The notes under the pieces are model-generated. The model was given only the letters and a program-made list of their open reading frames with translations. It did no database searches and was not told the DNA's origin. From Planctomycetota bacterium (GTDB taxonomy: Bacteria > Planctomycetota > UBA1135 > UBA2386): a stretch of DNA of 64,000 nt. Location of the stretch: positions 5,024,001 through 5,088,000 of the forward strand of contig OZ245006.1 in NCBI GenBank assembly GCA_965223545.1, read 5' to 3'. Position numbers and translations under genes: made by a program. Positions 1-64,000 of this stretch are shown in pieces (the first letter of the stretch is position 1; each line of letters begins with the position of its first letter).

Positions 1-2260
1 TGGCTGTTGGCGTCGAGAGTGTTGGCGCCGAGGGCGAGGGCGCCGTTGACGGTGAGGGTTCCGTTCGATTGCAGGGAGTTGGCCGCGGTGACGGCCGGGC
101 CGGTGATCAGCAGACTCGAGAACACGGAGGTCCCGGTCGAGGACTGGAAGGACTGGGCTCCGGCGCCATCGAACACGACGGTGCCACTGGTGGGAGCGAA
201 GGCGTCGTCGGTGGACAAGTTGCCGGCAAAACGCATCGTGTCCGGCGGCGCGGTGACGCTGGTTCCGGCGAAGGTGGCGTTGCCGTCGACATCGAAGACG
301 CCGGAGCTCCAGCGCGTGAGGGTGCCGGCCAGCATCTGGGCGTCGCCGGTGACGTGGAGGGTGTCGCCGGAGTAGGTACGCAGGGTGCCCGACGTGAGGC
401 GGAGCGTGCCGACCGTGACGGTGCCGCGGATGGTGAGCAGGCCGTTGCCGGTCTTGGCGGCATGCACCGTACCGGCGTGGCTGAAGGAGTAGGCGGTGGT
501 GCCGGTGCTGCCGTCGAAGACCAGGTCGCCAGTGCTCAGCAGGGTGGCGTTGCGCAGGTCGAAGTTGCCGGCGAAAGTGTGGTTGGCGGTGCCGAGATCG
601 AGCGTGCCGGAGCCGTTGACGTGGCTGTTGGCGTCGAGAGTGTTGGCGCCGAGGGCGAGGGCGCCGTTGACGGTGAGGATTCCGTTCGAGCGCAGCGCGT
701 TGCTCGCGGTGACGGCCGGGCCGGTGATCGTCAGAGTCGAGAACACGGAGGTCCCGGTCGAGGATTGGAAGGACTGGGCACCGGCGCCATCGAACACGAC
801 GGTGCCACTGGTGGGAGCGAAGGCGGCGTCGGTGGACAGGTTGCCGGCAAACCGCATCGTGTCCGGCGGCGTGGTGACGCTGGTTCCGGCGAAGGTGGCG
901 TCGCCGTCGACATCGAAGACGCCGGAGCTCCAGCGCGTGAGGATGCCGGCCAGCATCTGGGCGTCGCCGGTGACGTGGAGGGTGTCGCCGGAGTAGGTGC
1001 GCAGGGTGCCCGACGTGAGGCGGAGCGTGCCGACCGTGACGGTGCCGCGGATGGTGAGCAAGCCGTTGCCGGTCTTGGCGGCATGCACCGTACCGGCGTG
1101 GCTGAAGGAGTAGGCGGTGGTGCCGGTGCTGCCGTCGAAGACCAGGTCGCCAGTGCTCAGCAGGGTGGCGTTGCGCAGGTCGAAGTTGCCGGCGAAGGTG
1201 TGGTTGGCGGTGCCGAGATCGAGCGTGCCGGAGCCGTTGACGTGGCTGTTGGCGTCGAGAGTGTTGGCGCCGAGGGCGAGGGCGCCGTTGACGGTGAGGA
1301 TTCCGTTCGAGCGCAGCGCGTTGCTCGCGGTGACGGCCGGGCCGGTGATCGTCAGAGTCGAGAACACGGAGGTCCCGGTCGAGGATTGGAAGGACTGGGC
1401 ACCGGCGCCATCGAACACGACGGTGCCACTGGTGGGAGCGAAGGCGGCGTCGGTGGACAGGTTGCCGGCAAACCGCATCGTGTCCGGCGGCGTGGTGACG
1501 CTGGTTCCGGCGAAGGTGGCGTCGCCGTCGACATCGAAGACGCCGGAGCTCCAGCGCGTGAGGGTGCCGGCCAGCATCTGGGCGTCGCCGGTGACGTGGA
1601 GGGTGTCGCCGGAGTAGGTGCGCAGGGTGCCCGACGTGAGGCGGAGCGTGCCGACCGTGACCGTGCCGCGGATGGTGAGCAGGCCGTTGCCGGTCTTGGC
1701 GGCATGCACCGTACCGGCGTGGCTGAAGGAGTAGGCGGTGGTGCCGGTGCTGCCGTCGAAGACCAGGTCGCCAGTGCTCAGCAGGGTGGCGTTGCGCAGG
1801 TCGAAGTTGCCGGCGAAGGTGTGGTTGGCGGTGCCGAGATCGAGCGTGCCGGAGCCGTTGACGTTGCTGTTGGCGTCGAGAGTGTTGGCGCCGAGGGCGA
1901 GGGCGCCGTTGACGGTGAGGATTCCGTTCGAGCGCAGCGCGTTGCTCGCGGTGACGGCCGGGCCGGTGATCGTCAGAGTCGAGAACACGGAGGTCCCGGT
2001 CGAGGACTGGAAGGACTGGGCTCCGGCGCCATCGAACACGACGGTGCCACTGGTGGGAGCGAAGGCGGCGTCGGTGGACAGGTTGCCGGCAAACCGCATC
2101 GTGTTCGGCGGCGCGGTGACGCTGGTCCCTGCGAATGTGGCGTCCCCGTCGACGTCGAAGACGCCGCCGGAAGACCAGCGCGTGAGGGTACCGGCCAGCA
2201 TCAGGGCGTCACCGGTGACGCGGAGGGTGTCAGCGGAGTAGGTGCGCAGGACGCCCGACG
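1..2260. repeat. 621-bp tandem coding repeat, about 3.6 units in the window
   Basis: The same motif recurs at 496, 1117 and 1738 (period 621); units differ by only a few substitutions. Confidence 0.95.
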
Positions 2261-2705
2261 TCAGGGTGAGGTTGCCGGTGACGTTGCTGCCGCGAATCGT
2301 GACCGTCCCGCTGCCGCGGTCGATCTCGAGCTGCGGGCAGGTGACCGCGGACAAGTCGGACGTCGTGGTACCCAGCAGTCGCACCGTGCCATTGCCCGCG
2401 ACGACGCCACTGAGGGCGCCGTACACCTCGAGTGGGGCGGTGGCGTCGACGACGAGGTTGGCGCCCGCTTCGATCGCGAGCGCGCGGCACTGGGGTGGAG
2501 TGGGCTCCCCTGCCGTGGACGCACCCAGCGCGGTGGCGGCCGCGATCGTCGCGTCCGTGCTCGCATTCGGAACACCGTTGGTCCAGTTCGCCGGGTCGCC
2601 CCAAGCACTGCTCGCGGCACCCGTCCAGGTCGTTTGCGCGCTGATTACGGTGGAGAAGCAGGCGAGGACGGCGAGGACGCCGCACAGCAGTTGTGCTCGG
2701 GTCAT
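1..2705 (-). CDS. Large secreted repeat protein (beta-helix/adhesin-like), N-terminal part; runs off the left edge
   Basis: Manual translation from ATG at 2705 gives MTRAQLLCGVLAVLACFSTVISAQTTWTGAASSAWGDPANWTNGVP (signal peptide plus W-rich N-terminal motif), then Gly/Thr/Asn-rich 207-aa repeats. No stop within the window, so it is absent from the ORF track. Confidence 0.85.
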   Translation of the reverse strand, partial: MTRAQLLCGVLAVLACFSTVISAQTTWTGAASSAWGDPANWTNGVPNASTDATIAAATALGASTAGEPTPPQCRALAIEAGANLVVDATAPLEVYGALSGVVAGNGTVRLLGTTTSDLSAVTCPQLEIDRGSGTVTIRGSNVTGNLTLTSGVLRTYSADTLRVTGDALMLAGTLTRWSSGGVFDVDGDATFAGTSVTAPPNTMRFAGNLSTDAAFAPTSGTVVFDGAGAQSFQSSTGTSVFSTLTITGPAVTASNALRSNGILTVNGALALGANTLDANSNVNGSGTLDLGTANHTFAGNFDLRNATLLSTGDLVFDGSTGTTAYSFSHAGTVHAAKTGNGLLTIRGTVTVGTLRLTSGTLRTYSGDTLHVTGDAQMLAGTLTRWSSGVFDVDGDATFAGTSVTTPPDTMRFAGNLSTDAAFAPTSGTVVFDGAGAQSFQSSTGTSVFSTLTITGPAVTASNALRSNGILTVNGALALGANTLDANSHVNGSGTLDLGTANHTFAGNFDLRNATLLSTGDLVFDGSTGTTAYSFSHAGTVHAAKTGNGLLTIRGTVTVGTLRLTSGTLRTYSGDTLHVTGDAQMLAGILTRWSSGVFDVDGDATFAGTSVTTPPDTMRFAGNLSTDAAFAPTSGTVVFDGAGAQSFQSSTGTSVFSTLTITGPAVTASNALRSNGILTVNGALALGANTLDANSHVNGSGTLDLGTANHTFAGNFDLRNATLLSTGDLVFDGSTGTTAYSFSHAGTVHAAKTGNGLLTIRGTVTVGTLRLTSGTLRTYSGDTLHVTGDAQMLAGTLTRWSSGVFDVDGNATFAGTSVTAPPDTMRFAGNLSTDDAFAPTSGTVVFDGAGAQSFQSSTGTSVFSSLLITGPAVTAANSLQSNGTLTVNGALALGANTLDANS

Positions 2706-2871
2706 GGGGCTGGGTCGTCATGGCCGTCGCACTCATCCGGACGGCGTTCGCCCTTCCCAACCCCACTCGGCCCTCGGCCCCGCAGCGAAAGTACTGAAAA
2801 GTACCAGGTGTGGCTCGATCCTCCGTCTGCGCGGGTGGTGGGGGCGCGGCCTGCCGCGGTGGGGCGGCGAG

Positions 2872-2898
2872 GCGAGAAAATCGAGCCGGACTCCGTAC
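2872..2898 (-). repeat. REP-like unit (GTAC-GGAGTC-C-GGCTC variant)
   Basis: Minus strand reads gtacggagtccggctcgattttctcgc directly after the lpdA stop; nearly identical to 48540-48566. Confidence 0.7.
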
Positions 2899-4293
2899 TT
2901 ACTGGAAGATGTGGACGGCCATTTTGTGGACCGCTTCGCTGGCTTCCATGATGGTCTCGGGCAAGGTCGGGTGCGCGTGGATGGTCTGCGCGATGTCGCC
3001 GATCGTGGCGCCCATCTCGATCGCCAGCGCGCCCTCGGCGATCAGCTCGGTGACCTCGGGGCCGATCATGTGCAGGCCGAGCAGGCGGTCGGTCTTCGCG
3101 TCGGCGATGACCTTGACCCAGCCGTCGGTCATGTTGAGCGACATGGCGCGGCCCGAGGCGCCGAACGGGAACTTGCCCTCGGCGACCTCGAATCCCGCCT
3201 CTTTGGCTTCTTCGGCGGTGAGGCCGACGCTGGCGATCTCGGGATCGGTGAAGATCACGGCCGGGATGCAGGCCGGGTCGTAGGCGGCGCCTTTGTCGCC
3301 GGCGATCGCCGCCGCCGCCACTAGGCCCTCGTGGCTGCCCTTGTGCGCCAGCATCGGCTGGCCGGCGACGTCGCCGACCGCCCAGATCCCCGGCACATTG
3401 GTCTGTCGTTGGTGGTCGACCGCGATGAAGCCGCGCTCGTCGACCTGCACGCCGGCCGCTTCGAGGCCGAGCCCCTTGGCCAGCGGCCGGCGGCCGACGG
3501 TCGACAGGATCACGTCGCATTCGTGCGTCGTGGTCTTGCCCTTCGTCTCGACCTCTACGCTCAGGCCCGCCTTGGTCTTCTTGAAGCCGACTGCCTTGGA
3601 CTCGAGGTGGACCGGGATCTTCTTCTTCTTCAGCGAGCGGCCCATCTCCTTCGACAGCTCGGCGTCCATGCCGGGCAGCACGCGGTCCATGAACTCGACG
3701 ACGCGGACTTCACTGCCGAGGTTGTGGTAGACGAGGCCGAGCTCGAGGCCGATGTAGCCGCCGCCGATCACCAGCATCCGCTTGGGAATGGCGGCCGGCG
3801 CGAGCGCCTCGGTCGATCCCCAGACGTGCTCGCCGAAGGGGAAGCCCGGTATCTCGATCGGCACCGAGCCGGTGGCGACCACGACGTGTTGGGTCTGCAC
3901 GGTGGTCTTCTTGCCGTCCCCGCCTTCGATCGCGACTTCGTTGCGGCTGATCACCGACGCCGTGCCGCTGTGCACGTCGATCTTGTGCTTCTTGAGCAAG
4001 CCGCCGACGCCGCCGGTCAGCTTGCCGACGATGCCCTCCTTCCACTTGACCAGCGTCTCGACCTCGAGGCCGAGGCCCTCGACCTTGATCCCCATGACCT
4101 GGGCGTTCTTGATCTTCTTGACCAGGCTGCCAGCCGCGATCAGCGCCTTGCTGGGAATGCAACCCACGTTGAGACAGGTGCCGCCCAGGGCTTCCTTCTC
4201 GACGACGGCGACCTTCAAGCCGAGCTGTGCGCAGCGGATCGCGCACACGTAGCCGGCCGGACCGGCGCCGATGACGACGACGTTGTACTTCAT
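2899..4293 (-). CDS. lpdA: Dihydrolipoyl dehydrogenase (E3)
   Basis: GAGPAG FAD motif, GGTCLNVGCIPSK redox disulfide, GGGYIGLE, HAHPTLPE. Confidence 0.97.
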   Translation of the reverse strand: MKYNVVVIGAGPAGYVCAIRCAQLGLKVAVVEKEALGGTCLNVGCIPSKALIAAGSLVKKIKNAQVMGIKVEGLGLEVETLVKWKEGIVGKLTGGVGGLLKKHKIDVHSGTASVISRNEVAIEGGDGKKTTVQTQHVVVATGSVPIEIPGFPFGEHVWGSTEALAPAAIPKRMLVIGGGYIGLELGLVYHNLGSEVRVVEFMDRVLPGMDAELSKEMGRSLKKKKIPVHLESKAVGFKKTKAGLSVEVETKGKTTTHECDVILSTVGRRPLAKGLGLEAAGVQVDERGFIAVDHQRQTNVPGIWAVGDVAGQPMLAHKGSHEGLVAAAAIAGDKGAAYDPACIPAVIFTDPEIASVGLTAEEAKEAGFEVAEGKFPFGASGRAMSLNMTDGWVKVIADAKTDRLLGLHMIGPEVTELIAEGALAIEMGATIGDIAQTIHAHPTLPETIMEASEAVHKMAVHIFQ

Positions 4294-4337
4294 GGAATCG
4301 GAGGTCGAACGGGAAGGGGTCTGGGGGTCGGTGGCGG

Positions 4338-5534
4338 TCATGCGGGCAGCTCGCGGTCGAAGTGGTCTTGCAGGCCCGGCGGGATGTCGGCGAAGACGTC
4401 CTCGAGCAGCGTTTCCGCCGCTGGTGTGCCGCCCTGTTCGGCTTCGCGGATGGCGCTGTTGACACTGGCGGCGATCTCGTCGACGAGGGCGGTTTCCTTG
4501 CCGTCGTCCCACAGCTCGCGCTTCTGCATGTAGCGTCGCAAGCGCTCGATCGGATCGCGGCGTTCCCACGCCTCGACTTCCTTGTCGTCGCGGTAGCGCG
4601 ACGGGTCGTCCGACGAGCTGTGCCCCAGCCGCCGGTAGGTGACGGCCTCGACGAACGTCGGGCCATCGCCGGCGCGCGCGCGCGCCGCGGCCTCACGCGT
4701 CACTTGGTAGACGGCGAGCACGTCGTTGCCGTCGACGCGGACGCTCCGCATGCCGTAGGCCTTGCCCTTGGCGGCGATCGTCTCGGAGGCGTGCTGCTGG
4801 GTCACCGGCACCGAAATCGCCCACTGGTTGTTCTGGCAGAACAGGATCACCGGCGCTCGATAGACCTCCGCGAAGTTCATGCCGGCGTGGAAGTCGTTGG
4901 TGCTGGTGGCGCCATCGCCGAGGTAGCCGAGGATCACGCAATCGTCGCCGCGGGTCTTTGCCGCCATCGCCGCGCCGACCGCGTGCGTGATCTGCGTGCC
5001 GACGACCGACGACATCGCGATGTAGCGCCCCTCTTTCAAGGTGTAGTGGCACGGCATCTGCCGGCCCTTGCAGCGGTCGAGATCGTTGCCGATCAGCTGG
5101 GCGATCGCGGAGTGCATCGGCAGGCCGCGCATCATCGCCGCCGCGCCCTCGCGGAGCGCTGGGAAGATCCAATCGCGCTCTTCGACCCCGGCGACGGAGC
5201 CCACGGTCGCCGCTTCCTGACCGAGGATGGGGCCGTAGAACCCGATGCGTCCCTGGCGCTGCAGAATCAACATGCGGCGATCGAACTCGCGCACCTCCAC
5301 CATCGTCCGGTAGAGATACAACAGGGTGTCGTCGTCCACCGGGCAGTCGCCACGCAGGACGCCATCCTCGCCGAGGATGGACACCATGTGGCCCTCGCCG
5401 GGCGGCGCCGCCGCGGCGCCCGCCTCGGCGGCGTGCGCGCCCGCCGTCTTCTTGCTGGCCGAGCGCCGCCCCTTGCTCGCGTTGCGCGTGCGCGCCGATC
5501 TCTTCGACGCGGCCTGCTTGGAGCTCTTGGCCAT
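4338..5534 (-). CDS. 2-oxoacid dehydrogenase E1 alpha subunit (second paralog)
   Basis: QRQGRIGFY, GDGAT...QNN TPP-binding motif, GHSSSDD loop; Lys/Ala-rich N-terminal extension. Confidence 0.93.
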   Translation of the reverse strand: MAKSSKQAASKRSARTRNASKGRRSASKKTAGAHAAEAGAAAAPPGEGHMVSILGEDGVLRGDCPVDDDTLLYLYRTMVEVREFDRRMLILQRQGRIGFYGPILGQEAATVGSVAGVEERDWIFPALREGAAAMMRGLPMHSAIAQLIGNDLDRCKGRQMPCHYTLKEGRYIAMSSVVGTQITHAVGAAMAAKTRGDDCVILGYLGDGATSTNDFHAGMNFAEVYRAPVILFCQNNQWAISVPVTQQHASETIAAKGKAYGMRSVRVDGNDVLAVYQVTREAAARARAGDGPTFVEAVTYRRLGHSSSDDPSRYRDDKEVEAWERRDPIERLRRYMQKRELWDDGKETALVDEIAASVNSAIREAEQGGTPAAETLLEDVFADIPPGLQDHFDRELPA

Positions 5535-5536
5535 GC

Positions 5537-6871
5537 TCACAACCGTCCGAGCAGCAAGCGCCGCGGGCTCTCCAGGCATTCCTTGATCACGTTCATCCAG
5601 CGGGCGCCCATCGCGCCGTCGACGATGCGGTGATCGATACTGACCGAGAGGTACATCACATCGCCGACCTCGATGCGGCCGTCGGCGGTGACGACCGGCG
5701 TCTTCTTGATCGCGTGGACACCGCAGATCGCCACTTCGGGGAAGTTGATGATCGGCGTGGCGAACAGGCCGCCGATGTTGCCGGCGTTGGTGATCGTGAA
5801 CGTGCCGCCCTGCAGGTCGTCGACCGACACCTTGCCTTCGCGCGTTCTGGCCGCCAGCTCCTGGATCTCGCGCGCCAGCTCGGCGATCGACTTGCGGTCG
5901 ACGTCTTTGATGACCGGCACGATCAGCCCGGCGTCGGTGTCGGTGGCGATGCCGAAGTTGTAGTAGTGCTTGATGACGAGCTCGTCGGTGCTCTCGTCGA
6001 GGGCGGCGTTCATCATCGGGAACTGCTTCATCGCCTCGACGATGGCTTTCATGATGAACGGCAAGTAGGTGATGTTGACGCCCTTGTCCTTGAACTCGGC
6101 CTTGGCTTCGCGGCGCAAGGCGACGAGGTCGGTGACGTTGATGTCGTCGACGTAGGTGAAGTGCGCGGCGGTGCTCTTCGAACGCGCCATCGCCTCGGCG
6201 ATCTTGCGTCGCAGGCCGCGGAACGGCACCCGCTCTTCGCTGCCCGAGCTGGGGATCGCCACCGGCGTCCTCGGTGCCGCGGCCGGTGCGGGCGCCGCCG
6301 CCGGCGCGGTGGGCGCCGGTGCTGCGGTGGCCGTGCCGCCTTGTTCGAGGAACCCCTGCAGATCGTCATTGGTGACGCGACCGCGCGGGCCGGTGCCCTG
6401 CACTTGGTGCAGGTCGACGCCCATCTCGCGCGCGCGGCGTCGGGTGGCCGGTGCGGCGAGCACCTTGCCGGGCGATGCCTGCTCGAAGCCGCCGGCGGCG
6501 GCCCCGACCGGCTCGGGCGTTGCCGCCTCCGGCGTTGGCGCGGCCGGCCGCGGTACCTCGGTCGGGGTCTCGGCTGCGGGAGCCGTGGCTTCGGTACCGG
6601 CACCGGCGGTGCCGTTGCCGCCGCCCGCCGCCGCGGTGTCGATCACCGCGATGACGCTCTCGACCGGCACGACGTCGCCCTCCTTGCAGCGCAGCTCGGC
6701 GATGACGCCATCGTGCGGCACGGTGATCATCACCGTCGCCTTGTCGGTCATCACCTCGACGAACTCGTCCTCTTCCTTGACCTGTTGTCCGACCTCGACC
6801 TTCCAGCCGACGATCTCACCTTCGGCGATGCCCTCGCCGATGTCGGGAAGCCGAAACTCCAACTTTGACAT
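5537..6871 (-). CDS. Dihydrolipoamide acyltransferase (E2)
   Basis: Lipoyl domain (TDKA), E3-binding domain (GTGPRGRVT), catalytic DHRIVDG. Confidence 0.96.
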   Translation of the reverse strand: MSKLEFRLPDIGEGIAEGEIVGWKVEVGQQVKEEDEFVEVMTDKATVMITVPHDGVIAELRCKEGDVVPVESVIAVIDTAAAGGGNGTAGAGTEATAPAAETPTEVPRPAAPTPEAATPEPVGAAAGGFEQASPGKVLAAPATRRRAREMGVDLHQVQGTGPRGRVTNDDLQGFLEQGGTATAAPAPTAPAAAPAPAAAPRTPVAIPSSGSEERVPFRGLRRKIAEAMARSKSTAAHFTYVDDINVTDLVALRREAKAEFKDKGVNITYLPFIMKAIVEAMKQFPMMNAALDESTDELVIKHYYNFGIATDTDAGLIVPVIKDVDRKSIAELAREIQELAARTREGKVSVDDLQGGTFTITNAGNIGGLFATPIINFPEVAICGVHAIKKTPVVTADGRIEVGDVMYLSVSIDHRIVDGAMGARWMNVIKECLESPRRLLLGRL

Positions 6872-6898
6872 TTGTGTTCTCCGTGCGCGGAAGGGGAT

Positions 6899-7912
6899 CT
6901 ACCAGCTGAAGGTGCGCTCGATGCCGCGCAGCACGCGGCGGGCATCGGGCATGTAGAGGTTTTCGAGGGTGTAGGGAAACGGTGTGTCGAAACCGGTGAC
7001 GCGCGCGATCGGGCCCTCGAGGTGCTCGATGGCCTTCTCGGCGACGATGGCCGCGATCTCGCCGGCGAAGCTGCCGGTGCGGGGTGCTTCACAGAGCACC
7101 ACGCAGCGCCCGGTCTTGCGCACCGACTCCAGGATCAGCTCCTCGTCCAGCGGCACCAGGGTGCGCGGGTCGACGATCTCGATGCTGCGGCCTTGCTCGT
7201 CGGCCTGCGCTGCGGCCTTCTCGGCCACTTGCACCATGGCGCCCCACGCGATGACGGTGCAGTCGGTGCCTTCGCGCACGATGCGCCCCTTGCCGAGCGG
7301 CACGACGTACTCCCCGGTCGGCACCTCGGCCTTGACCTTGAGGTCGCGGTAGATCTTCTTCGGCTCGAAGAACATCACCGGGTCTTCATCGCGGATCGAG
7401 GCCACCAGCAGCCCCTTGGCGTCGGCCGGCGTCGATGGCATCACCACCTTGAGCCCCGGCGTGTGACAGAAGTACGCCTCGCTGGACTGGCTGTGGTAGT
7501 GGCCGCCGCGAATGCCGCCACCCGAAGGCGCGCGGATCACCAGGGGACAGGTGTACTCACCACCGCTGCGGTAGCGCATCTTGGCCGCTTCCGACACGAT
7601 CTGGTCGAACGCCGGATAGATGAAGTCCAAGAACTGGATCTCGGCGACCGGTCGCATGCCGTAGACCGCCATGCCGACCGCGGTGCCGATGATGCCGCAC
7701 TCCGAGAGCGGCGTGTCGAAGCAGCGCGGCTCGCCGAACTTGTCCTGCAGGCCCTGCGTCACGCCAAAGACGCCGCCCTTGCGGCCGACGTCCTCGCCGA
7801 AGACCACGACGCGGTCGTCGTTGGCCATCTCGTGGTGGAGGGCGTCGTTGACGGCCTCCAGCAAGGTCATGGTCTTCATACTCGATCCCTTGGGTGTTTC
7901 CGTTGCGGTCAT
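6899..7912 (-). CDS. 2-oxoacid dehydrogenase E1 beta subunit
   Basis: GEDVG, DTPLSE, EIQFLDF, GGHYHSQS motifs. The start may be the downstream Met (MKTMTL). Confidence 0.96.
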   Translation of the reverse strand: MTATETPKGSSMKTMTLLEAVNDALHHEMANDDRVVVFGEDVGRKGGVFGVTQGLQDKFGEPRCFDTPLSECGIIGTAVGMAVYGMRPVAEIQFLDFIYPAFDQIVSEAAKMRYRSGGEYTCPLVIRAPSGGGIRGGHYHSQSSEAYFCHTPGLKVVMPSTPADAKGLLVASIRDEDPVMFFEPKKIYRDLKVKAEVPTGEYVVPLGKGRIVREGTDCTVIAWGAMVQVAEKAAAQADEQGRSIEIVDPRTLVPLDEELILESVRKTGRCVVLCEAPRTGSFAGEIAAIVAEKAIEHLEGPIARVTGFDTPFPYTLENLYMPDARRVLRGIERTFSW

Positions 7913-7933
7913 CTGTCGTCCTCTCTCGTCTGC

Positions 7934-9040
7934 TCAGAGCGGGAAGGCGCCCTGCTCTTCCTCCGCCGGGCCTTCCAGGGACAGCAACGACTCGCGCTGC
8001 TCGGCGAGTTGCGCGGTCGGGTTCATGAAGACGTCGTCGAACATCGTCTCGGGTGCCGGCGCCGAGCGCGCCTCGGCGCGCTTGATCGCCGCGTTGATCT
8101 CGTCCTTGCCCTGCTCGTGGCACTCGGTCTCGAGCTTCTCGCTCCAGATCCCCTTCTGCTTGAGGTAGGCCTGGAACCGGGCGATCGGGTCGCGCTTCTT
8201 CCAGCGCTCCCACTCCTTCTTGTCACGGTAGCGGTCGGCGTCGTCCGACGAGCTGTGCGAGCCGATGCGGTAGGTCACGGTCTCCACCAGGGTCGGGCCC
8301 TCGCCCTGCCGCGCGCGCTCGACCGCCTCCTTGCAGACGCGGTAGACCGCGAGCACGTCGTTGCCGTCGACGCGCACGCCGGGCATGCCATACGCCTCGG
8401 CCTTCGCCGCGATGGTCTCCGACGCGGTCTGTTGCTGCACCGGCACCGAGATCGCCCACTGGTTGTTCTCGCAGACGAACACTACCGGCGCCTTGTAGAC
8501 GCCGGCGAAGTTGAGCCCGCAGTGGAAGTCGTTCGAGCTGGTGCCGCCATCGCCGCAGAAGCTCATGAACGCGGTGTCGTCGCCGCGCAGCCGGGCCGCC
8601 ATCGCGGCGCCGGCGGCCTGGGTGAGCTGGGTGCCGATCGGCGAGCTGATCGAGAAGAAGTTGATCGAGCGCAGGCTGTAATGCACCGGCATCTGTCGGC
8701 CTTTGCACACGTCACCGTCGTTGCCGTACCACTGGCAGATGACGTCGTCGAGGTCGGCGCCGCGCAGCAGCATGATGCCGGGCTGGCGGTAGGCCGGGAA
8801 CAACCAGTCGCTGTCCTTCAGCGCAAAGGCGGAACCGATGTGGCTGGCCTCTTGCCCGGTCGACACGAGGTAGAAGCCGATGCGGCCCTGCCGCTGCAGC
8901 GCGAGCGCGCGTTCGTCGAGGATCCGCGTCTGCACCATGACCCGGTACAGCTTCTCCAGCTGCTCCGGAGGCAAGTTGGGGTCCTTGTCCTTGGCCGTGC
9001 GGCCGTCCTTCTCGATGATCGTGAGGGTCTTGGTGGTCAT
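7934..9040 (-). CDS. 2-oxoacid dehydrogenase E1 alpha subunit
   Basis: QRQGRIGFY, GDGGT...ENN, SHSSSDD. Confidence 0.95.
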   Translation of the reverse strand: MTTKTLTIIEKDGRTAKDKDPNLPPEQLEKLYRVMVQTRILDERALALQRQGRIGFYLVSTGQEASHIGSAFALKDSDWLFPAYRQPGIMLLRGADLDDVICQWYGNDGDVCKGRQMPVHYSLRSINFFSISSPIGTQLTQAAGAAMAARLRGDDTAFMSFCGDGGTSSNDFHCGLNFAGVYKAPVVFVCENNQWAISVPVQQQTASETIAAKAEAYGMPGVRVDGNDVLAVYRVCKEAVERARQGEGPTLVETVTYRIGSHSSSDDADRYRDKKEWERWKKRDPIARFQAYLKQKGIWSEKLETECHEQGKDEINAAIKRAEARSAPAPETMFDDVFMNPTAQLAEQRESLLSLEGPAEEEQGAFPL

Positions 9041-9960
9041 GACAGCTGGCTCGTCTCCTCCGCGGACTTCCGGCGCCGCAGCATGCCCTCGATGTAGAAC
9101 TCGGCCGCCTTGTAGGAGGACCGCACCAGCGGTCCCGACGCGACGTACAAGAAGCCCTTGCGCAGTGCGCGGCGCTCGAGGGCCTTGAACCGGCCGGGCG
9201 AGACGTGCTCGCGCACCGGCAGGTGCTTGAGTGTGGGGCGGAGGTACTGCCCGAAGGTGACGACGTCGACGGCGGCGTCGCGGAGATCGTCCATCGCGGT
9301 CTCGACCTCCGCTTCCGATTCGCCGAGGCCCAACATCAGCGACGATTTGGTGACCACGCCGGGCCGCAGCTCCTTGGCGCGCCGCAACACCGCCAACGAG
9401 CGTTCGTACGAGCAGCGGAAGTCGCGCACCCGCGGAGTCAGGCGAGCCACCGTCTCGACGTTGTGAGCGAACACGTCGACCGGACTGTCGAGGAGCGTGG
9501 CCAGCGGCCCGTCCTCGCCGGCGAAATCGCCGGTCAGGGCTTCCACGAGGACGTCCGGGTCGCGGTTCTTGAGGGCGGCGACCGTGGCGCCGACGTGGGC
9601 GGCTCCGCCGTCGGGCAGGTCGTCGCGGTCGACCATGGTCAGCACGACGTAGCGAAGCCCCATCGCGGTGGCGGCTTCGGCAACCTTGGTCGGCTCGTCG
9701 GGGTCGACTGGCTGCCCTTTGGCGTGGGTCTTCACCGCGCAGAAGCGGCAGCCGCGGGTGCAGACGTCACCCAGCACCATGAATGTGGCCGTGCCGCCGT
9801 CCCAGCACTCGCCCATGTTGGGACAGCGCGCCTCCTCGCACACCGTGTGCAAACCGCGGCGACGCAGGATGGAGCGGAGCGCAGCGGTGGTCTCGCCAGC
9901 GGGCAGCGGGACCTTCAGCCAAGTCGGCTTGGGGGCGGGGGTGATCCGGTGGGCGGGCAT
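9037..9960 (-). CDS. lipA: Lipoyl synthase
   Basis: CEEARCPNMGEC (CX4CX5C), CTRGCRFC radical-SAM motif, RSSY. Start could be 9987. Confidence 0.96.
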   Translation of the reverse strand: MPAHRITPAPKPTWLKVPLPAGETTAALRSILRRRGLHTVCEEARCPNMGECWDGGTATFMVLGDVCTRGCRFCAVKTHAKGQPVDPDEPTKVAEAATAMGLRYVVLTMVDRDDLPDGGAAHVGATVAALKNRDPDVLVEALTGDFAGEDGPLATLLDSPVDVFAHNVETVARLTPRVRDFRCSYERSLAVLRRAKELRPGVVTKSSLMLGLGESEAEVETAMDDLRDAAVDVVTFGQYLRPTLKHLPVREHVSPGRFKALERRALRKGFLYVASGPLVRSSYKAAEFYIEGMLRRRKSAEETSQLS

Positions 9961-10039
9961 CGAGGGGCGGACAGGGTACGGAGTCATCGGCCGCCAGCAA
10001 GCGCGATCCTCTATGGATGCCGAAGAGAATGTCAAAACT

Positions 10040-10150
10040 GGATTCTCGGTGGAATCTCAACCCGGATATGCTTGAATCACGGCGGTGAAGGGCGTCCCCC
10101 CGTGCGGCGGGGGCGGCCGACACAGAACTAGATTCTGACCAGTATTTCAA
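10040..10150. promoter_or_regulatory. Divergent lipA/TetR intergenic region with candidate operators
   Basis: AT-richer imperfect palindromes gattc-tcggtg-gaatc (about 10042-10057) and tagattctgaccagtatttca (about 10129-10149) lie between divergent genes. Confidence 0.3.
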
Positions 10151-10161
10151 AACCGCTCCGC

Positions 10162-10818
10162 GTGGCCCGACCCAAAGACCCTGCTCTGCGCGCCAAGCTG
10201 CTCCACGCGGCCGCGGTCGAGTTCGCCGAGCGCGGCTTCGGCGGTGCCAGCATGAGCTCGATCGGCCGGCGGGCCGGCGTCACCAAGGGAGGCGTCTACT
10301 TCCACTTCCGCAGCAAGGAAGAGCTGTTCTTCGCTGCGGTCGACCAGTGGCGGGCGACGCTGCGCGGCGCCCTGGCCGAGGCCACGCGCGAGGGCAGCGG
10401 GGCGCGGCGGCTCCGCGCCTTCGTCATCGCGTTCTTGCGCTCACACTTTGCCGACGCGGCGCACGCGGCGCTGCTGCGCACCCTGCGGGCGGAGCTCTTG
10501 ACCACGTTCACCGCCGAGGTGCGCGACGACCTGCGCTCCGTGTTTCGCGCGGTGCGGGCGCAGCTCCGCGAGCTGTTGGTCGAAGGCGAGCGCGACGGCA
10601 GCTTGTACGCGCACGATCCGGCCTCGTCGGCGTTCTTGCTCGCCGCCGAACTCGATGGTGTGGTGCAGCAGTGGCTGGCCTCGCCGCGCGAGGTCGAGAG
10701 CTTCTGTCACCCCGAGTCCGTGGCCGATGCCATGATGGCTCCCTACCTCGCCGGCTCCGCCGGCCCGATTCCGCCGGCGCTCAGCGACGACGACCGCGCG
10801 CCGTTCCTCTCGTTCTGA
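10162..10818 (+). CDS. TetR/AcrR family transcriptional regulator
   Basis: N-terminal HTH: IGRRAGVTKGGVYFHFRSKEELF. Confidence 0.95.
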   Translation: MARPKDPALRAKLLHAAAVEFAERGFGGASMSSIGRRAGVTKGGVYFHFRSKEELFFAAVDQWRATLRGALAEATREGSGARRLRAFVIAFLRSHFADAAHAALLRTLRAELLTTFTAEVRDDLRSVFRAVRAQLRELLVEGERDGSLYAHDPASSAFLLAAELDGVVQQWLASPREVESFCHPESVADAMMAPYLAGSAGPIPPALSDDDRAPFLSF

Positions 10819-10843
10819 CCCTATCGGCCGCGCGCCCACCTCG

Positions 10844-11587
10844 ATGACCTCTGCCCCCGACTCGCCCAACAAAGAGTCCGCGTCTCCCCGGCCGCCGCTG
10901 CGGCTCAGCGTGGTGATGCCGGTCTACAACGAGATCAAGACGCTCGAAGTGATCCTCGAGCGGGTGCTGGCCGTACCGGTCGACAAGGAGGTCATCCTGG
11001 TGGATGACGGCTCGGTCGACGGCAGCCGCGAGCTGCTCGACACGCTCGCCGAGCGCCAGCCTGCGATCCGCGTCTTCAAGCACGATCGAAACCGCGGCAA
11101 AGGGGCGGCGTTGAAGACCGGATTCTCCCATGCCACCGGCGATGTGATCGTCATTCAGGACGCCGATCTCGAGTACGACCCAGACGATTATCCGGCGCTG
11201 ATGCGGCCGTTCTACGAGGCCGACGCCGACGTGGTCTACGGCTCGCGCTTCTTGGTGGGTGAGTACGCCCGCGTGCACCTGTTCTGGCACTACCTGGGCA
11301 ACCGCTTCCTCACGTTCTTGAGCAACATGTCGACGGGGCTCAACCTCACCGACATGGAGACCTGCTACAAGGCGTTCCGCCGCGAGGTGGTGGAGCGGAT
11401 CGAGATCCGCTCCCGCCGGTTCACCATCGAGCCGGAGCTGACGGCGAAGTTTGCGCGCATGAAGGTGCGCATCTTCGAGGTGCCGATCCGCTACGCCGGC
11501 CGCAACTACGGTGAGGGCAAGAAGATCACGTGGCGGGATGGCATCGCGGCGCTGTGGGCGATCGTGCGGTATCGGTTTGCGGATTGA
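10844..11587 (+). CDS. Glycosyltransferase family 2 (polyprenol-phosphate glycosyltransferase-like)
   Basis: VVMPVYNE, VDDGSVD, NRGKGAA, QDADLEYDP, TDMETCYK. Confidence 0.95.
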   Translation: MTSAPDSPNKESASPRPPLRLSVVMPVYNEIKTLEVILERVLAVPVDKEVILVDDGSVDGSRELLDTLAERQPAIRVFKHDRNRGKGAALKTGFSHATGDVIVIQDADLEYDPDDYPALMRPFYEADADVVYGSRFLVGEYARVHLFWHYLGNRFLTFLSNMSTGLNLTDMETCYKAFRREVVERIEIRSRRFTIEPELTAKFARMKVRIFEVPIRYAGRNYGEGKKITWRDGIAALWAIVRYRFAD

Positions 11588-11618
11588 GCCTGGGCGGGGT
11601 GGGCGGGGTCCCCTGGGC

Positions 11619-11948
11619 TCACGGCTCGCGGAGCATGCGCTCGAGCAGGTCGAACGCTTCGCGCTCGGCATCCGTCACGGCGCCGTCGACCGAGATGGTC
11701 GCGCGCGCCGCCTCGATGAAGAGTGACCGGTGCTGTGCGGGGATCTCCTGAGGATCGACCTGCTCCGGCCGTGGCGGGACTTTGAGCCAACCCTGCACCT
11801 CGGCGCGCTCGTCGTCGCTCAGCTGCAGGCGCTGTGCGAGGTGGGCGACCAGCTTGCGCTCCGCGTCGGTGACCTGCAGGTCCGACCAGGCAAACGAGCA
11901 GACGAAGCGCATCAGGCGCAGTCGGTCCGCTCGACTGAGTTGATCCAT
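11619..11948 (-). CDS. TerB-like (tellurite resistance family) small protein
   Basis: MDQLSRADRLRLMRFVCSFAWSDLQVTDAERK...DGAVTDAERE; duplicated DG/DxxVxxxE motif typical of TerB. Confidence 0.75.
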   Translation of the reverse strand: MDQLSRADRLRLMRFVCSFAWSDLQVTDAERKLVAHLAQRLQLSDDERAEVQGWLKVPPRPEQVDPQEIPAQHRSLFIEAARATISVDGAVTDAEREAFDLLERMLREP

Positions 11949-12059
11949 GCGGGGATGGTATCCCGCAGATCGCGGGGTGCACGATCTGCCGTGATTTCGA
12001 CTACGCTGCCAAATCGAGCACACTTGGGTCCCCGATGGGGCCGATAGGACGGAGCAGAG

Positions 12060-13748
12060 GTGCACGAACCACCCATGCTGGAGACCACGCAAGACCCCCC
12101 TGCGGCCAACCTTCCCGCAGTACAGCGCGCACGGCGCCGCCAGCCCGTGTTCGAGATGCGGTGGCGGAACCCGGAACGCGGCCTGCTGGACTACGCTTCG
12201 GCGGTCTGGGCGCGCAAGTACACCGTGTTGTTGGTGACCTTCCTGCTCGGCTTCGTCGGGCTCGTCTACGCGCTCAGCAAGCCGAACACCTACGCCTCCA
12301 AGGCGCGGCTGATGGTGCACGGCGCGGAGCTGTCGGGGACGGCGACCGACGCCGCGGCCGCTCTGCTGGGCACGGGGCGGATCCTGCCCGACCAGGTGGT
12401 GACGGCGGTCGAGATCATCCGCTCGCGCATCGTCTTGGCGCGGTTGGTGGACTCGCTCGGCTATGAGGCCATCCTCGCTCCATACCAGCCGCCGGCCGGC
12501 GACGAGGCCGACTCCGGTCTGTTCTCCCGGCTGATGGATGCGGTCCACCGCGTGCAAGCGCGGTTCTTGTCCGCGAGCGCGGTCGACTTCGGTGAGTTCG
12601 GCGAGGAGGAGCTGCGCGAGGCCGCGATCGAGGCGCTGGACACCAACCTCGAGGTGACGCACGCCGCGCGCGGCACGACGATCCAGCTGCAGTACCTGCA
12701 CACCGACCGCTTTACCGCGCAGCGGATCCTGGCGGCGGTCATGAAAGAGAGCATCGCCCGCTATGGCGAGGTCGTGGCACCGCCGGCGGGGCAGGACCTC
12801 GTCGCGGACAAGGTCGAGCAGGCTGCCGCGGAGACCAAGGCGGCCAATGAAGACGTCAGCCGTTTCGAGAGCGAGCACGGCTCGCTGGACATGACGGCGG
12901 AGATCGAATCGCTCAACGAGGCGCTGGCCGAACTCCGCGCCGCGCTGCGCGCCGCCAAGCTGGCGCTGTCCGAGAATGGCAGCGTGATCGACTCGCTGCA
13001 GGCCGAGCTGGACAATCTCAGCCCGACCGAGCGGGTTCCGGTGGAGCCGGTGTTCTCGCCCGAGGCGGGCCAATCGTGGCAAGCGGAGCTGCAGCGATTG
13101 CGCAGCTTGCGCAGCCAGCACAAGCCGGGGACCGAGGCCTACCAGACCCTCGACCGTCGCATTCGCGACTTGCTGGCCGACCGGGAGAGCCAGCAGACCG
13201 GCGGCGAAGGCCCGATCTATCAGAATCAGCCCAACCAGAGCTACTTGGAGATCGCCGGCATGATCCGCGATCGCCGCGTGCAGCTGATCGAGGCCAAGGC
13301 GCAGATCCCTGCGCTCGAAGCGGACATCGAAGGGCGCGAGGCCGAGCTGACCCGAGCGCAGCAGCTGCAGCGCGAGGCCAGCGCGCTGAGCGCGCGGTTG
13401 GAAGAGGCCGAGAAGACGCTGGAGGACTTCCGCGGCTTGGCCAAGACCTACCAGTTCACCAGCGAGCTCGATACGCGCGGGCTGACCAACTTGCGGGTCG
13501 TCGACTCCGCCTTGCTGCCGCGCACCAAGGAGGGGCCCAAGCGCGGCAAGATCCTGCTCGCGGCGATGGCCGCGGGGCTGATCTTCGCGGTGACCATGCT
13601 GCTGGTGCGCGTGCGGCTGAGCCGGCGGATGGTGCGGCACACCGACGTCGCCTTTGCCCTGGGGCGCAGCGATGTCGTCACCCTGCCGCTGTTGACCTCG
13701 CGCAATCTGCAGCGCTTCGAGGAAGCGCGCCGGAGGGGTTGGGAATGA
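12060..13748 (+). CDS. Polysaccharide co-polymerase / chain-length determinant (GumC/Wzc membrane domain)
   Basis: Two TM segments flank a coiled-coil; PNTYASKARL; VVDSALLP..P before TM2. Confidence 0.85.
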   Translation: MHEPPMLETTQDPPAANLPAVQRARRRQPVFEMRWRNPERGLLDYASAVWARKYTVLLVTFLLGFVGLVYALSKPNTYASKARLMVHGAELSGTATDAAAALLGTGRILPDQVVTAVEIIRSRIVLARLVDSLGYEAILAPYQPPAGDEADSGLFSRLMDAVHRVQARFLSASAVDFGEFGEEELREAAIEALDTNLEVTHAARGTTIQLQYLHTDRFTAQRILAAVMKESIARYGEVVAPPAGQDLVADKVEQAAAETKAANEDVSRFESEHGSLDMTAEIESLNEALAELRAALRAAKLALSENGSVIDSLQAELDNLSPTERVPVEPVFSPEAGQSWQAELQRLRSLRSQHKPGTEAYQTLDRRIRDLLADRESQQTGGEGPIYQNQPNQSYLEIAGMIRDRRVQLIEAKAQIPALEADIEGREAELTRAQQLQREASALSARLEEAEKTLEDFRGLAKTYQFTSELDTRGLTNLRVVDSALLPRTKEGPKRGKILLAAMAAGLIFAVTMLLVRVRLSRRMVRHTDVAFALGRSDVVTLPLLTSRNLQRFEEARRRGWE

Positions 13749-14470
13749 ACGACATCCCGGTCGAGGCCCAGCCTCGCGAGGGCAGCCCGTTTCTCAGCTG
13801 GCCGCGTCCCAACGACGAGTGGGAGCGGTCGCTGAAATCGCTCGTGCCGTACTGCGAAGAGCTGTGGAACCGCGTCCAGCTGGCCGACCCGCGGCCGGCG
13901 CACGGCAGTATCCGCATCTTCACCGTGGCGGGCTTGGTCGAGGGCGATGGCGCTTCGACGACCGCGACCGGCTTGTCCTACTACCTGGCGAACAGCCTCG
14001 GTGCCCGCGTGCTGTTGGTCGAGGCCGACCTCCGCGCGCCCTACCTGCGCAGCATGGGGCTGGTGCCCCGCGGGCCCGGGCTTGCCGGCGTCTTGCAGCG
14101 CCAAGTGAAGCTCAAGTACGTGGTCTTCGAGCTGCCGCGCGTCGGCTTCCACGTGCTGCCGGCCGGCGCAACGGTCGCCAGCCCGACGGCGCACATCAAT
14201 CCGTCCAAGCTCGGCCGGCTACTGCACGGAGTCGAGTCGCATTTCGACGTCGTGCTGTTCGACTCGCCGCCGCTGACGCTCGCCCCCGAGGCGCGCCACC
14301 TGGTGGCGATCTCGGACGCGACGATCCCCGTGCTGCGCAGCGGCCGCGCGCTGCCCGAGCAGGCCGCCTACTGGCTGGCCAAGATCCCCGAGTACGGCGG
14401 CAGGGTCGGCGCGGTGTGCCTCAACGGCGTCGAAGCCGTACTGCCGACCTCCGTCCGCGGTCTCTTCTGA
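13745..14470 (+). CDS. CpsD/CapB-like BY-kinase domain protein with degenerate Walker A
   Basis: EGDGASTT, LLVEADLRAP, VLFDSPP; start overlaps the co-polymerase stop (ATGA). Confidence 0.8.
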   Translation: MNDIPVEAQPREGSPFLSWPRPNDEWERSLKSLVPYCEELWNRVQLADPRPAHGSIRIFTVAGLVEGDGASTTATGLSYYLANSLGARVLLVEADLRAPYLRSMGLVPRGPGLAGVLQRQVKLKYVVFELPRVGFHVLPAGATVASPTAHINPSKLGRLLHGVESHFDVVLFDSPPLTLAPEARHLVAISDATIPVLRSGRALPEQAAYWLAKIPEYGGRVGAVCLNGVEAVLPTSVRGLF

Positions 14471-14491
14471 CCGCAGAACACACCCATCCCG

Positions 14492-14570
14492 GCGCACGTA
14501 CGGAGCCAGGCTCCGATTCATCACCCGGCGCCGCCGGGTGATGAATCGGAGCCTGGCTCCGTACGTGCGC
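14492..14570. repeat. REPIN-like perfect palindrome (39-bp arms)
   Basis: gcgcacgtacggagccaggctccgattcatcacccggcg / c / exact reverse complement, between convergent genes. Confidence 0.95.
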
Positions 14571-15898
14571 TACCCGTAGCGCAGTCGGATCGTGCGGATC
14601 GGATTGGTGGCCAGCGAGTCCTCTTCCGCCGACCGCTGCGCGCCGGCCAGCATGCCCATGAGGCCGCCCATGATCAGGTAGTGGGGGGTGCGCAGGAAGG
14701 AGTCGCCCCATGCCGTGCACACCAGCCAACCGAGCACCGGCACCAGGCCGGCGCCGACTTGTTGGAACAGGACACGGCGCGGAAACGTCCCCTGGCCGAT
14801 CACCCAGATGCTCGACAGCCAGAACGCCGACAGCAGCAGCATGCCGGGGTAGCCGAAGTGCAGCACCGCGAGCAGGAGCTCGCCGTCGATGATCTCCCAG
14901 AACTCGCGGGCGAAGGACTCGCCGTGGCCGAAGATCGGGCTGGCCTCGACCATCGGCTTCCACGTCTCGATCTGAAGGAAGCGGAAGAACAGGGTCTGGC
15001 CGGACTCGCTGGACGCGTCGGTGAGCGCCAAGCCGGCCAGGATGCCCGAGACGCCGGGCTGCAGCATCCAGACGAAGAACCCGATCCCGATTCCGCCGAG
15101 CAAGCAGGCAAACCAGCCCTGGCGTCGCAGGAGCACTGGCGCGAACAGCACCAGCGCCAGGCCGATGATCGGTCCGCGGCTGAGCGACATCAGCACGCCG
15201 ATGCAGCCCGCGATGATGCCGAAGTCGAGATAGCGTCCGGCGTGGCGGTAGATCTCCTCGCCGGCGCGCCGCACCGCGACCATCAGCAGGGTCAGCAGCA
15301 CGAGGGTGTGGCCCAGCTCGAGCTGGTTCTGGGTGAAGACGATGGGCCGGTAGATGCCCAGCCGGTAGAGGCCGATGACTTCCTCGCCGTATACCCAGCG
15401 CTGGAACCGCGGATACATCCGCGCCTCGAAGGCCATCAAGAGCAGGTAGACGATGACGATGGGCACGACGAGCCGGACCAGGCTCACCATGTCGCTGGCC
15501 CGCTGCAGGTAGAGCCGGCCGGCGAAGAAGGGCACGACGAGGGTCAAGAGCTGCGTCAGCAGCATCGATGCCGCCGCGTAGGCGCCCTGGTTGAGCGCGA
15601 CGCTGAGCGCCGTCCAGCCCACGTAGGCCAGCAGGAAGAGATCCGGCCACAGGAACCGGAAGCGTCGCCAGTTCTCGCGTGGTGAAAAAAGGAACAGCAG
15701 GCCCGCCGCCGCGGTGACGCAGGTCGTGCGGTCGAGGGTGGGGACGCCGGGCAGGTCGTACTCGGCGAACGCAGGCAAGAACAGCGGGCCGAGCAGGAGC
15801 AGCACCGGCACCAGCCGTTGCGGGCCGATGACGAACCCGCCCCAGAGGGTGAACCCAAGGGTCAAGAACAGGACCAGGATTGCGAAGTCTTGTCCCAC
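14570..15898 (-). CDS. Wzy/O-antigen ligase-like polytopic membrane protein
   Basis: About 12 hydrophobic segments, SLSRG motif, FRFLQ...PIFGHG loop; located in an EPS locus. Confidence 0.75.
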   Translation of the reverse strand: MGQDFAILVLFLTLGFTLWGGFVIGPQRLVPVLLLLGPLFLPAFAEYDLPGVPTLDRTTCVTAAAGLLFLFSPRENWRRFRFLWPDLFLLAYVGWTALSVALNQGAYAAASMLLTQLLTLVVPFFAGRLYLQRASDMVSLVRLVVPIVIVYLLLMAFEARMYPRFQRWVYGEEVIGLYRLGIYRPIVFTQNQLELGHTLVLLTLLMVAVRRAGEEIYRHAGRYLDFGIIAGCIGVLMSLSRGPIIGLALVLFAPVLLRRQGWFACLLGGIGIGFFVWMLQPGVSGILAGLALTDASSESGQTLFFRFLQIETWKPMVEASPIFGHGESFAREFWEIIDGELLLAVLHFGYPGMLLLSAFWLSSIWVIGQGTFPRRVLFQQVGAGLVPVLGWLVCTAWGDSFLRTPHYLIMGGLMGMLAGAQRSAEEDSLATNPIRTIRLRYG

Positions 15899-16082
15899 GG
15901 TGCGGTGCGCAGGGCGGCGTCGGCCCGGGTCTATCTTCGGCAGACGCGCGTGCGTCTGAGTAGCTCTTTCGGCGGGGCTCTTTCGGCGATGGCGCCGGCA
16001 TCATACGCAGCTGGCTCCCGGCTCAACTCGGCGATCCACCCTGGTCGAAAGACGCTGCATGGAGGAGACTTGCGCCCCCTCG

Positions 16083-17381
16083 ATGACCGCCGAAGACACC
16101 GACGCCGCGGGCGCTGGCGTTCGACGGAAGAGCGATGCACCGCCTCTGCTCGGGGTGCGAGTCGCCTACCTCGTCAATCAGTATCCGAAGGTCAGCCACA
16201 GCTTCATCCGCCGCGAGATCCACGCGCTGGAGGCGTTGGGGTGTGACGTGGAGCGCATTTCGGTGCGCCGCGTCGACGAAACCCTCGCCGATCCGGCCGA
16301 TCGCCGCGAAGCGGAGCTCACGCACGTGATCCTGGGTCGTGGCGCGCTACCGCTGCTGCGCGCGGTGGTCGGCACCGCGGTCACGGCGCCCCGCCGTTGG
16401 TTGGCGTCCCTGCGCTTGGCCTGGCGCCTGGGGCGGCGCTCGGACCGCGGCCGGCTGCGGCACCTGGTCTACTTTGCCGAGGCTTGCGTTTGCCTGCCCT
16501 GGCTGCGCGAGGCCGGCGCCCAGCACATCCACGCCCACTTCGGCACCAACTCGGCGATGGTCGCCATGTTGATCCATGCGCTGGGCGGGTCGCGCTACAG
16601 CTTCACGGTGCACGGGCCGGAAGAGTTCGACAAGCCGGAGTTCATCGCGCTCGGCGAGAAGATCCGGCGCGCGGCGTTCACGATCGCGATCAGCGACTTC
16701 GGCAAGAGCCAGCTCTACCGCCAGGTCGAGTACGACCACTGGCGCAAGATCGCCGTGGTGCGTTGCGGTGTCGACCAGCGGTTCCTCGGCGCGCCGGTGG
16801 TGCCGGCTCCGACCGCTCCGCGGTTGGTCTGTGTCGGTCGACTCTGCGAGCAAAAGGGACAATCGCTGTTGGTGGAAGCGGCGGCGCAGCTGGTGGCGGC
16901 GGGGCGCGAGCTCGAGCTGGTGCTGGTCGGCGATGGGCCGATGCGACCGCAGATCGAGGAGCTGATCCAGCGCGCGGGTCTGCGCGGATCGATCCGCATC
17001 ACCGGGTGGTTGGGCGAAGCCGAGGTGCTGCGCGAAATCGTGTCGGCGCGGGCGCTGGTGTTGCCGAGCTTCGCGGAAGGGCTGCCGGTCGTCATCATGG
17101 AAGCGCTGGCGCTCGGGCGGCCGGTGATCGTGACGCGCATCGCCGGCATTCCGGAGCTGGTCGAGGACGGCACCAACGGCTGGTTGGTGACCGCCGGCAG
17201 CGTCGATCAGCTCGTGCATGCCATGGGCGAGGCGCTCGGCGCCAGCCCCGAGTTGCTCGATCGGCTCGGAGCCGCCGGCCGCAAGCGCGTGTTGGCGCAG
17301 CACGACGCCCATGCCGAGGGCGCCAAGCTCGGTGGTCAGATCGCCCGGGCGATCGCCGAGCGGCCACCGGAGGCGCGGTGA
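16083..17381 (+). CDS. Glycosyltransferase family 4 (WcaL-like)
   Basis: HIHAHFG, VGRLCEQKG, PSFAEGLPVVIMEA (EX7E). Confidence 0.93.
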   Translation: MTAEDTDAAGAGVRRKSDAPPLLGVRVAYLVNQYPKVSHSFIRREIHALEALGCDVERISVRRVDETLADPADRREAELTHVILGRGALPLLRAVVGTAVTAPRRWLASLRLAWRLGRRSDRGRLRHLVYFAEACVCLPWLREAGAQHIHAHFGTNSAMVAMLIHALGGSRYSFTVHGPEEFDKPEFIALGEKIRRAAFTIAISDFGKSQLYRQVEYDHWRKIAVVRCGVDQRFLGAPVVPAPTAPRLVCVGRLCEQKGQSLLVEAAAQLVAAGRELELVLVGDGPMRPQIEELIQRAGLRGSIRITGWLGEAEVLREIVSARALVLPSFAEGLPVVIMEALALGRPVIVTRIAGIPELVEDGTNGWLVTAGSVDQLVHAMGEALGASPELLDRLGAAGRKRVLAQHDAHAEGAKLGGQIARAIAERPPEAR

Positions 17382-17493
17382 TGCCCCGGCTCGAATCGCC
17401 GGTGGTCCGCGGGCGGTTTGCCAACGGCGCGGCGATGGGCATGATGCACCGCCGCCACGGCCGGCCCGGGCCTCGTCCAGTCGTCGGAAGACC

Positions 17494-18831
17494 ATGAACC
17501 CTCGCTCCCAGTACGCCGCCGAGCTGGCAAAGAAGATCGAAGACCGCTCCGCGACGGTGGCCGTCGTGGGCCTCGGCTACGTCGGTCTGCCGTTGGTGCG
17601 CGTGATGCACGCGGCCGGCTTCCAAGTCCTCGGTTTCGACACCGACGTCAAGAAGATCCGCATGCTGGAGCGCGGCGAGGCCTACCTCCAGCACCTGGGC
17701 ACCGATCTCACCCAAGAGCTGGCTGCCTCCGACCGCTTTACGCCGACCGCGCGCGCCGAGGACTTGGCCGCGGCCGACGCGATCATCCTGTGCGTGCCGT
17801 CACCGGTCGGACCGCACAACGAGCCCGACATGACCTACATCGTGTCCTCGACGCGGATGGTTGCCGGTGTCTTGCGGCGCGGCCAGCTGGTGTCGCTGGA
17901 GTCGACGACCTATCCGGGGACGACGCGCGGCGACTGCAAACCGCTGCTGGACGCGACGGGGCTGGAATGCGGGGTCGACTACTTTCTCGCCTTCAGCCCG
18001 GAGCGAGAGGACCCTGGCCGCGAAGGAGTGTCGACGCAGACCATCCCCAAGCTGGTGGGAGGGCTCGACGACGTCAGCGGCGATTTGGCGCACCAGCTCT
18101 ACTCCGCCGCGGTGGCGCAGGCGGTGCGCGTCGAGTCGGCCGAGGTCGCCGAGGCGGCCAAGCTGCTGGAGAACATCTACCGCGCGGTCAACATCGCGCT
18201 GGTCAACGAGCTCAAGCCGGTGCTGCTCAGCATGGGCATCGACATCTGGCGCGTGATCGAGGCGGCGGCGACCAAGCCGTTCGGGTTCCAGCCGTTCTAT
18301 CCCGGGCCCGGCCTCGGCGGCCACTGCATCCCCATCGATCCGTTTTACCTGACGTGGAAGGCGCGCGAGTTCGGTCACCACACTCGGTTCATCGAGCTGG
18401 CGGGTGAGATCAACAGCTCGATGCCCGGCTTCGTCGTGCAACGGACGATGGAGGGACTCAACGAGGTCGGCAAAGCAGTCAAGGGGGCGCGGGTGTTGAT
18501 CTGCGGGGTCGCCTACAAGCCGGACATCGACGATGTGCGCGAGACCCCGGCCGCCGAGATCATCGAGCGCCTCCTGCAGCACGGCGCCGACATCAGCTAC
18601 CACGACCCGCATGTCGCTCGACTCGGTGGAATGCGCAAGTACGACCTGGAGCTCGCATCGGTGCCGTTGACGCCCGAAGCGCTGCGCCAGAGCGACGCGG
18701 TGATCGTCGTCACCAATCACAAGGCCATCGACTGGGCCCTGGTCGCGCGCGAAGCGCCGTTGATCGTCGACACACGCGACGTGCTATCCAAGCTCCCGGA
18801 TCCACCCACCGGCCTGGTCATCAAGGCCTGA
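17494..18831 (+). CDS. Nucleotide-sugar dehydrogenase (UDP-GlcNAc 6-dehydrogenase, WbpA-like)
   Basis: VVGLGYVGLP, ESTTYPGTT, FSPERED, GGHCIPID, AYKPDIDD. Confidence 0.93.
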   Translation: MNPRSQYAAELAKKIEDRSATVAVVGLGYVGLPLVRVMHAAGFQVLGFDTDVKKIRMLERGEAYLQHLGTDLTQELAASDRFTPTARAEDLAAADAIILCVPSPVGPHNEPDMTYIVSSTRMVAGVLRRGQLVSLESTTYPGTTRGDCKPLLDATGLECGVDYFLAFSPEREDPGREGVSTQTIPKLVGGLDDVSGDLAHQLYSAAVAQAVRVESAEVAEAAKLLENIYRAVNIALVNELKPVLLSMGIDIWRVIEAAATKPFGFQPFYPGPGLGGHCIPIDPFYLTWKAREFGHHTRFIELAGEINSSMPGFVVQRTMEGLNEVGKAVKGARVLICGVAYKPDIDDVRETPAAEIIERLLQHGADISYHDPHVARLGGMRKYDLELASVPLTPEALRQSDAVIVVTNHKAIDWALVAREAPLIVDTRDVLSKLPDPPTGLVIKA

Positions 18832-18862
18832 CGCCCGACGGCAGGTGCAGGTACGGAGCCAG

Positions 18863-19112
18863 TCCTGCCCCGGCAGATTTGTCGGCCCTTCAGGGCAGGA
18901 AACTAGCCGCTGAGGAAGGGGGAGGGGAACGTGTGAGGGGCCCGGCAGCTACGCCCCCAATAGCCACTGGAGCACGTTTGCCCCAGAGCCAGTCTGGGTC
19001 CGAGTTGGCCATCCTTCACTGGTGAGGGGCACGTCGCCGTGCCCACTCCCGCAGGTCAGATTCGTTTGATCGCCGCCTCGGGCCGGGCCCACCACAACAA
19101 TGAGGATGAAGT
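18863..19112 (+). ncRNA. Putative bridge RNA region of IS110
   Basis: 250-bp structured non-coding end containing caggtcag (matches element right end plus core) and gagccag/ggagc (matches target). Boundaries not resolved. Confidence 0.6.
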
Positions 19113-20495
19113 ATGGCTGGGAAGAGCAGAACGAGGAAGGGCAAGAAGCCCGCAGCGGAAGTATTGCCAGTCGTGAAGCCCAACGCCGCCGGAATCGACA
19201 TCGGCAGCCGCGAGCACTGGGTGTGCGCAGCAGCACCCGACGGCAGTCGTCCGATCAAGCGATTCGGAACGACGACGCCCCAGCTAGAGGCGCTCGCGGA
19301 CTGGCTGGAGGAGCTCGGAGTGCGATCCGTCGCGATGGAGAGCACCTATGTCTACTGGATTCCCGTCTACGAGCTACTCGAGTCGAGAGGCTTCGAGGTC
19401 ATCCTCGCGAATGCCCGCGAGGTGAAGAACGTGCCGGGCCGCTCCAAGTCCGATGCCAGCGATTGCAGTTGGCTGCAGAAGCTACACACCTATGGCCTCA
19501 TTCGCGCTTCGTTCCGGCCTCCGAAGGACATCTGTGCGTTGCGGACCCTGCAACGCCATGCCGCGTCTTTGATCGCGCAGCGCACGCGCCACACGCAGTT
19601 GATGCAGCGGTCACTGGATCAGATGAACGTGGCGATCCATCGCGCGGTAACGGACATCACCGGCAAGACCGGCCTCGCGATCATCCGCGCGATTCTCGCT
19701 GGTGAACGCGACCCTCGAGCGCTCGCCAGACTGCGTGATCCGCGCTGCAAGATCTCCGAGAAGGAGCTCGCGGATCACTTGCAAGGGACCTGGATCGAGG
19801 AGCACATCTTCACTCTCGCTTCGGGCTTGCGGATGCTCGAGCACACCGACCACGAGATCGAGTCGGTCGAGAAGCGATTGATGGCGATGATCGAGGACCT
19901 GCAACCGGAGGAAGCCAAGACGGCTGACGTCCCCGAGCATCCAGACCCCCGCAAGGAGAGGAGCATCCGAACGAAGGGCGGCCGGGAGCTTCGCGATGCC
20001 CTCTGCCGGCTCGTCGGGTGTGATCTCACGCGAATCGACGGTATCAGCCCGAGCACGGCCATGATCGTGCTCACCGAGGTCGGCTACGACCTCGATGCTT
20101 TCCCGACCGAGAAGCACTTCGTCTCCTGGCTACGCCTGTGCCCACGTCAAGCCGTCTCGGGTGGAAAGCGCATCAAGAAGCACCGCAACAACATCGCGGT
20201 CAGCAGGATCGCCACGGTCCTCCGGATGGCCGCCCTGTCCCTCCAACGTACTCAGACAGCTCTCGGCGCACACTTCCGCAAGATCGCCCGCGCGAAGGAC
20301 GGCAACGTCGCCATCTTTGCCATCGCCCGCAAACTGGCCCTGCTCATCTACCGCATGCTGAAGTTCGGCCAGGACTACGTAGACGAAGGCGCCAAGGCCT
20401 ACGAGGAGCGCTTCACCCAGCGACGCATCGTCGGACTCCGACAGAACGCTAAATCCCTCGGGTACAAGCTCATACCGATCGTCGAGGCTGGGTGA
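19113..20495 (+). CDS. IS110 family transposase/recombinase
   Basis: DEDD RuvC-like residues GIDIG, AMES, KSDASD; C-terminal IDGIS...SGGK domain. Confidence 0.95.
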   Translation: MAGKSRTRKGKKPAAEVLPVVKPNAAGIDIGSREHWVCAAAPDGSRPIKRFGTTTPQLEALADWLEELGVRSVAMESTYVYWIPVYELLESRGFEVILANAREVKNVPGRSKSDASDCSWLQKLHTYGLIRASFRPPKDICALRTLQRHAASLIAQRTRHTQLMQRSLDQMNVAIHRAVTDITGKTGLAIIRAILAGERDPRALARLRDPRCKISEKELADHLQGTWIEEHIFTLASGLRMLEHTDHEIESVEKRLMAMIEDLQPEEAKTADVPEHPDPRKERSIRTKGGRELRDALCRLVGCDLTRIDGISPSTAMIVLTEVGYDLDAFPTEKHFVSWLRLCPRQAVSGGKRIKKHRNNIAVSRIATVLRMAALSLQRTQTALGAHFRKIARAKDGNVAIFAIARKLALLIYRMLKFGQDYVDEGAKAYEERFTQRRIVGLRQNAKSLGYKLIPIVEAG

Positions 20496-20605
20496 GTTTC
20501 AGGTCAGGCTCCGATTCATCACCCGGCCACGGCGCTCGAACGAAGCCAGGCTCCGCCGGGTGATGAATCGGAGCCTGGCTCCGTACCTGCACCTGCCGTC
20601 GGGCG

Positions 20606-21997
20606 TCAGGCGCCGCCGCCGCGGAACACTTCGCGGACGGTCTTGGCCATGATCTTCAAGTCCATCGCCAGCGACCAGCCGTCGATGTACTGCATGTCGA
20701 GTTCCATCCAGCGGTCGAAGCTGATCGCGTTGCGGCCCGACACCTGCCAGATGCAGGTGAGTCCCGGGCGCACGGACAGGCGGCGGCGCTGCCACCAGTC
20801 GTATTGATCGACTTCGGATGGCAAGGGCGGCCGCGGTCCGACGATGCTCATGTCGCCGCGCACGATGTTGATGAGCTGAGGTAGCTCGTCGAGGCTGTAC
20901 TTGCGGATGAAGCGGCCGACGGCGGTGATCCGGGGGTCGTGCTTCATCTTGAACACCGGTCCGGCCTGCTCGTTCTGCGCTGCCAGGCGCGCTTTCAGCT
21001 CTTCGGCGTTGACCACCATCGAGCGGAACTTGATCAGGGTGAAGGGCCGCGCGTGCAGCCCCAGCCGCGTCTGCTTGAAGAAGACCGGCCCCTTGCTGCT
21101 CAGCTTGATGGCGACGGCGATGGCCAAGAGCACCGGGGACAGCAGGGTGAGGCCGACCGAGGCGCCGACCAGGTCGAGCACGCGCTTGACGCCGAGTCGG
21201 TGGCGGTCGCCAAAGCCGGTGTGCACCGTGTAGGTCGGGACATCGCCGGTCGCCGTCACCGAAGTCCGCTCGAGCGGAATGCCGAGGAAATCCGGTGCGA
21301 CCCGGCAGTTCAGGCCGGCAGTCTGCAGGAACTTGAGCACCGATTTGACCTCGGTGGTCCAGACCCCGTCGGACGGGCAGATGAGCACTTCGTCGACGGC
21401 GTGCTCGCGCAGCACTCGCTCGAGATTGGCGACCGGCCCCAGCGGCCGGACGCCGGCCGCGGCGCGCAGGTGGTCCTCGCCGGTGAAGTTGAGCTCACCG
21501 AGGATGACGATGCCGTAGTGGGGGTGCTGCCGGTAGTCGTCCGCGATGCGGCGGGCCGTCGAGCCCCGGCCGACGAACAGCACGTTGCGCGTGTTGTGGC
21601 CGCGGCTGCGCAGCATCAAGAGCGCGCTGCGCAAAGCGATGCGCAGACCGACCATGGCGCCGATGGCGACGATCAGCGCTCGCGTCGGCTCGAGCTGGGC
21701 GGCTCCGCCGAGGACGACGCGCACGAGCACCAGCGACGACAGCGTCAAGAACGCCGTGACGAGCAGGTGCTTGAGTTCGGGGATCCAGGTCGTCGTCCGG
21801 CGGGACGCATACAGATCGAGCTGGACCGCCAGCCAAGTCCAGACCACGCCGGTCAGCATCAGCTCGGCGAGCAGATGCCAGACCCCGGGCAACGGCTGGC
21901 CCGCCGCACAATGGCCCACAACGGCCCCGAGGTACAGCACGACCATGTCGAAGCCGTAGATCAGGCTGGCGAAGGCGCGTCTGTGCTGGAGGAGCAT
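20606..21997 (-). CDS. Priming undecaprenyl-phosphate glycosylphosphotransferase (WcaJ-like)
   Basis: N-terminal TMs, KRVLD, KFRSM, DPRIT, SLDELPQL, GDMSIVGPRP, RPGLT. Confidence 0.95.
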   Translation of the reverse strand: MLLQHRRAFASLIYGFDMVVLYLGAVVGHCAAGQPLPGVWHLLAELMLTGVVWTWLAVQLDLYASRRTTTWIPELKHLLVTAFLTLSSLVLVRVVLGGAAQLEPTRALIVAIGAMVGLRIALRSALLMLRSRGHNTRNVLFVGRGSTARRIADDYRQHPHYGIVILGELNFTGEDHLRAAAGVRPLGPVANLERVLREHAVDEVLICPSDGVWTTEVKSVLKFLQTAGLNCRVAPDFLGIPLERTSVTATGDVPTYTVHTGFGDRHRLGVKRVLDLVGASVGLTLLSPVLLAIAVAIKLSSKGPVFFKQTRLGLHARPFTLIKFRSMVVNAEELKARLAAQNEQAGPVFKMKHDPRITAVGRFIRKYSLDELPQLINIVRGDMSIVGPRPPLPSEVDQYDWWQRRRLSVRPGLTCIWQVSGRNAISFDRWMELDMQYIDGWSLAMDLKIMAKTVREVFRGGGA

Positions 21998-22186
21998 CGG
22001 TCGAGGGGATGACGCCGGCGGTCTGCAGGGAATATCGGCAGTTGGCGGCCAAAACGTGATGTCTCGCAACGAGAATCCGCCCCGGCGGGATGCTGCCCAA
22101 GCGCACCGGCGGGTTGCCTCGTGGCCGTCCGCTTTCTAGTTTCGCGCTCCCCCGCGGTGACCCGCTCCGGCACTGTGGCCCGTCCC

Positions 22187-23404
22187 ATGACTCCCACGCC
22201 CAACGGACTGCCCCGCGACGCTGACGCCTCCGGCCGAACCATGGGCGCGGAGGAGCTGGAGCTGCTGGCTCGGGTCATCGACAGCGGTGTGCTCAACGTC
22301 ACGCGCGGTGAGTTCGCCGGGCGTTTCGAGCGGGCGTTCGCCGCGCGGATGGGAGCGCCGCATGCCGTGTGCTGTGCATCCGGATCGGCTGCCGTGCACG
22401 CCGCGGTCGCGGCCCTCGGCCTCGATCTCGGCGACGAGGTCGTGACCACCGCGATCACCGACATGGGCGCGATCATGCCCTTGCTCTACGAGGGCTTGGT
22501 GCCGGCGTTCTGCGACGTCGATCCGGCGACCGGCAACGTCACCGCGGAGACCATCGAACGCGCGCTGACGCCGCGCGCGCGCGCGGTCATCGTCACTCAC
22601 TTGTTCGGCCGTGCGTGTGAGATGGCGCCGATCCTCGAGCTGGCCCGCTCTCGGGACCTGGTCGTGATCGAGGATTGCGCGCAGGCTTATCTCGCCAGTG
22701 ATGCGCGGGGCATGGCCGGCCAGCACGCGCCGTTGGCGGTGTTCAGCCTGCAGCAGTCCAAGCACATCACCACCGGCGAGGGCGGGATCGTGCTCGCTGC
22801 CACCGAAGGCCTGGCGCAGCGTGTGCGCCAGTTCGTCAACAAGGGATGGGGCTACGGGCTGCCACGGCCCGACCACGACTTCCCGGCCCTCAACTACCGC
22901 ATGACCGAGCTGCAGGCGGCGGTGGCCTGCGCGCAGCTGGGCAAGCTCGACACCGTCGTCGCGCGGCGCCGGCAGACGGCGGCGGCGTTCCTGGCCGAAC
23001 TCGATGGCGTGGCCGGACTCGCGCATCCTCCGCTCTCGCCGGGCGCCGCCCACTCCTACTGGCGCATGTCACTGCAGGTCGACCCCGCTCGAGTGGCCGG
23101 CGGTGCGCGCGGCCTCAGCCAACGACTGGCGCAGCGCGGCATCGCCGCGCAGCCGCACTACATCCAAAAGCCCGCCTACCAGTGCCGCGTGTTCCGCGAG
23201 TGGCGACGGTTCGCGGTGACCCGGGCGGTCTACGAGCGCGCCGGTGTCGAGCCGGCACCGCCCGCCGCGATGCGCCGGGGGACCGAGGAGTTCCTCGCCA
23301 GAGTCCTGGTGCTGCCCTGGAACGAGCACTACTCGTCCGACGACGTGCGCCGATTGGCGCACGCCCTGGCGAGCGCGGCCGGTGCTCCGCGGGTCGAGGC
23401 CTGA
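22187..23404 (+). CDS. DegT/DnrJ/EryC1/StrS aminotransferase (WbpE-like)
   Basis: IEDCAQA, SLQQSKHITTGEGG (PLP Lys), NYRMTELQAA. Confidence 0.93.
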   Translation: MTPTPNGLPRDADASGRTMGAEELELLARVIDSGVLNVTRGEFAGRFERAFAARMGAPHAVCCASGSAAVHAAVAALGLDLGDEVVTTAITDMGAIMPLLYEGLVPAFCDVDPATGNVTAETIERALTPRARAVIVTHLFGRACEMAPILELARSRDLVVIEDCAQAYLASDARGMAGQHAPLAVFSLQQSKHITTGEGGIVLAATEGLAQRVRQFVNKGWGYGLPRPDHDFPALNYRMTELQAAVACAQLGKLDTVVARRRQTAAAFLAELDGVAGLAHPPLSPGAAHSYWRMSLQVDPARVAGGARGLSQRLAQRGIAAQPHYIQKPAYQCRVFREWRRFAVTRAVYERAGVEPAPPAAMRRGTEEFLARVLVLPWNEHYSSDDVRRLAHALASAAGAPRVEA

Positions 23405-23405
23405 C

Positions 23406-24404
23406 GTGGGCGCCTTGGCGATCGGTGTCGTCGGCGCGGGTGCGGTGGCGCAGGACTACCTGGCGGTCGCCGCGCAGGCCGACGACCTCGACGTGGTCGC
23501 CGTGGTCGACTGCGATCCGCGCGCGGCCGAGGCCGCGGCGGCGCGGTGTGGTGGAGTCGCGCAACCGAGCGTCGGCGCGATGCTCTCGGCCGGCGGGGTC
23601 GATGCGGCGTTGGTGCTGACGCCGCCGGCCACGCACGAGCCGCTCGCGTTGGAGCTGCTCGCCGCCGGCCTGCCGGTGCTCTGTGAGAAGCCGATCGCCA
23701 CCTCGTCTGCGTCGGCGGCGCGGATGTTCCAGGCGGCCTCGCGCGCCGGCGTGGCGCTGATGATGGCTTCCAAGTTCCGCTACGTGCCCGACATGCAGGC
23801 CGCGCGGGCGATGGTCGCGCGCGGCGATCTCGGCGACATCGTGCTGCTCGACAACGCGTTCTGCGCGCCCGTCGACATGGTGGGCCGGTGGAACTCCGAC
23901 CACGCGGTGGCTGGCGGCGGCGTGCTGATCGACAACGGCTGCCACGCGGTCGACATCGTGCGCTTCCTGCTCGGCCCGCTGGTGCGCATTTGGGGTCACT
24001 TCGGGCGGCGCACGACGCGGATCGACGTGGAGGACACCGTCCGACTGGTGATCGAGACCGCTGGCTCGGCGGTGGCGCAAGTCGATCTGTCCTGGGCCGT
24101 CGACAAGGGCAACGACTACTACGTCGGGTTGCAGGGCACCCGGGCGACGCTGCAGCTTGGTTGGGCGGGCTCGCGCTGGCGGGCGCACGGCGAGCGCGCG
24201 TGGCGTGAGTTCGGCGACGGCTATGACAAGCGGTCCGCGTTTGCCGCACAGCTGCGCAACTTTGCCGCCGTCATCCGCGGCGAGGAGGCGCCGCTGGTCA
24301 CCGCCCAAGACGCGGTGGAGTCGCTACGGGCGATCGAGGCAGCCTATCGGTCCGCGCGCACCGGCCGCTGGGTTCCGCTGCACACCTCCACCGGGAGCAG
24401 CTGA
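23406..24404 (+). CDS. Gfo/Idh/MocA oxidoreductase (WbpB-like)
   Basis: GVVGAG, LCEKP, GGGVLIDNGCH. Confidence 0.92.
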   Translation: MGALAIGVVGAGAVAQDYLAVAAQADDLDVVAVVDCDPRAAEAAAARCGGVAQPSVGAMLSAGGVDAALVLTPPATHEPLALELLAAGLPVLCEKPIATSSASAARMFQAASRAGVALMMASKFRYVPDMQAARAMVARGDLGDIVLLDNAFCAPVDMVGRWNSDHAVAGGGVLIDNGCHAVDIVRFLLGPLVRIWGHFGRRTTRIDVEDTVRLVIETAGSAVAQVDLSWAVDKGNDYYVGLQGTRATLQLGWAGSRWRAHGERAWREFGDGYDKRSAFAAQLRNFAAVIRGEEAPLVTAQDAVESLRAIEAAYRSARTGRWVPLHTSTGSS

Positions 24405-24405
24405 T

Positions 24406-24942
24406 ATGAGCGGTGATTCCACACCCGGCGCCGTGGTGCATCCAACCGCGTTGGTCGAAGACGATGTCGAGCTGGGGCCGGGCACCGTAGTTTGGGACGG
24501 CGTGCACATCCGTCGCGGCGCGCGCGTCGGCCGAGACTGCATCATCGGCGAGAAGACCTACCTCGCCTACGACGTGCGCGTCGGGGACCTGGTCAAGATC
24601 AACGCCCACGTCTACGTCTGCGCGGGCGTCACCATCGAGGACGGAGTGCTGATCGCGGCGCACGTCGTGTTCACCAACGACCGCGCGCCGCGCGCCACCG
24701 ACGTCGACCTGAAGCGGCTGCTGCCATCGACGCCCGGCGACCACACCGAGCGGACGCGCGTCGGCCGCGGTGCCTCGATCGGCGCCAACGCGACCATCGG
24801 ACCGGGCGTCGCCATCGGCGCGTTCGCCATGGTGGGCATGGGTGCCGTGGTCACCAAAGACGTGCCGCCGCACGGCCTGGTCATCGGCAACCCGGCCCGA
24901 CTGGTCGGCCAGGTCGCCCGCGATGGCACCCGAGTCCCATAA
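24406..24942 (+). CDS. Hexapeptide-repeat N-acetyltransferase (WbpD-like)
   Basis: Left-handed beta-helix repeats, VFTND, GASIGANATI, GNPAR. Confidence 0.9.
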   Translation: MSGDSTPGAVVHPTALVEDDVELGPGTVVWDGVHIRRGARVGRDCIIGEKTYLAYDVRVGDLVKINAHVYVCAGVTIEDGVLIAAHVVFTNDRAPRATDVDLKRLLPSTPGDHTERTRVGRGASIGANATIGPGVAIGAFAMVGMGAVVTKDVPPHGLVIGNPARLVGQVARDGTRVP

Positions 24943-24956
24943 CACGCGATAACGAA

Positions 24957-24984
24957 CGTACGGAGCCAGGCTCCGATTCATCAC
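24957..24984 (+). repeat. Single REP unit
   Basis: cgtacggagccaggctccgattcatcac, identical to the arm at 14497-14524; between convergent genes. Confidence 0.9.
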
Positions 24985-24991
24985 GTCGCCG

Positions 24992-25711
24992 TCAGTTGCC
25001 TTCGATCGGAATCGCCGCGCCGGTGACGCCGATCGGCAACAGCCGCCGGATGTAGAGCTCGACCCAGTTGCCGGCGTCGGCGATGCCCGAGGTCTGGCAC
25101 CAGACGACGTCACCTGGCAGCACGGGGAAATCGGGAGACTTGCCGTACAGGATCGCGTCCACGTTGACGCGGACGGTGCGCGGCGCGCCCGAGGCGGGCT
25201 CCTTGCGCACGACGAGTACGTCCGTGGGCTTGGCGGTGATCTGAAACCCGCCGGCCGCGGACACCGCTTGCGCGATGGTCAGGCTCGAGGTCCACGGCAC
25301 CGGCCCCGGGTTGTAGACCTCGCCGGCGACGAACACGGTCGCCGGGTTGGGGTTGGTCAGGTTGATCGAGAGCTCGACGCCGGTGAGGATCTCCTCGTAG
25401 GCTTGCTCGACCGCCCCGCGGAACTCGGACACCGTGCGGCCGGCCGCCCGCAGCGAGCCCGGCAGGCGGCGCAGGGTGACGACCCCGGACGGGGACACCG
25501 TGACCTCCTGGGTCAGACTCTCGTTGTCGAACGCGCTGATGGTCAGCTGATCGCCGGGCACCAGCACGTGATCGCTGTTCATGTAGGCCGCCCACTCCTG
25601 CACCATGGTCTCCACCGGGAAGGGTGGCGCGACGGAGCAGCTGGCGAGCGCGAGGAGCGCGGCGAGGGACGCGCAGCGGTGGTGCACCGCGGAGGCTGCG
25701 CTTTGCTTCAT
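24992..25711 (-). CDS. Polysaccharide export outer-membrane lipoprotein (Wza-like)
   Basis: Lipobox LASC, LVPGDQLTI, SLBB domain VFVAGEVYNPG, LPGDVV. Confidence 0.88.
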   Translation of the reverse strand: MKQSAASAVHHRCASLAALLALASCSVAPPFPVETMVQEWAAYMNSDHVLVPGDQLTISAFDNESLTQEVTVSPSGVVTLRRLPGSLRAAGRTVSEFRGAVEQAYEEILTGVELSINLTNPNPATVFVAGEVYNPGPVPWTSSLTIAQAVSAAGGFQITAKPTDVLVVRKEPASGAPRTVRVNVDAILYGKSPDFPVLPGDVVWCQTSGIADAGNWVELYIRRLLPIGVTGAAIPIEGN

Positions 25712-25832
25712 GGATTTGCTGTCGGCGGAAAGCCGGGGTGGACTTGAGGGAGAGCGGGGGCCGTGCCGCCCATGGCAAGGGCGCCCGGCCACGTCGGAGC
25801 GAGCTTGCTCAGAGGCTACACTGGCGCGCCGC

Positions 25833-26888
25833 ATGACACCGCCGCCTTTGTCTCGCCGGGTCTTTGTCGCCCGCCGGCTGCCGGAACGCGGCATGGCGCG
25901 GTTGCGCGAGGCCGGGGTGGGGATCGAGGTCGGCCAACCCGACGACGAACTCGGGGTTGATCGCGACGTGCTCGAGGCCGGCGTGCGCGCGGCGAGTGGG
26001 CTGGTGTGCCTGCTGACCGAGTCGGTCGACCGCGCCATGCTCGAAGGCGCGCCACGGCTGCTCGGCGTCGCCAACATGGCCGTCGGCTACAACAACATCG
26101 ACGTCGCGGCGGCGACCGAGCTCGGCATCCCGGTGAGCAACACGCCCGGCGTGCTGACCGAGACCAGCGCGGACCTGGCCTTCGCCTTGTTGTTGGCGAC
26201 CGCGCGCCGTCTGCCGCAAGCGGAAGCCTATCTGCGCGGGGGCCGCTTTCGCATCTGGGGTCCCAACGCGTTCCTCGGGGCCGATGTCGGTCCGGGCGCG
26301 GCGGGCGCGCGCAAGACCCTCGGCGTCGTCGGTTTTGGTCGGATCGGCCGAGCGATGGCGCGGCGCGCGACCGGCTTCGACATGCGGGTGTTGGCCACGG
26401 GGCGCGAAGCGCCCCCGGCGGACCTGCCGGCGGGCGTCGAGTGGGTGGCTCTCGACGAGCTGTTGCGCAGCAGCGACTTCGTCAGCCTGCACGTGCCGCT
26501 GACCGAGCAGACCCACCACCTGATCGGTGCGGCCGAGCTGGCCGCGATGCGGCCGACGGCGATTCTCATCAACACTTCGCGCGGACCGGTGGTCGACGAG
26601 GCGGCGCTGGTCGAGGCGTTGCGCGCGGGCGATATCGCCGCCGCCGGCTTGGACGTCTACGAGGCCGAGCCCGAGCTCGCCGATGGCCTGCTCGCCTGTG
26701 AGAACGCGGTCCTGCTGCCGCACATCGCCAGCGCGAGCCACGACACGCGCAACGCGATGGCGCTGATGGCCGTCGACAACGTGCTCGCCCACCTCGACGG
26801 TCGGCGCGCCGCCAATGTCGTCAACCCGCGGGTCTACGACAGCGCCGCGTGGCGCGGACGCCGCGCCGCGGCGGGCGGCCCCGGCTGA
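25833..26888 (+). CDS. D-2-hydroxyacid dehydrogenase (glyoxylate reductase / D-glycerate dehydrogenase family)
   Basis: VGYNNID, GFGRIG, INTSRGPVVDE, LDVYEAEP, PHIAS. Confidence 0.93.
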   Translation: MTPPPLSRRVFVARRLPERGMARLREAGVGIEVGQPDDELGVDRDVLEAGVRAASGLVCLLTESVDRAMLEGAPRLLGVANMAVGYNNIDVAAATELGIPVSNTPGVLTETSADLAFALLLATARRLPQAEAYLRGGRFRIWGPNAFLGADVGPGAAGARKTLGVVGFGRIGRAMARRATGFDMRVLATGREAPPADLPAGVEWVALDELLRSSDFVSLHVPLTEQTHHLIGAAELAAMRPTAILINTSRGPVVDEAALVEALRAGDIAAAGLDVYEAEPELADGLLACENAVLLPHIASASHDTRNAMALMAVDNVLAHLDGRRAANVVNPRVYDSAAWRGRRAAAGGPG

Positions 26889-26934
26889 CGCCTGCGGGCC
26901 GCGCGGTGCGGGGCGCAAAGCGCCCCGCGTCGGC

Positions 26935-28047
26935 TCACTCGCCGGCCTTGGTCATCTCTTCGACCAGCTTCTTGGCGATCTCGGTCGCCTCGTTGCCGTT
27001 GTGGCCGCGGTAGTGGATCACCATGTCGGCGTCCAGCACCACGATCGTCGGCCAACCCTGCACGGCCCAGTCTTCGGAGATCGGGCGCTCGGCGCCCTCG
27101 GGCTGGTTCTGGAAGCTGCGCCAGTTGAGCCCGTTCTCCTCGACCGCCTTCTTGGCGCGGGGGAGGTCGTCACTGTTGACGCCGATCAGAGCGAACGGCT
27201 TGTTCTTCATCTCTTCCACGAGCGACCGCTCGTGTGGGTACATGGCCCGGCAAGGGCCTCACCAATCGCCCCAGAAGTCGAGGAAGACCACCTTGCCCTT
27301 GTAGTCGGACAGCTTGAACTCGACGCCGTCGAGATCGATGCCCTCGATGTCGGGGGCGGTGTTGCCGACGCCGTACTTCTCGCGCAGGTCGATCTTCTGC
27401 GTCAGCTGACCGCGCAGGCGCTTGTCGGTGACGTTCTCCGCCGCGGCGAGCAGCGCGGCCTTCGCCGCCCCGTACTCATCCGAGTCGCGGTCCGCGTTGT
27501 CGATCGTGTCGGCGTGCTCGGCGAGCAGCATGTAGCCGATGACGTCCGGGTCCTTGTTCTGGGCCCGCACGGCGTCGATCAGCGACTGCGCGGTGTCCTT
27601 GCCCACCATGTCCGGCAGGTACTGCATCATCGGCGCGACCTTGGCGATGGCCGAGCTCGCGGCGTGCGCGTCGGCCAAGGTCTGCACCGCTTGCTTTGCC
27701 ACCTCCGGCTCGGACTGCGCCGAGTACTGGATCAGCGGCACCAAGAACTTCACCGCGTCATCGGTGCCGGCGAAGTCCTCGGCGGCGGCCTGGTACTTCG
27801 GCAGCAGCGTGCTGAAGTCCGGTCGCATGGGGATGGCGGGAACGGCCTCGCCGCTCTCCTTGGCCTTTTCGGCGGCCTCTTGTGCCGCCGTGACCGCCTT
27901 GCGCCATTCGCGCACGACGGACTGGAACTCCTTCTGGAGTGCCTCCAGCCGTGCGTCGGCATCGGCGGCTTGCGGCGGGGCGGCGTCCTGCGCCGCGAGA
28001 CTCGCGGCGCACAGCAGCACCCCCGCCAGGGGGATCGTGATTTTCAT
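26935..28047 (-). CDS. Secreted TlpA/redoxin-family thiol-disulfide oxidoreductase, probable selenoprotein (UGA at 27259-27261)
   Basis: Two in-frame ORFs are joined by TGA: ...GKVVFLDFWGDW-TGA-GPCRAMYPHERSL...; TGA occupies the first Cys of CxxC. Signal peptide MKITIPLAGVLLCAASLAA. Confidence 0.85.
27217..27258 (-). promoter_or_regulatory. Candidate bacterial SECIS element
   Basis: After UGA: GGCCC-UUGCC-GGGCC, then CACGAGC-GGUC-GCUCGUG with a G-first apical loop 31 nt from the UGA. Confidence 0.6.
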
Positions 28048-28058
28048 GGTCTGAGGGT

Positions 28059-29534
28059 TTACTCCTGAGCAGATCGTCCTGTTTGCACCGATCCAGTGCA
28101 ACCGGAGGATTCGGTTCCGGTGCGCCGTGATTCGCGGGTTTGGCCGCTGGGTTCCGGGCCGAGTCGTACACCGGCCAGTGGTCGGGAAAAGCGCTGTGTT
28201 ACCCGCCGCGTCAGAAATACGGCGGCCAGCATCAGACCGATCACCAGTCCCCACCACAGGCCGATCGGGCCGAGTCCCAGGCCGGTGGCCAGCCCCCACC
28301 CGATCGGCAGCCCGACCACCCAAAAGCCGATCGCCTGCACGATCACCGGGCTGCGGGTGTCGTCGATGCCGCGCAGCACGCCCGCGGCCACGACTTGGAC
28401 GCCGTCGAACACCTGAAACACGCCGGCGATCTGCACCAGGCTCGCGGTGAGCGCCAGCACCGAAGCTTCGTCGGTGTACAGCCGAGCGAGCAACGGCGCC
28501 GCCGACAGCATCACGATGGCGAACACCGACATCACCACGACGGTGCTGCCGAGCGACACCGATGCCGCGCGGCGCGCGCGCGGCGCGTCTTCGGCGCCGA
28601 CCGCGTAGCCGACGCGGACCGCGGCACCGGCGGCCAGTCCCTGCGGCACCATGAACGTCAGCGCCGCCATGTTGATCGCAATGTGGTGGGCGGCGAGCTC
28701 GGTGCGGCCGAGGCTGCCCATGAGCAGGGCCGTGGTGAAGAACGCGCCGTACTCGAGCAGGTGTGCCATGCCCACCGGCGCACCGATGCGGACCACGCCT
28801 CGCAGCGGACGCAGCGCGAGCGCGTCGCGGCGCAGCGGCCAGACCAAGCGGTGCAGCGCCGGGCCGCCACCGAGCAGGAGGCCCAGCGCCATGGCGGTGC
28901 GGCAGGCCGTGGTCGCCCAAGCACAGCCGACGGCGCCGAGGCTCGGGGCGCCCCAGTTGCCCCAGATCAGCGCCCAGTCGAGAACCGCGTTGAGCACGTT
29001 GGCGGCCAACACGGTGACCACCACCGCGCGCACGCGCGACATCGCCTGCATGGTCTGCCGCAGCACGATGAACGCCAGGAAGGGCGGGATGCCGAGCACC
29101 GACGCGTCGATGCACTCGACCGCCAACGGGATCACGTCGGGCGGCTGCCGCATCGCCAAGAGCACGGCTTCCGCCGGCACGCAGGCGAGCACCGCCGGGA
29201 TGCTCAGCACGGCGGCGAGCACCAAGCCGCGTTGCACGTGGCCCGCGAGCTCGCCGCGGGTCCGCTCGGCGTCGGCCGCGGCCCGTGCCTTCTGCGTCGC
29301 GCCGAGTGCCTGGCTGATCAGCGGATCGAGCGCGTGCAGCGTGCCGAAGGCGAAGATGATCCAGACGAACGTGTAGTTGTGCGCGAGTGCGATCGCAGTC
29401 AGCGCCTGCTCGGACACGCGGCCGAGCATCGCCACGTCGACTGTCGACATCGCCACCATGCCGATCTGGGCAGTGATGACGGGTGCTGCCAGCCGCAGGG
29501 TCGCGCGCAGCTCGGTTCGCGTTTCTGGAAGCAC
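28059..29534 (-). CDS. MATE family efflux transporter (NorM-like)
   Basis: 12 TMs, TVDVAMLGR, RVGYAVGA, VFDGVQVVAAGVLRG. Confidence 0.92.
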   Translation of the reverse strand: MLPETRTELRATLRLAAPVITAQIGMVAMSTVDVAMLGRVSEQALTAIALAHNYTFVWIIFAFGTLHALDPLISQALGATQKARAAADAERTRGELAGHVQRGLVLAAVLSIPAVLACVPAEAVLLAMRQPPDVIPLAVECIDASVLGIPPFLAFIVLRQTMQAMSRVRAVVVTVLAANVLNAVLDWALIWGNWGAPSLGAVGCAWATTACRTAMALGLLLGGGPALHRLVWPLRRDALALRPLRGVVRIGAPVGMAHLLEYGAFFTTALLMGSLGRTELAAHHIAINMAALTFMVPQGLAAGAAVRVGYAVGAEDAPRARRAASVSLGSTVVVMSVFAIVMLSAAPLLARLYTDEASVLALTASLVQIAGVFQVFDGVQVVAAGVLRGIDDTRSPVIVQAIGFWVVGLPIGWGLATGLGLGPIGLWWGLVIGLMLAAVFLTRRVTQRFSRPLAGVRLGPEPSGQTRESRRTGTESSGCTGSVQTGRSAQE

Positions 29535-29592
29535 GGTGCGCGCAGAGCGTAGCTGTCGCGTCGCTCTTCGCGCGAGTGGCGTTCGCTGCCGG

Positions 29593-31347
29593 TCAGCGCG
29601 GCTGCACCGCGCGGCCGCCGTTGGCTTCGGCCAGCTTTCGCATCAGCTCGGCGGGGGGCATCCAGCCCGGCATGGCGGGTTGCAGGCCCTGGGGCATCGG
29701 CGCTGGCGCAGCGGTCGAGTCGAGGAACACGGTGTTGATGCGCACGCTGGAGACCGCATTGGTCTGCGTCACCGTCATCAAGATCTGCTCGGGGTCGACG
29801 ATCGATCCCGAGCTCGGCGCGCCGTCGGACAGCAAGAACAGCTCGTCCACGGACCGCGCGTAGCGGGCGCCGAGCGTCACCGAGCGGATGCCCAAGGCCC
29901 GGTCGAGGCCGCCCCAGAGGTTGGTCGAGGTGCGGGGCTTCTGGCGGTTGATGAAGCGCCGCGCTTCGGCCTTGTGCACGGGGTCGGCGCGGACCAGGTC
30001 CTCGCGCCAGGCGTGGACCTGCTCGGAGAACAGCACGATGTTGAAGGTGGCGTCCGGCGCCAGGGCGTCGAGCGCGGCGGAGAGCTCGCGCTTGGCTGCC
30101 TGCAACTTGGTGATGGGGCGGGCCCCGGCGGAGGTCGGGCCACGACCGGCGAACGGCTCTTCCATGCTGCCCGAGACGTCGATGACGAACACCACGGCGG
30201 TGCCGACCGGCACGATGCCGAAGAAGCCGCCGGCGACCGTGCGGCCGCCGCCGCCTCCCGGCGCGCGCTTCGGCGGAGCCATGCGGAACCCCTGCCCTCG
30301 CCGTTGCCAGAATGCGCGCCAGCCGGCGACGTCGGTGGCCGCGATCCGCGCGCCCGTCATGTTCTCGAGGGCGTCGTGGGCGGCGCTGCGCAGCAGTCCC
30401 GATCGCCCCGCCGCGGTCTCCGGGTCGTCGTCGAGGTGGCGTGCGAGCACGTCGATCAGCACCGGGATGGCGGCCGACGACCGAAACGCGCGCAAGAAGT
30501 CGACCAGGGCCAAGTCGCCGCGCCACGTCGCGCTGCCGACGGCGCCGACCACCGCGCGCACCCCGCGCCGGAGCAATCGCGTGTCGAGCGTGGCCTGGTG
30601 GGCCGAGAACACGTCGCGCAGCGCGCGCACGATCTCGATGCGTGCGGCCTCGTCGGTCTCCGCCTGCAAGGCGCCGATCAAGTCCGCCGCCGCGCGGCCT
30701 TCTCGCAGCCGGCGCAGGCCGGCGGCGGCTGCCATCCGCGCGGTCGGGTTGTCGGCGCGGAGTGCTCCGACCAACACGCGCTTGGCCGGCGCGTCACCGT
30801 AGATGCCGCAGGCCCGCAGCGCGGCCGCGCGCAGACCGTCGGCAGCCGAAAGCGCGTGCACGCGGCTCGACCTCGCCTCGGGCGAAGCCTCGCCGGCGGC
30901 GATGGCCAGCACCAGGGCGCGCGCCGACGCCGTGGTGAATCGAGGCAGGGTGCGTTCCGCCATGGTGCGGACCAGGGGGGCGGCGTGCCGCGGTGCCCAG
31001 CGCAAGTCGGTCAGCCCCGACGCCCCGATGCGCAGGACCCGCAGCATCGTCGCCGGCGAATCGGCGCGTGCCGCCGCATCCAACAGCAGCTGCAGCTCGG
31101 ACAGCGGGGTCAGGTCCCGCCCGCGCTCGCGCGGCACCAGACCGGCGCGGAGGGCGATGGTCGTCCCACCGCGCGAATACCAATCCCGCAGGTCGAGCTT
31201 GCCGGCGACGTACGCGGCCGTCCAGCGGTCGAGCGCTTCGAGCAGAACGCCCTCGTCGCGCGGCAGCGGCTGTGGCGGGGCGCGCCCGATCCCGGCGAGT
31301 GCCGGGGCGAGGACGGCCGATGTGAGGATGGCCAGGCGGCGGTGCAT
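29593..31347 (-). CDS. Secreted HEAT-repeat + vWA domain protein
   Basis: Signal-like N-terminus, HEAT-like helical repeats, MIDAS VFVIDVSGSM, TNL..GL, LLSDGAP. Confidence 0.85.
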   Translation of the reverse strand: MHRRLAILTSAVLAPALAGIGRAPPQPLPRDEGVLLEALDRWTAAYVAGKLDLRDWYSRGGTTIALRAGLVPRERGRDLTPLSELQLLLDAAARADSPATMLRVLRIGASGLTDLRWAPRHAAPLVRTMAERTLPRFTTASARALVLAIAAGEASPEARSSRVHALSAADGLRAAALRACGIYGDAPAKRVLVGALRADNPTARMAAAAGLRRLREGRAAADLIGALQAETDEAARIEIVRALRDVFSAHQATLDTRLLRRGVRAVVGAVGSATWRGDLALVDFLRAFRSSAAIPVLIDVLARHLDDDPETAAGRSGLLRSAAHDALENMTGARIAATDVAGWRAFWQRRGQGFRMAPPKRAPGGGGGRTVAGGFFGIVPVGTAVVFVIDVSGSMEEPFAGRGPTSAGARPITKLQAAKRELSAALDALAPDATFNIVLFSEQVHAWREDLVRADPVHKAEARRFINRQKPRTSTNLWGGLDRALGIRSVTLGARYARSVDELFLLSDGAPSSGSIVDPEQILMTVTQTNAVSSVRINTVFLDSTAAPAPMPQGLQPAMPGWMPPAELMRKLAEANGGRAVQPR

Positions 31348-31591
31348 GCGTCCGGGTCGGCCGAGCCTACCTCCTGGTCGCCTGCCGGTAACCCGGTGCG
31401 GCCAAGTCCCCGGTGGCGCCGGACTGGCGGTCCGAGCAGGTCGTTCGGGTGCGACCAATTGCCAAGAGGGCCGCTGTCGGCGGGTCCAAGGCCGCGCTTT
31501 TTGGATCGCAACGCGAATCCTGGCACCGGCGCTGCGTAGTCGCGGGCGCTTTTTCCGGCCGCCCGACCCCGAAACGTATCATTACCCAGGC

Positions 31592-33433
31592 ATGGCGCCT
31601 TCGCCCCCCAGCTCCGAACCACCCCGCTCCGACCCGGAATCCGCGTGGGAGGCGTTCTACCGCGACTATCGCAAGCCCGGCTTCGTCCCGGGCTATGAGA
31701 TCACGTCGAAGCTCGGCGGCGGCATGTTCGGCCTCGTGTTTCGGGCCCGCAAGCAGTCGATCGGCCGCGACTACGCGATCAAGTTCCTCAAGGTCGACGA
31801 CCCGGACGTGCGGCGGGCGATCCGTGCCGAGCTCGACTCGGTGCGCCACTTTGCCCAGGTCGACCACCCCAACTTGGTCTCGATCGAGGACCGGGGCGAG
31901 GTCGGGGGGCTGCCGTACATCGTCATGGCGTATGCCGGCGACCGCACGCTGCGCGACGCGATCGACGCCGGCGAGCCGGCCGAGCGCTGCCTGGCCTACG
32001 TGCTGCAGGCGTGTCGCGGCGTGCAGGCGCTGCACGACCACTCGCTGGTGCACTTCGACCTGAAGCCGGCGAACGTCTTCCTGCACGGCGACGTGGCGCG
32101 GGTCGGAGACTACGGCCTGTCGAAGCTGGTGGCGCAGTCGCGCAACACGATGTCGATGGGGCGCGGCACGCCGTACTACATGGCGCCGGAGATGCTGCAG
32201 GGGCGCGGCGATGCGCGCAGCGACATCTACTCGCTGGGCATCATGCTGTTCGAGTGCGCCGCCGGGACGCTGCCGTTTCGCGGTGATTCCGAATGGGAGG
32301 TGCTGCGCCAGCACGAGGAGGCGGAGCCCGAATTCCCACCGCAGGTCCCGCCGCAGCAGGCCGCCGTGCTGCGGCGCTGCTTGGCGAAGGACCCGAACCA
32401 GCGCTACCAGAGTGTCGATGCCCTGCTCGCGGCGTTTCTCGACGGCGTCGACCCGAACCGCTGTGAGGTGCCGCCGCCCGCGTCGGGGCCGGAGGATGCA
32501 GCGCCGGTCGACGACGGTGAGGCGTCCGATCACGCCAGAGAGCTGGCGGATTCGGCAAGGGTGTTGGCGCGCGAAGCGATGGTCGCGGCACGGGCGGTGA
32601 TGCACGGGGTGCGCGGGTCGGTGCCGAACGCGGCGCGTCTGAAGGAGGCGGCGCACGCATTCGGGGGCCGGGCGCGCGTCGCCGGTGAGAAGGTCGCCGC
32701 TTCGGCGGTGCGCACCGCCCGTCGCTGTGCGCGCCATCCACAGACACGGTTGGGCTTGAGCAAGCTGGCGAGCGGCGCGCCCTGGAAGGCTTGGTGCGAG
32801 GGGCGTGCCGAGCGGCGCGCGCGGCGTGCCGAGGCGCGTGTCGCCGCCCGAAGCCGCCGCCGCCGGCGCTTCGCGACGCTGGCATCGTTCGCGCTGGTGT
32901 TCGCGGTGTTCGTCTTCGTCGTCGATCAAAGGGACCGGTCGCGGAAGCAGAAGTTCGTGGGCGGTGCCCTGTCGGGTGCGCACGCGCGTGCCATCGCGTC
33001 GATCGCCGAGCTGCAGCTGGCTGGAATGGGCGAGCAGCAGCGCATCGATCCGAGCCAGGTGCGGCGGGCAGTGGCCGACGTGTCCGAGTGGGCGCGCACC
33101 GAGCCGCCGCCTGCGCTCGACAGCGTGCTGCGCAGCCACGGCGCCGCGGGAGTGGTCGCTGCGCAAGCGGCGCTCGAACAGCTCGACCCGGCGGCCGCCG
33201 GAGTGTTGGCGCGGGCCGAGCTCCTCGCGGCCTTCCTGCGCGAGCGGCTCGCGATCCAGACCTCGGATCACGATCCCCTGGCCGACGGTGGTCGGTCGAT
33301 CGCGGATCGCTTGGCCGACTCGGCGTGGGTTTGGCGGCAGGCGCTGCTCGAAAGTGCCGCCGATCCGACCGCGTTCTTGTGGATGCGCCAGCGGGCGTTG
33401 GCCCCGGCCGCCGTCGAGATCCGCAAACGCTGA
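31592..33433 (+). CDS. Membrane-anchored Hanks-type Ser/Thr protein kinase
   Basis: LGGGMFGLV, AIK, HFDLKPAN, DYG, GTPYYMAPE, DIYSLG; one TM in the C-terminal half. Confidence 0.93.
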   Translation: MAPSPPSSEPPRSDPESAWEAFYRDYRKPGFVPGYEITSKLGGGMFGLVFRARKQSIGRDYAIKFLKVDDPDVRRAIRAELDSVRHFAQVDHPNLVSIEDRGEVGGLPYIVMAYAGDRTLRDAIDAGEPAERCLAYVLQACRGVQALHDHSLVHFDLKPANVFLHGDVARVGDYGLSKLVAQSRNTMSMGRGTPYYMAPEMLQGRGDARSDIYSLGIMLFECAAGTLPFRGDSEWEVLRQHEEAEPEFPPQVPPQQAAVLRRCLAKDPNQRYQSVDALLAAFLDGVDPNRCEVPPPASGPEDAAPVDDGEASDHARELADSARVLAREAMVAARAVMHGVRGSVPNAARLKEAAHAFGGRARVAGEKVAASAVRTARRCARHPQTRLGLSKLASGAPWKAWCEGRAERRARRAEARVAARSRRRRRFATLASFALVFAVFVFVVDQRDRSRKQKFVGGALSGAHARAIASIAELQLAGMGEQQRIDPSQVRRAVADVSEWARTEPPPALDSVLRSHGAAGVVAAQAALEQLDPAAAGVLARAELLAAFLRERLAIQTSDHDPLADGGRSIADRLADSAWVWRQALLESAADPTAFLWMRQRALAPAAVEIRKR

Positions 33434-33460
33434 CCCTTGCGGCGCGCGTCGGTCGCGCCG

Positions 33461-34966
33461 ATGCCGGTGAATCGCTACTCTCCGGCTGTGCGGTTCTTGG
33501 CGGCGGTGTGGCTCTTGTTTGCCGTCGGCACCCCGGTGCCGACGATCGATGCGCAGGTCCCCGCGGTCGGCGAGCTCGTGGGCAGCGATGCGCTCGCACC
33601 ACGCGAGTTTCGCGCCGCGTGGGTGGCGAGCGTCGCCAACATCGATTGGCCCAGCCGCCCCGGTCTGTCCACCGAGCAGCAGCGCGACGAGCTGATGGCC
33701 GTGCTCGACCGCGCCGAGGCACTGCGCCTCAACGCCATCGTGCTGCAGGTGCGGCCGATGTGCGACGCGCTCTACGACTCACCGCTGGAGCCGTGGTCGG
33801 GATGGCTGACGGGGGTGGAGGGACAGCCGCCGGATCCGTTCTGGGACCCACTGGCGACCGCGGTCGAGGAAGCGCACGCGCGCGGTCTGCAGCTGCACGC
33901 ATGGCTCAACCCGTACCGGGCGCGCCACAGCCAGGCCAAGTGGGCGCCGAGCGCGAAGCATGTGCAGCGCGCGCAGTCGCGGGCGGTCGTGCGCTACGGC
34001 AAGCAGCAGTGGATGGACCCGGGCGAGCCGGCGGCGCAGCGCCAGACCGTGGCGGTGGTGCGCGACCTGGTGCGGCGCTACGACATCGACGGCATCCACA
34101 TCGACGACTACTTCTACCCCTACCCCGAGAAGGGCGTCGACTTCCCGGACGACCGCACGTGGCAGCTGTACCGCAGTGAAGGGGGTGGCCTGAGTCGGAG
34201 CGATTGGCGCCGGCGCAACGTCGACCGGCTGGTCGAGCGGATCTACCGCACGATCAAAGAGCTCAAGCCCTGGGTGCTGTTCGGCATCAGCCCGTTCGGC
34301 ATCGCGCGGCCGGGCGTGCCGGCGGGCATCTCCGCCGGCATCGATCAGTACGAGGCGCTGTACGCCGACGTCGGCCGCTGGTTGGACGAGGGGTGGTGCG
34401 ACTACCTGGCGCCACAGCTGTACTGGCCGATTGCGCAGAAAGCGCAGAGCTACCCGGTGTTGCTGCGCTACTGGGCGGAGCACAACCCGCGCGGCCGGCA
34501 TGTCTGGCCCGGCAGCTACACCAGCAAGACCATCACCGCGGGTTGGCCGGTGGACGAGATCGCCGACCAGATCGGCTGGACCCGTCGCGTGCCCGGAGTG
34601 AGCGGGCACGTTCACTTCAGCTTCAAGGCGTTGCGCGGCGACGTCGGCGCAGCGCTGCGCCGCCAGGTCTACGGTGAGCGCGCGTTGGTCCCGGCCGCCG
34701 ATTGGCTCGGCCGTGATCGGCCGCCGGTGCCGTCGGCGCGCGCGGTCACCGACGGTCCCGACCTTGTGATCACCCTGTCGCCGCCGGCGGGGGCGCGTTG
34801 GAGTTGTGTGTACGAACGCCGGCGCGGCCGCTGGCTGCTGGCCGCGCAGCTGCCGGTCAACCACACGCGGGCCAGTGTGCTGCGCGACGGCCTCGAGGCG
34901 GTGGCGGTGAGCGCGCTGGACGCCTTTGGCCAGCAGAGCGACGCGCGGGTCGTCTGGCGGCGCTGA
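33461..34966 (+). CDS. Glycoside hydrolase-like family 10 (DUF187/YddW-like) protein
   Basis: REFRAAWVASVANIDWP, HAWLNPYR, YDIDGIHIDDYFYPY, DYLAPQLYW. Confidence 0.92.
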   Translation: MPVNRYSPAVRFLAAVWLLFAVGTPVPTIDAQVPAVGELVGSDALAPREFRAAWVASVANIDWPSRPGLSTEQQRDELMAVLDRAEALRLNAIVLQVRPMCDALYDSPLEPWSGWLTGVEGQPPDPFWDPLATAVEEAHARGLQLHAWLNPYRARHSQAKWAPSAKHVQRAQSRAVVRYGKQQWMDPGEPAAQRQTVAVVRDLVRRYDIDGIHIDDYFYPYPEKGVDFPDDRTWQLYRSEGGGLSRSDWRRRNVDRLVERIYRTIKELKPWVLFGISPFGIARPGVPAGISAGIDQYEALYADVGRWLDEGWCDYLAPQLYWPIAQKAQSYPVLLRYWAEHNPRGRHVWPGSYTSKTITAGWPVDEIADQIGWTRRVPGVSGHVHFSFKALRGDVGAALRRQVYGERALVPAADWLGRDRPPVPSARAVTDGPDLVITLSPPAGARWSCVYERRRGRWLLAAQLPVNHTRASVLRDGLEAVAVSALDAFGQQSDARVVWRR

Positions 34967-34973
34967 CCAAAGC

Positions 34974-35441
34974 CTACGCGTCGTCCTCGGGATCGTCGTC
35001 GATGCGCTCGCCGAGCAGCTGGAACCGAACCCAGGCCTCGCCGCGCTCGGTGAGCCGCCAGCGTCGGTTGTCCACCGCGAACAGCTTCTTGCGCGCCTTC
35101 TGGTTCAAGGTGTCGGTGATGTTGGCCGGCGCCGACTCGCCCGCCTGCTCGAGGATCTCGACGATGTCGCCGCTGCGCCACCGCGACCAGCCCTTGTACT
35201 CCTGCAGCCAGAGGGCGACGACCCCGGCCTTCTCGCCGTAGGTCCGTGCCGAGGAGCGCTCGAGCAGCGACTTCGCGGTCGGTACCGGCTTCTCGGGCTC
35301 GAACTCCTGCAGCAGGTCGCCCCACTGCGCGCGCACCGCGCCCAGCAGTGCCTCGAGCTGGCCGCGGTCGAAGCCAGTCGGGACCGAGACCTCCACCTGA
35401 TTCTTGTGGAAGCGGATCGTGGCGCCTGACGGGTCGGCCAT
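34974..35441 (-). CDS. Hypothetical protein with possible C-terminal winged helix
   Basis: Coding-like ORF ending in WRLTERGEAWV, a wing-like motif. Confidence 0.65.
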   Translation of the reverse strand: MADPSGATIRFHKNQVEVSVPTGFDRGQLEALLGAVRAQWGDLLQEFEPEKPVPTAKSLLERSSARTYGEKAGVVALWLQEYKGWSRWRSGDIVEILEQAGESAPANITDTLNQKARKKLFAVDNRRWRLTERGEAWVRFQLLGERIDDDPEDDA

Positions 35442-36161
35442 GACAGATCCATCGGCAGAAGAGAAGCGCGACCTGAGCCCAGAATAGGTTTTCTCGTCTG
35501 GGCTCGTGGTCGGCGGAGCCCTTGCCGCGACGCGGGGTGGTCATCGCGCCGAGCAAGCGGGTCCACAGGGCGAGCAGGTGGACCTGGCTCAGATCGACGG
35601 CGAAGCCGCTGTCGGCCAGGGTGGGGGCCACGTGGGCACCGATCAACGCGATCAGCGGCCCGAGCGGCAGGCGGCGTTCGGCTTGGGGGTGAGTCTCCAT
35701 GGTCTCTCTCGTGTCGTTCCCCGCGGGGTTGCGCGGATACGAGATGCTTCGAGAACCCGGAGGGTCGACCTGAAGAGGTCTTGCTAGAAATCGTCGGCGG
35801 AAGCTCTTCCCGCCTAGTTTCTTCCGCGGGGTGTGGTCTCCGCGGCGCCGAACGCGGACAGCTCCTCGACATCGGCCGTCACGAACAACGGACCATCCCG
35901 CGGCCGACGTCGATCGGCGCGATCCCCGTCCGCCCGGGTCTCGGTTGTAGTGCCGGCGCGTCGCTCCGGTCGCGCCGTTCCCCCAGTGCCCTCGGTGTGG
36001 GTTCACCATCACGGTTACTGGCCCGTTGGGAATCTCTCAAGAAAGGGGGACGGGCGAGCACCCTTGGCGGAATGAACTTCGCTGGCCAGCCGAACTCCTT
36101 TGTCACCACAACCAGATCAACGACAGAAGCGCCATGAAGCGAACCCTCCTTGCACGGCGCT

Positions 36162-37406
36162 TCAGGAATCTGTGTGGGTAGCTGAAGCTGGATAGAGGTC
36201 GAGGCCGCCGAGATGGAAGAGGATGGCGTTGCGAAAGCGGTGGCGGTTGCGGAAGCCGCAGGCCATCTTCTTGACACGCTGAATCTTGGCATTGATCGAC
36301 TCGCTGAGGGCGTTGGACACGCCCTGGGTCACGGCGTTGACGATGCCCCAGAGATGATCGCGGATCATCCGGGCCGCTTGCTTCATCGGTTCGATGCGAC
36401 TGCGCATGGCCCAGCCGATCCACTTCTTCCAGGCTCTGCGTGCGTTGCCGGGCCTGAGGTATGTCCAGAGCTTGGTGGCGGCCTCCTTGATGGCCCAAGC
36501 CTTGGCGGTCTTCAGGCCAGCCTGGCGCAGGATGTCGACGATCTCCTCCTGATGGTCGTCGAGCGAGTCGCCGCGTCGCAGCAGGAGGTGCTTGGTTCGC
36601 GTGAGGGTCATGTCGCCCATTGCCGACAGAGCCTTGTGCTCGTCGCACCGGACCTTGTTCAAGGCATCGCCGAGAGCCTTGGAGACATGGAAACGATCGA
36701 AGGCGATCTTGCGATCGGCGTCGGGGACGTGATCCCTGGTCGACGCGATGTAGGACTTGCTCATGTCCATCGCGACGATCTCGAGGCCGGCCAGCCGCTC
36801 TGCGCCTTCCGCCTTGTAGAAGCCGTCCAGGGACGACTTTCGGCGGTGGTCCGCGACATAGATGACATCGGAGGTCGTGAGATCCGTGACGACCGTGACG
36901 TACTCGTGCCGCTTCTGGAACGAGGTCTCGTCGACGGCAATGGCGATGAGGTCGCGCTTCTCGCGCCGTGCGAGGCCACGGTCGACCGCCCGTTTCATCA
37001 CGCCATCGACTTCGTCCCAGGTCAGATCGAGCCGTCGAGCGACCGCCGAGATCGTGGCCTCCTTCAGCCAGTCGATGATCAGAGCCTCGTAGAGCGCCGT
37101 GAAGGGAGAGCCAGGAGCTGCCCACGGAACGTCGATCTGTCGGACGCCGTGTTCCGCGCATTCCACCCGCGGCACCTCCGCTTCGAGGATGGTCTGGTAC
37201 TGACAGGTGTCGAGGTGGCGCCAGCGGCGATGCCGCGTGTCATACCCCGGGCAGTCCTTGCCGCATTCCGGGCAGATCAGCACAGACCGATTGCCTGCCT
37301 CGACCTTCACCGCGACCAGCTCGAGCTTCGGGTCCAAGTCGACGTCGGTCACCTTCCACGGTGCCTTCAGCCCAAGAATCGTGGCGTAGAGATCACGGTC
37401 GCGCAT
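36162..37406 (-). CDS. ISL3 family transposase
   Basis: CPECG zinc finger, WRHLD, AVDETS, AMDMS, FDRFH, SESINAKIQ, GFRN. Confidence 0.96.
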   Translation of the reverse strand: MRDRDLYATILGLKAPWKVTDVDLDPKLELVAVKVEAGNRSVLICPECGKDCPGYDTRHRRWRHLDTCQYQTILEAEVPRVECAEHGVRQIDVPWAAPGSPFTALYEALIIDWLKEATISAVARRLDLTWDEVDGVMKRAVDRGLARREKRDLIAIAVDETSFQKRHEYVTVVTDLTTSDVIYVADHRRKSSLDGFYKAEGAERLAGLEIVAMDMSKSYIASTRDHVPDADRKIAFDRFHVSKALGDALNKVRCDEHKALSAMGDMTLTRTKHLLLRRGDSLDDHQEEIVDILRQAGLKTAKAWAIKEAATKLWTYLRPGNARRAWKKWIGWAMRSRIEPMKQAARMIRDHLWGIVNAVTQGVSNALSESINAKIQRVKKMACGFRNRHRFRNAILFHLGGLDLYPASATHTDS

Positions 37407-37509
37407 CCGTGCAATCTACCGGCGCACGCCACCAGCATCGCTCCTCGCTCACCCGCAGCTCCGTCACCCTCGGCGTCGGTCGCACCCTCCAAGGCCGGCG
37501 CCGAGGGTG

Positions 37510-39542
37510 TTGCGCCTGGCATGGGCGCAGAGTTGAAGATGAAAGTTCTTTATGGATCCGTACTGGAGGAAACCATGAGTCGAAGGCAGCTGCACGAGGC
37601 AGAAAGGGGAGCCGTGTGCCGTCCGAGAGGGCGGTGCGCGGTGTTGATCCGGGATGCCAGAACAGGACGGACACCGTGCCGTGCTGTTCCCGCGAGGTCG
37701 TGTGGGATGGAAGCCCTAGACGCAGCGCAGCACCGAGCGAAAGCGAAGTTCCGTAAGGCTCTCGAGGTCTGGGTCAGCGTGCCATCCAACGTGACGCCCG
37801 ATATCCAGTCGCGACCTCGGAGTACTGGAACCGGCGGCGGCGCGAAACTCTGCGTTCTTACCCAGGGAGATCTCTGTGTGTCCGCTTCGAGCGGTAGGTG
37901 GGGAGGAGGCAACGACGACCCACCAAGGCATGCAGCGAAGTCGGATCACCCCGTAGTAGTGATGAAGCCGGGTAATGCCGGTGGAGCGAAGGGGGTGACA
38001 GGATGAGAAAGCCGAAACCACGGCAACTGCAGTTCGCTTTCGCCGAGAGCCCGCAAGGGGACGGCGTGGCCGGAAGGGCAGACGAATCTGCCACGAAGTC
38101 CACGTCGGTGCCTACGACGGATTGCAGCCATCGATCGGAATCGGCTCCACCGCCAGCGGACGGCTACTGCCATCTGCTGGAGCTGGTCGCGGAGCAGGGC
38201 AACCTGCGAAGCGCACTGGCACATGTCGTAAGCAAGAAGGGCGCCCCGGGCGTCGACGGACAGACGGTGTCAGAGGTCAAGCGTCATGCGAAACACCTGC
38301 TCCCGAAACTCCGCGATGCTCTGCTCATGGAGACCTACGCGCCCGGCGATATTCGTCGGGTGTGGATCCCGAAGCCCAGTGGTGGGCAGCGGGGTCTCGG
38401 GATTCCAACCGTGATCGACCGCTGGGTCCAACAGGCCGTGCGCCAGATTCTGGAGCCGATCTACGACCCGACGTTCCACGACAGCAGCCACGGCTTCCGG
38501 CCGAGGCGGGGAGCCCACACAGCGATCGCCGAAGCAGCGGGTTACGTGAAGCAGGGTCGGCGGTACACGGTGGACATCGATTTGGAGAAGTTCTTCGACC
38601 GTGTCCATCACCAACGCCTCCTGGACCGGCTGGCTCAGAAGGTGAAGGACCGTCGGGTGCTGCGGATCATCCGCCTGATGCTGAAAGCGAACGTGGTTCT
38701 TCCAGATGGCACCCGCGTCATCACGGAAGAAGGAACGCCCCAGGGCGGCCCGCTATCACCTCTGCTGTCCAACATCGTCCTGGACGAACTGGACTGGGAG
38801 TTGGAACGACGCGGGTTGCGTTTTGTGCGCTACGCCGACGACTGCAATATCTACGTCGGTAGCGAGCGCTCAGGACACCGGGTCATGGCTTCGATTCGCA
38901 GGTTCATCGAACGTCGCGTGCGACTGAAAGTGAACGAAGCGAAGAGTTCCGTCGACCTGGCCCATCGCCGGCACTTCCTCGGGTTTCGCGTAGGCGCAAC
39001 TCGAAAGGGCTGGCTGACGGTGCAGTTGTCCCGTCGCACTCTGGATCGCATCGACGCCCGAATCCGTGAGCTTACGCCGCGGTCCTGGGGTGGTCGGCTG
39101 TCCTGGTGCATCGAACGACTGAACCGTTACCTCCGTGGTTGGATCGGCTACTTCAAGCTGATCACGAAGGCCGCGTGGCGGACCTTGCGGAATCTCGATG
39201 GCCATATTCGACGACGCCTGCGGGCGATCATCATTCGGCAGAAGAAGAGACCGCGATACCTCTTCCGAGACCTTGTCGCCCGTGGGTGCAGCTGGCAGTC
39301 GGCTGCACGCACCGCGTTTGGCCGGCGTGGCACGTGGTGGCAGAGCAACTCGGGAGCGATCAAACGCGCTTATCCCAATCAGTGGTTTGCTGAGCGGCTG
39401 GTGTCGCTTTCCAAGCTCTGGGACGAGCGCCGCTACGACTGGCGGCCCCTTTGGGGGATACCGTCCTGAAGAGCCGGATGTGTGACCCACAAGTCCGGTT
39501 CTGTGAGAGCTGCGGGGGGGCAACCCCCCGCGGCTACTCGGC
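37510..39542 (+). mobile_element. Group II intron (class C-like 5' end, no endonuclease domain)
   Basis: 5' end ttgcgcctggcatgggcgcag follows a hairpin; domain V gagccggatgtg...cacaagtccggttc and domain VI gctgcggggggcaaccccccgcggctactc follow the RT ORF. Ends are +/- 2 nt. Confidence 0.85.
38003..39469 (+). CDS. ltrA: Group II intron reverse transcriptase/maturase
   Basis: GAPGVDG, RGLGIPT, SHGFRP, DIDLEKFFD, GTPQGGPLSPLL, RYADD, FLGF, maturase RGWIGYF. Confidence 0.96.
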   Translation: MRKPKPRQLQFAFAESPQGDGVAGRADESATKSTSVPTTDCSHRSESAPPPADGYCHLLELVAEQGNLRSALAHVVSKKGAPGVDGQTVSEVKRHAKHLLPKLRDALLMETYAPGDIRRVWIPKPSGGQRGLGIPTVIDRWVQQAVRQILEPIYDPTFHDSSHGFRPRRGAHTAIAEAAGYVKQGRRYTVDIDLEKFFDRVHHQRLLDRLAQKVKDRRVLRIIRLMLKANVVLPDGTRVITEEGTPQGGPLSPLLSNIVLDELDWELERRGLRFVRYADDCNIYVGSERSGHRVMASIRRFIERRVRLKVNEAKSSVDLAHRRHFLGFRVGATRKGWLTVQLSRRTLDRIDARIRELTPRSWGGRLSWCIERLNRYLRGWIGYFKLITKAAWRTLRNLDGHIRRRLRAIIIRQKKRPRYLFRDLVARGCSWQSAARTAFGRRGTWWQSNSGAIKRAYPNQWFAERLVSLSKLWDERRYDWRPLWGIPS

Positions 39543-41432
39543 GCGGAGCGAAGGGTGAGCGCCCGTCAGCTCTTGATCCTGAGGAAGAGGGAGTCACCGT
39601 CTACCCACACGAATTCCTGAAGACCCCCTTGCACTCGCTGTCCTTTCGTCGACTGCCACCGCGCAATACCAACCCACGCAGGTCTACAACATGGAGACCG
39701 AGCCCATTCTCGGCTCGGGAACGCCGAGTACGACCAGCTTGGGGGCTGCGCTCGACGCGGACATCGTCCGAACAGGTCTCACGTCGCCCCGGTTTATCGG
39801 GTTGGCTGCCTTCGCTAGCGGGCTATTCCCATTCACCTGGGATGGGCCGACCACGGCGCCGAATTTTGGGTCAGCTCTGGCGGGGTCCGGGTCGGGCGCG
39901 GTGGGCGTCACCATTCTCCCTCGACAGACGAACGTCGCGCCCGGCTCGCGGCTGACTGGCTTCGCGTACTTGTTTCCCGGCGGCGTGCCCAGGCCAACGC
40001 TCTTCGACGTCTTTATCGGCAGTTCCAACGTGCCTCCGTCAACGGCCAACTCTCGGGGTGCGAACGTGCCGACAACCTCGCTGGATCTCACGGCGGAGTT
40101 GGTTTGGCTCCAAGGTGCCTCAGTCCCATATGTGATCTACTGGGGTGCGAGCCAGTCACCGAGCCAGTTGGTTGCGGCTACGATCGATATGGTGACTGGT
40201 TCCGTAGGCTCGGCGTTCCCGGTGGCCGAGCCGCCCTCAGGCATGGGCACCCACCTTTATCTTGATACTCTTGTCGATGAGGATGGGCGGGCGCGGGCCT
40301 TGATCACTTCCGAACTCAGGACCGGGGGAAGAGACATTCACTTCTGGCCGAACTTCAGCACTCCCGGTGCCTCAACTCAACCATCTGTCCAATTCTTGAC
40401 GGGCCTCTATTCATCGGTTGCCGCGGTCGATGGCACTGTATTGGTTCGCAATGACTCCCTGCCGAACCCTCTATGGGAGCGCTACGGGATGTTCATGCTA
40501 TCGGGCCCCGATGCCGATACCTCGGCGTTTGGCACGACGGTCAATCAGTTCGCCTGGATTCCGCCAGACTACTCTCCCCTTTCGCTGTCTTTGTTGCTCG
40601 ACCCGGTGCTGAACTCCACCGGGACTCCAATGTTCGTGCTCTATCCTAATCGTCAGCATGCTAAGGGAGTTTTTCATTTGACCCACCTGGCCTACCCGGT
40701 CCCAATGGCGAACATGGGGGGTGTCTATCGCGGGAGCTGGGTCGTCCCCGCCTTGGCGCAGGGTGTTTCAGGGTGGTACAGCCAGGCGATCGGCCTCGAC
40801 CCAGTTACGGCTTGGGCGCCCAACGTCGCGGATCTCTGAGTGTTGGCCGGCGGCGAAGGCCCATCGCCTACGACGGCCGGCGGGCGAGGCCGACCACGGC
40901 GCGCACGGTGATCCACAGGCCCGTGGTCCACCAGATTGCGTCGAGCGCGGTCGGCGCCGACGTGTCGACCGAGGCAAGCGTCCCGATGCCGATCGCGCTG
41001 GCGGCGAGCATCCCGTTGCGCATGTAGGCGTAGTGGCGGGAGCCCCAGTGGATGCCGTCGGTGACGAAGCTGACCGCGTTGAGTGGTTGGGCTACGGCCG
41101 CGATCCACCAGGCCGAGGCGAAGACGCCGTGCGCGGCCGCGGGGACGAGCTCGGCCGCGACCCAGTCGGTCGAGGCCCACATCGCGGCGGTGAGCATGGC
41201 TCCGGTGAGCACGCCCCACGCCAGCGAGGTGCGGGCAGCGCGGCGGGCGAGGTCGAGCCGAGCAGCTCCGGCGAAGGCGCCGACCAGCACCTGCGCCGCG
41301 GTGGCGAAGCCGTAACTGTTCCGGCACGCACGTTCTTCGCGCCGCGCCGAACCGGCGCATGAACAGAAACTTCGGCCACCGGGTGTCGGCACCGGCGCCG
41401 GCCACGACGGTGACCGTCCGTAGCTGGCTGGG

Positions 41433-43055
41433 CTACGAGCCCACGAACAACTGACGCACGATGTTGTCGATCGCGTTGTCGGCTTTGGCGATCTGGGCAC
41501 GCCGTTGCCGTCCCAGCATCCAGCCACGCGGAGTCAGCTGACCGACCTGGGAGGCAGGAGTGGTCGAGATCGCGTGAAGCACATCCCGCAGGTAGAGCAG
41601 CGGGCTGATGCCATGCTCTCGACACGACTGGACGAGACTCAAGAGGATGAGTGAAGCTTGGGTGCCGTCCTCGGATCCGAAGAAGAGCCAGTTCTTCTTG
41701 CCGATCACGACTGCACGCAGAGCACGCTCGCAACCGTTGTTCGAGATCTCGCGGATGCGGCCATCGGTCAGGAAGCGCTCGAGAGCAGGCCACTGGTTGA
41801 GCCCGTAGCGAACTCCCTCCATGAGCGGCCCCTTCGGGAGGCTCGGCTGGTCGATGTGCATCTGCTCGAGCCAAGCCTTGAGCGCGTTCGCAATCGGGCG
41901 AGAGTCGCGCTGACGGACCTCGACCAGCTCGTCATCCGTGAAGGGTCGACCATCTTTGCCCTTCTTGGCGACGCTCTCGATCGCGAACAGCTTGCCGATC
42001 CAGCCCAGAGCCTTCTCCGTGGTCGAGTCGCCGAGCTTCCGCGCATTCACGAAGTAGCGACGAAGGTGTGCCCAGCATCCGATGCGCGCGATGCTGGTTG
42101 GATCGAGATCGCTGTAGCAGTCATGGCCATCGCACTGCAACCGACCACCGCGGTCGCCCAAGACCTCTTTGGGGCTGCCGCGATTGCGTGAGTCCGTAGC
42201 GGTGTAGAAAACCCCGGCGTGTTGATCGCGCCACGCCCACACGTGGATCTTTTTCTGTCCGGGGTTTCGGCCGTTGCGCTGGTTGCCGTAGGTGTCGTCC
42301 ACCTGCAGGACGGAGGTGTCGAGGCTCTCGAGAACTTGCTCGACATGGGCATCGAACACGGGCTTCAGGAGCTCGGCACAGCGCATCGCCGAAGTGCATA
42401 GGACGCTACGCGACAGGCTGAGCCCCTCGGCTGCGTACTTCTTCTCCAACCGCGCGTACGGCATGTGGTTGGCAAAGCGGTCGAAGATGATCTGCGCAAG
42501 GAAGCCGGGGCCGAGGATGCTTTTGTCGAGGACTCGGGTGGGGCCCGCGGCGACGACGACGTAGCCCTGACAGGTCGCGCAGGAGTACTTCTTCCTCACG
42601 ATCTGGTGGACGAACGAGAGCTCGATGCGCTCGAGCTCCTGCGAGACCTCTTCGCCGAACTCCCGACGGCCGTTGCCGCAGCAAGGGCACAGCAGGTCCT
42701 CGCCCTCGATCGTGAATACGGAGCGTTGCCGCGGAAGATGCTCTGGGAAGTCCTTGCGTCGCTTGGTGCGCTTGCGCTTGTGCTCGGGGACGGTGATCTC
42801 TTCGGCCTCTTCTTCGGCCGCCTTGGCGTCGGCTCCCGCTTCCTCTACAGCCTCTTGCGCGAACGGCAGCAGCTGTCGCGGGTCGATGTAGCGGCTCTTC
42901 TCCGAGCGGCGACCGAACAGCATGCGCTGAAGGTCGGACATCTGCGACTTCAGCGACGAGATCTGCGTGAGCAGATCCGGGATCAAGGCACGTAGCTGCG
43001 CCTCATCCAGTGCGTCGACGTTGACCGTTTGCTTGCGACCGCCCATCGCGACCAT
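41433..43055 (-). CDS. tnpC: IS66 transposase TnpC
   Basis: LFGRRSEK, CPCCG, LQVDDT, LQCDG, GCWAHLRR, ISNNGCER, KKNWLF. Confidence 0.95.
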   Translation of the reverse strand: MVAMGGRKQTVNVDALDEAQLRALIPDLLTQISSLKSQMSDLQRMLFGRRSEKSRYIDPRQLLPFAQEAVEEAGADAKAAEEEAEEITVPEHKRKRTKRRKDFPEHLPRQRSVFTIEGEDLLCPCCGNGRREFGEEVSQELERIELSFVHQIVRKKYSCATCQGYVVVAAGPTRVLDKSILGPGFLAQIIFDRFANHMPYARLEKKYAAEGLSLSRSVLCTSAMRCAELLKPVFDAHVEQVLESLDTSVLQVDDTYGNQRNGRNPGQKKIHVWAWRDQHAGVFYTATDSRNRGSPKEVLGDRGGRLQCDGHDCYSDLDPTSIARIGCWAHLRRYFVNARKLGDSTTEKALGWIGKLFAIESVAKKGKDGRPFTDDELVEVRQRDSRPIANALKAWLEQMHIDQPSLPKGPLMEGVRYGLNQWPALERFLTDGRIREISNNGCERALRAVVIGKKNWLFFGSEDGTQASLILLSLVQSCREHGISPLLYLRDVLHAISTTPASQVGQLTPRGWMLGRQRRAQIAKADNAIDNIVRQLFVGS

Positions 43056-43416
43056 TGATACGAACAGAGCGCGAGTAATGCCGACGAAACTTGGCGGATT
43101 TCAGATCAATCCCTTCGAGCAACATCACGAGCTGTGCGCGCTCGACTTCGACATGTGTGGCGTCGCCGCTCTTGGGACGCCAACTGTCAAACGTGCCGCG
43201 CTCGAGTCGCTTCATCGAGATCCAGAAACCGTTGCGATCCCAGAACAAGATCTTCACGCGATCGCGACGCCGGTTGAAGAACGCGAAGACGTCGCCATCG
43301 AACGGATCCCGATGAAAGCTGTGCTGGACGATCGCGCTCAGCCCGTCGAACGACTTCCTCATGTCGGTTGGCTCGTTGGCGACGTACACGCGCACGCCCG
43401 CTGGGAAGGCCAGCAT
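43003..43416 (-). CDS. tnpB: IS66 accessory protein TnpB
   Basis: PTDMRKSFDGL, KILFWDRNGF, KRLERGTF. Confidence 0.95.
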   Translation of the reverse strand: MLAFPAGVRVYVANEPTDMRKSFDGLSAIVQHSFHRDPFDGDVFAFFNRRRDRVKILFWDRNGFWISMKRLERGTFDSWRPKSGDATHVEVERAQLVMLLEGIDLKSAKFRRHYSRSVRINGRDGRSQANGQRRRTG

Positions 43417-43745
43417 CAGTCGGCCACAGAGTCCAGCAAGCGGTACGCGATGTCTTGAGCAATCGCGCCCTCGAACTCCGCGACGACGCCCGCCGGGAAC
43501 CTGAGCCGCACAAGGCTCGAGCTCTCGCCCTCGTCGTTACTCGTCCGGCCCCGACCATCGCGATCGACGACTCGGACCTCCGCGAACCCAGTGCTCTCCT
43601 CCGATCGCAACCGATGCGACCACCAACTCAGCGTCCCGATCGGGATACCGAACCGCTCCGAGAGCGCACGCAGCGAAAACCCTTCCTGCTCGCGGAGCGC
43701 GAGAACCTGCCGGATCTCACGGCGACGACTTGCTCGCTTCGACAT
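43416..43745 (-). CDS. tnpA: IS66 accessory protein TnpA (HTH)
   Basis: SLRALSERFGIPIGTLSWW HTH, FAEVRV; lies upstream of tnpB. Confidence 0.85.
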   Translation of the reverse strand: MSKRASRRREIRQVLALREQEGFSLRALSERFGIPIGTLSWWSHRLRSEESTGFAEVRVVDRDGRGRTSNDEGESSSLVRLRFPAGVVAEFEGAIAQDIAYRLLDSVAD

Positions 43746-44676
43746 GGCCGCATCGTGGCGAACGACTCGAGCGTTTGCAGACGTGGTTGCCGGAACAGTT
43801 ACGCGAAGCCGTCGAGGGCCAGGGCGGTGAACATCCACACTTGGCGGATTGCGTGGTGGGCAGCGCCGGCGTCGTCGCCGGCCTGCTGGGCGGTGCGCGT
43901 GGTCGCCACCAAGAACACCATCAAGAGGCACGTGCGCAGGATCATGTCGCGGCCGACGACGAGCAGCTGTCCGGCGTCGGCGAGACCGAGGCGGTCCGGG
44001 CGGCCGAGTCGAGCGAAGATGGCGGACAGCGACCACGCGCACGCCAGCCACTGGCTGGCGACCGTTGCCCAGGCGGCGCCGGCGATGCCGAATGCGGGGA
44101 TCGGGCCGAGGCCGGGGATCAACAGCGCGTTGAGGCCGACGTTGACGAGGTTGCTGAGGATCGCGATCCGCAGTGGCGTGCGCACGTCGCGGCAGCCGCG
44201 CAGCGCGCCGCTGGCGGTGAGGGTCAGCAGGATCGCCGGGGCGCCGAGGGCGGTGATGCGCAGGTAGGTCGTGGCGGCGTCGAGGGTCGTGCCGCGTGCC
44301 TCCATCCAGTGCGCGATCGGCCGCGCGGCGAGCATGCCGCACAGGGCGAGCACGGCGCCGCCGATCGCGGCGAGCAGAAGGGCGGTGCCGGTGATCGAGC
44401 GCGCGCGCGCGGCGTCGCCCTCGCCGTCGGCGCGGGCCACTTCGGTCTGTGCGCCGGTGGCGGTGAACTGGAATACCCAGAGGACCGCGGGGAGCACGGT
44501 CGTGCCGACGCCGAGGGCGGCCACCGAGGCGACGCCGAGCGGGGCCACGAAAGCGGTGTCGACGAGGCCTTTGAGCGGCTCGGCGACCAGCGCGGCGGTC
44601 ACCGGCACGGCGAGCCCGATCGTCGTGCGGTGCGGCGCGCGCTCGAACGCGTCGGCGGTGTCGCGCTCGGTGCCGG

Positions 44677-45525
44677 TCACCACGCCCGCAGGCCGCGCAC
44701 GAGCGGCAGGAACTCGGGCGCGTCGGCGGCGATCGCCCCGTGCCGCAGCAGAAAGTCGATGATCACCAGGTTGCAGTTGAACTTGAACTGCCGGCCATCG
44801 CGCACGAGGGCTGCGACCCGGTCCAGGGGCCAGCGGTGGAAGCTCTCGGCCTCGCCGTCCGCCGGCCGCGGCACGAAGTCGTCGGGCAGCTCGAGATCGA
44901 AGCAGAACATGCAGTCGGGCTTGAGCCCGGTGTCGTTCTCGTGCACGTAGGTGACCGCACTGACGGGCTTGGCGCCGCGCGCCAGTGCTGCGGGGACCGC
45001 GGCCTCTTCGCCGCATTCCTTGACGACGTTGTCGTGCAGCGACAGGCCGATCGGTTGGCCGCCGGCGGCGAGGTTGTCGAGCAGGCCCGGATAGGTCGGC
45101 TTGTCCCTGGACCGGCGCGCGATCCACATCTCGAGGCCGCCGGCCGTGCGCACGAAGCCGTTGACGTGCACGCCGTAGGCGTGCGCGCCAAACCAGGGCA
45201 CCGCGGCGCGCTCGATGTGGGCGAGCGCCGGCGCGCCCCATCGCGTCCCGATCGGATACCGCTCGCCGCGCCAGGCGCGGATCTCACCGCGCTGCATCAG
45301 CCGGTCGACGGTCTCGCCGAGCGCCGCGCTGCGCGCATCCACCGTGGTCAACCCGGGGTCGAGCTGGACGCCACCGGGGCTCGTGTGCAGGTCGCGGCCG
45401 CACTCCGCCAGGATCGCGAGACGGTCTTGCCGCACCCAGCCGACGCGGGTCTCACCGATCGAAAACGGCACGTAGCGGCGCAGGTCGTGCGCGTTGCACT
45501 CGGCGATGCGATCGGCGAAGCCCAC
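44677..45525 (-). CDS. NUDIX hydrolase with DUF4743-like N-terminal domain
   Basis: WRGERY, YGVHVNGF, RRSRDKPTYPGLLDNLAAGG, KECGEEA Nudix box, FKFNC. Confidence 0.88.
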   Translation of the reverse strand: MGFADRIAECNAHDLRRYVPFSIGETRVGWVRQDRLAILAECGRDLHTSPGGVQLDPGLTTVDARSAALGETVDRLMQRGEIRAWRGERYPIGTRWGAPALAHIERAAVPWFGAHAYGVHVNGFVRTAGGLEMWIARRSRDKPTYPGLLDNLAAGGQPIGLSLHDNVVKECGEEAAVPAALARGAKPVSAVTYVHENDTGLKPDCMFCFDLELPDDFVPRPADGEAESFHRWPLDRVAALVRDGRQFKFNCNLVIIDFLLRHGAIAADAPEFLPLVRGLRAW

Positions 45526-45630
45526 CGCGGCAGCGTAGCCGGCTGGCCGCCCGGCGGCGACGGGCGAGATCGGCGGTTGGGTGGCGGTCGGGACGCGGTT
45601 ACTGTCGGCGCCGGAGGTTGATCCAGACCC

Positions 45631-46587
45631 TTGCAACGAGAGCTCCAAACAGCCATCGACGCCGTCATGCAGGCGTCCTTCGTCTGCCGGTCGGTGCAGC
45701 AGCAGCTGGCCGGTGCGGTGTTGGAAAAGAACGACCGCAGCCCGGTGACGGTGGCGGACTTTGCCAGCCAAGCGCTGATCTGTCGGGCGCTGCGCGAGGC
45801 CTTTCCGGACGACGTCGTCGTCGCTGAAGAGGCCGCGGATGCGTTGCGCTCCGGCGAGCACCAGGCGCTCGCCGACCGGGTCGTCCGGCACGTCGCCGAA
45901 GTGCGGCCCGAGGCCGACGCCGGCGCGGTGTGTGACTGGATCGACCACGGCGGTGGCACGCCGTCGGGCAGGTTCTGGACACTCGATCCGATCGACGGCA
46001 CCAAGGGCTTCTTGCGCGGCGAGCAGTATGCGGTCGCGCTGGGACTGATCGTGGACGGCCGCGTCGAGGTGGCGGCACTCGGCTGCCCCAACCTCGAGGT
46101 GGGCGGCACGCGTGGCGTCGTGTTCGGCGCGGTGCGCGGCCAGGGCGCCACGCGCCGCGGGCTCGACGACGATGGCCCGCCGCAGCCGGTGCGCGTCAGC
46201 GGCGTGACCGACGTCAAAGGCGTCCGCTACTGCGAGTCGGTCGAGAAGGCGCACAGCTCGCACAGCCGCGCCGCGCGCGTGGCCGAGGCGTTGGGCACGC
46301 AGGCCGAGCCGGTCCGCTTGGACAGCCAGTGCAAGTACGCGGTCGTCGCCTGTGGTGACGCCGAGGCCTACATGCGGTTTTCGCGCGGCGACTACCGCGA
46401 GAAGATCTGGGACCACGCCGCGGGCTTGCTGGTCTGCACCGAGGCCGGCGGTCGGGTCACCGACGTGCACGGCGCGCCACTCGACTTCTCGTGCGGCCGG
46501 CAGCTGGAGCGCAACCAAGGGGTGATCGTCACCAACGGTGCGATCCACGACGCCCTGCTGCGCGCCATCGCGGAGGTGCCCGAATGA
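45631..46587 (+). CDS. 3'(2'),5'-bisphosphate nucleotidase (HAL2-like, inositol monophosphatase family)
   Basis: SPVTVAD, WTLDPIDGTKGF, DSQCKY, EKIWDHAAG. Confidence 0.93.
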   Translation: MQRELQTAIDAVMQASFVCRSVQQQLAGAVLEKNDRSPVTVADFASQALICRALREAFPDDVVVAEEAADALRSGEHQALADRVVRHVAEVRPEADAGAVCDWIDHGGGTPSGRFWTLDPIDGTKGFLRGEQYAVALGLIVDGRVEVAALGCPNLEVGGTRGVVFGAVRGQGATRRGLDDDGPPQPVRVSGVTDVKGVRYCESVEKAHSSHSRAARVAEALGTQAEPVRLDSQCKYAVVACGDAEAYMRFSRGDYREKIWDHAAGLLVCTEAGGRVTDVHGAPLDFSCGRQLERNQGVIVTNGAIHDALLRAIAEVPE

Positions 46588-47597
46588 GGCCGCCCGCGCG
46601 TTCGCTACTCTGCCTGCTGACGCTGTGGTGCGCGATCGCCTGCGGGCAGCCCGCAGCACCCGGCGCCGCCGGTGCGGCGGCGCCGCGCGTGGCCTACGTC
46701 ACCAACGGGCCGGTGGACTTCTGGTCGATCGCCGCCGCCGGTGCGCGCGCCGCAGCCGCCGAATTCGCCTGCGAGGTCGACGTGCGCATGCCCAACGGTG
46801 TCGTCGAGCAACAGCGGGTCATCGAGGACCTGCTGACCCAAGAGATCGAAGGCATCGCGGTCAGCCCGATCGACGGGGACAACCAGGCCGCGCTGATCGA
46901 CAAGGCGTGCGCGGCGACGCCCGTCATCACCCACGATTCGGATGCGCCGTCCACCAAGCGACTCGCGTACGTGGGGATGGACAACTACGACGCCGGGCGG
47001 ATGTGCGGCAAGCTCGTGCGCGAAGCACTCCCGGACGGCGGCGAGATCATGCTCTTCGTCGGCCGCCTCGAGCAGGACAACGCCGCGGGCCGGCGGCAGG
47101 GCGTCATCGACGAGCTCTTGGGGCGCCCGCACGACCCGTCGCGGCGCGATCCGCCGGGCCAACAGCTGACGGGCAACGGCTTCGTCATCCTCGACACCCG
47201 CACCGATCAGTTCGAGCAGGCCAAGGCCAAGACCAACGCCGAGGACGCGTTGTCGGCGTATGCGGACCTCGACGGCATGGTCGGTCTGTTCGCCTACAAC
47301 ACGCCGGCGTGTCTCGAAGCGCTGCGCGGCGCGGGCAAGCTCGGCGAGGTCGTCCTGGTCGCGTTCGACGAGGACGATGCCACGCTGCAGGGCATCGTCG
47401 ACGGCCACGTGCACGGCACGGTCGTCCAAAACCCGTATCGCTACGGTTACGAGTCGGTGCGCATCCTCGCTGGGCTGGCGCGTGGCGAGGACGTGCTGCC
47501 CGACGGTGGCTTCCTCGAGATCCCGGCGCGCGCGATCCGCAAGGACAACGTGCGGCAGTTCTGGGACGAGCTCCGCGCGACGTTGGCCGGCGGCTGA
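46584..47597 (+). CDS. Sugar ABC transporter substrate-binding lipoprotein (RbsB-like)
   Basis: Lipobox IAC, GIAVSP, THDSD, YVGMDNYDAG, AFDED, VQNPYRYG. Confidence 0.9.
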   Translation: MRPPARSLLCLLTLWCAIACGQPAAPGAAGAAAPRVAYVTNGPVDFWSIAAAGARAAAAEFACEVDVRMPNGVVEQQRVIEDLLTQEIEGIAVSPIDGDNQAALIDKACAATPVITHDSDAPSTKRLAYVGMDNYDAGRMCGKLVREALPDGGEIMLFVGRLEQDNAAGRRQGVIDELLGRPHDPSRRDPPGQQLTGNGFVILDTRTDQFEQAKAKTNAEDALSAYADLDGMVGLFAYNTPACLEALRGAGKLGEVVLVAFDEDDATLQGIVDGHVHGTVVQNPYRYGYESVRILAGLARGEDVLPDGGFLEIPARAIRKDNVRQFWDELRATLAGG

Positions 47598-47598
47598 G

Positions 47599-47778
47599 TC
47601 AGCAGGCGGCGCGCGCCCGCCCGCCGCGGCGGCGGCACGCTCTCGCCGGAGCGGTGCTGGTCGCGGTGGCGGTGGTGCGGCGCCGCGGAGCGCCCATCGC
47701 GCGGTCCTTGTGCACCGACAGCACGGCAGCGGTCAGCAGGCAGAAGAACGCGACGATCCAGCAGCAGATCTCGAACAA
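47599..47778 (-). CDS. Possible small membrane protein (59 aa)
   Basis: TTG-start ORF (L/M)FEICCWIVAFFCLLTAAVLSVHKDR... with one TM and an Arg-rich tail; fills an intergenic gap. Confidence 0.35.
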   Translation of the reverse strand: MFEICCWIVAFFCLLTAAVLSVHKDRAMGAPRRRTTATATSTAPARACRRRGGRARAAC

Positions 47779-47950
47779 CCCATCTCGGTTACCCCCACCA
47801 GAACGGGAGCACGTCGCGTGCCAACTTGGTCCTAGCGGACGCGAGCCCTCGCTGCGATGGACGCCAGAGCCGCGCCCTGCGCTGCGCCGGTCGGTCCTGT
47901 GTTGCGCAAACCCAACGTCGGCGTCGCGCTGCGACGACGCCGGTGCCGCG

Positions 47951-48526
47951 TCAGCGCGACGCCGCGCGCCCCTCGATGCCGAGCTCGGCGGCCACCGGCC
48001 GCAGCGCCTCGATCACGAACTGGATGTGGTCGCGCAGCTCGACGCCCAACATCTCGGTGCCGGTATGGACCTCGTGGCGCTCGACCTTGGCGGCGAAGGC
48101 CTTGTCCTTCAGCTTCTTGATCACGCTCTTCGGCGTCAGCGTGGCGACGCCCTCGGGGCGGACCAGACTGCAGGCCATCACGAACCCGGTCAGCTCGTCG
48201 CACGCCAGCAGCGCCACGTCGAGCTTGGACTCGTAGGCGACGCCCCACTGCGTGTAGTGCGCCGAGATCGCGTGCGCGAGCTCGGGCTCACCGCGCTCGC
48301 GCAGCCAAGCGACGATCTTCTGCGGGTGCTCGTCCGGCCACTTCTCGTAGTCCGCGTCGTGCAGCATCCCGGCGATCCCCCACCGCTCGACGTCGGCCTC
48401 ACCGGCACCGTAGCGGTGCGCCGCCGCGCGCATCACCACCTCGACCGCCCGCGCATGCTTGCGCAGCGAAGCCGTCTCGGTCCAAGAACACAGGTGCTGC
48501 CAGGCAGCTTCGCGGTCCAAGCTCAT
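47951..48526 (-). CDS. HD-domain (HDIG-like) hydrolase
   Basis: LRKH, GMLHDADYE, AISAH, ACDELTGF, KDKAFAA. Confidence 0.9.
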   Translation of the reverse strand: MSLDREAAWQHLCSWTETASLRKHARAVEVVMRAAAHRYGAGEADVERWGIAGMLHDADYEKWPDEHPQKIVAWLRERGEPELAHAISAHYTQWGVAYESKLDVALLACDELTGFVMACSLVRPEGVATLTPKSVIKKLKDKAFAAKVERHEVHTGTEMLGVELRDHIQFVIEALRPVAAELGIEGRAASR

Positions 48527-48539
48527 GCGCCAACCGAGA

Positions 48540-48566
48540 GTACCGAGTCAGGCTCGATTTTCTCGC
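48540..48566 (+). repeat. REP-like unit overlapping the recD2 stop codon
   Basis: gtaccgagtcaggctcgattttctcgc; matches the 2872-2898 copy at 25 of 27 positions. Confidence 0.7.
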
Positions 48567-50743
48567 AAGCGCGCGGCCAACCCACTGTGGCGCGTCGATT
48601 CCTCGGCGTTGTCGACCGCCATCTGCACCGCCCGCGGTGCCGCGACCAGCACCACCAGCTGCTTGCCGCGGGTGATGGCGGTGTAGAGCAAGCTGCGCCG
48701 CAGCATGAGGTAGTGGTCGGTGACCACGGGGATCACGACCGCCGGGTACTCGCTGCCCTGCGAGCGATGCACGGTGATGGCGTAGGCCGGGACCAGCGCA
48801 TCGAGATCGGCGAACGCGTAGTCGAGCTCGCGCTCGCCGAACCGAACGCGCACGCGACGGCTCTCGGGGTCGAGGTGCACGATCCTGCCGGTGTCGCCGT
48901 TGAAGACGTCGAGGTCGTAGTCGTTGCGCACTTGCAGGACCTTGTCGCCGAGGCGGAACCGGCGGCCGCCCTGTGAAAGCTCGGGCCGGTCGGGGTTGAG
49001 CGCGTCCTGCAGCTCCTCGTTGAGCGCGTCCGCGCCGGCATCGCCGCGGTACATCGGGCAGAGCACCTGCACGTCCTGCACGGGGTCGAGACCGAACGCC
49101 CGCGGTGCGCGGCGCGTGACGATCTCCCGCACCAGCTGCCGCGCGTGCGCGCTGCTCTTGGCCTCGACGACGAAGAAGTCGGAGCTCGAGCCGTCCGCGG
49201 CCGGGCATTCGCCGCGCAGCAGACCGTGCGCGGTCTGCACGATGCGCGAGTCCTGCTTCTGGCGGAAGATCTCGGTCAGCGCGGTGACCGGCACCGCGGC
49301 CGAAGCGATCACGTCCGCCAGCACGTTGCCGGCGCCCACCGCGGGCAGCTGGTTCTGGTCGCCGACCAGCACCACGTGCACGCCCGGCGGAACCGCGCGC
49401 AGCAGGTTGTAGGCCAGGCTCACGTCGAGCATCGACACTTCGTCGAGGACCAAGACGTCCCCTTCGAGCGGCGTGTCCTCGTCGCGCGTGAAGCGGTGCA
49501 CGCCGGGCTGGAACTCCAGCAGCCGATGGATCGTGCTGGCCGGGTGGCCGGTGGCTTCCTCGAGCCGTTTGGCGGCCCGGCCGGTGGGGGCGGCGAGCAG
49601 AATGCGCAGCTCGTGGCGCACGCACAGCGCGTGGATCGCGCGGATCACCGTGGTCTTGCCGACGCCCGGCCCACCGGTGATCACGCTCACCGGGTGCGCG
49701 AATGCGTGCCGCACGGCCTGCCGCTGCGCGTCGGGCAGAGCCAGGCTGTCGGTCTCGGCAAACCACGCCAGCGCCTGGTCGAGGTCGAAGCGCGGCGCCG
49801 CGCGCGTCGCGAGCAACGCACGCAGCGCCCGCGCCACGCCCGCCTCGGCTTGGTACAGGGCACGCGGGTAGATCGCGCGGTCGCCCTGCGCGCCGGCACG
49901 CACCAGCACGACCTTGTTCTCCGCTGCGAGCGCCGACACTTGGGCGGCGACGGCCTCCGGCTCACAGCGCAGCAGCGCCGCGGCCCGCTCGCACAGGGCC
50001 GGCTCCGGCAAGAAGCAGTGGCCCTCGCGCATCGCGGCCTGCCCGAGCGCGTGCAGCGCGCCGGCTTGGATCCGCTCGGGCGCGTCGGCGGCGATCCCCA
50101 GCTTCATCGCCAGCTGGTCGGCGGTGCCGAAGCCGATGCCGATGACTTCGTCGGCGAGCCGATACGGGTTGGCTTGAATCAGCGCCGAGGCGCCCCGCCC
50201 GTAGCGCTGCACGATGCGCACGGCGAGACCCTGCCCCAGCCCGTGCGTGCGCAAGAACACCATGACGTGCTGGACGTCGCGCTGATCCCGGATCGCGCCG
50301 ACCAGCTCGTCGATGCGCTTGTGCCCCAGCCCCTTGATCTCCCGCAGCCGCTGCGGCTCCTCTTCGATCACCCGCAGCGCATCCGCGCCGAACCGATCGG
50401 TGATGCGCTCGGCCATGGCCGGCCCGACCCCCTTCACCAGGCTGGACGCCAGGTACGCCCGGATGCCCTCCACCGAGGAAGGCACCACGCTCTCGGCCGC
50501 CTCCACCTCGATCTGCGCCCCGAAACGAGGGTGCTCGACCCGCTTGCCGAACACTCTAACCCTCTGCCCTTCAGCAAGTTGTGCGAGGGTCCCTACGGCG
50601 CTCACGGCGTTGCCCCGGTCCGGCTCGAGCCGCACGACCGCGAACCCCGTATCGGTATTGCGAAAATAGAACCGCTTGATCGTGCCGATGAGCTCGATGC
50701 GATCGGAGCTGCGGTCCGGGGCTTTCTGGGGCTTTTGTGTCAA
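48548..50743 (-). CDS. recD2: ATP-dependent RecD-like DNA helicase (RecD2)
   Basis: HhH VKGVGP, NPYRL, TGGPGVGKTT, APTGRAAK, DEVSM, GDQNQL, AITVHRSQGSE, LLYTAITR. Confidence 0.95.
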   Translation of the reverse strand: MTQKPQKAPDRSSDRIELIGTIKRFYFRNTDTGFAVVRLEPDRGNAVSAVGTLAQLAEGQRVRVFGKRVEHPRFGAQIEVEAAESVVPSSVEGIRAYLASSLVKGVGPAMAERITDRFGADALRVIEEEPQRLREIKGLGHKRIDELVGAIRDQRDVQHVMVFLRTHGLGQGLAVRIVQRYGRGASALIQANPYRLADEVIGIGFGTADQLAMKLGIAADAPERIQAGALHALGQAAMREGHCFLPEPALCERAAALLRCEPEAVAAQVSALAAENKVVLVRAGAQGDRAIYPRALYQAEAGVARALRALLATRAAPRFDLDQALAWFAETDSLALPDAQRQAVRHAFAHPVSVITGGPGVGKTTVIRAIHALCVRHELRILLAAPTGRAAKRLEEATGHPASTIHRLLEFQPGVHRFTRDEDTPLEGDVLVLDEVSMLDVSLAYNLLRAVPPGVHVVLVGDQNQLPAVGAGNVLADVIASAAVPVTALTEIFRQKQDSRIVQTAHGLLRGECPAADGSSSDFFVVEAKSSAHARQLVREIVTRRAPRAFGLDPVQDVQVLCPMYRGDAGADALNEELQDALNPDRPELSQGGRRFRLGDKVLQVRNDYDLDVFNGDTGRIVHLDPESRRVRVRFGERELDYAFADLDALVPAYAITVHRSQGSEYPAVVIPVVTDHYLMLRRSLLYTAITRGKQLVVLVAAPRAVQMAVDNAEESTRHSGLAARLRENRA

Positions 50744-50905
50744 CGGCCGTTGCTCACCGGTCGATGAAGGCTATCCTTTCGCCCCCTTCACTGGGCCCCT
50801 TCGCGGGGGCGGGGGGCTGAGTGATGCGCCGCGTCGCGGATGAAGCGCGTCATCGTCTCCGCTCCAAGGCCCGAAACCAAGCTGTACGAAGCACACAAGC
50901 TCCAC

Positions 50906-51319
50906 ATGATTCGTGTCCAGGTCCGCCCGAACGAGACTCTCGAAACCGCGCTGAGACGCTTCAAGCGACAGTGCAATTATGCGGGCATCTTTCGCCTGGC
51001 CAAGAAGTACAGCAACCACGAAAAGCGCAGCGACCAGCGCCGTCGCGAGGAGCGCGAGCGGATCAAGGCGATCCAGCGCGCGGCCCGCAAGGCTCAGGGC
51101 CCCAAGCGCTCGCGGCCGATGCGTCGCTCCAAGGTGCGCGCCGGCGAGAGTGGTGAGACCAGCGAGGCCAGCGAGTCGACGGCGACCAGCCAGACCGCGA
51201 CCAACAGCCCCGCCGCGGAGGCACCGGCGCAGCCGGCGACCGCCGAGGCCGTGCGCGGCGCGCTGACCGGCCAGCCGAGTGTGCCGGCCAAGACCGACGG
51301 CGCCGAAGTGCAGGCGTGA
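50906..51319 (+). CDS. rpsU: 30S ribosomal protein S21 with long C-terminal extension
   Basis: MIRVQVRPNETLETALRRFKRQC...HEKRSDQRRR matches the bS21 pattern. Confidence 0.88.
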   Translation: MIRVQVRPNETLETALRRFKRQCNYAGIFRLAKKYSNHEKRSDQRRREERERIKAIQRAARKAQGPKRSRPMRRSKVRAGESGETSEASESTATSQTATNSPAAEAPAQPATAEAVRGALTGQPSVPAKTDGAEVQA

Positions 51320-51341
51320 TTCCGACGCCGGGCCGCTGGCC

Positions 51342-52361
51342 ATGCTGCCGCGTTTCCCTGGCAAGCCGCCGCGTGACCTGAGCCGCCCCCTCGAGCAGCT
51401 CGAGATCCTGATCCCACCGGAGCGCGACGGCGAACGCCTCGACGTCGCGCTGGCGAGCGTCTTGCCGTGGCGTTCGCGCGCCAGTGTGCGCCGGCTGATC
51501 GAGGGAGGATACGTGCGCCTCGACCGCGCCGGCGCCCGTCCTTCGCGCCGGGTCCAGAGTGGCGACGTCGTCGTCGTGCGCATCCCCCGCCCGATCGACC
51601 CGGGGCCGGCGATGCCGGCAGTGGACGCGGTGCCGGTGATCTACCGCGACCGTTGGATGGTCGCCGTGGACAAGCCGGCGGGGATGGCGGTGCACCCGGC
51701 GGGCCGCACCGTCGATGGCACCTTGATCCACTTCCTGCACCGGCAGTACCACCGCGAGGCCGCGGGTGATGGCGAAGTCGCTGTGGTGCCGCGGCTGATG
51801 CACCGGATCGACCGGGAGACCTCGGGAGTCGTCGTGGTCGGTCTCGACGAGCAGTTCCACAGCGCAGTCGCGCGGCAGTTCGAGGATCGCGAGGTCGAGA
51901 AGGAGTATCTGGCGGTGGTGCACGGGCAGCCGACGCCGGCGCAGGGGACGATCGACTTCGGCATCGGACCCGCGGCGCGTTCGGCGGTCCGCCTCAAGCT
52001 CGAGGCGCGGCGCGACGGCACCGGCCTTCCGTCGCTGACGCACTATCGCGTGCTGCGCAGCACCGGCCGCTTCAGCTTGGTCGAGCTGCGGCCGAAGACC
52101 GGTCGCACTCATCAGCTGCGGGTGCACATGGCGGCGATCGGCAACCCGCTGGTGGGCGACAAGATTTACGGTGAGGACGAACAGCTGTTCCTCGCGCACC
52201 TCGAGGGGCGCTTGGCCGCCGAGGACCGCGAGCGGCTGATCCTCGACCGGCACGCGCTGCACGCCCACCGCCTGCGGCTGTACCACCCCTTCGCGGAGCG
52301 GTCGCTCACGCTCGAGGCGGCCCTGCCCGTCGAGCTCGCCCAGCTCGTCTCGCTTCAGTGA
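51342..52361 (+). CDS. RluA/RluD-family pseudouridine synthase
   Basis: S4 domain RLDVAL, DKPAGMAVHP, HRIDRETSG, TGRTHQLRVH, GDKIYG. Confidence 0.95.
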   Translation: MLPRFPGKPPRDLSRPLEQLEILIPPERDGERLDVALASVLPWRSRASVRRLIEGGYVRLDRAGARPSRRVQSGDVVVVRIPRPIDPGPAMPAVDAVPVIYRDRWMVAVDKPAGMAVHPAGRTVDGTLIHFLHRQYHREAAGDGEVAVVPRLMHRIDRETSGVVVVGLDEQFHSAVARQFEDREVEKEYLAVVHGQPTPAQGTIDFGIGPAARSAVRLKLEARRDGTGLPSLTHYRVLRSTGRFSLVELRPKTGRTHQLRVHMAAIGNPLVGDKIYGEDEQLFLAHLEGRLAAEDRERLILDRHALHAHRLRLYHPFAERSLTLEAALPVELAQLVSLQ

Positions 52362-52582
52362 GCGGATGCGTCGTGTCGGCCCAGGTCGCGGCTCGACGAG
52401 AAGTACGGCGTCACCAGACGGTAGCGATCCGTCCTCCACATCGGGTCGACGCTGCAAACCTCTTCCGTCGGGGGGGTCCCGTCGGTTGCACTCGCCGCGG
52501 GCGGAGGCGCGGCGGGGCGTGGTTGGAGGTGCTCGGCGAGGGCGACGAGCACCCGGTCCTCCGTGTTCTTTGCGTTGGGCAT
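52355..52582 (-). CDS. Hypothetical small protein
   Basis: 75-aa ORF with ggag RBS upstream of the ATG. Confidence 0.5.
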   Translation of the reverse strand: MPNAKNTEDRVLVALAEHLQPRPAAPPPAASATDGTPPTEEVCSVDPMWRTDRYRLVTPYFSSSRDLGRHDASAH

Positions 52583-52685
52583 GGCAAGGCTCCTGAGGAC
52601 GAACTCCGCATAGGCTAGGTGAGTGCGGCCGCGGGAGTCAAGAGGTTGGTGGGGGTGAGACCCCCGTCCCGACGGGCGTTTGCGG

Positions 52686-54386
52686 TCAAGAGCACGTGGT
52701 GCCGATGAGGATCGGTACGATCGAGAGGAAGCCGTAGAGCGCCAGGATCGCCCAGCGCTCGCGGCGGAGATCGGTGGCTGGCGCGGCCTGTCGCGGGGTG
52801 CGCGCCGGCGGGCCGTCGCCCGAATCGGCGGGTTCGGCGGGTTCGGCGGGCTCGGTGGTGGTGCCGGAGTCGGCTGGCGTCCGCGCTACGGGTGCCGTGG
52901 TCTCGGTCACCGGGCGGCGGAGGCATCGCTGCAGGCCGAACGCCCCCGCCGCCAGTGCGATCACCGCCCCGACGGAGGAGTCCGCGACCGTGGCGAAGCC
53001 GCCTCCGATCAGGCCGAAGATCGCAGCGAAGCCGAACAGGGCATTGCTCTCGATTGGGGGCGCGTTGCCCTCGTCGGTGAACGGCAGGGCTCGCAGTCCG
53101 CGGGCCGCGAGCGCGGCGGCGACCGCACCGCTGCCGAGCGAGAACAGCGCGAGGTTGGCCGCGGTGAGCGGCGCGATGCCGGCGGCGGCCATCGCCACGA
53201 CGCCGATCGCGTGCAGCGGCAGCAGCACCCGGGTGACCAGCACGACGGTGGTCGCTTGCCGCGCCAGGCCGAGACACTCGCCGGGGGGGCTCGTGGCAAA
53301 CACCCACCGTCCGCGCTCCTGGTCGGCATGCGCCAAGAACGCCACCAGCAGCGGTGAATAGATCGCCGGAAACTGCATCGCGATGCCGATCAGGATCAGC
53401 TGGCCGCGGGCCTCGGCGCCGGCCAGCGACAGGCCGATCATCGCGGCGGGCAAGCCGAACAACGGCAGCACCTTGGCCCGGAAGCTGGCGCTGCGGTACA
53501 GCATCGTGGCGGTGAAGGCGGTCACGCCGAGCAGAGGGCCTTCGCCGACCAGCCAGCGCTCGAGTCGATGCAGGCCGTTCCATCGCCGGCTGCGCCCCGC
53601 GCGCCGGCGTCGGGTCGGTCGCTGGAGGAAGATGGAAAGCAGGTAGAGCACAGCGCCGCAGCCGGCCAGCCGCAGCGTGTTGAGCGCCGGGTCATGCCCC
53701 GCGAGGAGGCGACCCGCCCAATACGGCGGCCATAGGTCGGCGGCGGCGCGGCCGCCGGGGATGTCGTCGGCGGTGCCGCCGAGGTGGCGCAGGCACAGCG
53801 CGAATCCGACGAAGCCCAACGCCAGGAGCACGGCCTTCAGCGTGCCGCCGAGCAGCGCCGCCTGGCCGGCGCCGAGCCAGCGCGCGGCCGCGGCTTGCAG
53901 GCATGACAGCGCGCCGGCGGCGATCGCGGCGAGCGCGCACGCGAGCGCCAGATAGCCGCCCACCGCCAGCAGGCTTCCGTCTGCCACCCAGAACATCAGG
54001 ATGGCCGGGGCCAGCGAGATGCCGATTGCGATGCCGAACAGGGTGAAGCTGGCGTGCGCGGCGCGCGCCAGGGCGATCGCGTAAGGGCTCAGTGGGGCCG
54101 TGCGCAACAGTGCGTGGTCGGCGCGTTCGCGCTGCAGGCGGTCGGTGTCGCCGAGGACCGACAGGCCCATCAGCAGCGTCGAAAGGCTGAGGTTGGCGGT
54201 GGCGTACGCGACCAGCGCGTGCTCGCCGTGCTCGTCGAACAACAGCCCCGCCATTGCCAGTCCGAGAAACGACTGGCCGAAGATGGTCGTCGTCAGGCTA
54301 CTGCCGGGGCTGCCCGTGCGGCGGCTGTCGCCGAAGAAGTCGAGCAGCAGCCAGGTGTGGACCAGGGCTTTGACCTGTCGCATCAC
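52686..54386 (-). CDS. Polytopic membrane protein (ABC-2 permease-like)
   Basis: Many TM helices in two halves; start overlaps the FIST gene stop. Confidence 0.7.
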   Translation of the reverse strand: MMRQVKALVHTWLLLDFFGDSRRTGSPGSSLTTTIFGQSFLGLAMAGLLFDEHGEHALVAYATANLSLSTLLMGLSVLGDTDRLQRERADHALLRTAPLSPYAIALARAAHASFTLFGIAIGISLAPAILMFWVADGSLLAVGGYLALACALAAIAAGALSCLQAAAARWLGAGQAALLGGTLKAVLLALGFVGFALCLRHLGGTADDIPGGRAAADLWPPYWAGRLLAGHDPALNTLRLAGCGAVLYLLSIFLQRPTRRRRAGRSRRWNGLHRLERWLVGEGPLLGVTAFTATMLYRSASFRAKVLPLFGLPAAMIGLSLAGAEARGQLILIGIAMQFPAIYSPLLVAFLAHADQERGRWVFATSPPGECLGLARQATTVVLVTRVLLPLHAIGVVAMAAAGIAPLTAANLALFSLGSGAVAAALAARGLRALPFTDEGNAPPIESNALFGFAAIFGLIGGGFATVADSSVGAVIALAAGAFGLQRCLRRPVTETTAPVARTPADSGTTTEPAEPAEPADSGDGPPARTPRQAAPATDLRRERWAILALYGFLSIVPILIGTTCS

Positions 54387-55555
54387 TGCGCGGGCGAGAA
54401 CAACGCGAACGAGGAGGTGTAGCCGTGCAGGTGTGTCGTGCCGCCGACCGGGCCGATCTCACCGTTGCAGAAGAACCCGCCCAGCGGTGTGCCGGCGAAA
54501 CGGGAGTGAAACACGCGCGAGTCGTGGTCCGCGTCGCCGTAGAACTTCTGCCCGCGTCCGGTGCACGAGAACATCAGCGCGCCGGCCGGGCTGGTGCGCG
54601 CTTCGGCCAGCACCTGCTCCAGGTCGCTGTGGCTGGCGTCGGCGTCCCGCAAGTGGAACTGCACGGCCTTGCCGGTGCCGAGTTCGCCGGCGACGCGCAG
54701 GCGGCGCGAACGCTCGTCGTAATCGGTGATGAAGCGGAGCAGGTAGTCGCCGGCTGCGGGCGGCGACGCGGCAAACGGATCCATCGCGATGCCGAGAAAC
54801 AGCGGCGCGCTGCGCGCGAGCTCGAGATCGCGGGCGCCCAAGCCGTCGAGTTGGGCGTGCAAGAACTTGCCGGCCGGCACGCGGTCGATCTCGATCAGCT
54901 CGTGGCCCTCGCAGCGGGTGATCCGGCCGACCTTGCCGAACGGCTTGCAGCCCTGCGCGACGCGCGCCTCGACAACTGCCGCGCCGCGCACCGCCAGGAC
55001 GGCGGCGCCGGCGCGGGCCACGCGACGGTCGATGGCCAGGGCGTGGCCGCCCGCCACTCGGCTGCCGCTCGCCAACCCGCCGATCACCGGCGCCTCGGGG
55101 TAGGCGAAGTCCAGCCCCGCCAGCAGCTGGGGCACCGCAATGCTGAACGGGTCGGCGAGCACGACGAGTGCTCGGGTGTCGTCGCGCGGACTGCCGACGC
55201 GGTCGGCCCAGCTGTCGGGCGGGGCATCGGGACTGGGCAGGTCGGCGTGTTCGACGTGGGCGGTGTGCAGGGTGCACCGAGGCAGTGACGCCAAGGTCAG
55301 GCTCACGGCCCGCTCGGTCTCCACCTCTCGCCCTCCGCCGACGACCCCAGCGCCGCTGCAGCCGATGACGCGGGCCGCCCCGGTGTGCTCGGCGATCAGG
55401 ACACCGGCGGCTTCGAGGTTTTGGTAGCTCGCGGAGAAGAAGGCGAAGCAGACGTCGGTGCTGACCCCCTGCATCCCGGCCCGCGCGTCCGCGGCGGCGG
55501 CGGCGCAGGCTTCGTCGAGCTCTGTCGCCGTGCTGATCGCCGAGCTGAAGCGCAT
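54383..55555 (-). CDS. FIST N/C domain sensory protein
   Basis: IGCSGAGVVG, ADPFS, GGLASG, VAQGC, QFHLRD, FSCTGRG, GFFCNGEIGP, HGYT. Confidence 0.93.
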   Translation of the reverse strand: MRFSSAISTATELDEACAAAAADARAGMQGVSTDVCFAFFSASYQNLEAAGVLIAEHTGAARVIGCSGAGVVGGGREVETERAVSLTLASLPRCTLHTAHVEHADLPSPDAPPDSWADRVGSPRDDTRALVVLADPFSIAVPQLLAGLDFAYPEAPVIGGLASGSRVAGGHALAIDRRVARAGAAVLAVRGAAVVEARVAQGCKPFGKVGRITRCEGHELIEIDRVPAGKFLHAQLDGLGARDLELARSAPLFLGIAMDPFAASPPAAGDYLLRFITDYDERSRRLRVAGELGTGKAVQFHLRDADASHSDLEQVLAEARTSPAGALMFSCTGRGQKFYGDADHDSRVFHSRFAGTPLGGFFCNGEIGPVGGTTHLHGYTSSFALFSPAQ

Positions 55556-55699
55556 GGCCGCGGCACGATACCGAGTTGGGGTCCCCGTTGCGATTGCCGC
55601 CGCGCTTCTGAACACTGACATTCGAGCGCGTTCGCGAAACTCCGCCGGCTTCCGGCCGTTGACCGCGTCCTTCTGTTGACCATGGACGGGAGTGTTGGC

Positions 55700-56329
55700 A
55701 TGTCCCGATTGCTTGGCCTGGCCGGGGTGGTGACCCTGGCGGTGACCCTGTTTCGTCTCTTCGCGGAGCTCAACGGCTGGAGTGCGCTCTGGGCGTCGAG
55801 CGAGGGCGGCGGGCCCGGTGCGCTGATCGGCATCGTCTGGCTCATCTTCGTGTTCGGGGCAGTCTTCGGAGCGCGCCTGGCCCGACAGGGGCGCGCGCCA
55901 GAACGTCCCGGTCGCGCCGCCGGCATCGTGGCCGCGATCAGCGTCGGCGCCGTGGCGCTGGGCGTGGTGTCGTTGGGGGCGCTCGGTGGCCCCGAGCAGG
56001 CGTTCCCGCAGGTGTTGCCCATCAACTTCGCGATCTACGTGGTCGCCGCGGTTCTCGTTGCGCGGGTCTGGCCCGCGCTGGCCCGCGTCAATGCGATCTA
56101 CGGCGTGATCGCGCGCGTACCGGTGGTGGTCCTCACCGTGATCGCGGTCTCCCAGAACTGGGGCACGCACTACGAGAAGCTCGGTGGCGGCGATGGCGTG
56201 GTGATGGAGCCGGTCGCACGGACGGCGTGGCTCTGTGCGGCGCAGCTCTTCGTTTGGATTCCGTTCACCATCAACTTCGGTGGACTCGCCGGGTGCGTCG
56301 CGGCGTGGTGGGTGTCGCGTCGGCGGTGA
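55700..56329 (+). CDS. Hypothetical membrane protein
   Basis: About 6 hydrophobic segments; WGTHYE motif. Confidence 0.75.
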   Translation: MSRLLGLAGVVTLAVTLFRLFAELNGWSALWASSEGGGPGALIGIVWLIFVFGAVFGARLARQGRAPERPGRAAGIVAAISVGAVALGVVSLGALGGPEQAFPQVLPINFAIYVVAAVLVARVWPALARVNAIYGVIARVPVVVLTVIAVSQNWGTHYEKLGGGDGVVMEPVARTAWLCAAQLFVWIPFTINFGGLAGCVAAWWVSRRR

Positions 56330-56395
56330 GCTCCGCGGTGCGCGGGGCCACCCGGGCTTGGCCCACCTGACGCCAACGGCTACGGTCCGCCCGCC

Positions 56396-57172
56396 GTGGA
56401 TGTTCTGTTGGTCAGTGGGCGCACCTCGGGCGGGCCGTCGGCCTGTCAGCGGCGCGCGGCGCGGTTGGCGACTGCCTTGGTCGGCGCGGGGCACGCAGTG
56501 CGTTGGTTGCGTCCGGTGGGCTCGAACGGTTCCGTCGAGCGTGCCGACGACCTTGCCGAGACGGTGGAGGTGCTCGACGTGCCCACCCGCATGCCGCCGT
56601 TCGCCGCGGTGCAAGCGCGCGTGTCGGATCCGGCCACCGAGCGGGAGTTCGGCCGTGCCGTCCGCGCCCGGCTGCCCGACGTGGCGCACGTCCTCGCGCT
56701 CGGCGCGGGCAGCTCGGCGTTGCTGCCATGGATCGCCGAACGGCTCGGCGTGCCGTGCCTCGCCAGCGTCGACGTCGCCAGCCTGTTGTGCCACCGGGGA
56801 ACACTGGTCGACGAGACCGGCGCCGCCTGCGCCGCGTGGCGCGACCCCGCGCGGTGCGCCGAGTGTTGCACGACGCCCTGGGAGAACGGTCTCGACCCGA
56901 CGGCAGCGCGGCGCGCCCGCTCGTGGCCTTGGACCTGGTCGCGGTTTGCGGCGTGGTCGCCCTACCCCAAGCCCTACGACTTCATCAATCGCCTCGACGT
57001 CGCGATCGGCGGCTGCCAGTCCGCACTCCTATCGCTGGTCGCGACCGAAGCCGAGGCCGACCGACTCACGGCAGCTGGTGTCGATCGCCGGCGGATCGAG
57101 GTCGTCGCCGGCCTGGACGACGTCACCCACGTCCTCCCGCACTACCACCGCATCGCGAAGGCGACCGTCTAG
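56396..57172 (+). CDS. Glycosyltransferase family 4 N-terminal-domain-only protein
   Basis: LATALVGAGHAV, PDVAHV, LLCHRGTL...C...CAECC; no EX7E C-terminal domain. Confidence 0.65.
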   Translation: MDVLLVSGRTSGGPSACQRRAARLATALVGAGHAVRWLRPVGSNGSVERADDLAETVEVLDVPTRMPPFAAVQARVSDPATEREFGRAVRARLPDVAHVLALGAGSSALLPWIAERLGVPCLASVDVASLLCHRGTLVDETGAACAAWRDPARCAECCTTPWENGLDPTAARRARSWPWTWSRFAAWSPYPKPYDFINRLDVAIGGCQSALLSLVATEAEADRLTAAGVDRRRIEVVAGLDDVTHVLPHYHRIAKATV

Positions 57173-57276
57173 CACGTACGGAGCCAGGCTCGCAATCATC
57201 ACTTCGCGGTGCCTCGCCGGCCGATGGCCGGCGAGGCACCGCGAAGTGATGATTGCGAGCCTGGCTCCGTACGTGC
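57172..57276. repeat. REPIN-like perfect palindrome (51-bp arms, 3-nt loop)
   Basis: gcacgtacggagccaggctcgcaatcatcacttcgcggtgcctcgccggcc-gat-exact reverse complement. Confidence 0.95.
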
Positions 57277-57286
57277 ATTCTGCGTC

Positions 57287-59143
57287 ATGCGCGATTCCTC
57301 CCGCCGCCGCTACCTGCGTTTTCGTCGTGACTTCTTCGAGAAGCGGTTGGCGACCATGCTGCCGCAAGCGGAGTCGGCGCGCGGTGGGCTGCGCCGCTAC
57401 TTTCGCTGGTTGAAGGGGCACTGGGGGGCGATCAGCGGCAACGTCACTCTGGCGCTCGTCGTCGCCGGGCTCGAGTCGCTGCATCCGCTGTTCCTCAAAC
57501 ACATCGTCGACGGCGTGCTGCTGCCGGTCGAGATGACGACCGAGCAGCGCCTGCGTGCGCTGCACTGGGCCGGCGGGATCTTCTTGGCGGTGGTGGTCGT
57601 CGGCCAGCTGCTGCAGTTGATGCGGAACTACCACCAGCGCCAACTCAACGTTCGCCTGACCCTGTCGCTGCGGCGCCAATTGTACGAGCGCATCCTGCAC
57701 CTGCCGGTGCGCACGCTGCACGAGATGAAGACCGGGGGCGTGATCTCGCGGGTCACCAGCGACGTCGACACGACGACGGGACTGTTGCAGCTCGCCTTGA
57801 TCTCGCCGGGCGTGTCGGCGGTGCGGTTGTTGATCGCGTTCGGCATCCTGTTCGCGCTGAACTGGCGCTTGGCGCTGACCGCACTGGCGGTGTTGCCAGG
57901 GATCGCGTTGGTCAGCTTCTGGTCGGCGCGCCGGATCCGCCCGATCTACCGGGATCTGCGCAAGGACGCTGCCGCGGTCGACGCCAGAGTCAGTGAGGCG
58001 GCGGGGGGCATCCGCGTCGTGCGCGCGTTCCAACGCGAGCGACGCGAGCTGTTGGCGTTCTCGGTCGGGCGACACACGATGGTGCGCAAGCAGCTGTTCG
58101 CGCACCGCCGAGAGCTCGTGTTGTGGACCGCGTGGGGGCTGATGCTCGCGGCGGTCAACGTGATCATCGTTTGGTTCGGCGGCTATCTGCAGATCACCTC
58201 GACGGCGAGCGTCGGTGACATCATGGCGTTTCAGTGGTACACGTTCATGCTGCTGACACCGGTGTGGCAGATCGTCAACTCCTTCTCCGAGCTGCAGCGG
58301 TCACTGGCGGCGATGGAGCGCGTGTTCGAGATATTGGCGATGCCGCCCGAGATGCCGGATCAGCCCGCTGCGCGGCCGGCGCCGACTGTCGTCGAGGAGC
58401 TCCGTTTCGAAGGCGTGAGCTTCGGCTACGGCGATGGAGAGGCGGTGTTGCATGACATCGACGTCGCGGTGCCGGGTGGGTCCGTGGTTGCGCTGGTCGG
58501 GCGTAGCGGAGCGGGCAAGAGCACGATGGTCGACCTCGTGGCGCGGTTGCATGATCCGACCCGGGGCCGCGTCACGCTCAACGGCACCGACCTGCGCGAC
58601 TACACGCTGCGCTCATACCGCGAACGGCTCGGTGTCGTGCAGCAAGACGTGTTCTTGTTCGACGGCACGATCGCCGAGAACATCCGCTACGGGCGGCAGG
58701 GGGCAACCGACGCCGAGATCGAGGAGGCGGCGCGGCGCGCCAATGCGGACGAATTCGTCACCGCGTTGCCGGATGGCTATGACACCGTGGTCGGCGAGCG
58801 CGGCGTCAAGCTCTCCGGCGGGCAGTGCCAGCGGTTGTCGATCGCGCGCGCGATCTTGGCGGCTCCACAGATCCTGATCTTGGACGAGGCGACCAGCGCG
58901 TTGGATACCGAGAGCGAGCAGGCGATCCAAGGCGCGTTGCGCGCGGTGTTCCGCGGGCGGACGACGTTCGTCGTCGCGCATCGGCTGTCCACGATTACCA
59001 CTGCGGATCTGATCCTCGTGCTCGACGGCGGTCGGATCGTCGAGCGTGGCCGGCACGCCGACTTGATGGCGCGGCGCGGTGCGTACTACCAAATGGTGCA
59101 ACGCCAGCACCGCGCGACGCGCGGCGACCCGGCACACTCCTGA
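57287..59143 (+). CDS. ABC transporter ATP-binding/permease (MsbA-like exporter)
   Basis: 6-TM domain, GRSGAGKS, LSGGQ, ILDEATSALD, AHRLST. Confidence 0.95.
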   Translation: MRDSSRRRYLRFRRDFFEKRLATMLPQAESARGGLRRYFRWLKGHWGAISGNVTLALVVAGLESLHPLFLKHIVDGVLLPVEMTTEQRLRALHWAGGIFLAVVVVGQLLQLMRNYHQRQLNVRLTLSLRRQLYERILHLPVRTLHEMKTGGVISRVTSDVDTTTGLLQLALISPGVSAVRLLIAFGILFALNWRLALTALAVLPGIALVSFWSARRIRPIYRDLRKDAAAVDARVSEAAGGIRVVRAFQRERRELLAFSVGRHTMVRKQLFAHRRELVLWTAWGLMLAAVNVIIVWFGGYLQITSTASVGDIMAFQWYTFMLLTPVWQIVNSFSELQRSLAAMERVFEILAMPPEMPDQPAARPAPTVVEELRFEGVSFGYGDGEAVLHDIDVAVPGGSVVALVGRSGAGKSTMVDLVARLHDPTRGRVTLNGTDLRDYTLRSYRERLGVVQQDVFLFDGTIAENIRYGRQGATDAEIEEAARRANADEFVTALPDGYDTVVGERGVKLSGGQCQRLSIARAILAAPQILILDEATSALDTESEQAIQGALRAVFRGRTTFVVAHRLSTITTADLILVLDGGRIVERGRHADLMARRGAYYQMVQRQHRATRGDPAHS

Positions 59144-59174
59144 CCGGCGTGACGCGTCTTTCGTGCGCCCGCCG

Positions 59175-60533
59175 TCATTTGGCGTCGAGCAGCTTCTGCA
59201 GCTGGAACTCGATGTGTTGCAGCTGTGCTTCGATGCGATCCAGGCGGTCGCTGTCCGCCCCCGGTGTGACTGCCGGATCGGGCATCCGTGGCTCTGGTTG
59301 GGGTGGGCCGGAGGGCTGCACTTTGTTCAGGTCTTCGCGCACGACGAAACCCGGTGGTTGTGTTCTCCAGGCTTCCTGCCGTTGCATGAATCCCGCTCCG
59401 AGCAGGAACAGCCGATCCGTGTCCTCTGGCGTGAAATTGTCGACGGCGAGCTCGAGTCCGTCCGGCATGGTGACGAAGCGGAACTCGGCTCCCCACGCCC
59501 GCGACAGCAGGTAGAGATGGAGCACGTGCTCGGACACCATGGTGTAGCTCATCATGGTCACCGTGCGCAGCGCGATGCCGAGGGTGTCGCGTTGGACGTC
59601 GACCGGGCACGGACGCAGTGAGCCGTTGTGGATCACGTACATGGTCACGTCCACGTCGTCCCACGAGATACCGGCGCGCTCCGCGGACAGGTAGCCGTCG
59701 AACACGTTCTGCGGGACGAACAGCGGGCGCATCACCGCCCCATCGGCGTGCAGCTCGTCGCGATCGTCGTGCGTGAACCGGACCGGCGGATAGACCACTG
59801 GAATCGACGCCGAAGCGGTCAACACGCGCCGGAACAACTCCAAGGCTTCGTCCGTGCGCCGCACGGCGATCGCGCCCATGTCCCAGACGACGAAGTCGCC
59901 GACATCGAGGTTGGTCGATCCGACGAACAACCGGCGGCCTTGTTCGTGCTTGGTGGCGACGGCTTCGAGCAGGGACCGGTCGACCGCCTCGGCGATCGAA
60001 GCGCGTAGCGGTCGATTGTCGGCGAGCGACTCGTCCCACAGCACCGAGGCGAGCAGCCCCTTCTCGCGGTGCATGTCCTGCGGCTCGATGCGACGGAACA
60101 GCTGCTCGATGCGCGCATCGAAAGCGGGTCCAGCGAACGCGAACGGAGCCAGCAAGGCACCGACGCTGACGCCCGTGACGAGCCAGAAGTCGGGCCGGTC
60201 CCCCCGCCGCGACCACTCGGTGAGGATGCCGGCGCCGAAGGCGCCGTTGACCCCGCCAGAGCTCAGCACGAGCATGTCGTAGGCGCGCCGCCCGCGCAGA
60301 CCGGGATCCGTGCGCGCCAGCTCGGCAACGGCCGCGTCGAAGTTGGCCTGGATCGCGTCGCTGGGGTAGCCGTCGATGCCCCGGACATCTTCGAAGCCGG
60401 CGATCGGTGCGACGACGCCGTGCCGTTCCGACACGATCGCGGTGCGCAGCGGCCATCCACAGCCTGCCGCTACGACGAGTGGGGCACTCACCAACAAGGC
60501 GAAGCCAGGCGCGAAGCCGAGTTTGGACAGCAT
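59175..60533 (-). CDS. Patatin-like phospholipase (lipoprotein)
   Basis: SSGGVNGAFG, GVSVG (GxSxG), ASASIP, ADGA. Confidence 0.9.
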   Translation of the reverse strand: MLSKLGFAPGFALLVSAPLVVAAGCGWPLRTAIVSERHGVVAPIAGFEDVRGIDGYPSDAIQANFDAAVAELARTDPGLRGRRAYDMLVLSSGGVNGAFGAGILTEWSRRGDRPDFWLVTGVSVGALLAPFAFAGPAFDARIEQLFRRIEPQDMHREKGLLASVLWDESLADNRPLRASIAEAVDRSLLEAVATKHEQGRRLFVGSTNLDVGDFVVWDMGAIAVRRTDEALELFRRVLTASASIPVVYPPVRFTHDDRDELHADGAVMRPLFVPQNVFDGYLSAERAGISWDDVDVTMYVIHNGSLRPCPVDVQRDTLGIALRTVTMMSYTMVSEHVLHLYLLSRAWGAEFRFVTMPDGLELAVDNFTPEDTDRLFLLGAGFMQRQEAWRTQPPGFVVREDLNKVQPSGPPQPEPRMPDPAVTPGADSDRLDRIEAQLQHIEFQLQKLLDAK

Positions 60534-60644
60534 GCGCGCAGCTTAGCCAGCCACGTGGCGTCCCGGCAATTCACTCCGCGAACGGGCGCGACTGGGCCGC
60601 GCAAAACGCGTAACTTGCCCCGGTCCTTCGCCGATGGAGTCCAC

Positions 60645-61253
60645 ATGGCCTCGCTGACCAAGTACTTCCTGCGTGGCACGCTGGTGCTGATCCCACTCCT
60701 GGTGACCGGCTACGTGATCTGGTTGGTCGCGACCACGATGGGCCCACTGGTCAAGTGGGTGGGTGATGCGGTCGGTGGCCCGGCAGTCAGCGACGTGATG
60801 CAGTACGTGCTCGGCACACTCGTCACGTTGGCTGGAGTCACCCTGCTGGGACGGTTCGCCTCGAACTACCTCGGCGCCAAGCTGATCACCTGGCTCGAGC
60901 AGCTGGTCGAGAAGGTGCCACTGGTCAAGCTGCTGCACGGCTCGGTGCGGGATCTGCTCGGCGCGTTCGTCGGCGACGAGAAGAGCTTCGACCGGCCGGT
61001 GATGGTGCGCCTCGACGGCGGCGCGGCGGTCGTGGGGTTCGTCACCCGCGACGACCTGAGTTTCCTCGGCGCGACCGATCACGTCGCCGTGTACCTGCCG
61101 CAGTCCTACAACTTCGCCGGCAATCTCATCGTCGTGCCCGGCGATCGCGTGCAGAGCCTCGACGCGCCGAGCTCGGCCGTCATGGCGTTTCTGGTGTCAG
61201 GCGGCGTCTCTGCCAAGAAGGAGGACGCCGCCGGCAAGGCGACGGCCTCTTGA
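60645..61253 (+). CDS. DUF502 domain membrane protein
   Basis: FLRG...P, KVPLVK, GFVT, AVYLP, FLVSGG. Confidence 0.88.
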   Translation: MASLTKYFLRGTLVLIPLLVTGYVIWLVATTMGPLVKWVGDAVGGPAVSDVMQYVLGTLVTLAGVTLLGRFASNYLGAKLITWLEQLVEKVPLVKLLHGSVRDLLGAFVGDEKSFDRPVMVRLDGGAAVVGFVTRDDLSFLGATDHVAVYLPQSYNFAGNLIVVPGDRVQSLDAPSSAVMAFLVSGGVSAKKEDAAGKATAS

Positions 61254-61759
61254 GCGTCCGGCGCCTCGAATCGTCGAGCTGCGACAACATTTTCGAGGCG
61301 ACGTCGCTGCCATGGCGACAATGCCGCCGCGCCGGAGGCTCGGAGAGACAGTGCCTCCTGGCTCAGCGCGGCGGCGGATGGGTCGGACCTTCCAAAGCGC
61401 TCCGGCAAGAGCGGCATCCGAGTTTGGTTGCGGCCGTGGCCGCGCTGAGCCTCCGGCGCCTCGAATCTTCGAGCTTCGACAACATTCTCGAGGCGACGTC
61501 GCTGCCATGGCGACAACGCCGCCGCGCCGGAGGCTCGGAGAGACAGTGCCTCCTGGCTCAGCGCGGCGGCGGATGGGTCAGGCCTTCAAAGCCGCTCCGG
61601 AAAAAGCGGCATCCGAGTTTGGTTGCGGCCGTGGCCGCGCTGAGCCTCAGGGTCCGCAAATCTTCGCGCGGCGACAACCTTTCGGAAGGCTCGATGCCGC
61701 TGGAACTTCGACCACGCAGCTCCCGGAGGCTTCCATGAGAGGGGCGATCCCGTCAACAG

Positions 61760-62052
61760 CTCTTTGTCTGTGGATCTGTTCTTCTTGAGAATCTGGGCGC
61801 CTTGGCGCCGCCCTGCGCGACAAGCTTCGGACTCCGCAGGCTTCCATACGCACTCTGATGGCCTCGTCCGAGACCGGTGCACGATGAGATCCGTCCGACC
61901 CGGCGCAGCTTTCTCGATAACGGCCTCGAGGGCCAAGCCTCCGGTCGCTGTCGCCGGGATCGGGCGGTGAGTCTTCAGCAGTGCAGGAGCGGCATCACGC
62001 CAGGTTCCTCCACGGTATTCGGTTGGTTGGGGGTGGGGCGATCATGGTTGGG
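61760..62052 (-). ncRNA. Putative bridge/seek RNA of the IS1111 element
   Basis: An internal loop presents CCGGAGGCU and UCGAG, matching both strands of the insertion site. Boundaries approximate. Confidence 0.75.
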
Positions 62053-63129
62053 TCATACCGCGGTGTGGGCAGCTACGCGGTCGCTGTTGTGGAGTGGGTC
62101 GTAGACCAAGCCATGACGCCACAGCCGATGCAGCAGTAGCGCGAGCTTGCGGGCAACCGCGACCGCCGCGCGTTTCCTCGCGCCGCGGCCGCCGCGGGCG
62201 ATCAGGCGTTGCCCGAAGCGCCGGAGGTCACAGTCCTTGCCGAACGGGCCGAGGATGTAGTGCGCACACTGCACCAGAAGCCGTCTCAGATAGCCGTCGC
62301 CAGCCTTGCTGATCGACAGCTCCGGATTGCTGTCGCCCGACGCGAAGCTCTTTGGGCACAAGCCGAGCCAGGAGCCCACGCGGCGGCTTTCGGCGAATCG
62401 TGTCGGATCCTCGATCGTCAGCACGAACGCGGTCGCTGTGACCGGCCCCACGCCGTTGACTTGCTGCACGACGGCGACCTCGGGGTATCGCTCGCGGCTC
62501 GCCTCGACGAGCGCCTTGTCGAGCTCGTCGATCCGGCGGGACAGGTCGGCGATCAAGTCCAGCAGCGGCTCCGCCGCAGTGAGTAGCAGGACCGGCATGG
62601 ACTCGCGAGCTCGCTTCGGGAACGCCGCGGTCGATGCCGACGGCAGCCGGACGCCGAAGCCCTTCGCCAGGCTCCGGACCTGCTGCACTGCCATCGTCCG
62701 CATCCTCACCAGCAGGTCGCGCGCACGAATGACCGACAGGTCGGCCTGTGCCTGCTCGCTGCGGTGGTGGATCGTGCCGAGCAACTCGGGCATCCCTGCC
62801 TCCAGGCGAGCCAGGGTCTCGGCATCGCGCCGGTCGGTCTTGCGAGGATCCTTGGCGATCAGCTGCACTCGGCGCGGGTCCACGACGTGAACGTCGTAGC
62901 CCTCCGAGCGCAACCGCCGAGACATCCAGGCCGACTGCGAGCCGGCCTCGAGAGCGACTCTGGCGCCCGGGAAGTCGCTCAGCGCCTTCGAGAGCGCTGT
63001 CGGCGTCGTCGGGAAACTGCCCCGCGCAACGACCGTCCGCGACGCGTCCAGTGCGCAGTAGTGGATGTTCCGATCGCCAATGTCGAGACCGATGGTCACG
63101 GGGGAGGTCTGAGCGGTAACTTTGGTCAT
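62053..63129 (-). CDS. IS110 family transposase/recombinase
   Basis: GLDIG, ALEAG, KTDRRDA (DEDD); VNGVGP, GLCPKSFASG, ISKAG, VAVARKL. Confidence 0.96.
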   Translation of the reverse strand: MTKVTAQTSPVTIGLDIGDRNIHYCALDASRTVVARGSFPTTPTALSKALSDFPGARVALEAGSQSAWMSRRLRSEGYDVHVVDPRRVQLIAKDPRKTDRRDAETLARLEAGMPELLGTIHHRSEQAQADLSVIRARDLLVRMRTMAVQQVRSLAKGFGVRLPSASTAAFPKRARESMPVLLLTAAEPLLDLIADLSRRIDELDKALVEASRERYPEVAVVQQVNGVGPVTATAFVLTIEDPTRFAESRRVGSWLGLCPKSFASGDSNPELSISKAGDGYLRRLLVQCAHYILGPFGKDCDLRRFGQRLIARGGRGARKRAAVAVARKLALLLHRLWRHGLVYDPLHNSDRVAAHTAV

Positions 63130-63267
63130 GGGTCGATCTGCTCCTTTGATTTTGCAGCGCCATTGTGTGGCGACTGCGTCGGAGGGATCGACCCTCTCAT
63201 CCCATCTCGAAGACAACACTGGCCTCTGGGGTTTGGTTGCGGCCGTGGCCGCGCTGAGCCCTCCGCC

Positions 63268-64000
63268 TCAGCAGCCAATCGTGAAGTCCAGCGCGTTGCA
63301 GAGCCCGAGCAACGACATTTCGTTGCCGACGACGGCCTGCACGGTGCCGCCCAACCCGAACAGGCCGGTGCTGGCTGGCACGGGGACTCCGATCTGCACC
63401 GGATTGCCGCCGGCCGGAGCCGAAATCGAGAACAACAGCGGGGTGAACGGGTCGATCAGCACTTCGCCGAACGAGACGACCGGGCCGTTGCCGGCGCCAG
63501 TCGTCGCCACCACTGCGGCGAACTGGGCGCGACCAAGACCGGTCGTGTCGATCTGCAGCGGCCAGTCCTGGCCGATCGAGGGCGTCGCGGTGCTGCTGAG
63601 GCAGGTCATGTTCACGCCACTGCCATTGCGCGGCGTCGCCGTGGCCAGCACGAAGCCCGGGGCGCGGGCCAGCTTGATCTCCACTTGCGCGCCGCTCGCG
63701 GTGACGTTGACGCGCACGTCCTGCGTGATGTAGCAGGGGTGGGAGACGCGCAGCGTGTGCGTGCCGGTCGGCAAGAACGCGTGGTAGCGGCCGAAGCGGG
63801 GCTCACTGCGGTTCTGCTCGCCCAGGGTGAACGGGTTCTCGACGTAGCGGATGTCGGCCTGGATCGGCGCGCCCGACGTTGCGTCGGTGACGTGTCCCGA
63901 GACCGGGATCGGCCGCTGAATGAACCAGACCGTGCCCGGCCAGAGCCGCGTCGCCTCGCTCTGCGCGCTGCTGATCGACGGCGACTGCGTCGTGCTGATC
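63268..64000 (-). CDS. C-terminal part of a secreted protein with a carboxypeptidase regulatory-like domain (probably M14 peptidase)
   Basis: VSGHVTDATSGAPI...GRYHAFLPTGTHTLRVSHPCY; the frame is open to the window edge. Confidence 0.7.
   Translation of the reverse strand, partial: ISTTQSPSISSAQSEATRLWPGTVWFIQRPIPVSGHVTDATSGAPIQADIRYVENPFTLGEQNRSEPRFGRYHAFLPTGTHTLRVSHPCYITQDVRVNVTASGAQVEIKLARAPGFVLATATPRNGSGVNMTCLSSTATPSIGQDWPLQIDTTGLGRAQFAAVVATTGAGNGPVVSFGEVLIDPFTPLLFSISAPAGGNPVQIGVPVPASTGLFGLGGTVQAVVGNEMSLLGLCNALDFTIGC

What the first reader, a model, noticed from the sequence alone, without database searches (positions are those of the whole stretch)
18826..20611. Second IS110 inserted at the centre of a REP hairpin, with donor and target matches in its left end
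Seen: the element splits gtacGGAGCC-A-GGCTCC with CAG repeated at both junctions (18860-18862, 20505-20507). The 250-bp left end contains caggtcag (19052-19059), identical to the element's right end plus core (20500-20507). It also has target-like ggagc (18969-18973) and gagccag (18986-18992). agga at 19103-19106 is complementary to the left-end tcct but may just be the RBS. Known: IS621 targets E. coli REPs through a left-end bridge RNA. Inference: an independent REP-targeting bridge recombinase with a larger 460-aa enzyme and a palindromic target. The target guides are less clean than in the IS1111 element.
Basis: partly seen in the sequence, partly recalled or inferred. Interest (0 to 1): 0.7.

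Follow-up and report, generated by a model that had tools for sequence, protein, structure and literature searches.

The report
Bridge recombinase with displaced donor guide
This is an RNA-guided jumping gene that inserts into a repeated DNA palindrome; its guide RNA appears to read both ends of the element on the same DNA strand at two separated sites, which points to a folded single-stranded intermediate rather than the usual double-stranded one.

Summary
This is a 1.65-kb IS110 element (460-aa DEDD recombinase) with 23 near-identical copies. All 23 follow the left half of one REP-like palindrome, and 22 of 23 have both halves. Comparing 104 homologous left-end RNAs shows a conserved two-loop bridge RNA.

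The core is AG, not CAG, so the IS621-type CT lies on the template strand.

New: the second donor guide (19011-19018) does not match the DNA next to the core. It is identical to a site 23-30 bp inside the left end (18885-18892), between a conserved hairpin and a subterminal inverted repeat. It covaries in 16 of 17 informative independent pairs. Both donor guides therefore read one strand.

Best model (inferred, about 0.55): the donor is a folded single strand, like integron attC, and insertion is one-strand exchange plus replication. ISPpu9 appears to share the anatomy, but mutating its hairpin did not stop circle formation.

REP targeting by IS110 is known. I did not find the displaced same-strand guide in print. 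New variant of a known kind.

The parts
18826..18862 (+). Left part of the interrupted REP pair (left arm of a 57-bp perfect inverted repeat); GTAC tag 18851-18854; target-guide site GAGCCAG 18856-18862
18861..18862 (+). AG recombination core, left junction (CT on the template strand)
   Evidence: AG core also reported for ISPpu9
18863..20507 (+). IS110 element, 1645 bp counting one core; 23 copies at 99.45-100% identity
18870..18885 (.). Left-end DNA hairpin (CCGGCA / TGTCGG). Its base is fixed at about +9 from the core in homologues while its length varies; 6 of 23 own copies carry a G>A change that perfects the stem
18885..18892 (+). Displaced site for the left donor guide (6 of 8 identical to 19011-19018 here; 6-8 of 8 in 32 of 32 close homologue ends)
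18899..18904 (+). Left subterminal inverted repeat GAAACT, partner of 20495-20500
18939..19089 (+). Predicted bridge RNA core: closing stem, target-binding loop, donor-binding loop
   Evidence: 19 of 29 pairs with two-sided changes; 0 of 500 shuffles as high
18962..18966 (+). Weak left target guide (AGCC, then a conserved A); pairs with the coding strand at core G plus GCT (20507-20510)
18969..18973 (+). GGAGC: inner stem of the target loop, not a guide
18986..18992 (+). Main target guide GAGCCAG (RTG equivalent); pairs with the template strand of the left flank
18993..18994 (+). Handshake-like dinucleotide TC, equal to the first two bases of the left end
   Evidence: 65 of 73 concordant at position 1; 6:0 independent pairs
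19011..19018 (+). Left donor guide ATCCTTCA; matches the displaced site, not the DNA next to the core
19052..19059 (+). Right donor guide CAGGTCAG; pairs with the template strand of the right end
19103..19106 (+). AGGA, ribosome-binding site 6 nt before the ATG; outside the conserved RNA
19113..20495 (+). 460-aa IS110 recombinase: RuvC D29/E76/D114/D117, coiled coil with helical insertion at about 175-222, Tnp domain with S349-G350, extra C-terminal helix 427-448
20495..20507 (+). Right end: inverted repeat AGTTTC 20495-20500, donor-guide site 20500-20507, AG core 20506-20507
20508..20611 (+). Remainder of the interrupted REP (GCTCC...) and the second, inverted, unoccupied REP of the pair

Best explanation
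An active IS110 bridge recombinase of the AG-core (ISPpu9-like) clade. SHOWN by sequence comparison: (1) a two-loop left-end RNA; (2) a 7-nt guide reads the left target flank plus core and a weak guide reads about 3 bases of the right flank, giving a 10-nt address (GAGCCAG-GCT) that mostly occurs in the host's REP; (3) one donor guide reads the right end; (4) the other donor guide reads a site 23-30 bp inside the left end on the same (template) strand; (5) that site lies between a hairpin and a subterminal inverted repeat at fixed spacing. INFERRED: the template strand folds back, with the inverted repeats as outer stem and the hairpin as U-turn. This makes a pre-opened bubble of about 14 nt a side that mimics the melted 14-bp donor of IS621. 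The donor loop can then hold both element ends on one strand, in the integrated form and in the circle. The element is copied out as a single-stranded circle. It inserts by exchange of the core-bearing strand only and replication completes the insertion, as with integron attC, because a second exchange would cut inside the left end.
For: Left donor guide: no complementarity to the core-adjacent left end at any of 5 registers (48 strands, 25 pairs). Identity inside LE+13..45: mean best match 6.07 of 8 against 4.65 foreign (n=43), 7.27 against 5.33 in the close clade (n=15), permutation p=0.0002; reverse-complement and target-loop controls null; independent tree pairs 16:1 with 8 ties. Base-by-base tracking in 29 close ends, with all four bases matched at one position (28 of 29). 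Flanks of the 8-mer differ between RNA and DNA, and no covarying partner was found inside the RNA. Hairpin: +9 pairs with the base before the site, 90-97% paired at 5 positions in 30 ends. Inverted repeat: compensatory changes, 54 of 59 and 38 of 59 paired against 31.6 and 14.8 shuffled. Computed junctions fold with this outer stem in 13 of 14 shown on the coding strand and 14 of 14 on the template strand, shorter and mixed with a competing fold in this element itself. A second RNA cassette in L159 sits behind its own left-end-like site, which matches its own guide better (6 of 8) than the first RNA's (4 of 8, by eye). IS621's LDG also ends C130-A131 with A131 not paired to DNA (PMC11208158), and the handshake covaries, fixing the guide assignments. 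ssDNA circles and top-strand-only insertion are reported for IS621 and CazIS110-1. ISPpu9 needs its A box and B box for circles.
Against: No experiment, no RNA data and no circle were seen (contigs only, no joints). In ISPpu9, mutating the A-box hairpin or removing the left target flank still gave circles by end-point PCR (PMC12288879 section 17). The inner hairpin stem is largely sequence-conserved, and slid registers +/-1 still pair at single positions. Inverted repeats also covary when proteins bind double-stranded DNA. This element is itself a weaker case: 6 of 8 match, a 6-nt gap instead of the usual 5, and a competing left-end fold. The signal fades in distant homologues (5.43 against 4.63; only 3 of 28 reach 7 of 8). 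Only 15 distinct guides in the close clade. No replichore bias of copies (11 of 23 against 61 of 94 empty sites, p=0.155).
Confidence: 0.55

Rival explanations
1. The displaced guide is real but works on double-stranded DNA. It anchors the left end by local strand invasion during excision, while the other donor guide invades the right end. The hairpin and inverted repeats are protein-binding or accessory features, and insertion is ordinary or relies on the right-end half-match.
For: The IS621 excision complex binds two separate duplexes across the loops (PMC13626964). Half-match recombination is reported. ISPpu9 hairpin mutants still circularise. A tandem duplication here joined the right end to an unrelated AG 170 bp upstream.
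Against: It does not explain why a variable-length hairpin sits exactly between core and site with fixed spacing at its base, nor the fixed 4-5 nt gap to the inverted repeat (40 of 47). In a double-stranded circle the two sites would need a U-turn within about 22 bp (inference).
Confidence: 0.27
2. A canonical IS621-type bridge system with a decayed left donor guide. The internal match is co-inherited sequence, a local duplication or a regulatory RNA feature (for example via an Asr9-like antisense RNA).
For: The 8-mer is of low diversity and partly conserved. ISPpu9 has antisense regulation over its 5' region.
Against: 16:1 independent pairs. Identity stops at the 8-mer edges. No covarying RNA partner. 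All four bases tracked.
Confidence: 0.12
3. REP choice depends on the recombinase reading the REP stem-loop, as proposed for ISPpu10, rather than on RNA pairing alone.
For: 22 of 22 insertions at 10-mer sites are in REPs and none in the 16 non-REP 10-mer sites. ISPpu10 stem-loop effect. The left target guide is short and its signal moderate: 17:5 pairs, five registers tried, another register gave 5:16.
Against: The 10-nt RNA address already has 110 of its 126 sites in REPs. Many homologues hit non-palindromic sites with variable right flanks. The core lies in the hairpin loop, so a folded REP would hide the guide sites (inference).
Confidence: 0.2

Closest known systems
ISPpu9 of Pseudomonas putida (PMC12288879: abstract, sections 4, 17, 18 part 1, 12 part 1, supplement passages)
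   Same: IS110 group, AG core, REP target, long left end. Its 43-bp A box has a hairpin at +9..+20 and ends CAAACA; its 16-bp B box has TGTTTG seven bases before the end, the same anatomy as here (by eye). The ISPpu9/ISPsy35/ISWpi13 cluster representative in Durrant Supplementary Table 1 is about half identical to this protein over the RuvC domain (by-eye count).
   Different: Different REP and host. This element has no downstream ssr9 cassette (right end 12 bp after the stop). In the parts read, ISPpu9's guides were not mapped and no displaced guide was described. ISPpu9 itself was not aligned here.
IS621 / ISCro4 bridge recombinases (PMC11208160, PMC11208158, PMC13626964: passages)
   Same: Same fold (Foldseek E 8e-13, TM 0.76 by target length, 20% identity), DEDD plus serine, left-end two-loop RNA in target-then-donor order, handshake dinucleotide, REP target.
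   Different: 460 against 328 aa. CT core on the template strand. Long right guides and weak left target guide. Left donor guide reads a displaced site on the same strand as the right donor guide, not the opposite strand beside the core. Inverted repeat of 6-8 bp, asymmetric, against 2-3 bp.
IS1111-group seekRNA elements (PMC11187229: section 6 and passages)
   Same: Subterminal inverted repeats; the top-strand-complementary guide precedes the bottom-strand one.
   Different: Non-coding region upstream, not downstream; protein 460 aa against 330-350; repeat at -7 on the right and +37 on the left.
ISPpu10 (10.64898/2026.03.19.712850: abstract, results part 2)
   Same: REP-targeting IS110; tolerant LTG and strict RTG; DNA secondary structure implicated.
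   Different: CT core; the structure is in the target, not the donor.
Integron attC recombination (recalled, not from a call)
   Same: Folded single-stranded substrate, one strand exchange, replicative resolution (analogy for the proposed mechanism).
   Different: Tyrosine recombinase with no RNA guide; not homologous.

Membership tests
IS110 family | DEDD_Tnp_IS110 plus Transposase_20 domains; NF033542 above cut-off | tested here: met
   (248 bits, cut-off 140)
IS110 family | DEDD tetrad and SG serine motif | tested here: met
   D29, E76, D114, D117 invariant in 70 sequences; S349-G350 present, S in the consensus but not in the 90% list
IS110 family | Specific, single-orientation target with a dinucleotide core | tested here: met
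IS110 family | Circular intermediate; expressed RNA bound by the recombinase | not testable with these tools
   one search listed no RNA holder; laid contigs only and found no joints
IS110 group (IS621 type) | Long left end with two-loop bridge RNA, short right end | tested here: met
   250 bp against 12 bp
IS110 group (IS621 type) | CT core on the recombinase-coding strand | tested here: not met
   AG on the coding strand
IS110 group (IS621 type) | LDG pairs with the opposite strand next to the core | tested here: not met
   no signal at 5 registers; displaced same-strand match instead
IS1111 group | Long downstream non-coding region holding the RNA | tested here: not met
   RNA is upstream; right end 12 bp
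IS1111 group | Subterminal inverted repeats of 7-17 bp | tested here: inconclusive
   6 bp here, about 8 bp in the clade, asymmetrically placed
ISPpu9-like clade | AG core with A-box hairpin and short B box | tested here: met
   (comparison by eye)
ISPpu9-like clade | Protein relatedness to ISPpu9 itself | tested here: inconclusive
   only the cluster representative was seen, about half identical by eye; ISPpu9 was not fetched
ISPpu9-like clade | Asr9 antisense RNA | not testable with these tools
   needs RNA data
REP (target) | High-copy short palindrome in inverted pairs | tested here: met
   106 sites against 0.34 expected; pairs
REP (target) | A RAYT gene flanked by inverted copies | tested here: inconclusive
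   Y1_Tnp gene lies between two inverted occupied copies; NF047646 63.5 bits, below the cut-off of 80
REP (target) | 5' tetranucleotide, most often GTAG (PMC8266576, passages) | tested here: not met
   the tag is GTAC
REP (target) | Extragenic location | not tested
   many copies follow a TGA by eye; no genome-wide annotation was made

The most novel reading that the evidence does not exclude
A widespread clade of about 450-aa, AG-core IS110 recombinases, probably including ISPpu9, uses an obligatorily folded single-stranded donor. Both donor guides of the bridge RNA read one strand, which is brought into register by a subterminal inverted repeat and an internal hairpin. This would be an RNA-guided counterpart of integron attC recombination: it recognises both element ends at once, copies out as ssDNA and inserts by a single strand exchange.
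Probability: 0.5. Interest if true: 0.87.

Novelty: new variant of a known kind. Interest (0 to 1): 0.72.

Why it matters
In the papers read, how IS110 elements recognise both ends for excision, and whether the intermediate is single-stranded, are stated open questions. This clade offers a sequence-encoded answer with a simple compensatory test. It could explain why standard donor reconstructions from 25 nt around the core would miss a guide in such elements. It reinterprets the ISPpu9 A/B boxes and Ssr9. If true, it gives a programmable recombinase that takes single-stranded cargo. The REP targeting itself is ordinary.

Tried and rejected
CAG core: rejected. ggagc and agga as guides: rejected. 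A '2-nt bulge' reading of the 5' guides was replaced by the simpler register in which the conserved CA faces the core: C in 67 of 77 AG-core RNAs, TA in 7 of 11 AA-core RNAs. 'Half-guide donor loop with a dead LDG' was my reading until and was dropped. A fold-back target read by the target loop: no signal. An extra stem between LE+1..8 and the spacer: no signal across 32 homologue ends. One search's guide z-scores are circular (boundaries were picked by guide match) and its mid-range scores are confounded by kinship, so I rely. Rfam: no family. Viral contigs: no match. 0 of 60 related genomes had a match at E<=1e-60 (not found with this query). No sigma-70-like promoter in 18780-19150. No RNA holder listed; no joints in 4 contig sets. 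No replichore bias. The plasmid search gave only unnamed IS110 hits below 60% identity. The ISPpu9 5' RNA sequence was not found in the 2021 paper's supplement, so the displaced-guide prediction for ISPpu9 is untested. Earlier scan findings were not available.
Full report
1. The observation. Every motif is at the stated coordinates. The ORF 19113-20495 encodes a 460-aa IS110 recombinase (Pfam PF01548 and PF02371; NF033542 at 248 bits). The genome holds 23 full copies at 99.45-100% identity and one relic. All 23 follow GAGC-CAG and 22 are followed by GCTCC, always in the same orientation. In a chromosome with the copies removed, the 13-bp palindrome occurs 106 times against 0.34 expected. One Y1-type transposase gene lies between two inverted copies of the element, so both repeats flanking it are occupied. 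Its RAYT score is below the curated cut-off, and the tag is GTAC rather than the usual GTAG. I call the target REP-like, probably a true REP.

2. Homologues. I collected 208 loci and dropped 22 redundant own copies. A left-end RNA profile hit 140 of the remaining 186 loci and gave 104 distinct RNAs; 138 rows could be parsed. In 40 of the 43 close RNAs listed, the consensus is a closing stem with two internal loops, target loop first. Of 29 pairs, 19 show two-sided changes, and 0 of 500 shuffles reach this (the structure came from the same alignment, and kinship inflates such counts). Rfam has no such family.

3. The long guides and the core. The 3' strand of loop 1 (18986-18992) equals the left target flank plus AG. 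The 3' strand of loop 2 (19052-19059) equals the right end plus AG. In a fixed-window control the own 7-mer is found in 75 of 107 and 95 of 110 rows, and foreign 7-mers in 27 of 6099 and 7 of 2530 trials. Homologue targets end in TAG, AAG or GAG while right ends keep CAG, and a tandem duplication in this genome joined the right end at a TAG 170 bp upstream (an assembly error is not excluded). The core is therefore AG, which is the IS621-type CT on the template strand. The base after guide 1 tracks the first base of the left end (65 of 73; 6:0 in independent pairs), as expected for the handshake guide that follows RTG in IS621 (PMC13626964 passages). So these long guides are the RTG and RDG equivalents.

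4. Target choice. The 5' strand of loop 1 is weakly complementary to the right flank: 2.46 against 1.46 pairs of 6 over 62 strands, p=0.0005; 17:5 in independent pairs, five registers tried. Here it is AGCC at 18962-18965. The 7-mer alone has 1936 sites. The resulting 10-mer has 126 sites, 110 of them in the repeat, and takes 22 of 23 insertions. RNA pairing can thus largely explain REP targeting; a structural contribution as in ISPpu10 is not excluded.

5. The unexpected feature. The 5' strand of loop 2 (19011-19018) should pair next to the core on the left-end side. It does not, at any of five registers. Instead it is identical to the coding strand 23-30 bp inside the left end: mean best match 6.07 of 8 against 4.65 for foreign guides (43 distinct guides), 7.27 against 5.33 among 15 close ones, and 16:1 with 8 ties in 25 independent pairs. 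Reverse-complement and loop-1 controls are null. In 29 close ends the variable positions track base by base. The flanks differ and no covarying partner exists elsewhere in the RNA. The site follows a hairpin whose base is fixed (+9 pairs with the base before the site; 90-97% paired in 30 of 61 ends, those at 50% identity or more with a match of 6 or more) while its length varies. It precedes, mostly by 4-5 nt (40 of 47), a GAAAC that is the inverted repeat of the right end's GTTTC, with compensatory flanking changes (54 of 59 and 38 of 59 against 31.6 and 14.8 shuffled; 59 ends with a motif match of 4 or more). Six of the 23 own copies carry a change that perfects the hairpin. The signal is weaker in distant homologues, and this element is a 6-of-8 case with a competing fold.

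6. Mechanism. Both donor guides are identical to the coding strand, so both pair with the template strand, in an order that needs a U-turn between them. Folding one strand of the joined ends gives an outer stem from the inverted repeats, a bubble of about 14 nt a side and the inner hairpin. That is the geometry of IS621's opened 14-bp donor built from one strand. With the usual 5-nt gap, the guide's final CA falls opposite the core (inference); IS621's LDG also ends C-A. The same fold can form in the integrated element with the body looped out, so the donor loop could hold both ends at once. A second strand exchange would cut inside the left end, so I infer one-strand exchange and replicative completion. 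Single-stranded circles and top-strand-biased insertion are reported for IS621 and CazIS110-1 (first parts of 10.64898/2026.08.31.748434 and 10.1101/2025.10.25.684509). Confidence: displaced guide pairing about 0.85; folded single-strand mechanism about 0.55. Against it: ISPpu9 circles survive hairpin mutation and loss of the left flank; there is no strand bias of copies; nothing here is experimental. The AlphaFold model (pLDDT 92.5) matches IS621 with an extra helical insertion and a C-terminal helix; a role for them in binding the stem is a guess.

7. Known relatives and novelty. It is a member of the IS110 family and IS110 group by protein and layout, but fails two IS621-type features (core strand, LDG position). 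ISPpu9 is the closest characterised element: AG core, REP target, and A and B boxes with the same hairpin and inverted repeat by eye; its cluster representative is about half identical by eye. ISPpu9 itself was not aligned. REP targeting is therefore already known. I found no description of a displaced same-strand donor guide in searches. I saw listings, passages and named sections only: PMC11208160 passages and one supplement row (one PDF supplement unreadable); PMC11187229 section 6 and passages; 10.64898/2026.10.21.760802 section 8 and passages; 10.1101/2025.05.14.653916, 10.1101/2024.06.21.599552 and PMC8266576 passages; 10.64898/2026.08.14.744561 abstract and passages; PMC8450116 listing and supplement search. 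Figures, bioRxiv supplements (including Fig. S12 of the language-model preprint, which shows deviant bridge RNAs) and most subscription papers were not visible and could contain it. The attC analogy is recalled.

8. Verdict. Real feature. New variant of a known kind; interest 0.72.

Noticed in passing
G000:C1:3912820-3917193 (L210): A 333-aa Y1/RAYT-like gene with a C-terminal helix-turn-helix-like region is flanked by two inverted copies of this IS; both of its flanking repeats are occupied, forming a potential composite element. A similar gene at C1:1729907 has no such repeat within 1.5 kb.
   Followed up: partly
G000:C1:4826228-4829693: Tandem duplication of the IS plus 170 bp of left flank, with the right end joined at an unrelated upstream AG; looks like a natural right-end-only half-match event.
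   Followed up: partly
G000:C1:988112-988227: Relic copy: 114 bp of the gene start fused to the right end, with a non-REP right flank. It is followed by a repeat also seen after copy 5179644.
   Followed up: no
L159:1630-1850; also L165:2354-2499 and L025:2304-2433: A second bridge-RNA cassette lies downstream of the recombinase. In L159 it has its own left-end hairpin, guide site and inverted repeat, and a target guide matching the host element's right end. This suggests that Ssr9/MITEPpu9 of ISPpu9 is a second bridge RNA.
   Followed up: partly
G000:C1:2861513 and 10 other places: A second IS110 family (11 copies, 1953 bp common length, about 500 aa) has a related left-end RNA motif whose guide matches its right end, but its boundary lies 8 nt beyond the matched AG; no tblastn hit to this protein at 1e-3.
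   Followed up: no
window about 61700-63230 (G000:C1:5086662-5087093, minus strand): IS1111-type element with a long right end, 3 copies in the genome; its flanks do not show this REP.
   Followed up: no
L077, L081, L097-L100, L136, L158, L164, L183, L004, L137: Several homologues have target guides that match right ends of the same clade, so they insert at the ends of related elements.
   Followed up: no
L179, L184, L047, L192, L021, L181, L173; L013, L020: Sub-clades with AA or AT cores instead of AG; in the AA clade the core-facing C of both loops becomes T.
   Followed up: partly
window 14498-14570, 24958, 57176-57290: Unoccupied copies of the same GTAC-tagged repeat, two of them as inverted pairs.
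   Followed up: partly
window 13076-24942: The insertion lies between convergent genes (nucleotide-sugar dehydrogenase, sugar transferase) of a polysaccharide biosynthesis cluster.
   Followed up: no

What the first reader, a model, noticed from the sequence alone, without database searches (positions are those of the whole stretch)
61732..63207. IS1111 element with a readable RNA guide that matches its own insertion site on both strands
Seen: junctions are ccggaggCT|tccatgaga and tctcatcccatCT|cgaag, so the empty target is CCGGAGG-CT-CGA. On the transposase strand, the downstream non-coding region reads ccgatcccggcgacagc-ga-CCGGAGGCU-u-ggcc-cucga-ggcc-guua-UCGAG-aaa-gcugcgccgggucgg. This is a long stem enclosing an internal loop. 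One side (61936-61944) is identical to the 9-nt left target plus core; the other (61913-61917) is complementary to core plus right target. A second stem (ucggac/guccga) encloses CCAUC (61857-61861) and AUGGAAG (61841-61847), matching the predicted circle junction cccatCTtccat. Known: IS110/IS1111 recombinases use bridge/seek RNAs with target- and donor-binding loops. Inference: a complete, probably uncharacterised RNA-guided recombinase whose specificity can be decoded.
Basis: partly seen in the sequence, partly recalled or inferred. Interest (0 to 1): 0.85.

Follow-up and report, generated by a model that had tools for sequence, protein, structure and literature searches.

The report
IS1111-type element with bridge RNA
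This is an intact jumping gene of a known RNA-guided kind whose guide RNA, readable from the DNA, spells out its landing site in a host repeat and its own ends; it is a well-supported new example rather than a new system, and one of the four guide segments lies elsewhere than first proposed.

Summary
Confirmed, with one correction. 61732-63207 (-) is a 1476-bp IS1111-group element: DEDD/Ser recombinase (NF033542), 17-bp subterminal repeats 7 and 3 bp from the ends, CT core. The genome holds four copies, all at the same site and orientation in a ~200-bp host repeat with 61 empty sites. Among 66 distinct homologous guide pairs the target guides follow each element's own flanks: 5.85/7 and 3.43/4 matches against 3.70 and 1.38 when permuted, 0 of 5000. 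The right donor guide tracks the element's right end in 79 of 79, over at least 6 separate changes. No RNA or circle was observed. Mechanism: an IS621-like two-loop bridge RNA in the reversed IS1111 orientation. New member of a known kind; its modest added value is comparative evidence that an IS1111 clade reads its donor by RNA.

The parts
61732..63207 (-). IS1111-group insertion sequence, 1476 bp counting one copy of the 2-bp core
   Evidence: Three identical full-length copies plus one interrupted copy in the genome
62053..63129 (-). RNA-guided recombinase, 358 aa; D16, E61, D99, D102 and S264 in GLCPKSFASG
   Evidence: NF033542 230 bits over cut-off 140; PF01548 and PF02371; these residues invariant in 14 aligned homologs
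63184..63200 (.). Left subterminal inverted repeat, 17 bp, 7 bp from the left end
   Evidence: Pair I8, 94% complementary
61735..61751 (.). Right subterminal inverted repeat, 3 bp from the right end
   Evidence: Pair I8
61723..61731 (+). Left target CCGGAGG plus CT core (junction at the element's right end)
   Evidence: Same flank in all four copies; 61 empty sites
63206..63212 (+). CT core plus right target CGAAG (junction at the element's left end)
61901..61956 (-). Target-binding loop: outer stem 61947-56 with 61901-09, inner hairpin 61921-35
   Evidence: Outer stem 95% of cells paired, inner 88-92%, compensatory changes in 30 homologous RNAs; this element alone has A-U where 29 have U-A
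61936..61944 (-). Left target guide CCGGAGGCU
   Evidence: Covaries with each element's own flank
61913..61919 (-). Right target guide plus core, UAUCG-AG (three matches, one mismatch, one wobble outside the core)
   Evidence: Positions 1-5 match own flank in 72-98% of 65 homologs against 26-35% permuted; position 6 does not
61911..61912 (-). Target-loop handshake dinucleotide AA (family mostly AU or GU)
   Evidence: AT 59 and GT 22 of 97; role inferred from IS621 (PMC11208158, passages)
61883..61890 (-).
   Evidence: Fixed register 3.68/5 against 3.39 +- 0.04 permuted, 0 of 5000, n=74; five neighbouring registers not significant at that level
61849..61881 (-). Inner stem of the donor loop (UGCAC with GUGCG) carrying a variable hairpin 61861-74
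   Evidence: 96.7% paired but nearly invariant
61841..61847 (-). Right donor guide plus core, AUGGA-AG
   Evidence: Variable base agrees with the element's right end in 79 of 79; 8 changes on the tree, at least 6 forced
61839..61840 (-). Donor-loop handshake dinucleotide CC, complementary to target positions 6-7 (GG)
   Evidence: First base follows target position 7: 0.55 against 0.30 (n=76); 0.53 against 0.35, 11 of 5000 (n=34 clusters); second base not significant
61751..61756 (-). -35-like TTGACG, half of the promoter expected at the circle junction
   Evidence: TTGAC 25-26 nt before the right end in 67 of 80 homologs; the junction -10 would be GAAGAT, 3 of 6
61641..61729 (.). Right part of the host repeat unit (type B) into which the element inserted; the left part is 63208-63260
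61251..61640 (.). Two tandem 195-bp units of the sister host repeat (type A), uninterrupted
   Evidence: Family D1, 94% identical; 59 type-A 12-mers in the genome

Best explanation
A mobile IS1111-group element that moves by bridge-RNA-guided recombination. Inferred steps, by analogy with IS621 and ISEc11: the element excises as a circle; the joined ends complete a promoter that transcribes recombinase and 3' non-coding region; a ~140-nt two-loop RNA loads on the recombinase. Shown by covariation: the first loop reads the target (CCGGAGGCU on one strand, UAUCG-AG on the other) and the second loop reads the joined ends (AUCUCAUC and AUGGA-AG). Inferred: strands are cut at the shared CT core through D16/E61/D99/D102 and S264, and handshake bases next to the right guides favour insertion. 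Shown: the programmed target is one site of an intergenic ~200-bp host repeat, a harmless multi-copy landing pad. The geometry is that of IS621 turned round: the guide-defined top strand is the strand opposite the recombinase gene.
For: Four of four copies at one site and orientation, three identical. Target-guide covariation in 66 distinct guide pairs, 0 of 5000 permutations, holding in 36 clusters under 70% protein identity (6.01 against 3.64; 3.58 against 1.45; 0 of 3000); 64 different 11-nt targets among 65. Right donor guide 79 of 79 concordant, at least 6 separate changes. Left donor guide follows rare donor variants (L150, L007, L143). Stems covary: 15 of 24 pairs with changes on both sides, 0 of 500 shuffles, slid controls 29-49% paired against 88.7%. 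Loop order and guide lengths match IS621 (PMC11208160, PMC11208158, passages).
Against: No RNA or circle was observed: the lay on four runs listed no end-to-end joint (contigs drop rare forms). The naked-RNA minimum-energy fold pairs the guides internally, although the centroid leaves the target loop open. Left donor guide is loose: 7 of 74 have C against a donor T at position 4, and position 7 matches in only 20 of 74. 20 of 66 homologs score under 5.5/7 at the left target guide. The junction -10 is weak (3 of 6). For ISEc11 a short target-matching seekRNA sufficed for movement (PMC11187229, parts 1-3). The structure counted was derived from these same sequences, and the tree is the quick one.
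Confidence: 0.85

Rival explanations
1. SeekRNA-only model: the RNA reads only the target; the ends are recognised by the protein through the long subterminal repeats, and the second loop is a dispensable precursor part.
For: An 82-nt ISEc11 seekRNA supported movement better than the 154-nt form (PMC11187229, part 3); 17-bp repeats are conserved here; left donor matches are imperfect.
Against: The right donor guide changes together with the element end in 79 of 79, at least 6 times independently; the base after it follows the target; the donor stem is nearly invariant. A dispensable part would not be expected to track the ends.
Confidence: 0.1
2. Site choice comes from the repeat's DNA structure or a protein preference, and the RNA matches are relics or chance.
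For: The target lies in a palindromic repeat; the genome is 70% G+C, so short matches are cheap (CCAUC in 913 of 2000 shuffles).
Against: 64 different targets among 65 homologs are each matched by their own guides; none of 4 copies is in the 59 type-A sites that share the left target (about 0.07 by chance, so only suggestive).
Confidence: 0.03
3. The guides are right but this element is no longer active (non-consensus handshake AA, mismatch at right-target position 4).
For: Handshake AA in only 3 of 97; one mismatch in the right target guide; one copy is interrupted by an IS66-family element; 61 sites remain empty.
Against: Three full copies are identical over 1476 bp with an intact frame and catalytic residues, which points to recent spread.
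Confidence: 0.1

Closest known systems
IS1111-family seekRNA elements ISEc11, ISPa11, ISKpn4, ISPst6 (Siddiquee et al. 2024, PMC11187229)
   Same: DEDD recombinase with GL-P----SG motif, subterminal repeats with 7-bp and 3-bp extensions, non-coding region behind the gene, two target matches with the top-strand complement first; ISPa11 also targets a host REP.
   Different: Here a second loop covaries with the element's own ends, which that paper does not describe in the parts read; longer repeats (17 bp); different target. Sequence identity to those elements was not tested (ISfinder not available).
IS621 and ISCro4 bridge recombinases (Durrant et al. 2024, PMC11208160; Hiraizumi et al. 2024, PMC11208158; 2026, PMC13626964)
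   Same: CT core; 9-nt left target guide, short right target guide, left and right donor guides in the same order; handshake bases following donor and target position 7; IS621 targets REP sequences.
   Different: RNA lies in the right end; target and donor are read in the reverse orientation; long subterminal repeats; only distant sequence similarity (E about 1e-8, C-terminal part).
Predicted IS1111 bridge RNAs (ISCARN28, ISAzs32, ISPa11 among the six in PMC11208160 Fig. 6d / Ext. Data Fig. 10c)
   Same: Right-end RNA with predicted target- and donor-binding nucleotides.
   Different: Those were assigned by manual inspection (passages seen; figures not held); here the donor guides are supported by covariation in a clade of 97 distinct RNAs.
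ISPpu9 and ISPpu10 of Pseudomonas putida (PMC12288879)
   Same: Insertion at an AG/CT core in REP or BIME repeats; two related-family elements in one genome; partial modules and tandem duplications joined at the core.
   Different: ISPpu9 is IS110 group without subterminal repeats, and its partial modules are bounded by copies of the end boxes.

Membership tests
IS110/IS1111 recombinases | DEDD RuvC domain plus C-terminal domain with catalytic Ser-Gly | tested here: met
   NF033542 over cut-off, PF01548, PF02371; D16, E61, D99, D102, S264-G265
IS1111 group | Subterminal inverted repeats with 7-bp left and 3-bp right extensions | tested here: met
   17-bp pair at 63184-63200 and 61735-61751; same layout found by pattern at 116 left and 117 right ends of 161 loci
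IS1111 group | Long non-coding region downstream of the gene | tested here: met
   321 bp downstream against 78 bp upstream
IS1111 group | Site- and orientation-specific insertion without net target duplication | tested here: met
   4 of 4 copies; the empty site carries one core
IS1111 group | [quoted passage not shown] | tested here: met
   On the gene strand the 5' guide is complementary to AGCCTCCGG and the 3' guide is identical to TCGAG
IS1111 group | Recombinase falls inside the IS1111 clade of curated elements | not tested
   No curated ISfinder set was available; best plasmid hits were 31-34% identical and annotated only 'IS110 family'
IS1111 group | Circular intermediate with junction promoter | tested here: inconclusive
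   -35 conserved in 67 of 80; -10 only 3 of 6; no circle joint listed in four runs
Bridge RNA | Target-binding loop covarying with both target strands | tested here: met
Bridge RNA | Donor-binding loop covarying with both donor halves | tested here: met
   Right guide 79 of 79, at least 6 changes; left guide 0 of 5000 permutations but loose
Bridge RNA | RNA is expressed, binds the recombinase and is required and reprogrammable | not testable with these tools
   Needs RNA sequencing and assays

The most novel reading that the evidence does not exclude
This clade of repeat-bearing IS1111 elements uses a fully bispecific IS621-type bridge RNA, donor guides and handshake bases included, and its recombinase sometimes joins the element's right end to an AG core inside its own non-coding region, in one copy exactly at the DNA that encodes the right target guide. 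That would be self-targeting that duplicates or mobilises parts of the guide gene, a possible route to new guides. Seen as end-to-internal-AG duplications in 3 of 112 right ends examined (L060, L024, L033). The donor-reading part alone I put at about 0.85.
Probability: 0.3. Interest if true: 0.55.

Novelty: new member of a known kind. Interest (0 to 1): 0.3.

Why it matters
The system kind has been published since 2024, so the element itself is ordinary. Two things give it modest value. First, whether IS1111 RNAs read the donor (bridge model) or only the target (seekRNA model) is unsettled in the papers read; this clade gives comparative support for donor reading and names exact bases to test. 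Second, 64 naturally different targets on one compact ~140-nt scaffold with a CT core make it a ready candidate for reprogramming. Two different RNA-guided elements sharing one host repeat at separate sites is a neat natural experiment.

Tried and rejected
(1) The 14-nt match of AUGGAAGCCUGCGG to the right junction (family D11) as an 'excision guide' or anti-guide: rejected; CCUGCGG is scaffold shared by relatives with other targets, and positions 3-7 show no covariation. (2) The inner loop CUCGA as an evolved decoy for UCGAG: rejected; the same loop is in 9 of 25 short RNAs with other guides. (3) CCAUC as left donor guide: rejected (the first comparison was one base out of register and was redone). 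(4) Rfam, 58000-64000: no match at E up to 1. (5) Free copies of the RNA gene: 5 matches, all in the four copies or the duplication. (6) A REP-associated Y1 transposase beside the repeat: 14 Y1 matches, nearest repeat motif at least 15.5 kb away, so the label REP/BIME stays a likeness. (7) Expression: no RNA holder listed; the one RNA run laid gave no reads and is no test. (8) Sigma-70 promoter and terminator scan of the linear element: none. (9) End and RNA motifs in the supplements of PMC11208160: 0 hits for four 13-nt motifs, but file 2 was not searchable and files 3 and 4 were cut. (10) No earlier finding of this scan by place or sequence.

Full report
Observation. The element runs 61732-63207 on the minus strand (1476 bp with one copy of the core). 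It encodes a 358-aa protein (62053-63129) that scores 230 bits on NF033542, cut-off 140, with PF01548 and PF02371; D16, E61, D99, D102 and S264-G265 are invariant in 14 aligned relatives. A 17-bp inverted repeat lies 7 bp from the left and 3 bp from the right end, the layout given for IS1111 elements in PMC11187229 (parts 1-3 of 9 read; passages).

Copies and target. The genome (8.1 Mb, 70% G+C) holds four copies. Three are identical over 1476 bp; the fourth is interrupted by an IS66-family element. All four have the same flanks and orientation. The target is one site in a ~200-bp palindrome-rich host repeat: 61 exact empty 12-mers against about 5.4 expected, with repeat motifs in 107 clusters. 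A sister repeat type shares the left target but differs at right-target position 3 (59 sites); none of the 4 copies lies in it, which is only suggestive (about 0.07). A contig of another study skips exactly the 1476 bases; it may be any empty repeat copy.

Chance. In 20000 dinucleotide shuffles of the non-coding region the 9-mer appeared 69 times, the 9-mer with the 5-mer within 40 nt 6 times, AUGGAAG 588 times; CCAUC appeared in 913 of 2000.

Homologs. I gathered 161 loci (37-70% protein identity apart from own copies; the closest named ones are Planctomycetota MAGs). Ends and RNA were located by fixed patterns: 116 left ends, 117 right ends, 147 target-loop motifs, 136 donor-loop motifs of 161; loci without a pattern match, many at contig ends, were left out. 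79 of 161 had both flanks and the target loop and collapsed to 66 distinct guide pairs. The left target guide matched its own flank at 5.85 of 7 (best of five offsets, wobble counted half) against 3.70 +- 0.11 with flanks permuted under the same procedure; the right guide 3.43 of 4 against 1.38 +- 0.12; 0 of 5000 permutations reached either. 46 of 66 scored at least 5.5/7 and 59 of 66 at least 3/4, so some pairs fit poorly. After dropping three loci whose right flank is internal sequence and keeping one element per 70% identity cluster (36), the result stands (6.01 against 3.64; 3.58 against 1.45; 0 of 3000). Right-target positions 1-5 are read, position 6 is not.

Donor guides. 122 loci held the whole RNA, 97 distinct. 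In the 79 with a called right end, the variable base of the right donor guide agreed with the end every time (70 G/G, 9 A/A). On a quick protein tree of 78 of these (one dropped for stops or length) the A state needs 8 changes, at least 6 forced by well-supported branches, so it is not one inherited event. The slot at 61883-61890 scores 4/5 or better in 54 of 73 and beats permutation (3.68 against 3.39 +- 0.04, 0 of 5000, n=74), following rare donor variants in L150, L007 and L143. It is loose: 7 of 74 carry C against donor T at position 4, position 7 matches in 20 of 74, and a few rows were mis-anchored by the pattern. The base after the right donor guide follows target position 7 (0.55 against 0.30, n=76; 0.53 against 0.35, 11 of 5000, n=34); the second base is weak or not significant. 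The two bases after the right target guide are AU or GU in 81 of 97, fitting the near-invariant donor AT; this element has AA. This is the handshake pattern described for IS621 (PMC11208158 and PMC13626964, passages; part 1 of the latter).

Structure. On 30 short-scaffold RNAs, RNAalifold gave the target-loop stems and the inner donor stem. My 24-pair structure had 88.7% of cells paired and 15 pairs with changes on both sides; 0 of 500 shuffles reached that and slid controls gave 29-49% (the structure came from these sequences, which favours it). This element alone carries A-U where 29 others have U-A. The outer donor stem is weakly supported (57%). Alone, the RNA's minimum-energy fold pairs the guides internally, so the open loops are inferred to need the protein; the 321-nt region does not fold better than shuffles (z -0.53).

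Mechanism. Shown: site specificity, guide-target and guide-donor covariation, conserved stems, intact catalytic residues. Inferred from IS621 and ISEc11: circle formation, junction promoter (-35 conserved in 67 of 80; -10 only 3 of 6), RNA loading, serine-linked strand exchange at the core. Not observed: RNA or circle.

Oddity. In the fourth copy the right end and core are followed by the last 181 bases of the element again, starting exactly after the AG of the right target guide's DNA. L024 and L033 show similar end-to-internal-AG duplications (3 of 112 right ends), both at contig ends. A junction at the core suggests the recombinase acting on its own RNA gene. Against it: contigs of two runs cross this region unbroken with no such joint listed, so an assembly artefact or a rare lineage is not excluded. 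ISPpu9 forms partial modules joined at its core (PMC12288879, passages).

Comparison and novelty. It meets every IS1111 and bridge-RNA feature that could be tested here; placement among curated ISfinder members was not tested. Durrant et al. predicted bridge RNAs in 93% of IS1111 elements and assigned donor nucleotides by inspection (PMC11208160, passages); Siddiquee et al. showed a short target-matching RNA suffices for ISEc11; a 2026 review still draws the seekRNA scheme with the transposase recognising the ends (PMC13604230, passages). Four searches (listings) showed no paper on this clade or on IS1111 donor-guide covariation; subscription papers are mostly missing, and supplements were only partly searchable. 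The only solved relatives found are IS621 and ISCro4. Earlier AI notes of this scan describe many such elements in other genomes, unchecked. Verdict: real, correctly identified, one guide misplaced; new member of a known kind; interest 0.3.

Noticed in passing
G000:C1:6847541-6849480 (L175) and 10 further copies: A second, IS110-group RNA-guided element (NF033542, 500-aa frame, long 5' non-coding region), 11 copies, all inserted at GCCGCAAC|CAAA of the same host repeat family; its 5' region holds GCCGCAA and, 32 nt on, TTTGGTT, a candidate target-loop pair. One copy sits about 110 bp from a copy of the element studied.
   Followed up: partly
G000:C1:7063619-7063802 (L060, L176): Fourth copy: right end joined at the core to the DNA of its own right target guide, duplicating the last 181 bases; not seen as a joint in the laid runs.
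   Followed up: partly
L024 and L033, right ends: Right end followed by internal non-coding sequence that starts after an AG (whole RNA region in L024; 46-bp tandem unit in L033); both at contig ends.
   Followed up: partly
G000:C1:7065013-7067500 (L176); also window 41309-43803: IS66-family element of about 2.5 kb, seven full-length copies plus one split copy in the genome; one interrupts the fourth IS copy and one lies in this window.
   Followed up: partly
window 61251-61729 and 63208-63260: Host repeat of ~200-bp palindrome-rich units in two types, often tandem, 107 clusters in the genome; no Y1 transposase match within 15 kb of a repeat motif; origin unexplained. The unit around this IS copy lacks its middle part on the left flank.
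   Followed up: partly
window 59175-60533 (-), 60543-61253 (+), 63268-63999 (-): Neighbours: patatin-like phospholipase (PF01734; CBASS lipase model far below cut-off), DUF502 protein, and the end of a protein with a carboxypeptidase regulatory-like domain; the IS lies between convergent genes.
   Followed up: no
G000:C1, 14 places such as 1355010 and 1632801: A multi-copy family of weak Y1_Tnp (PF01797) matches, 12 of them over the same profile part, possibly an IS200/IS605-like element.
   Followed up: no
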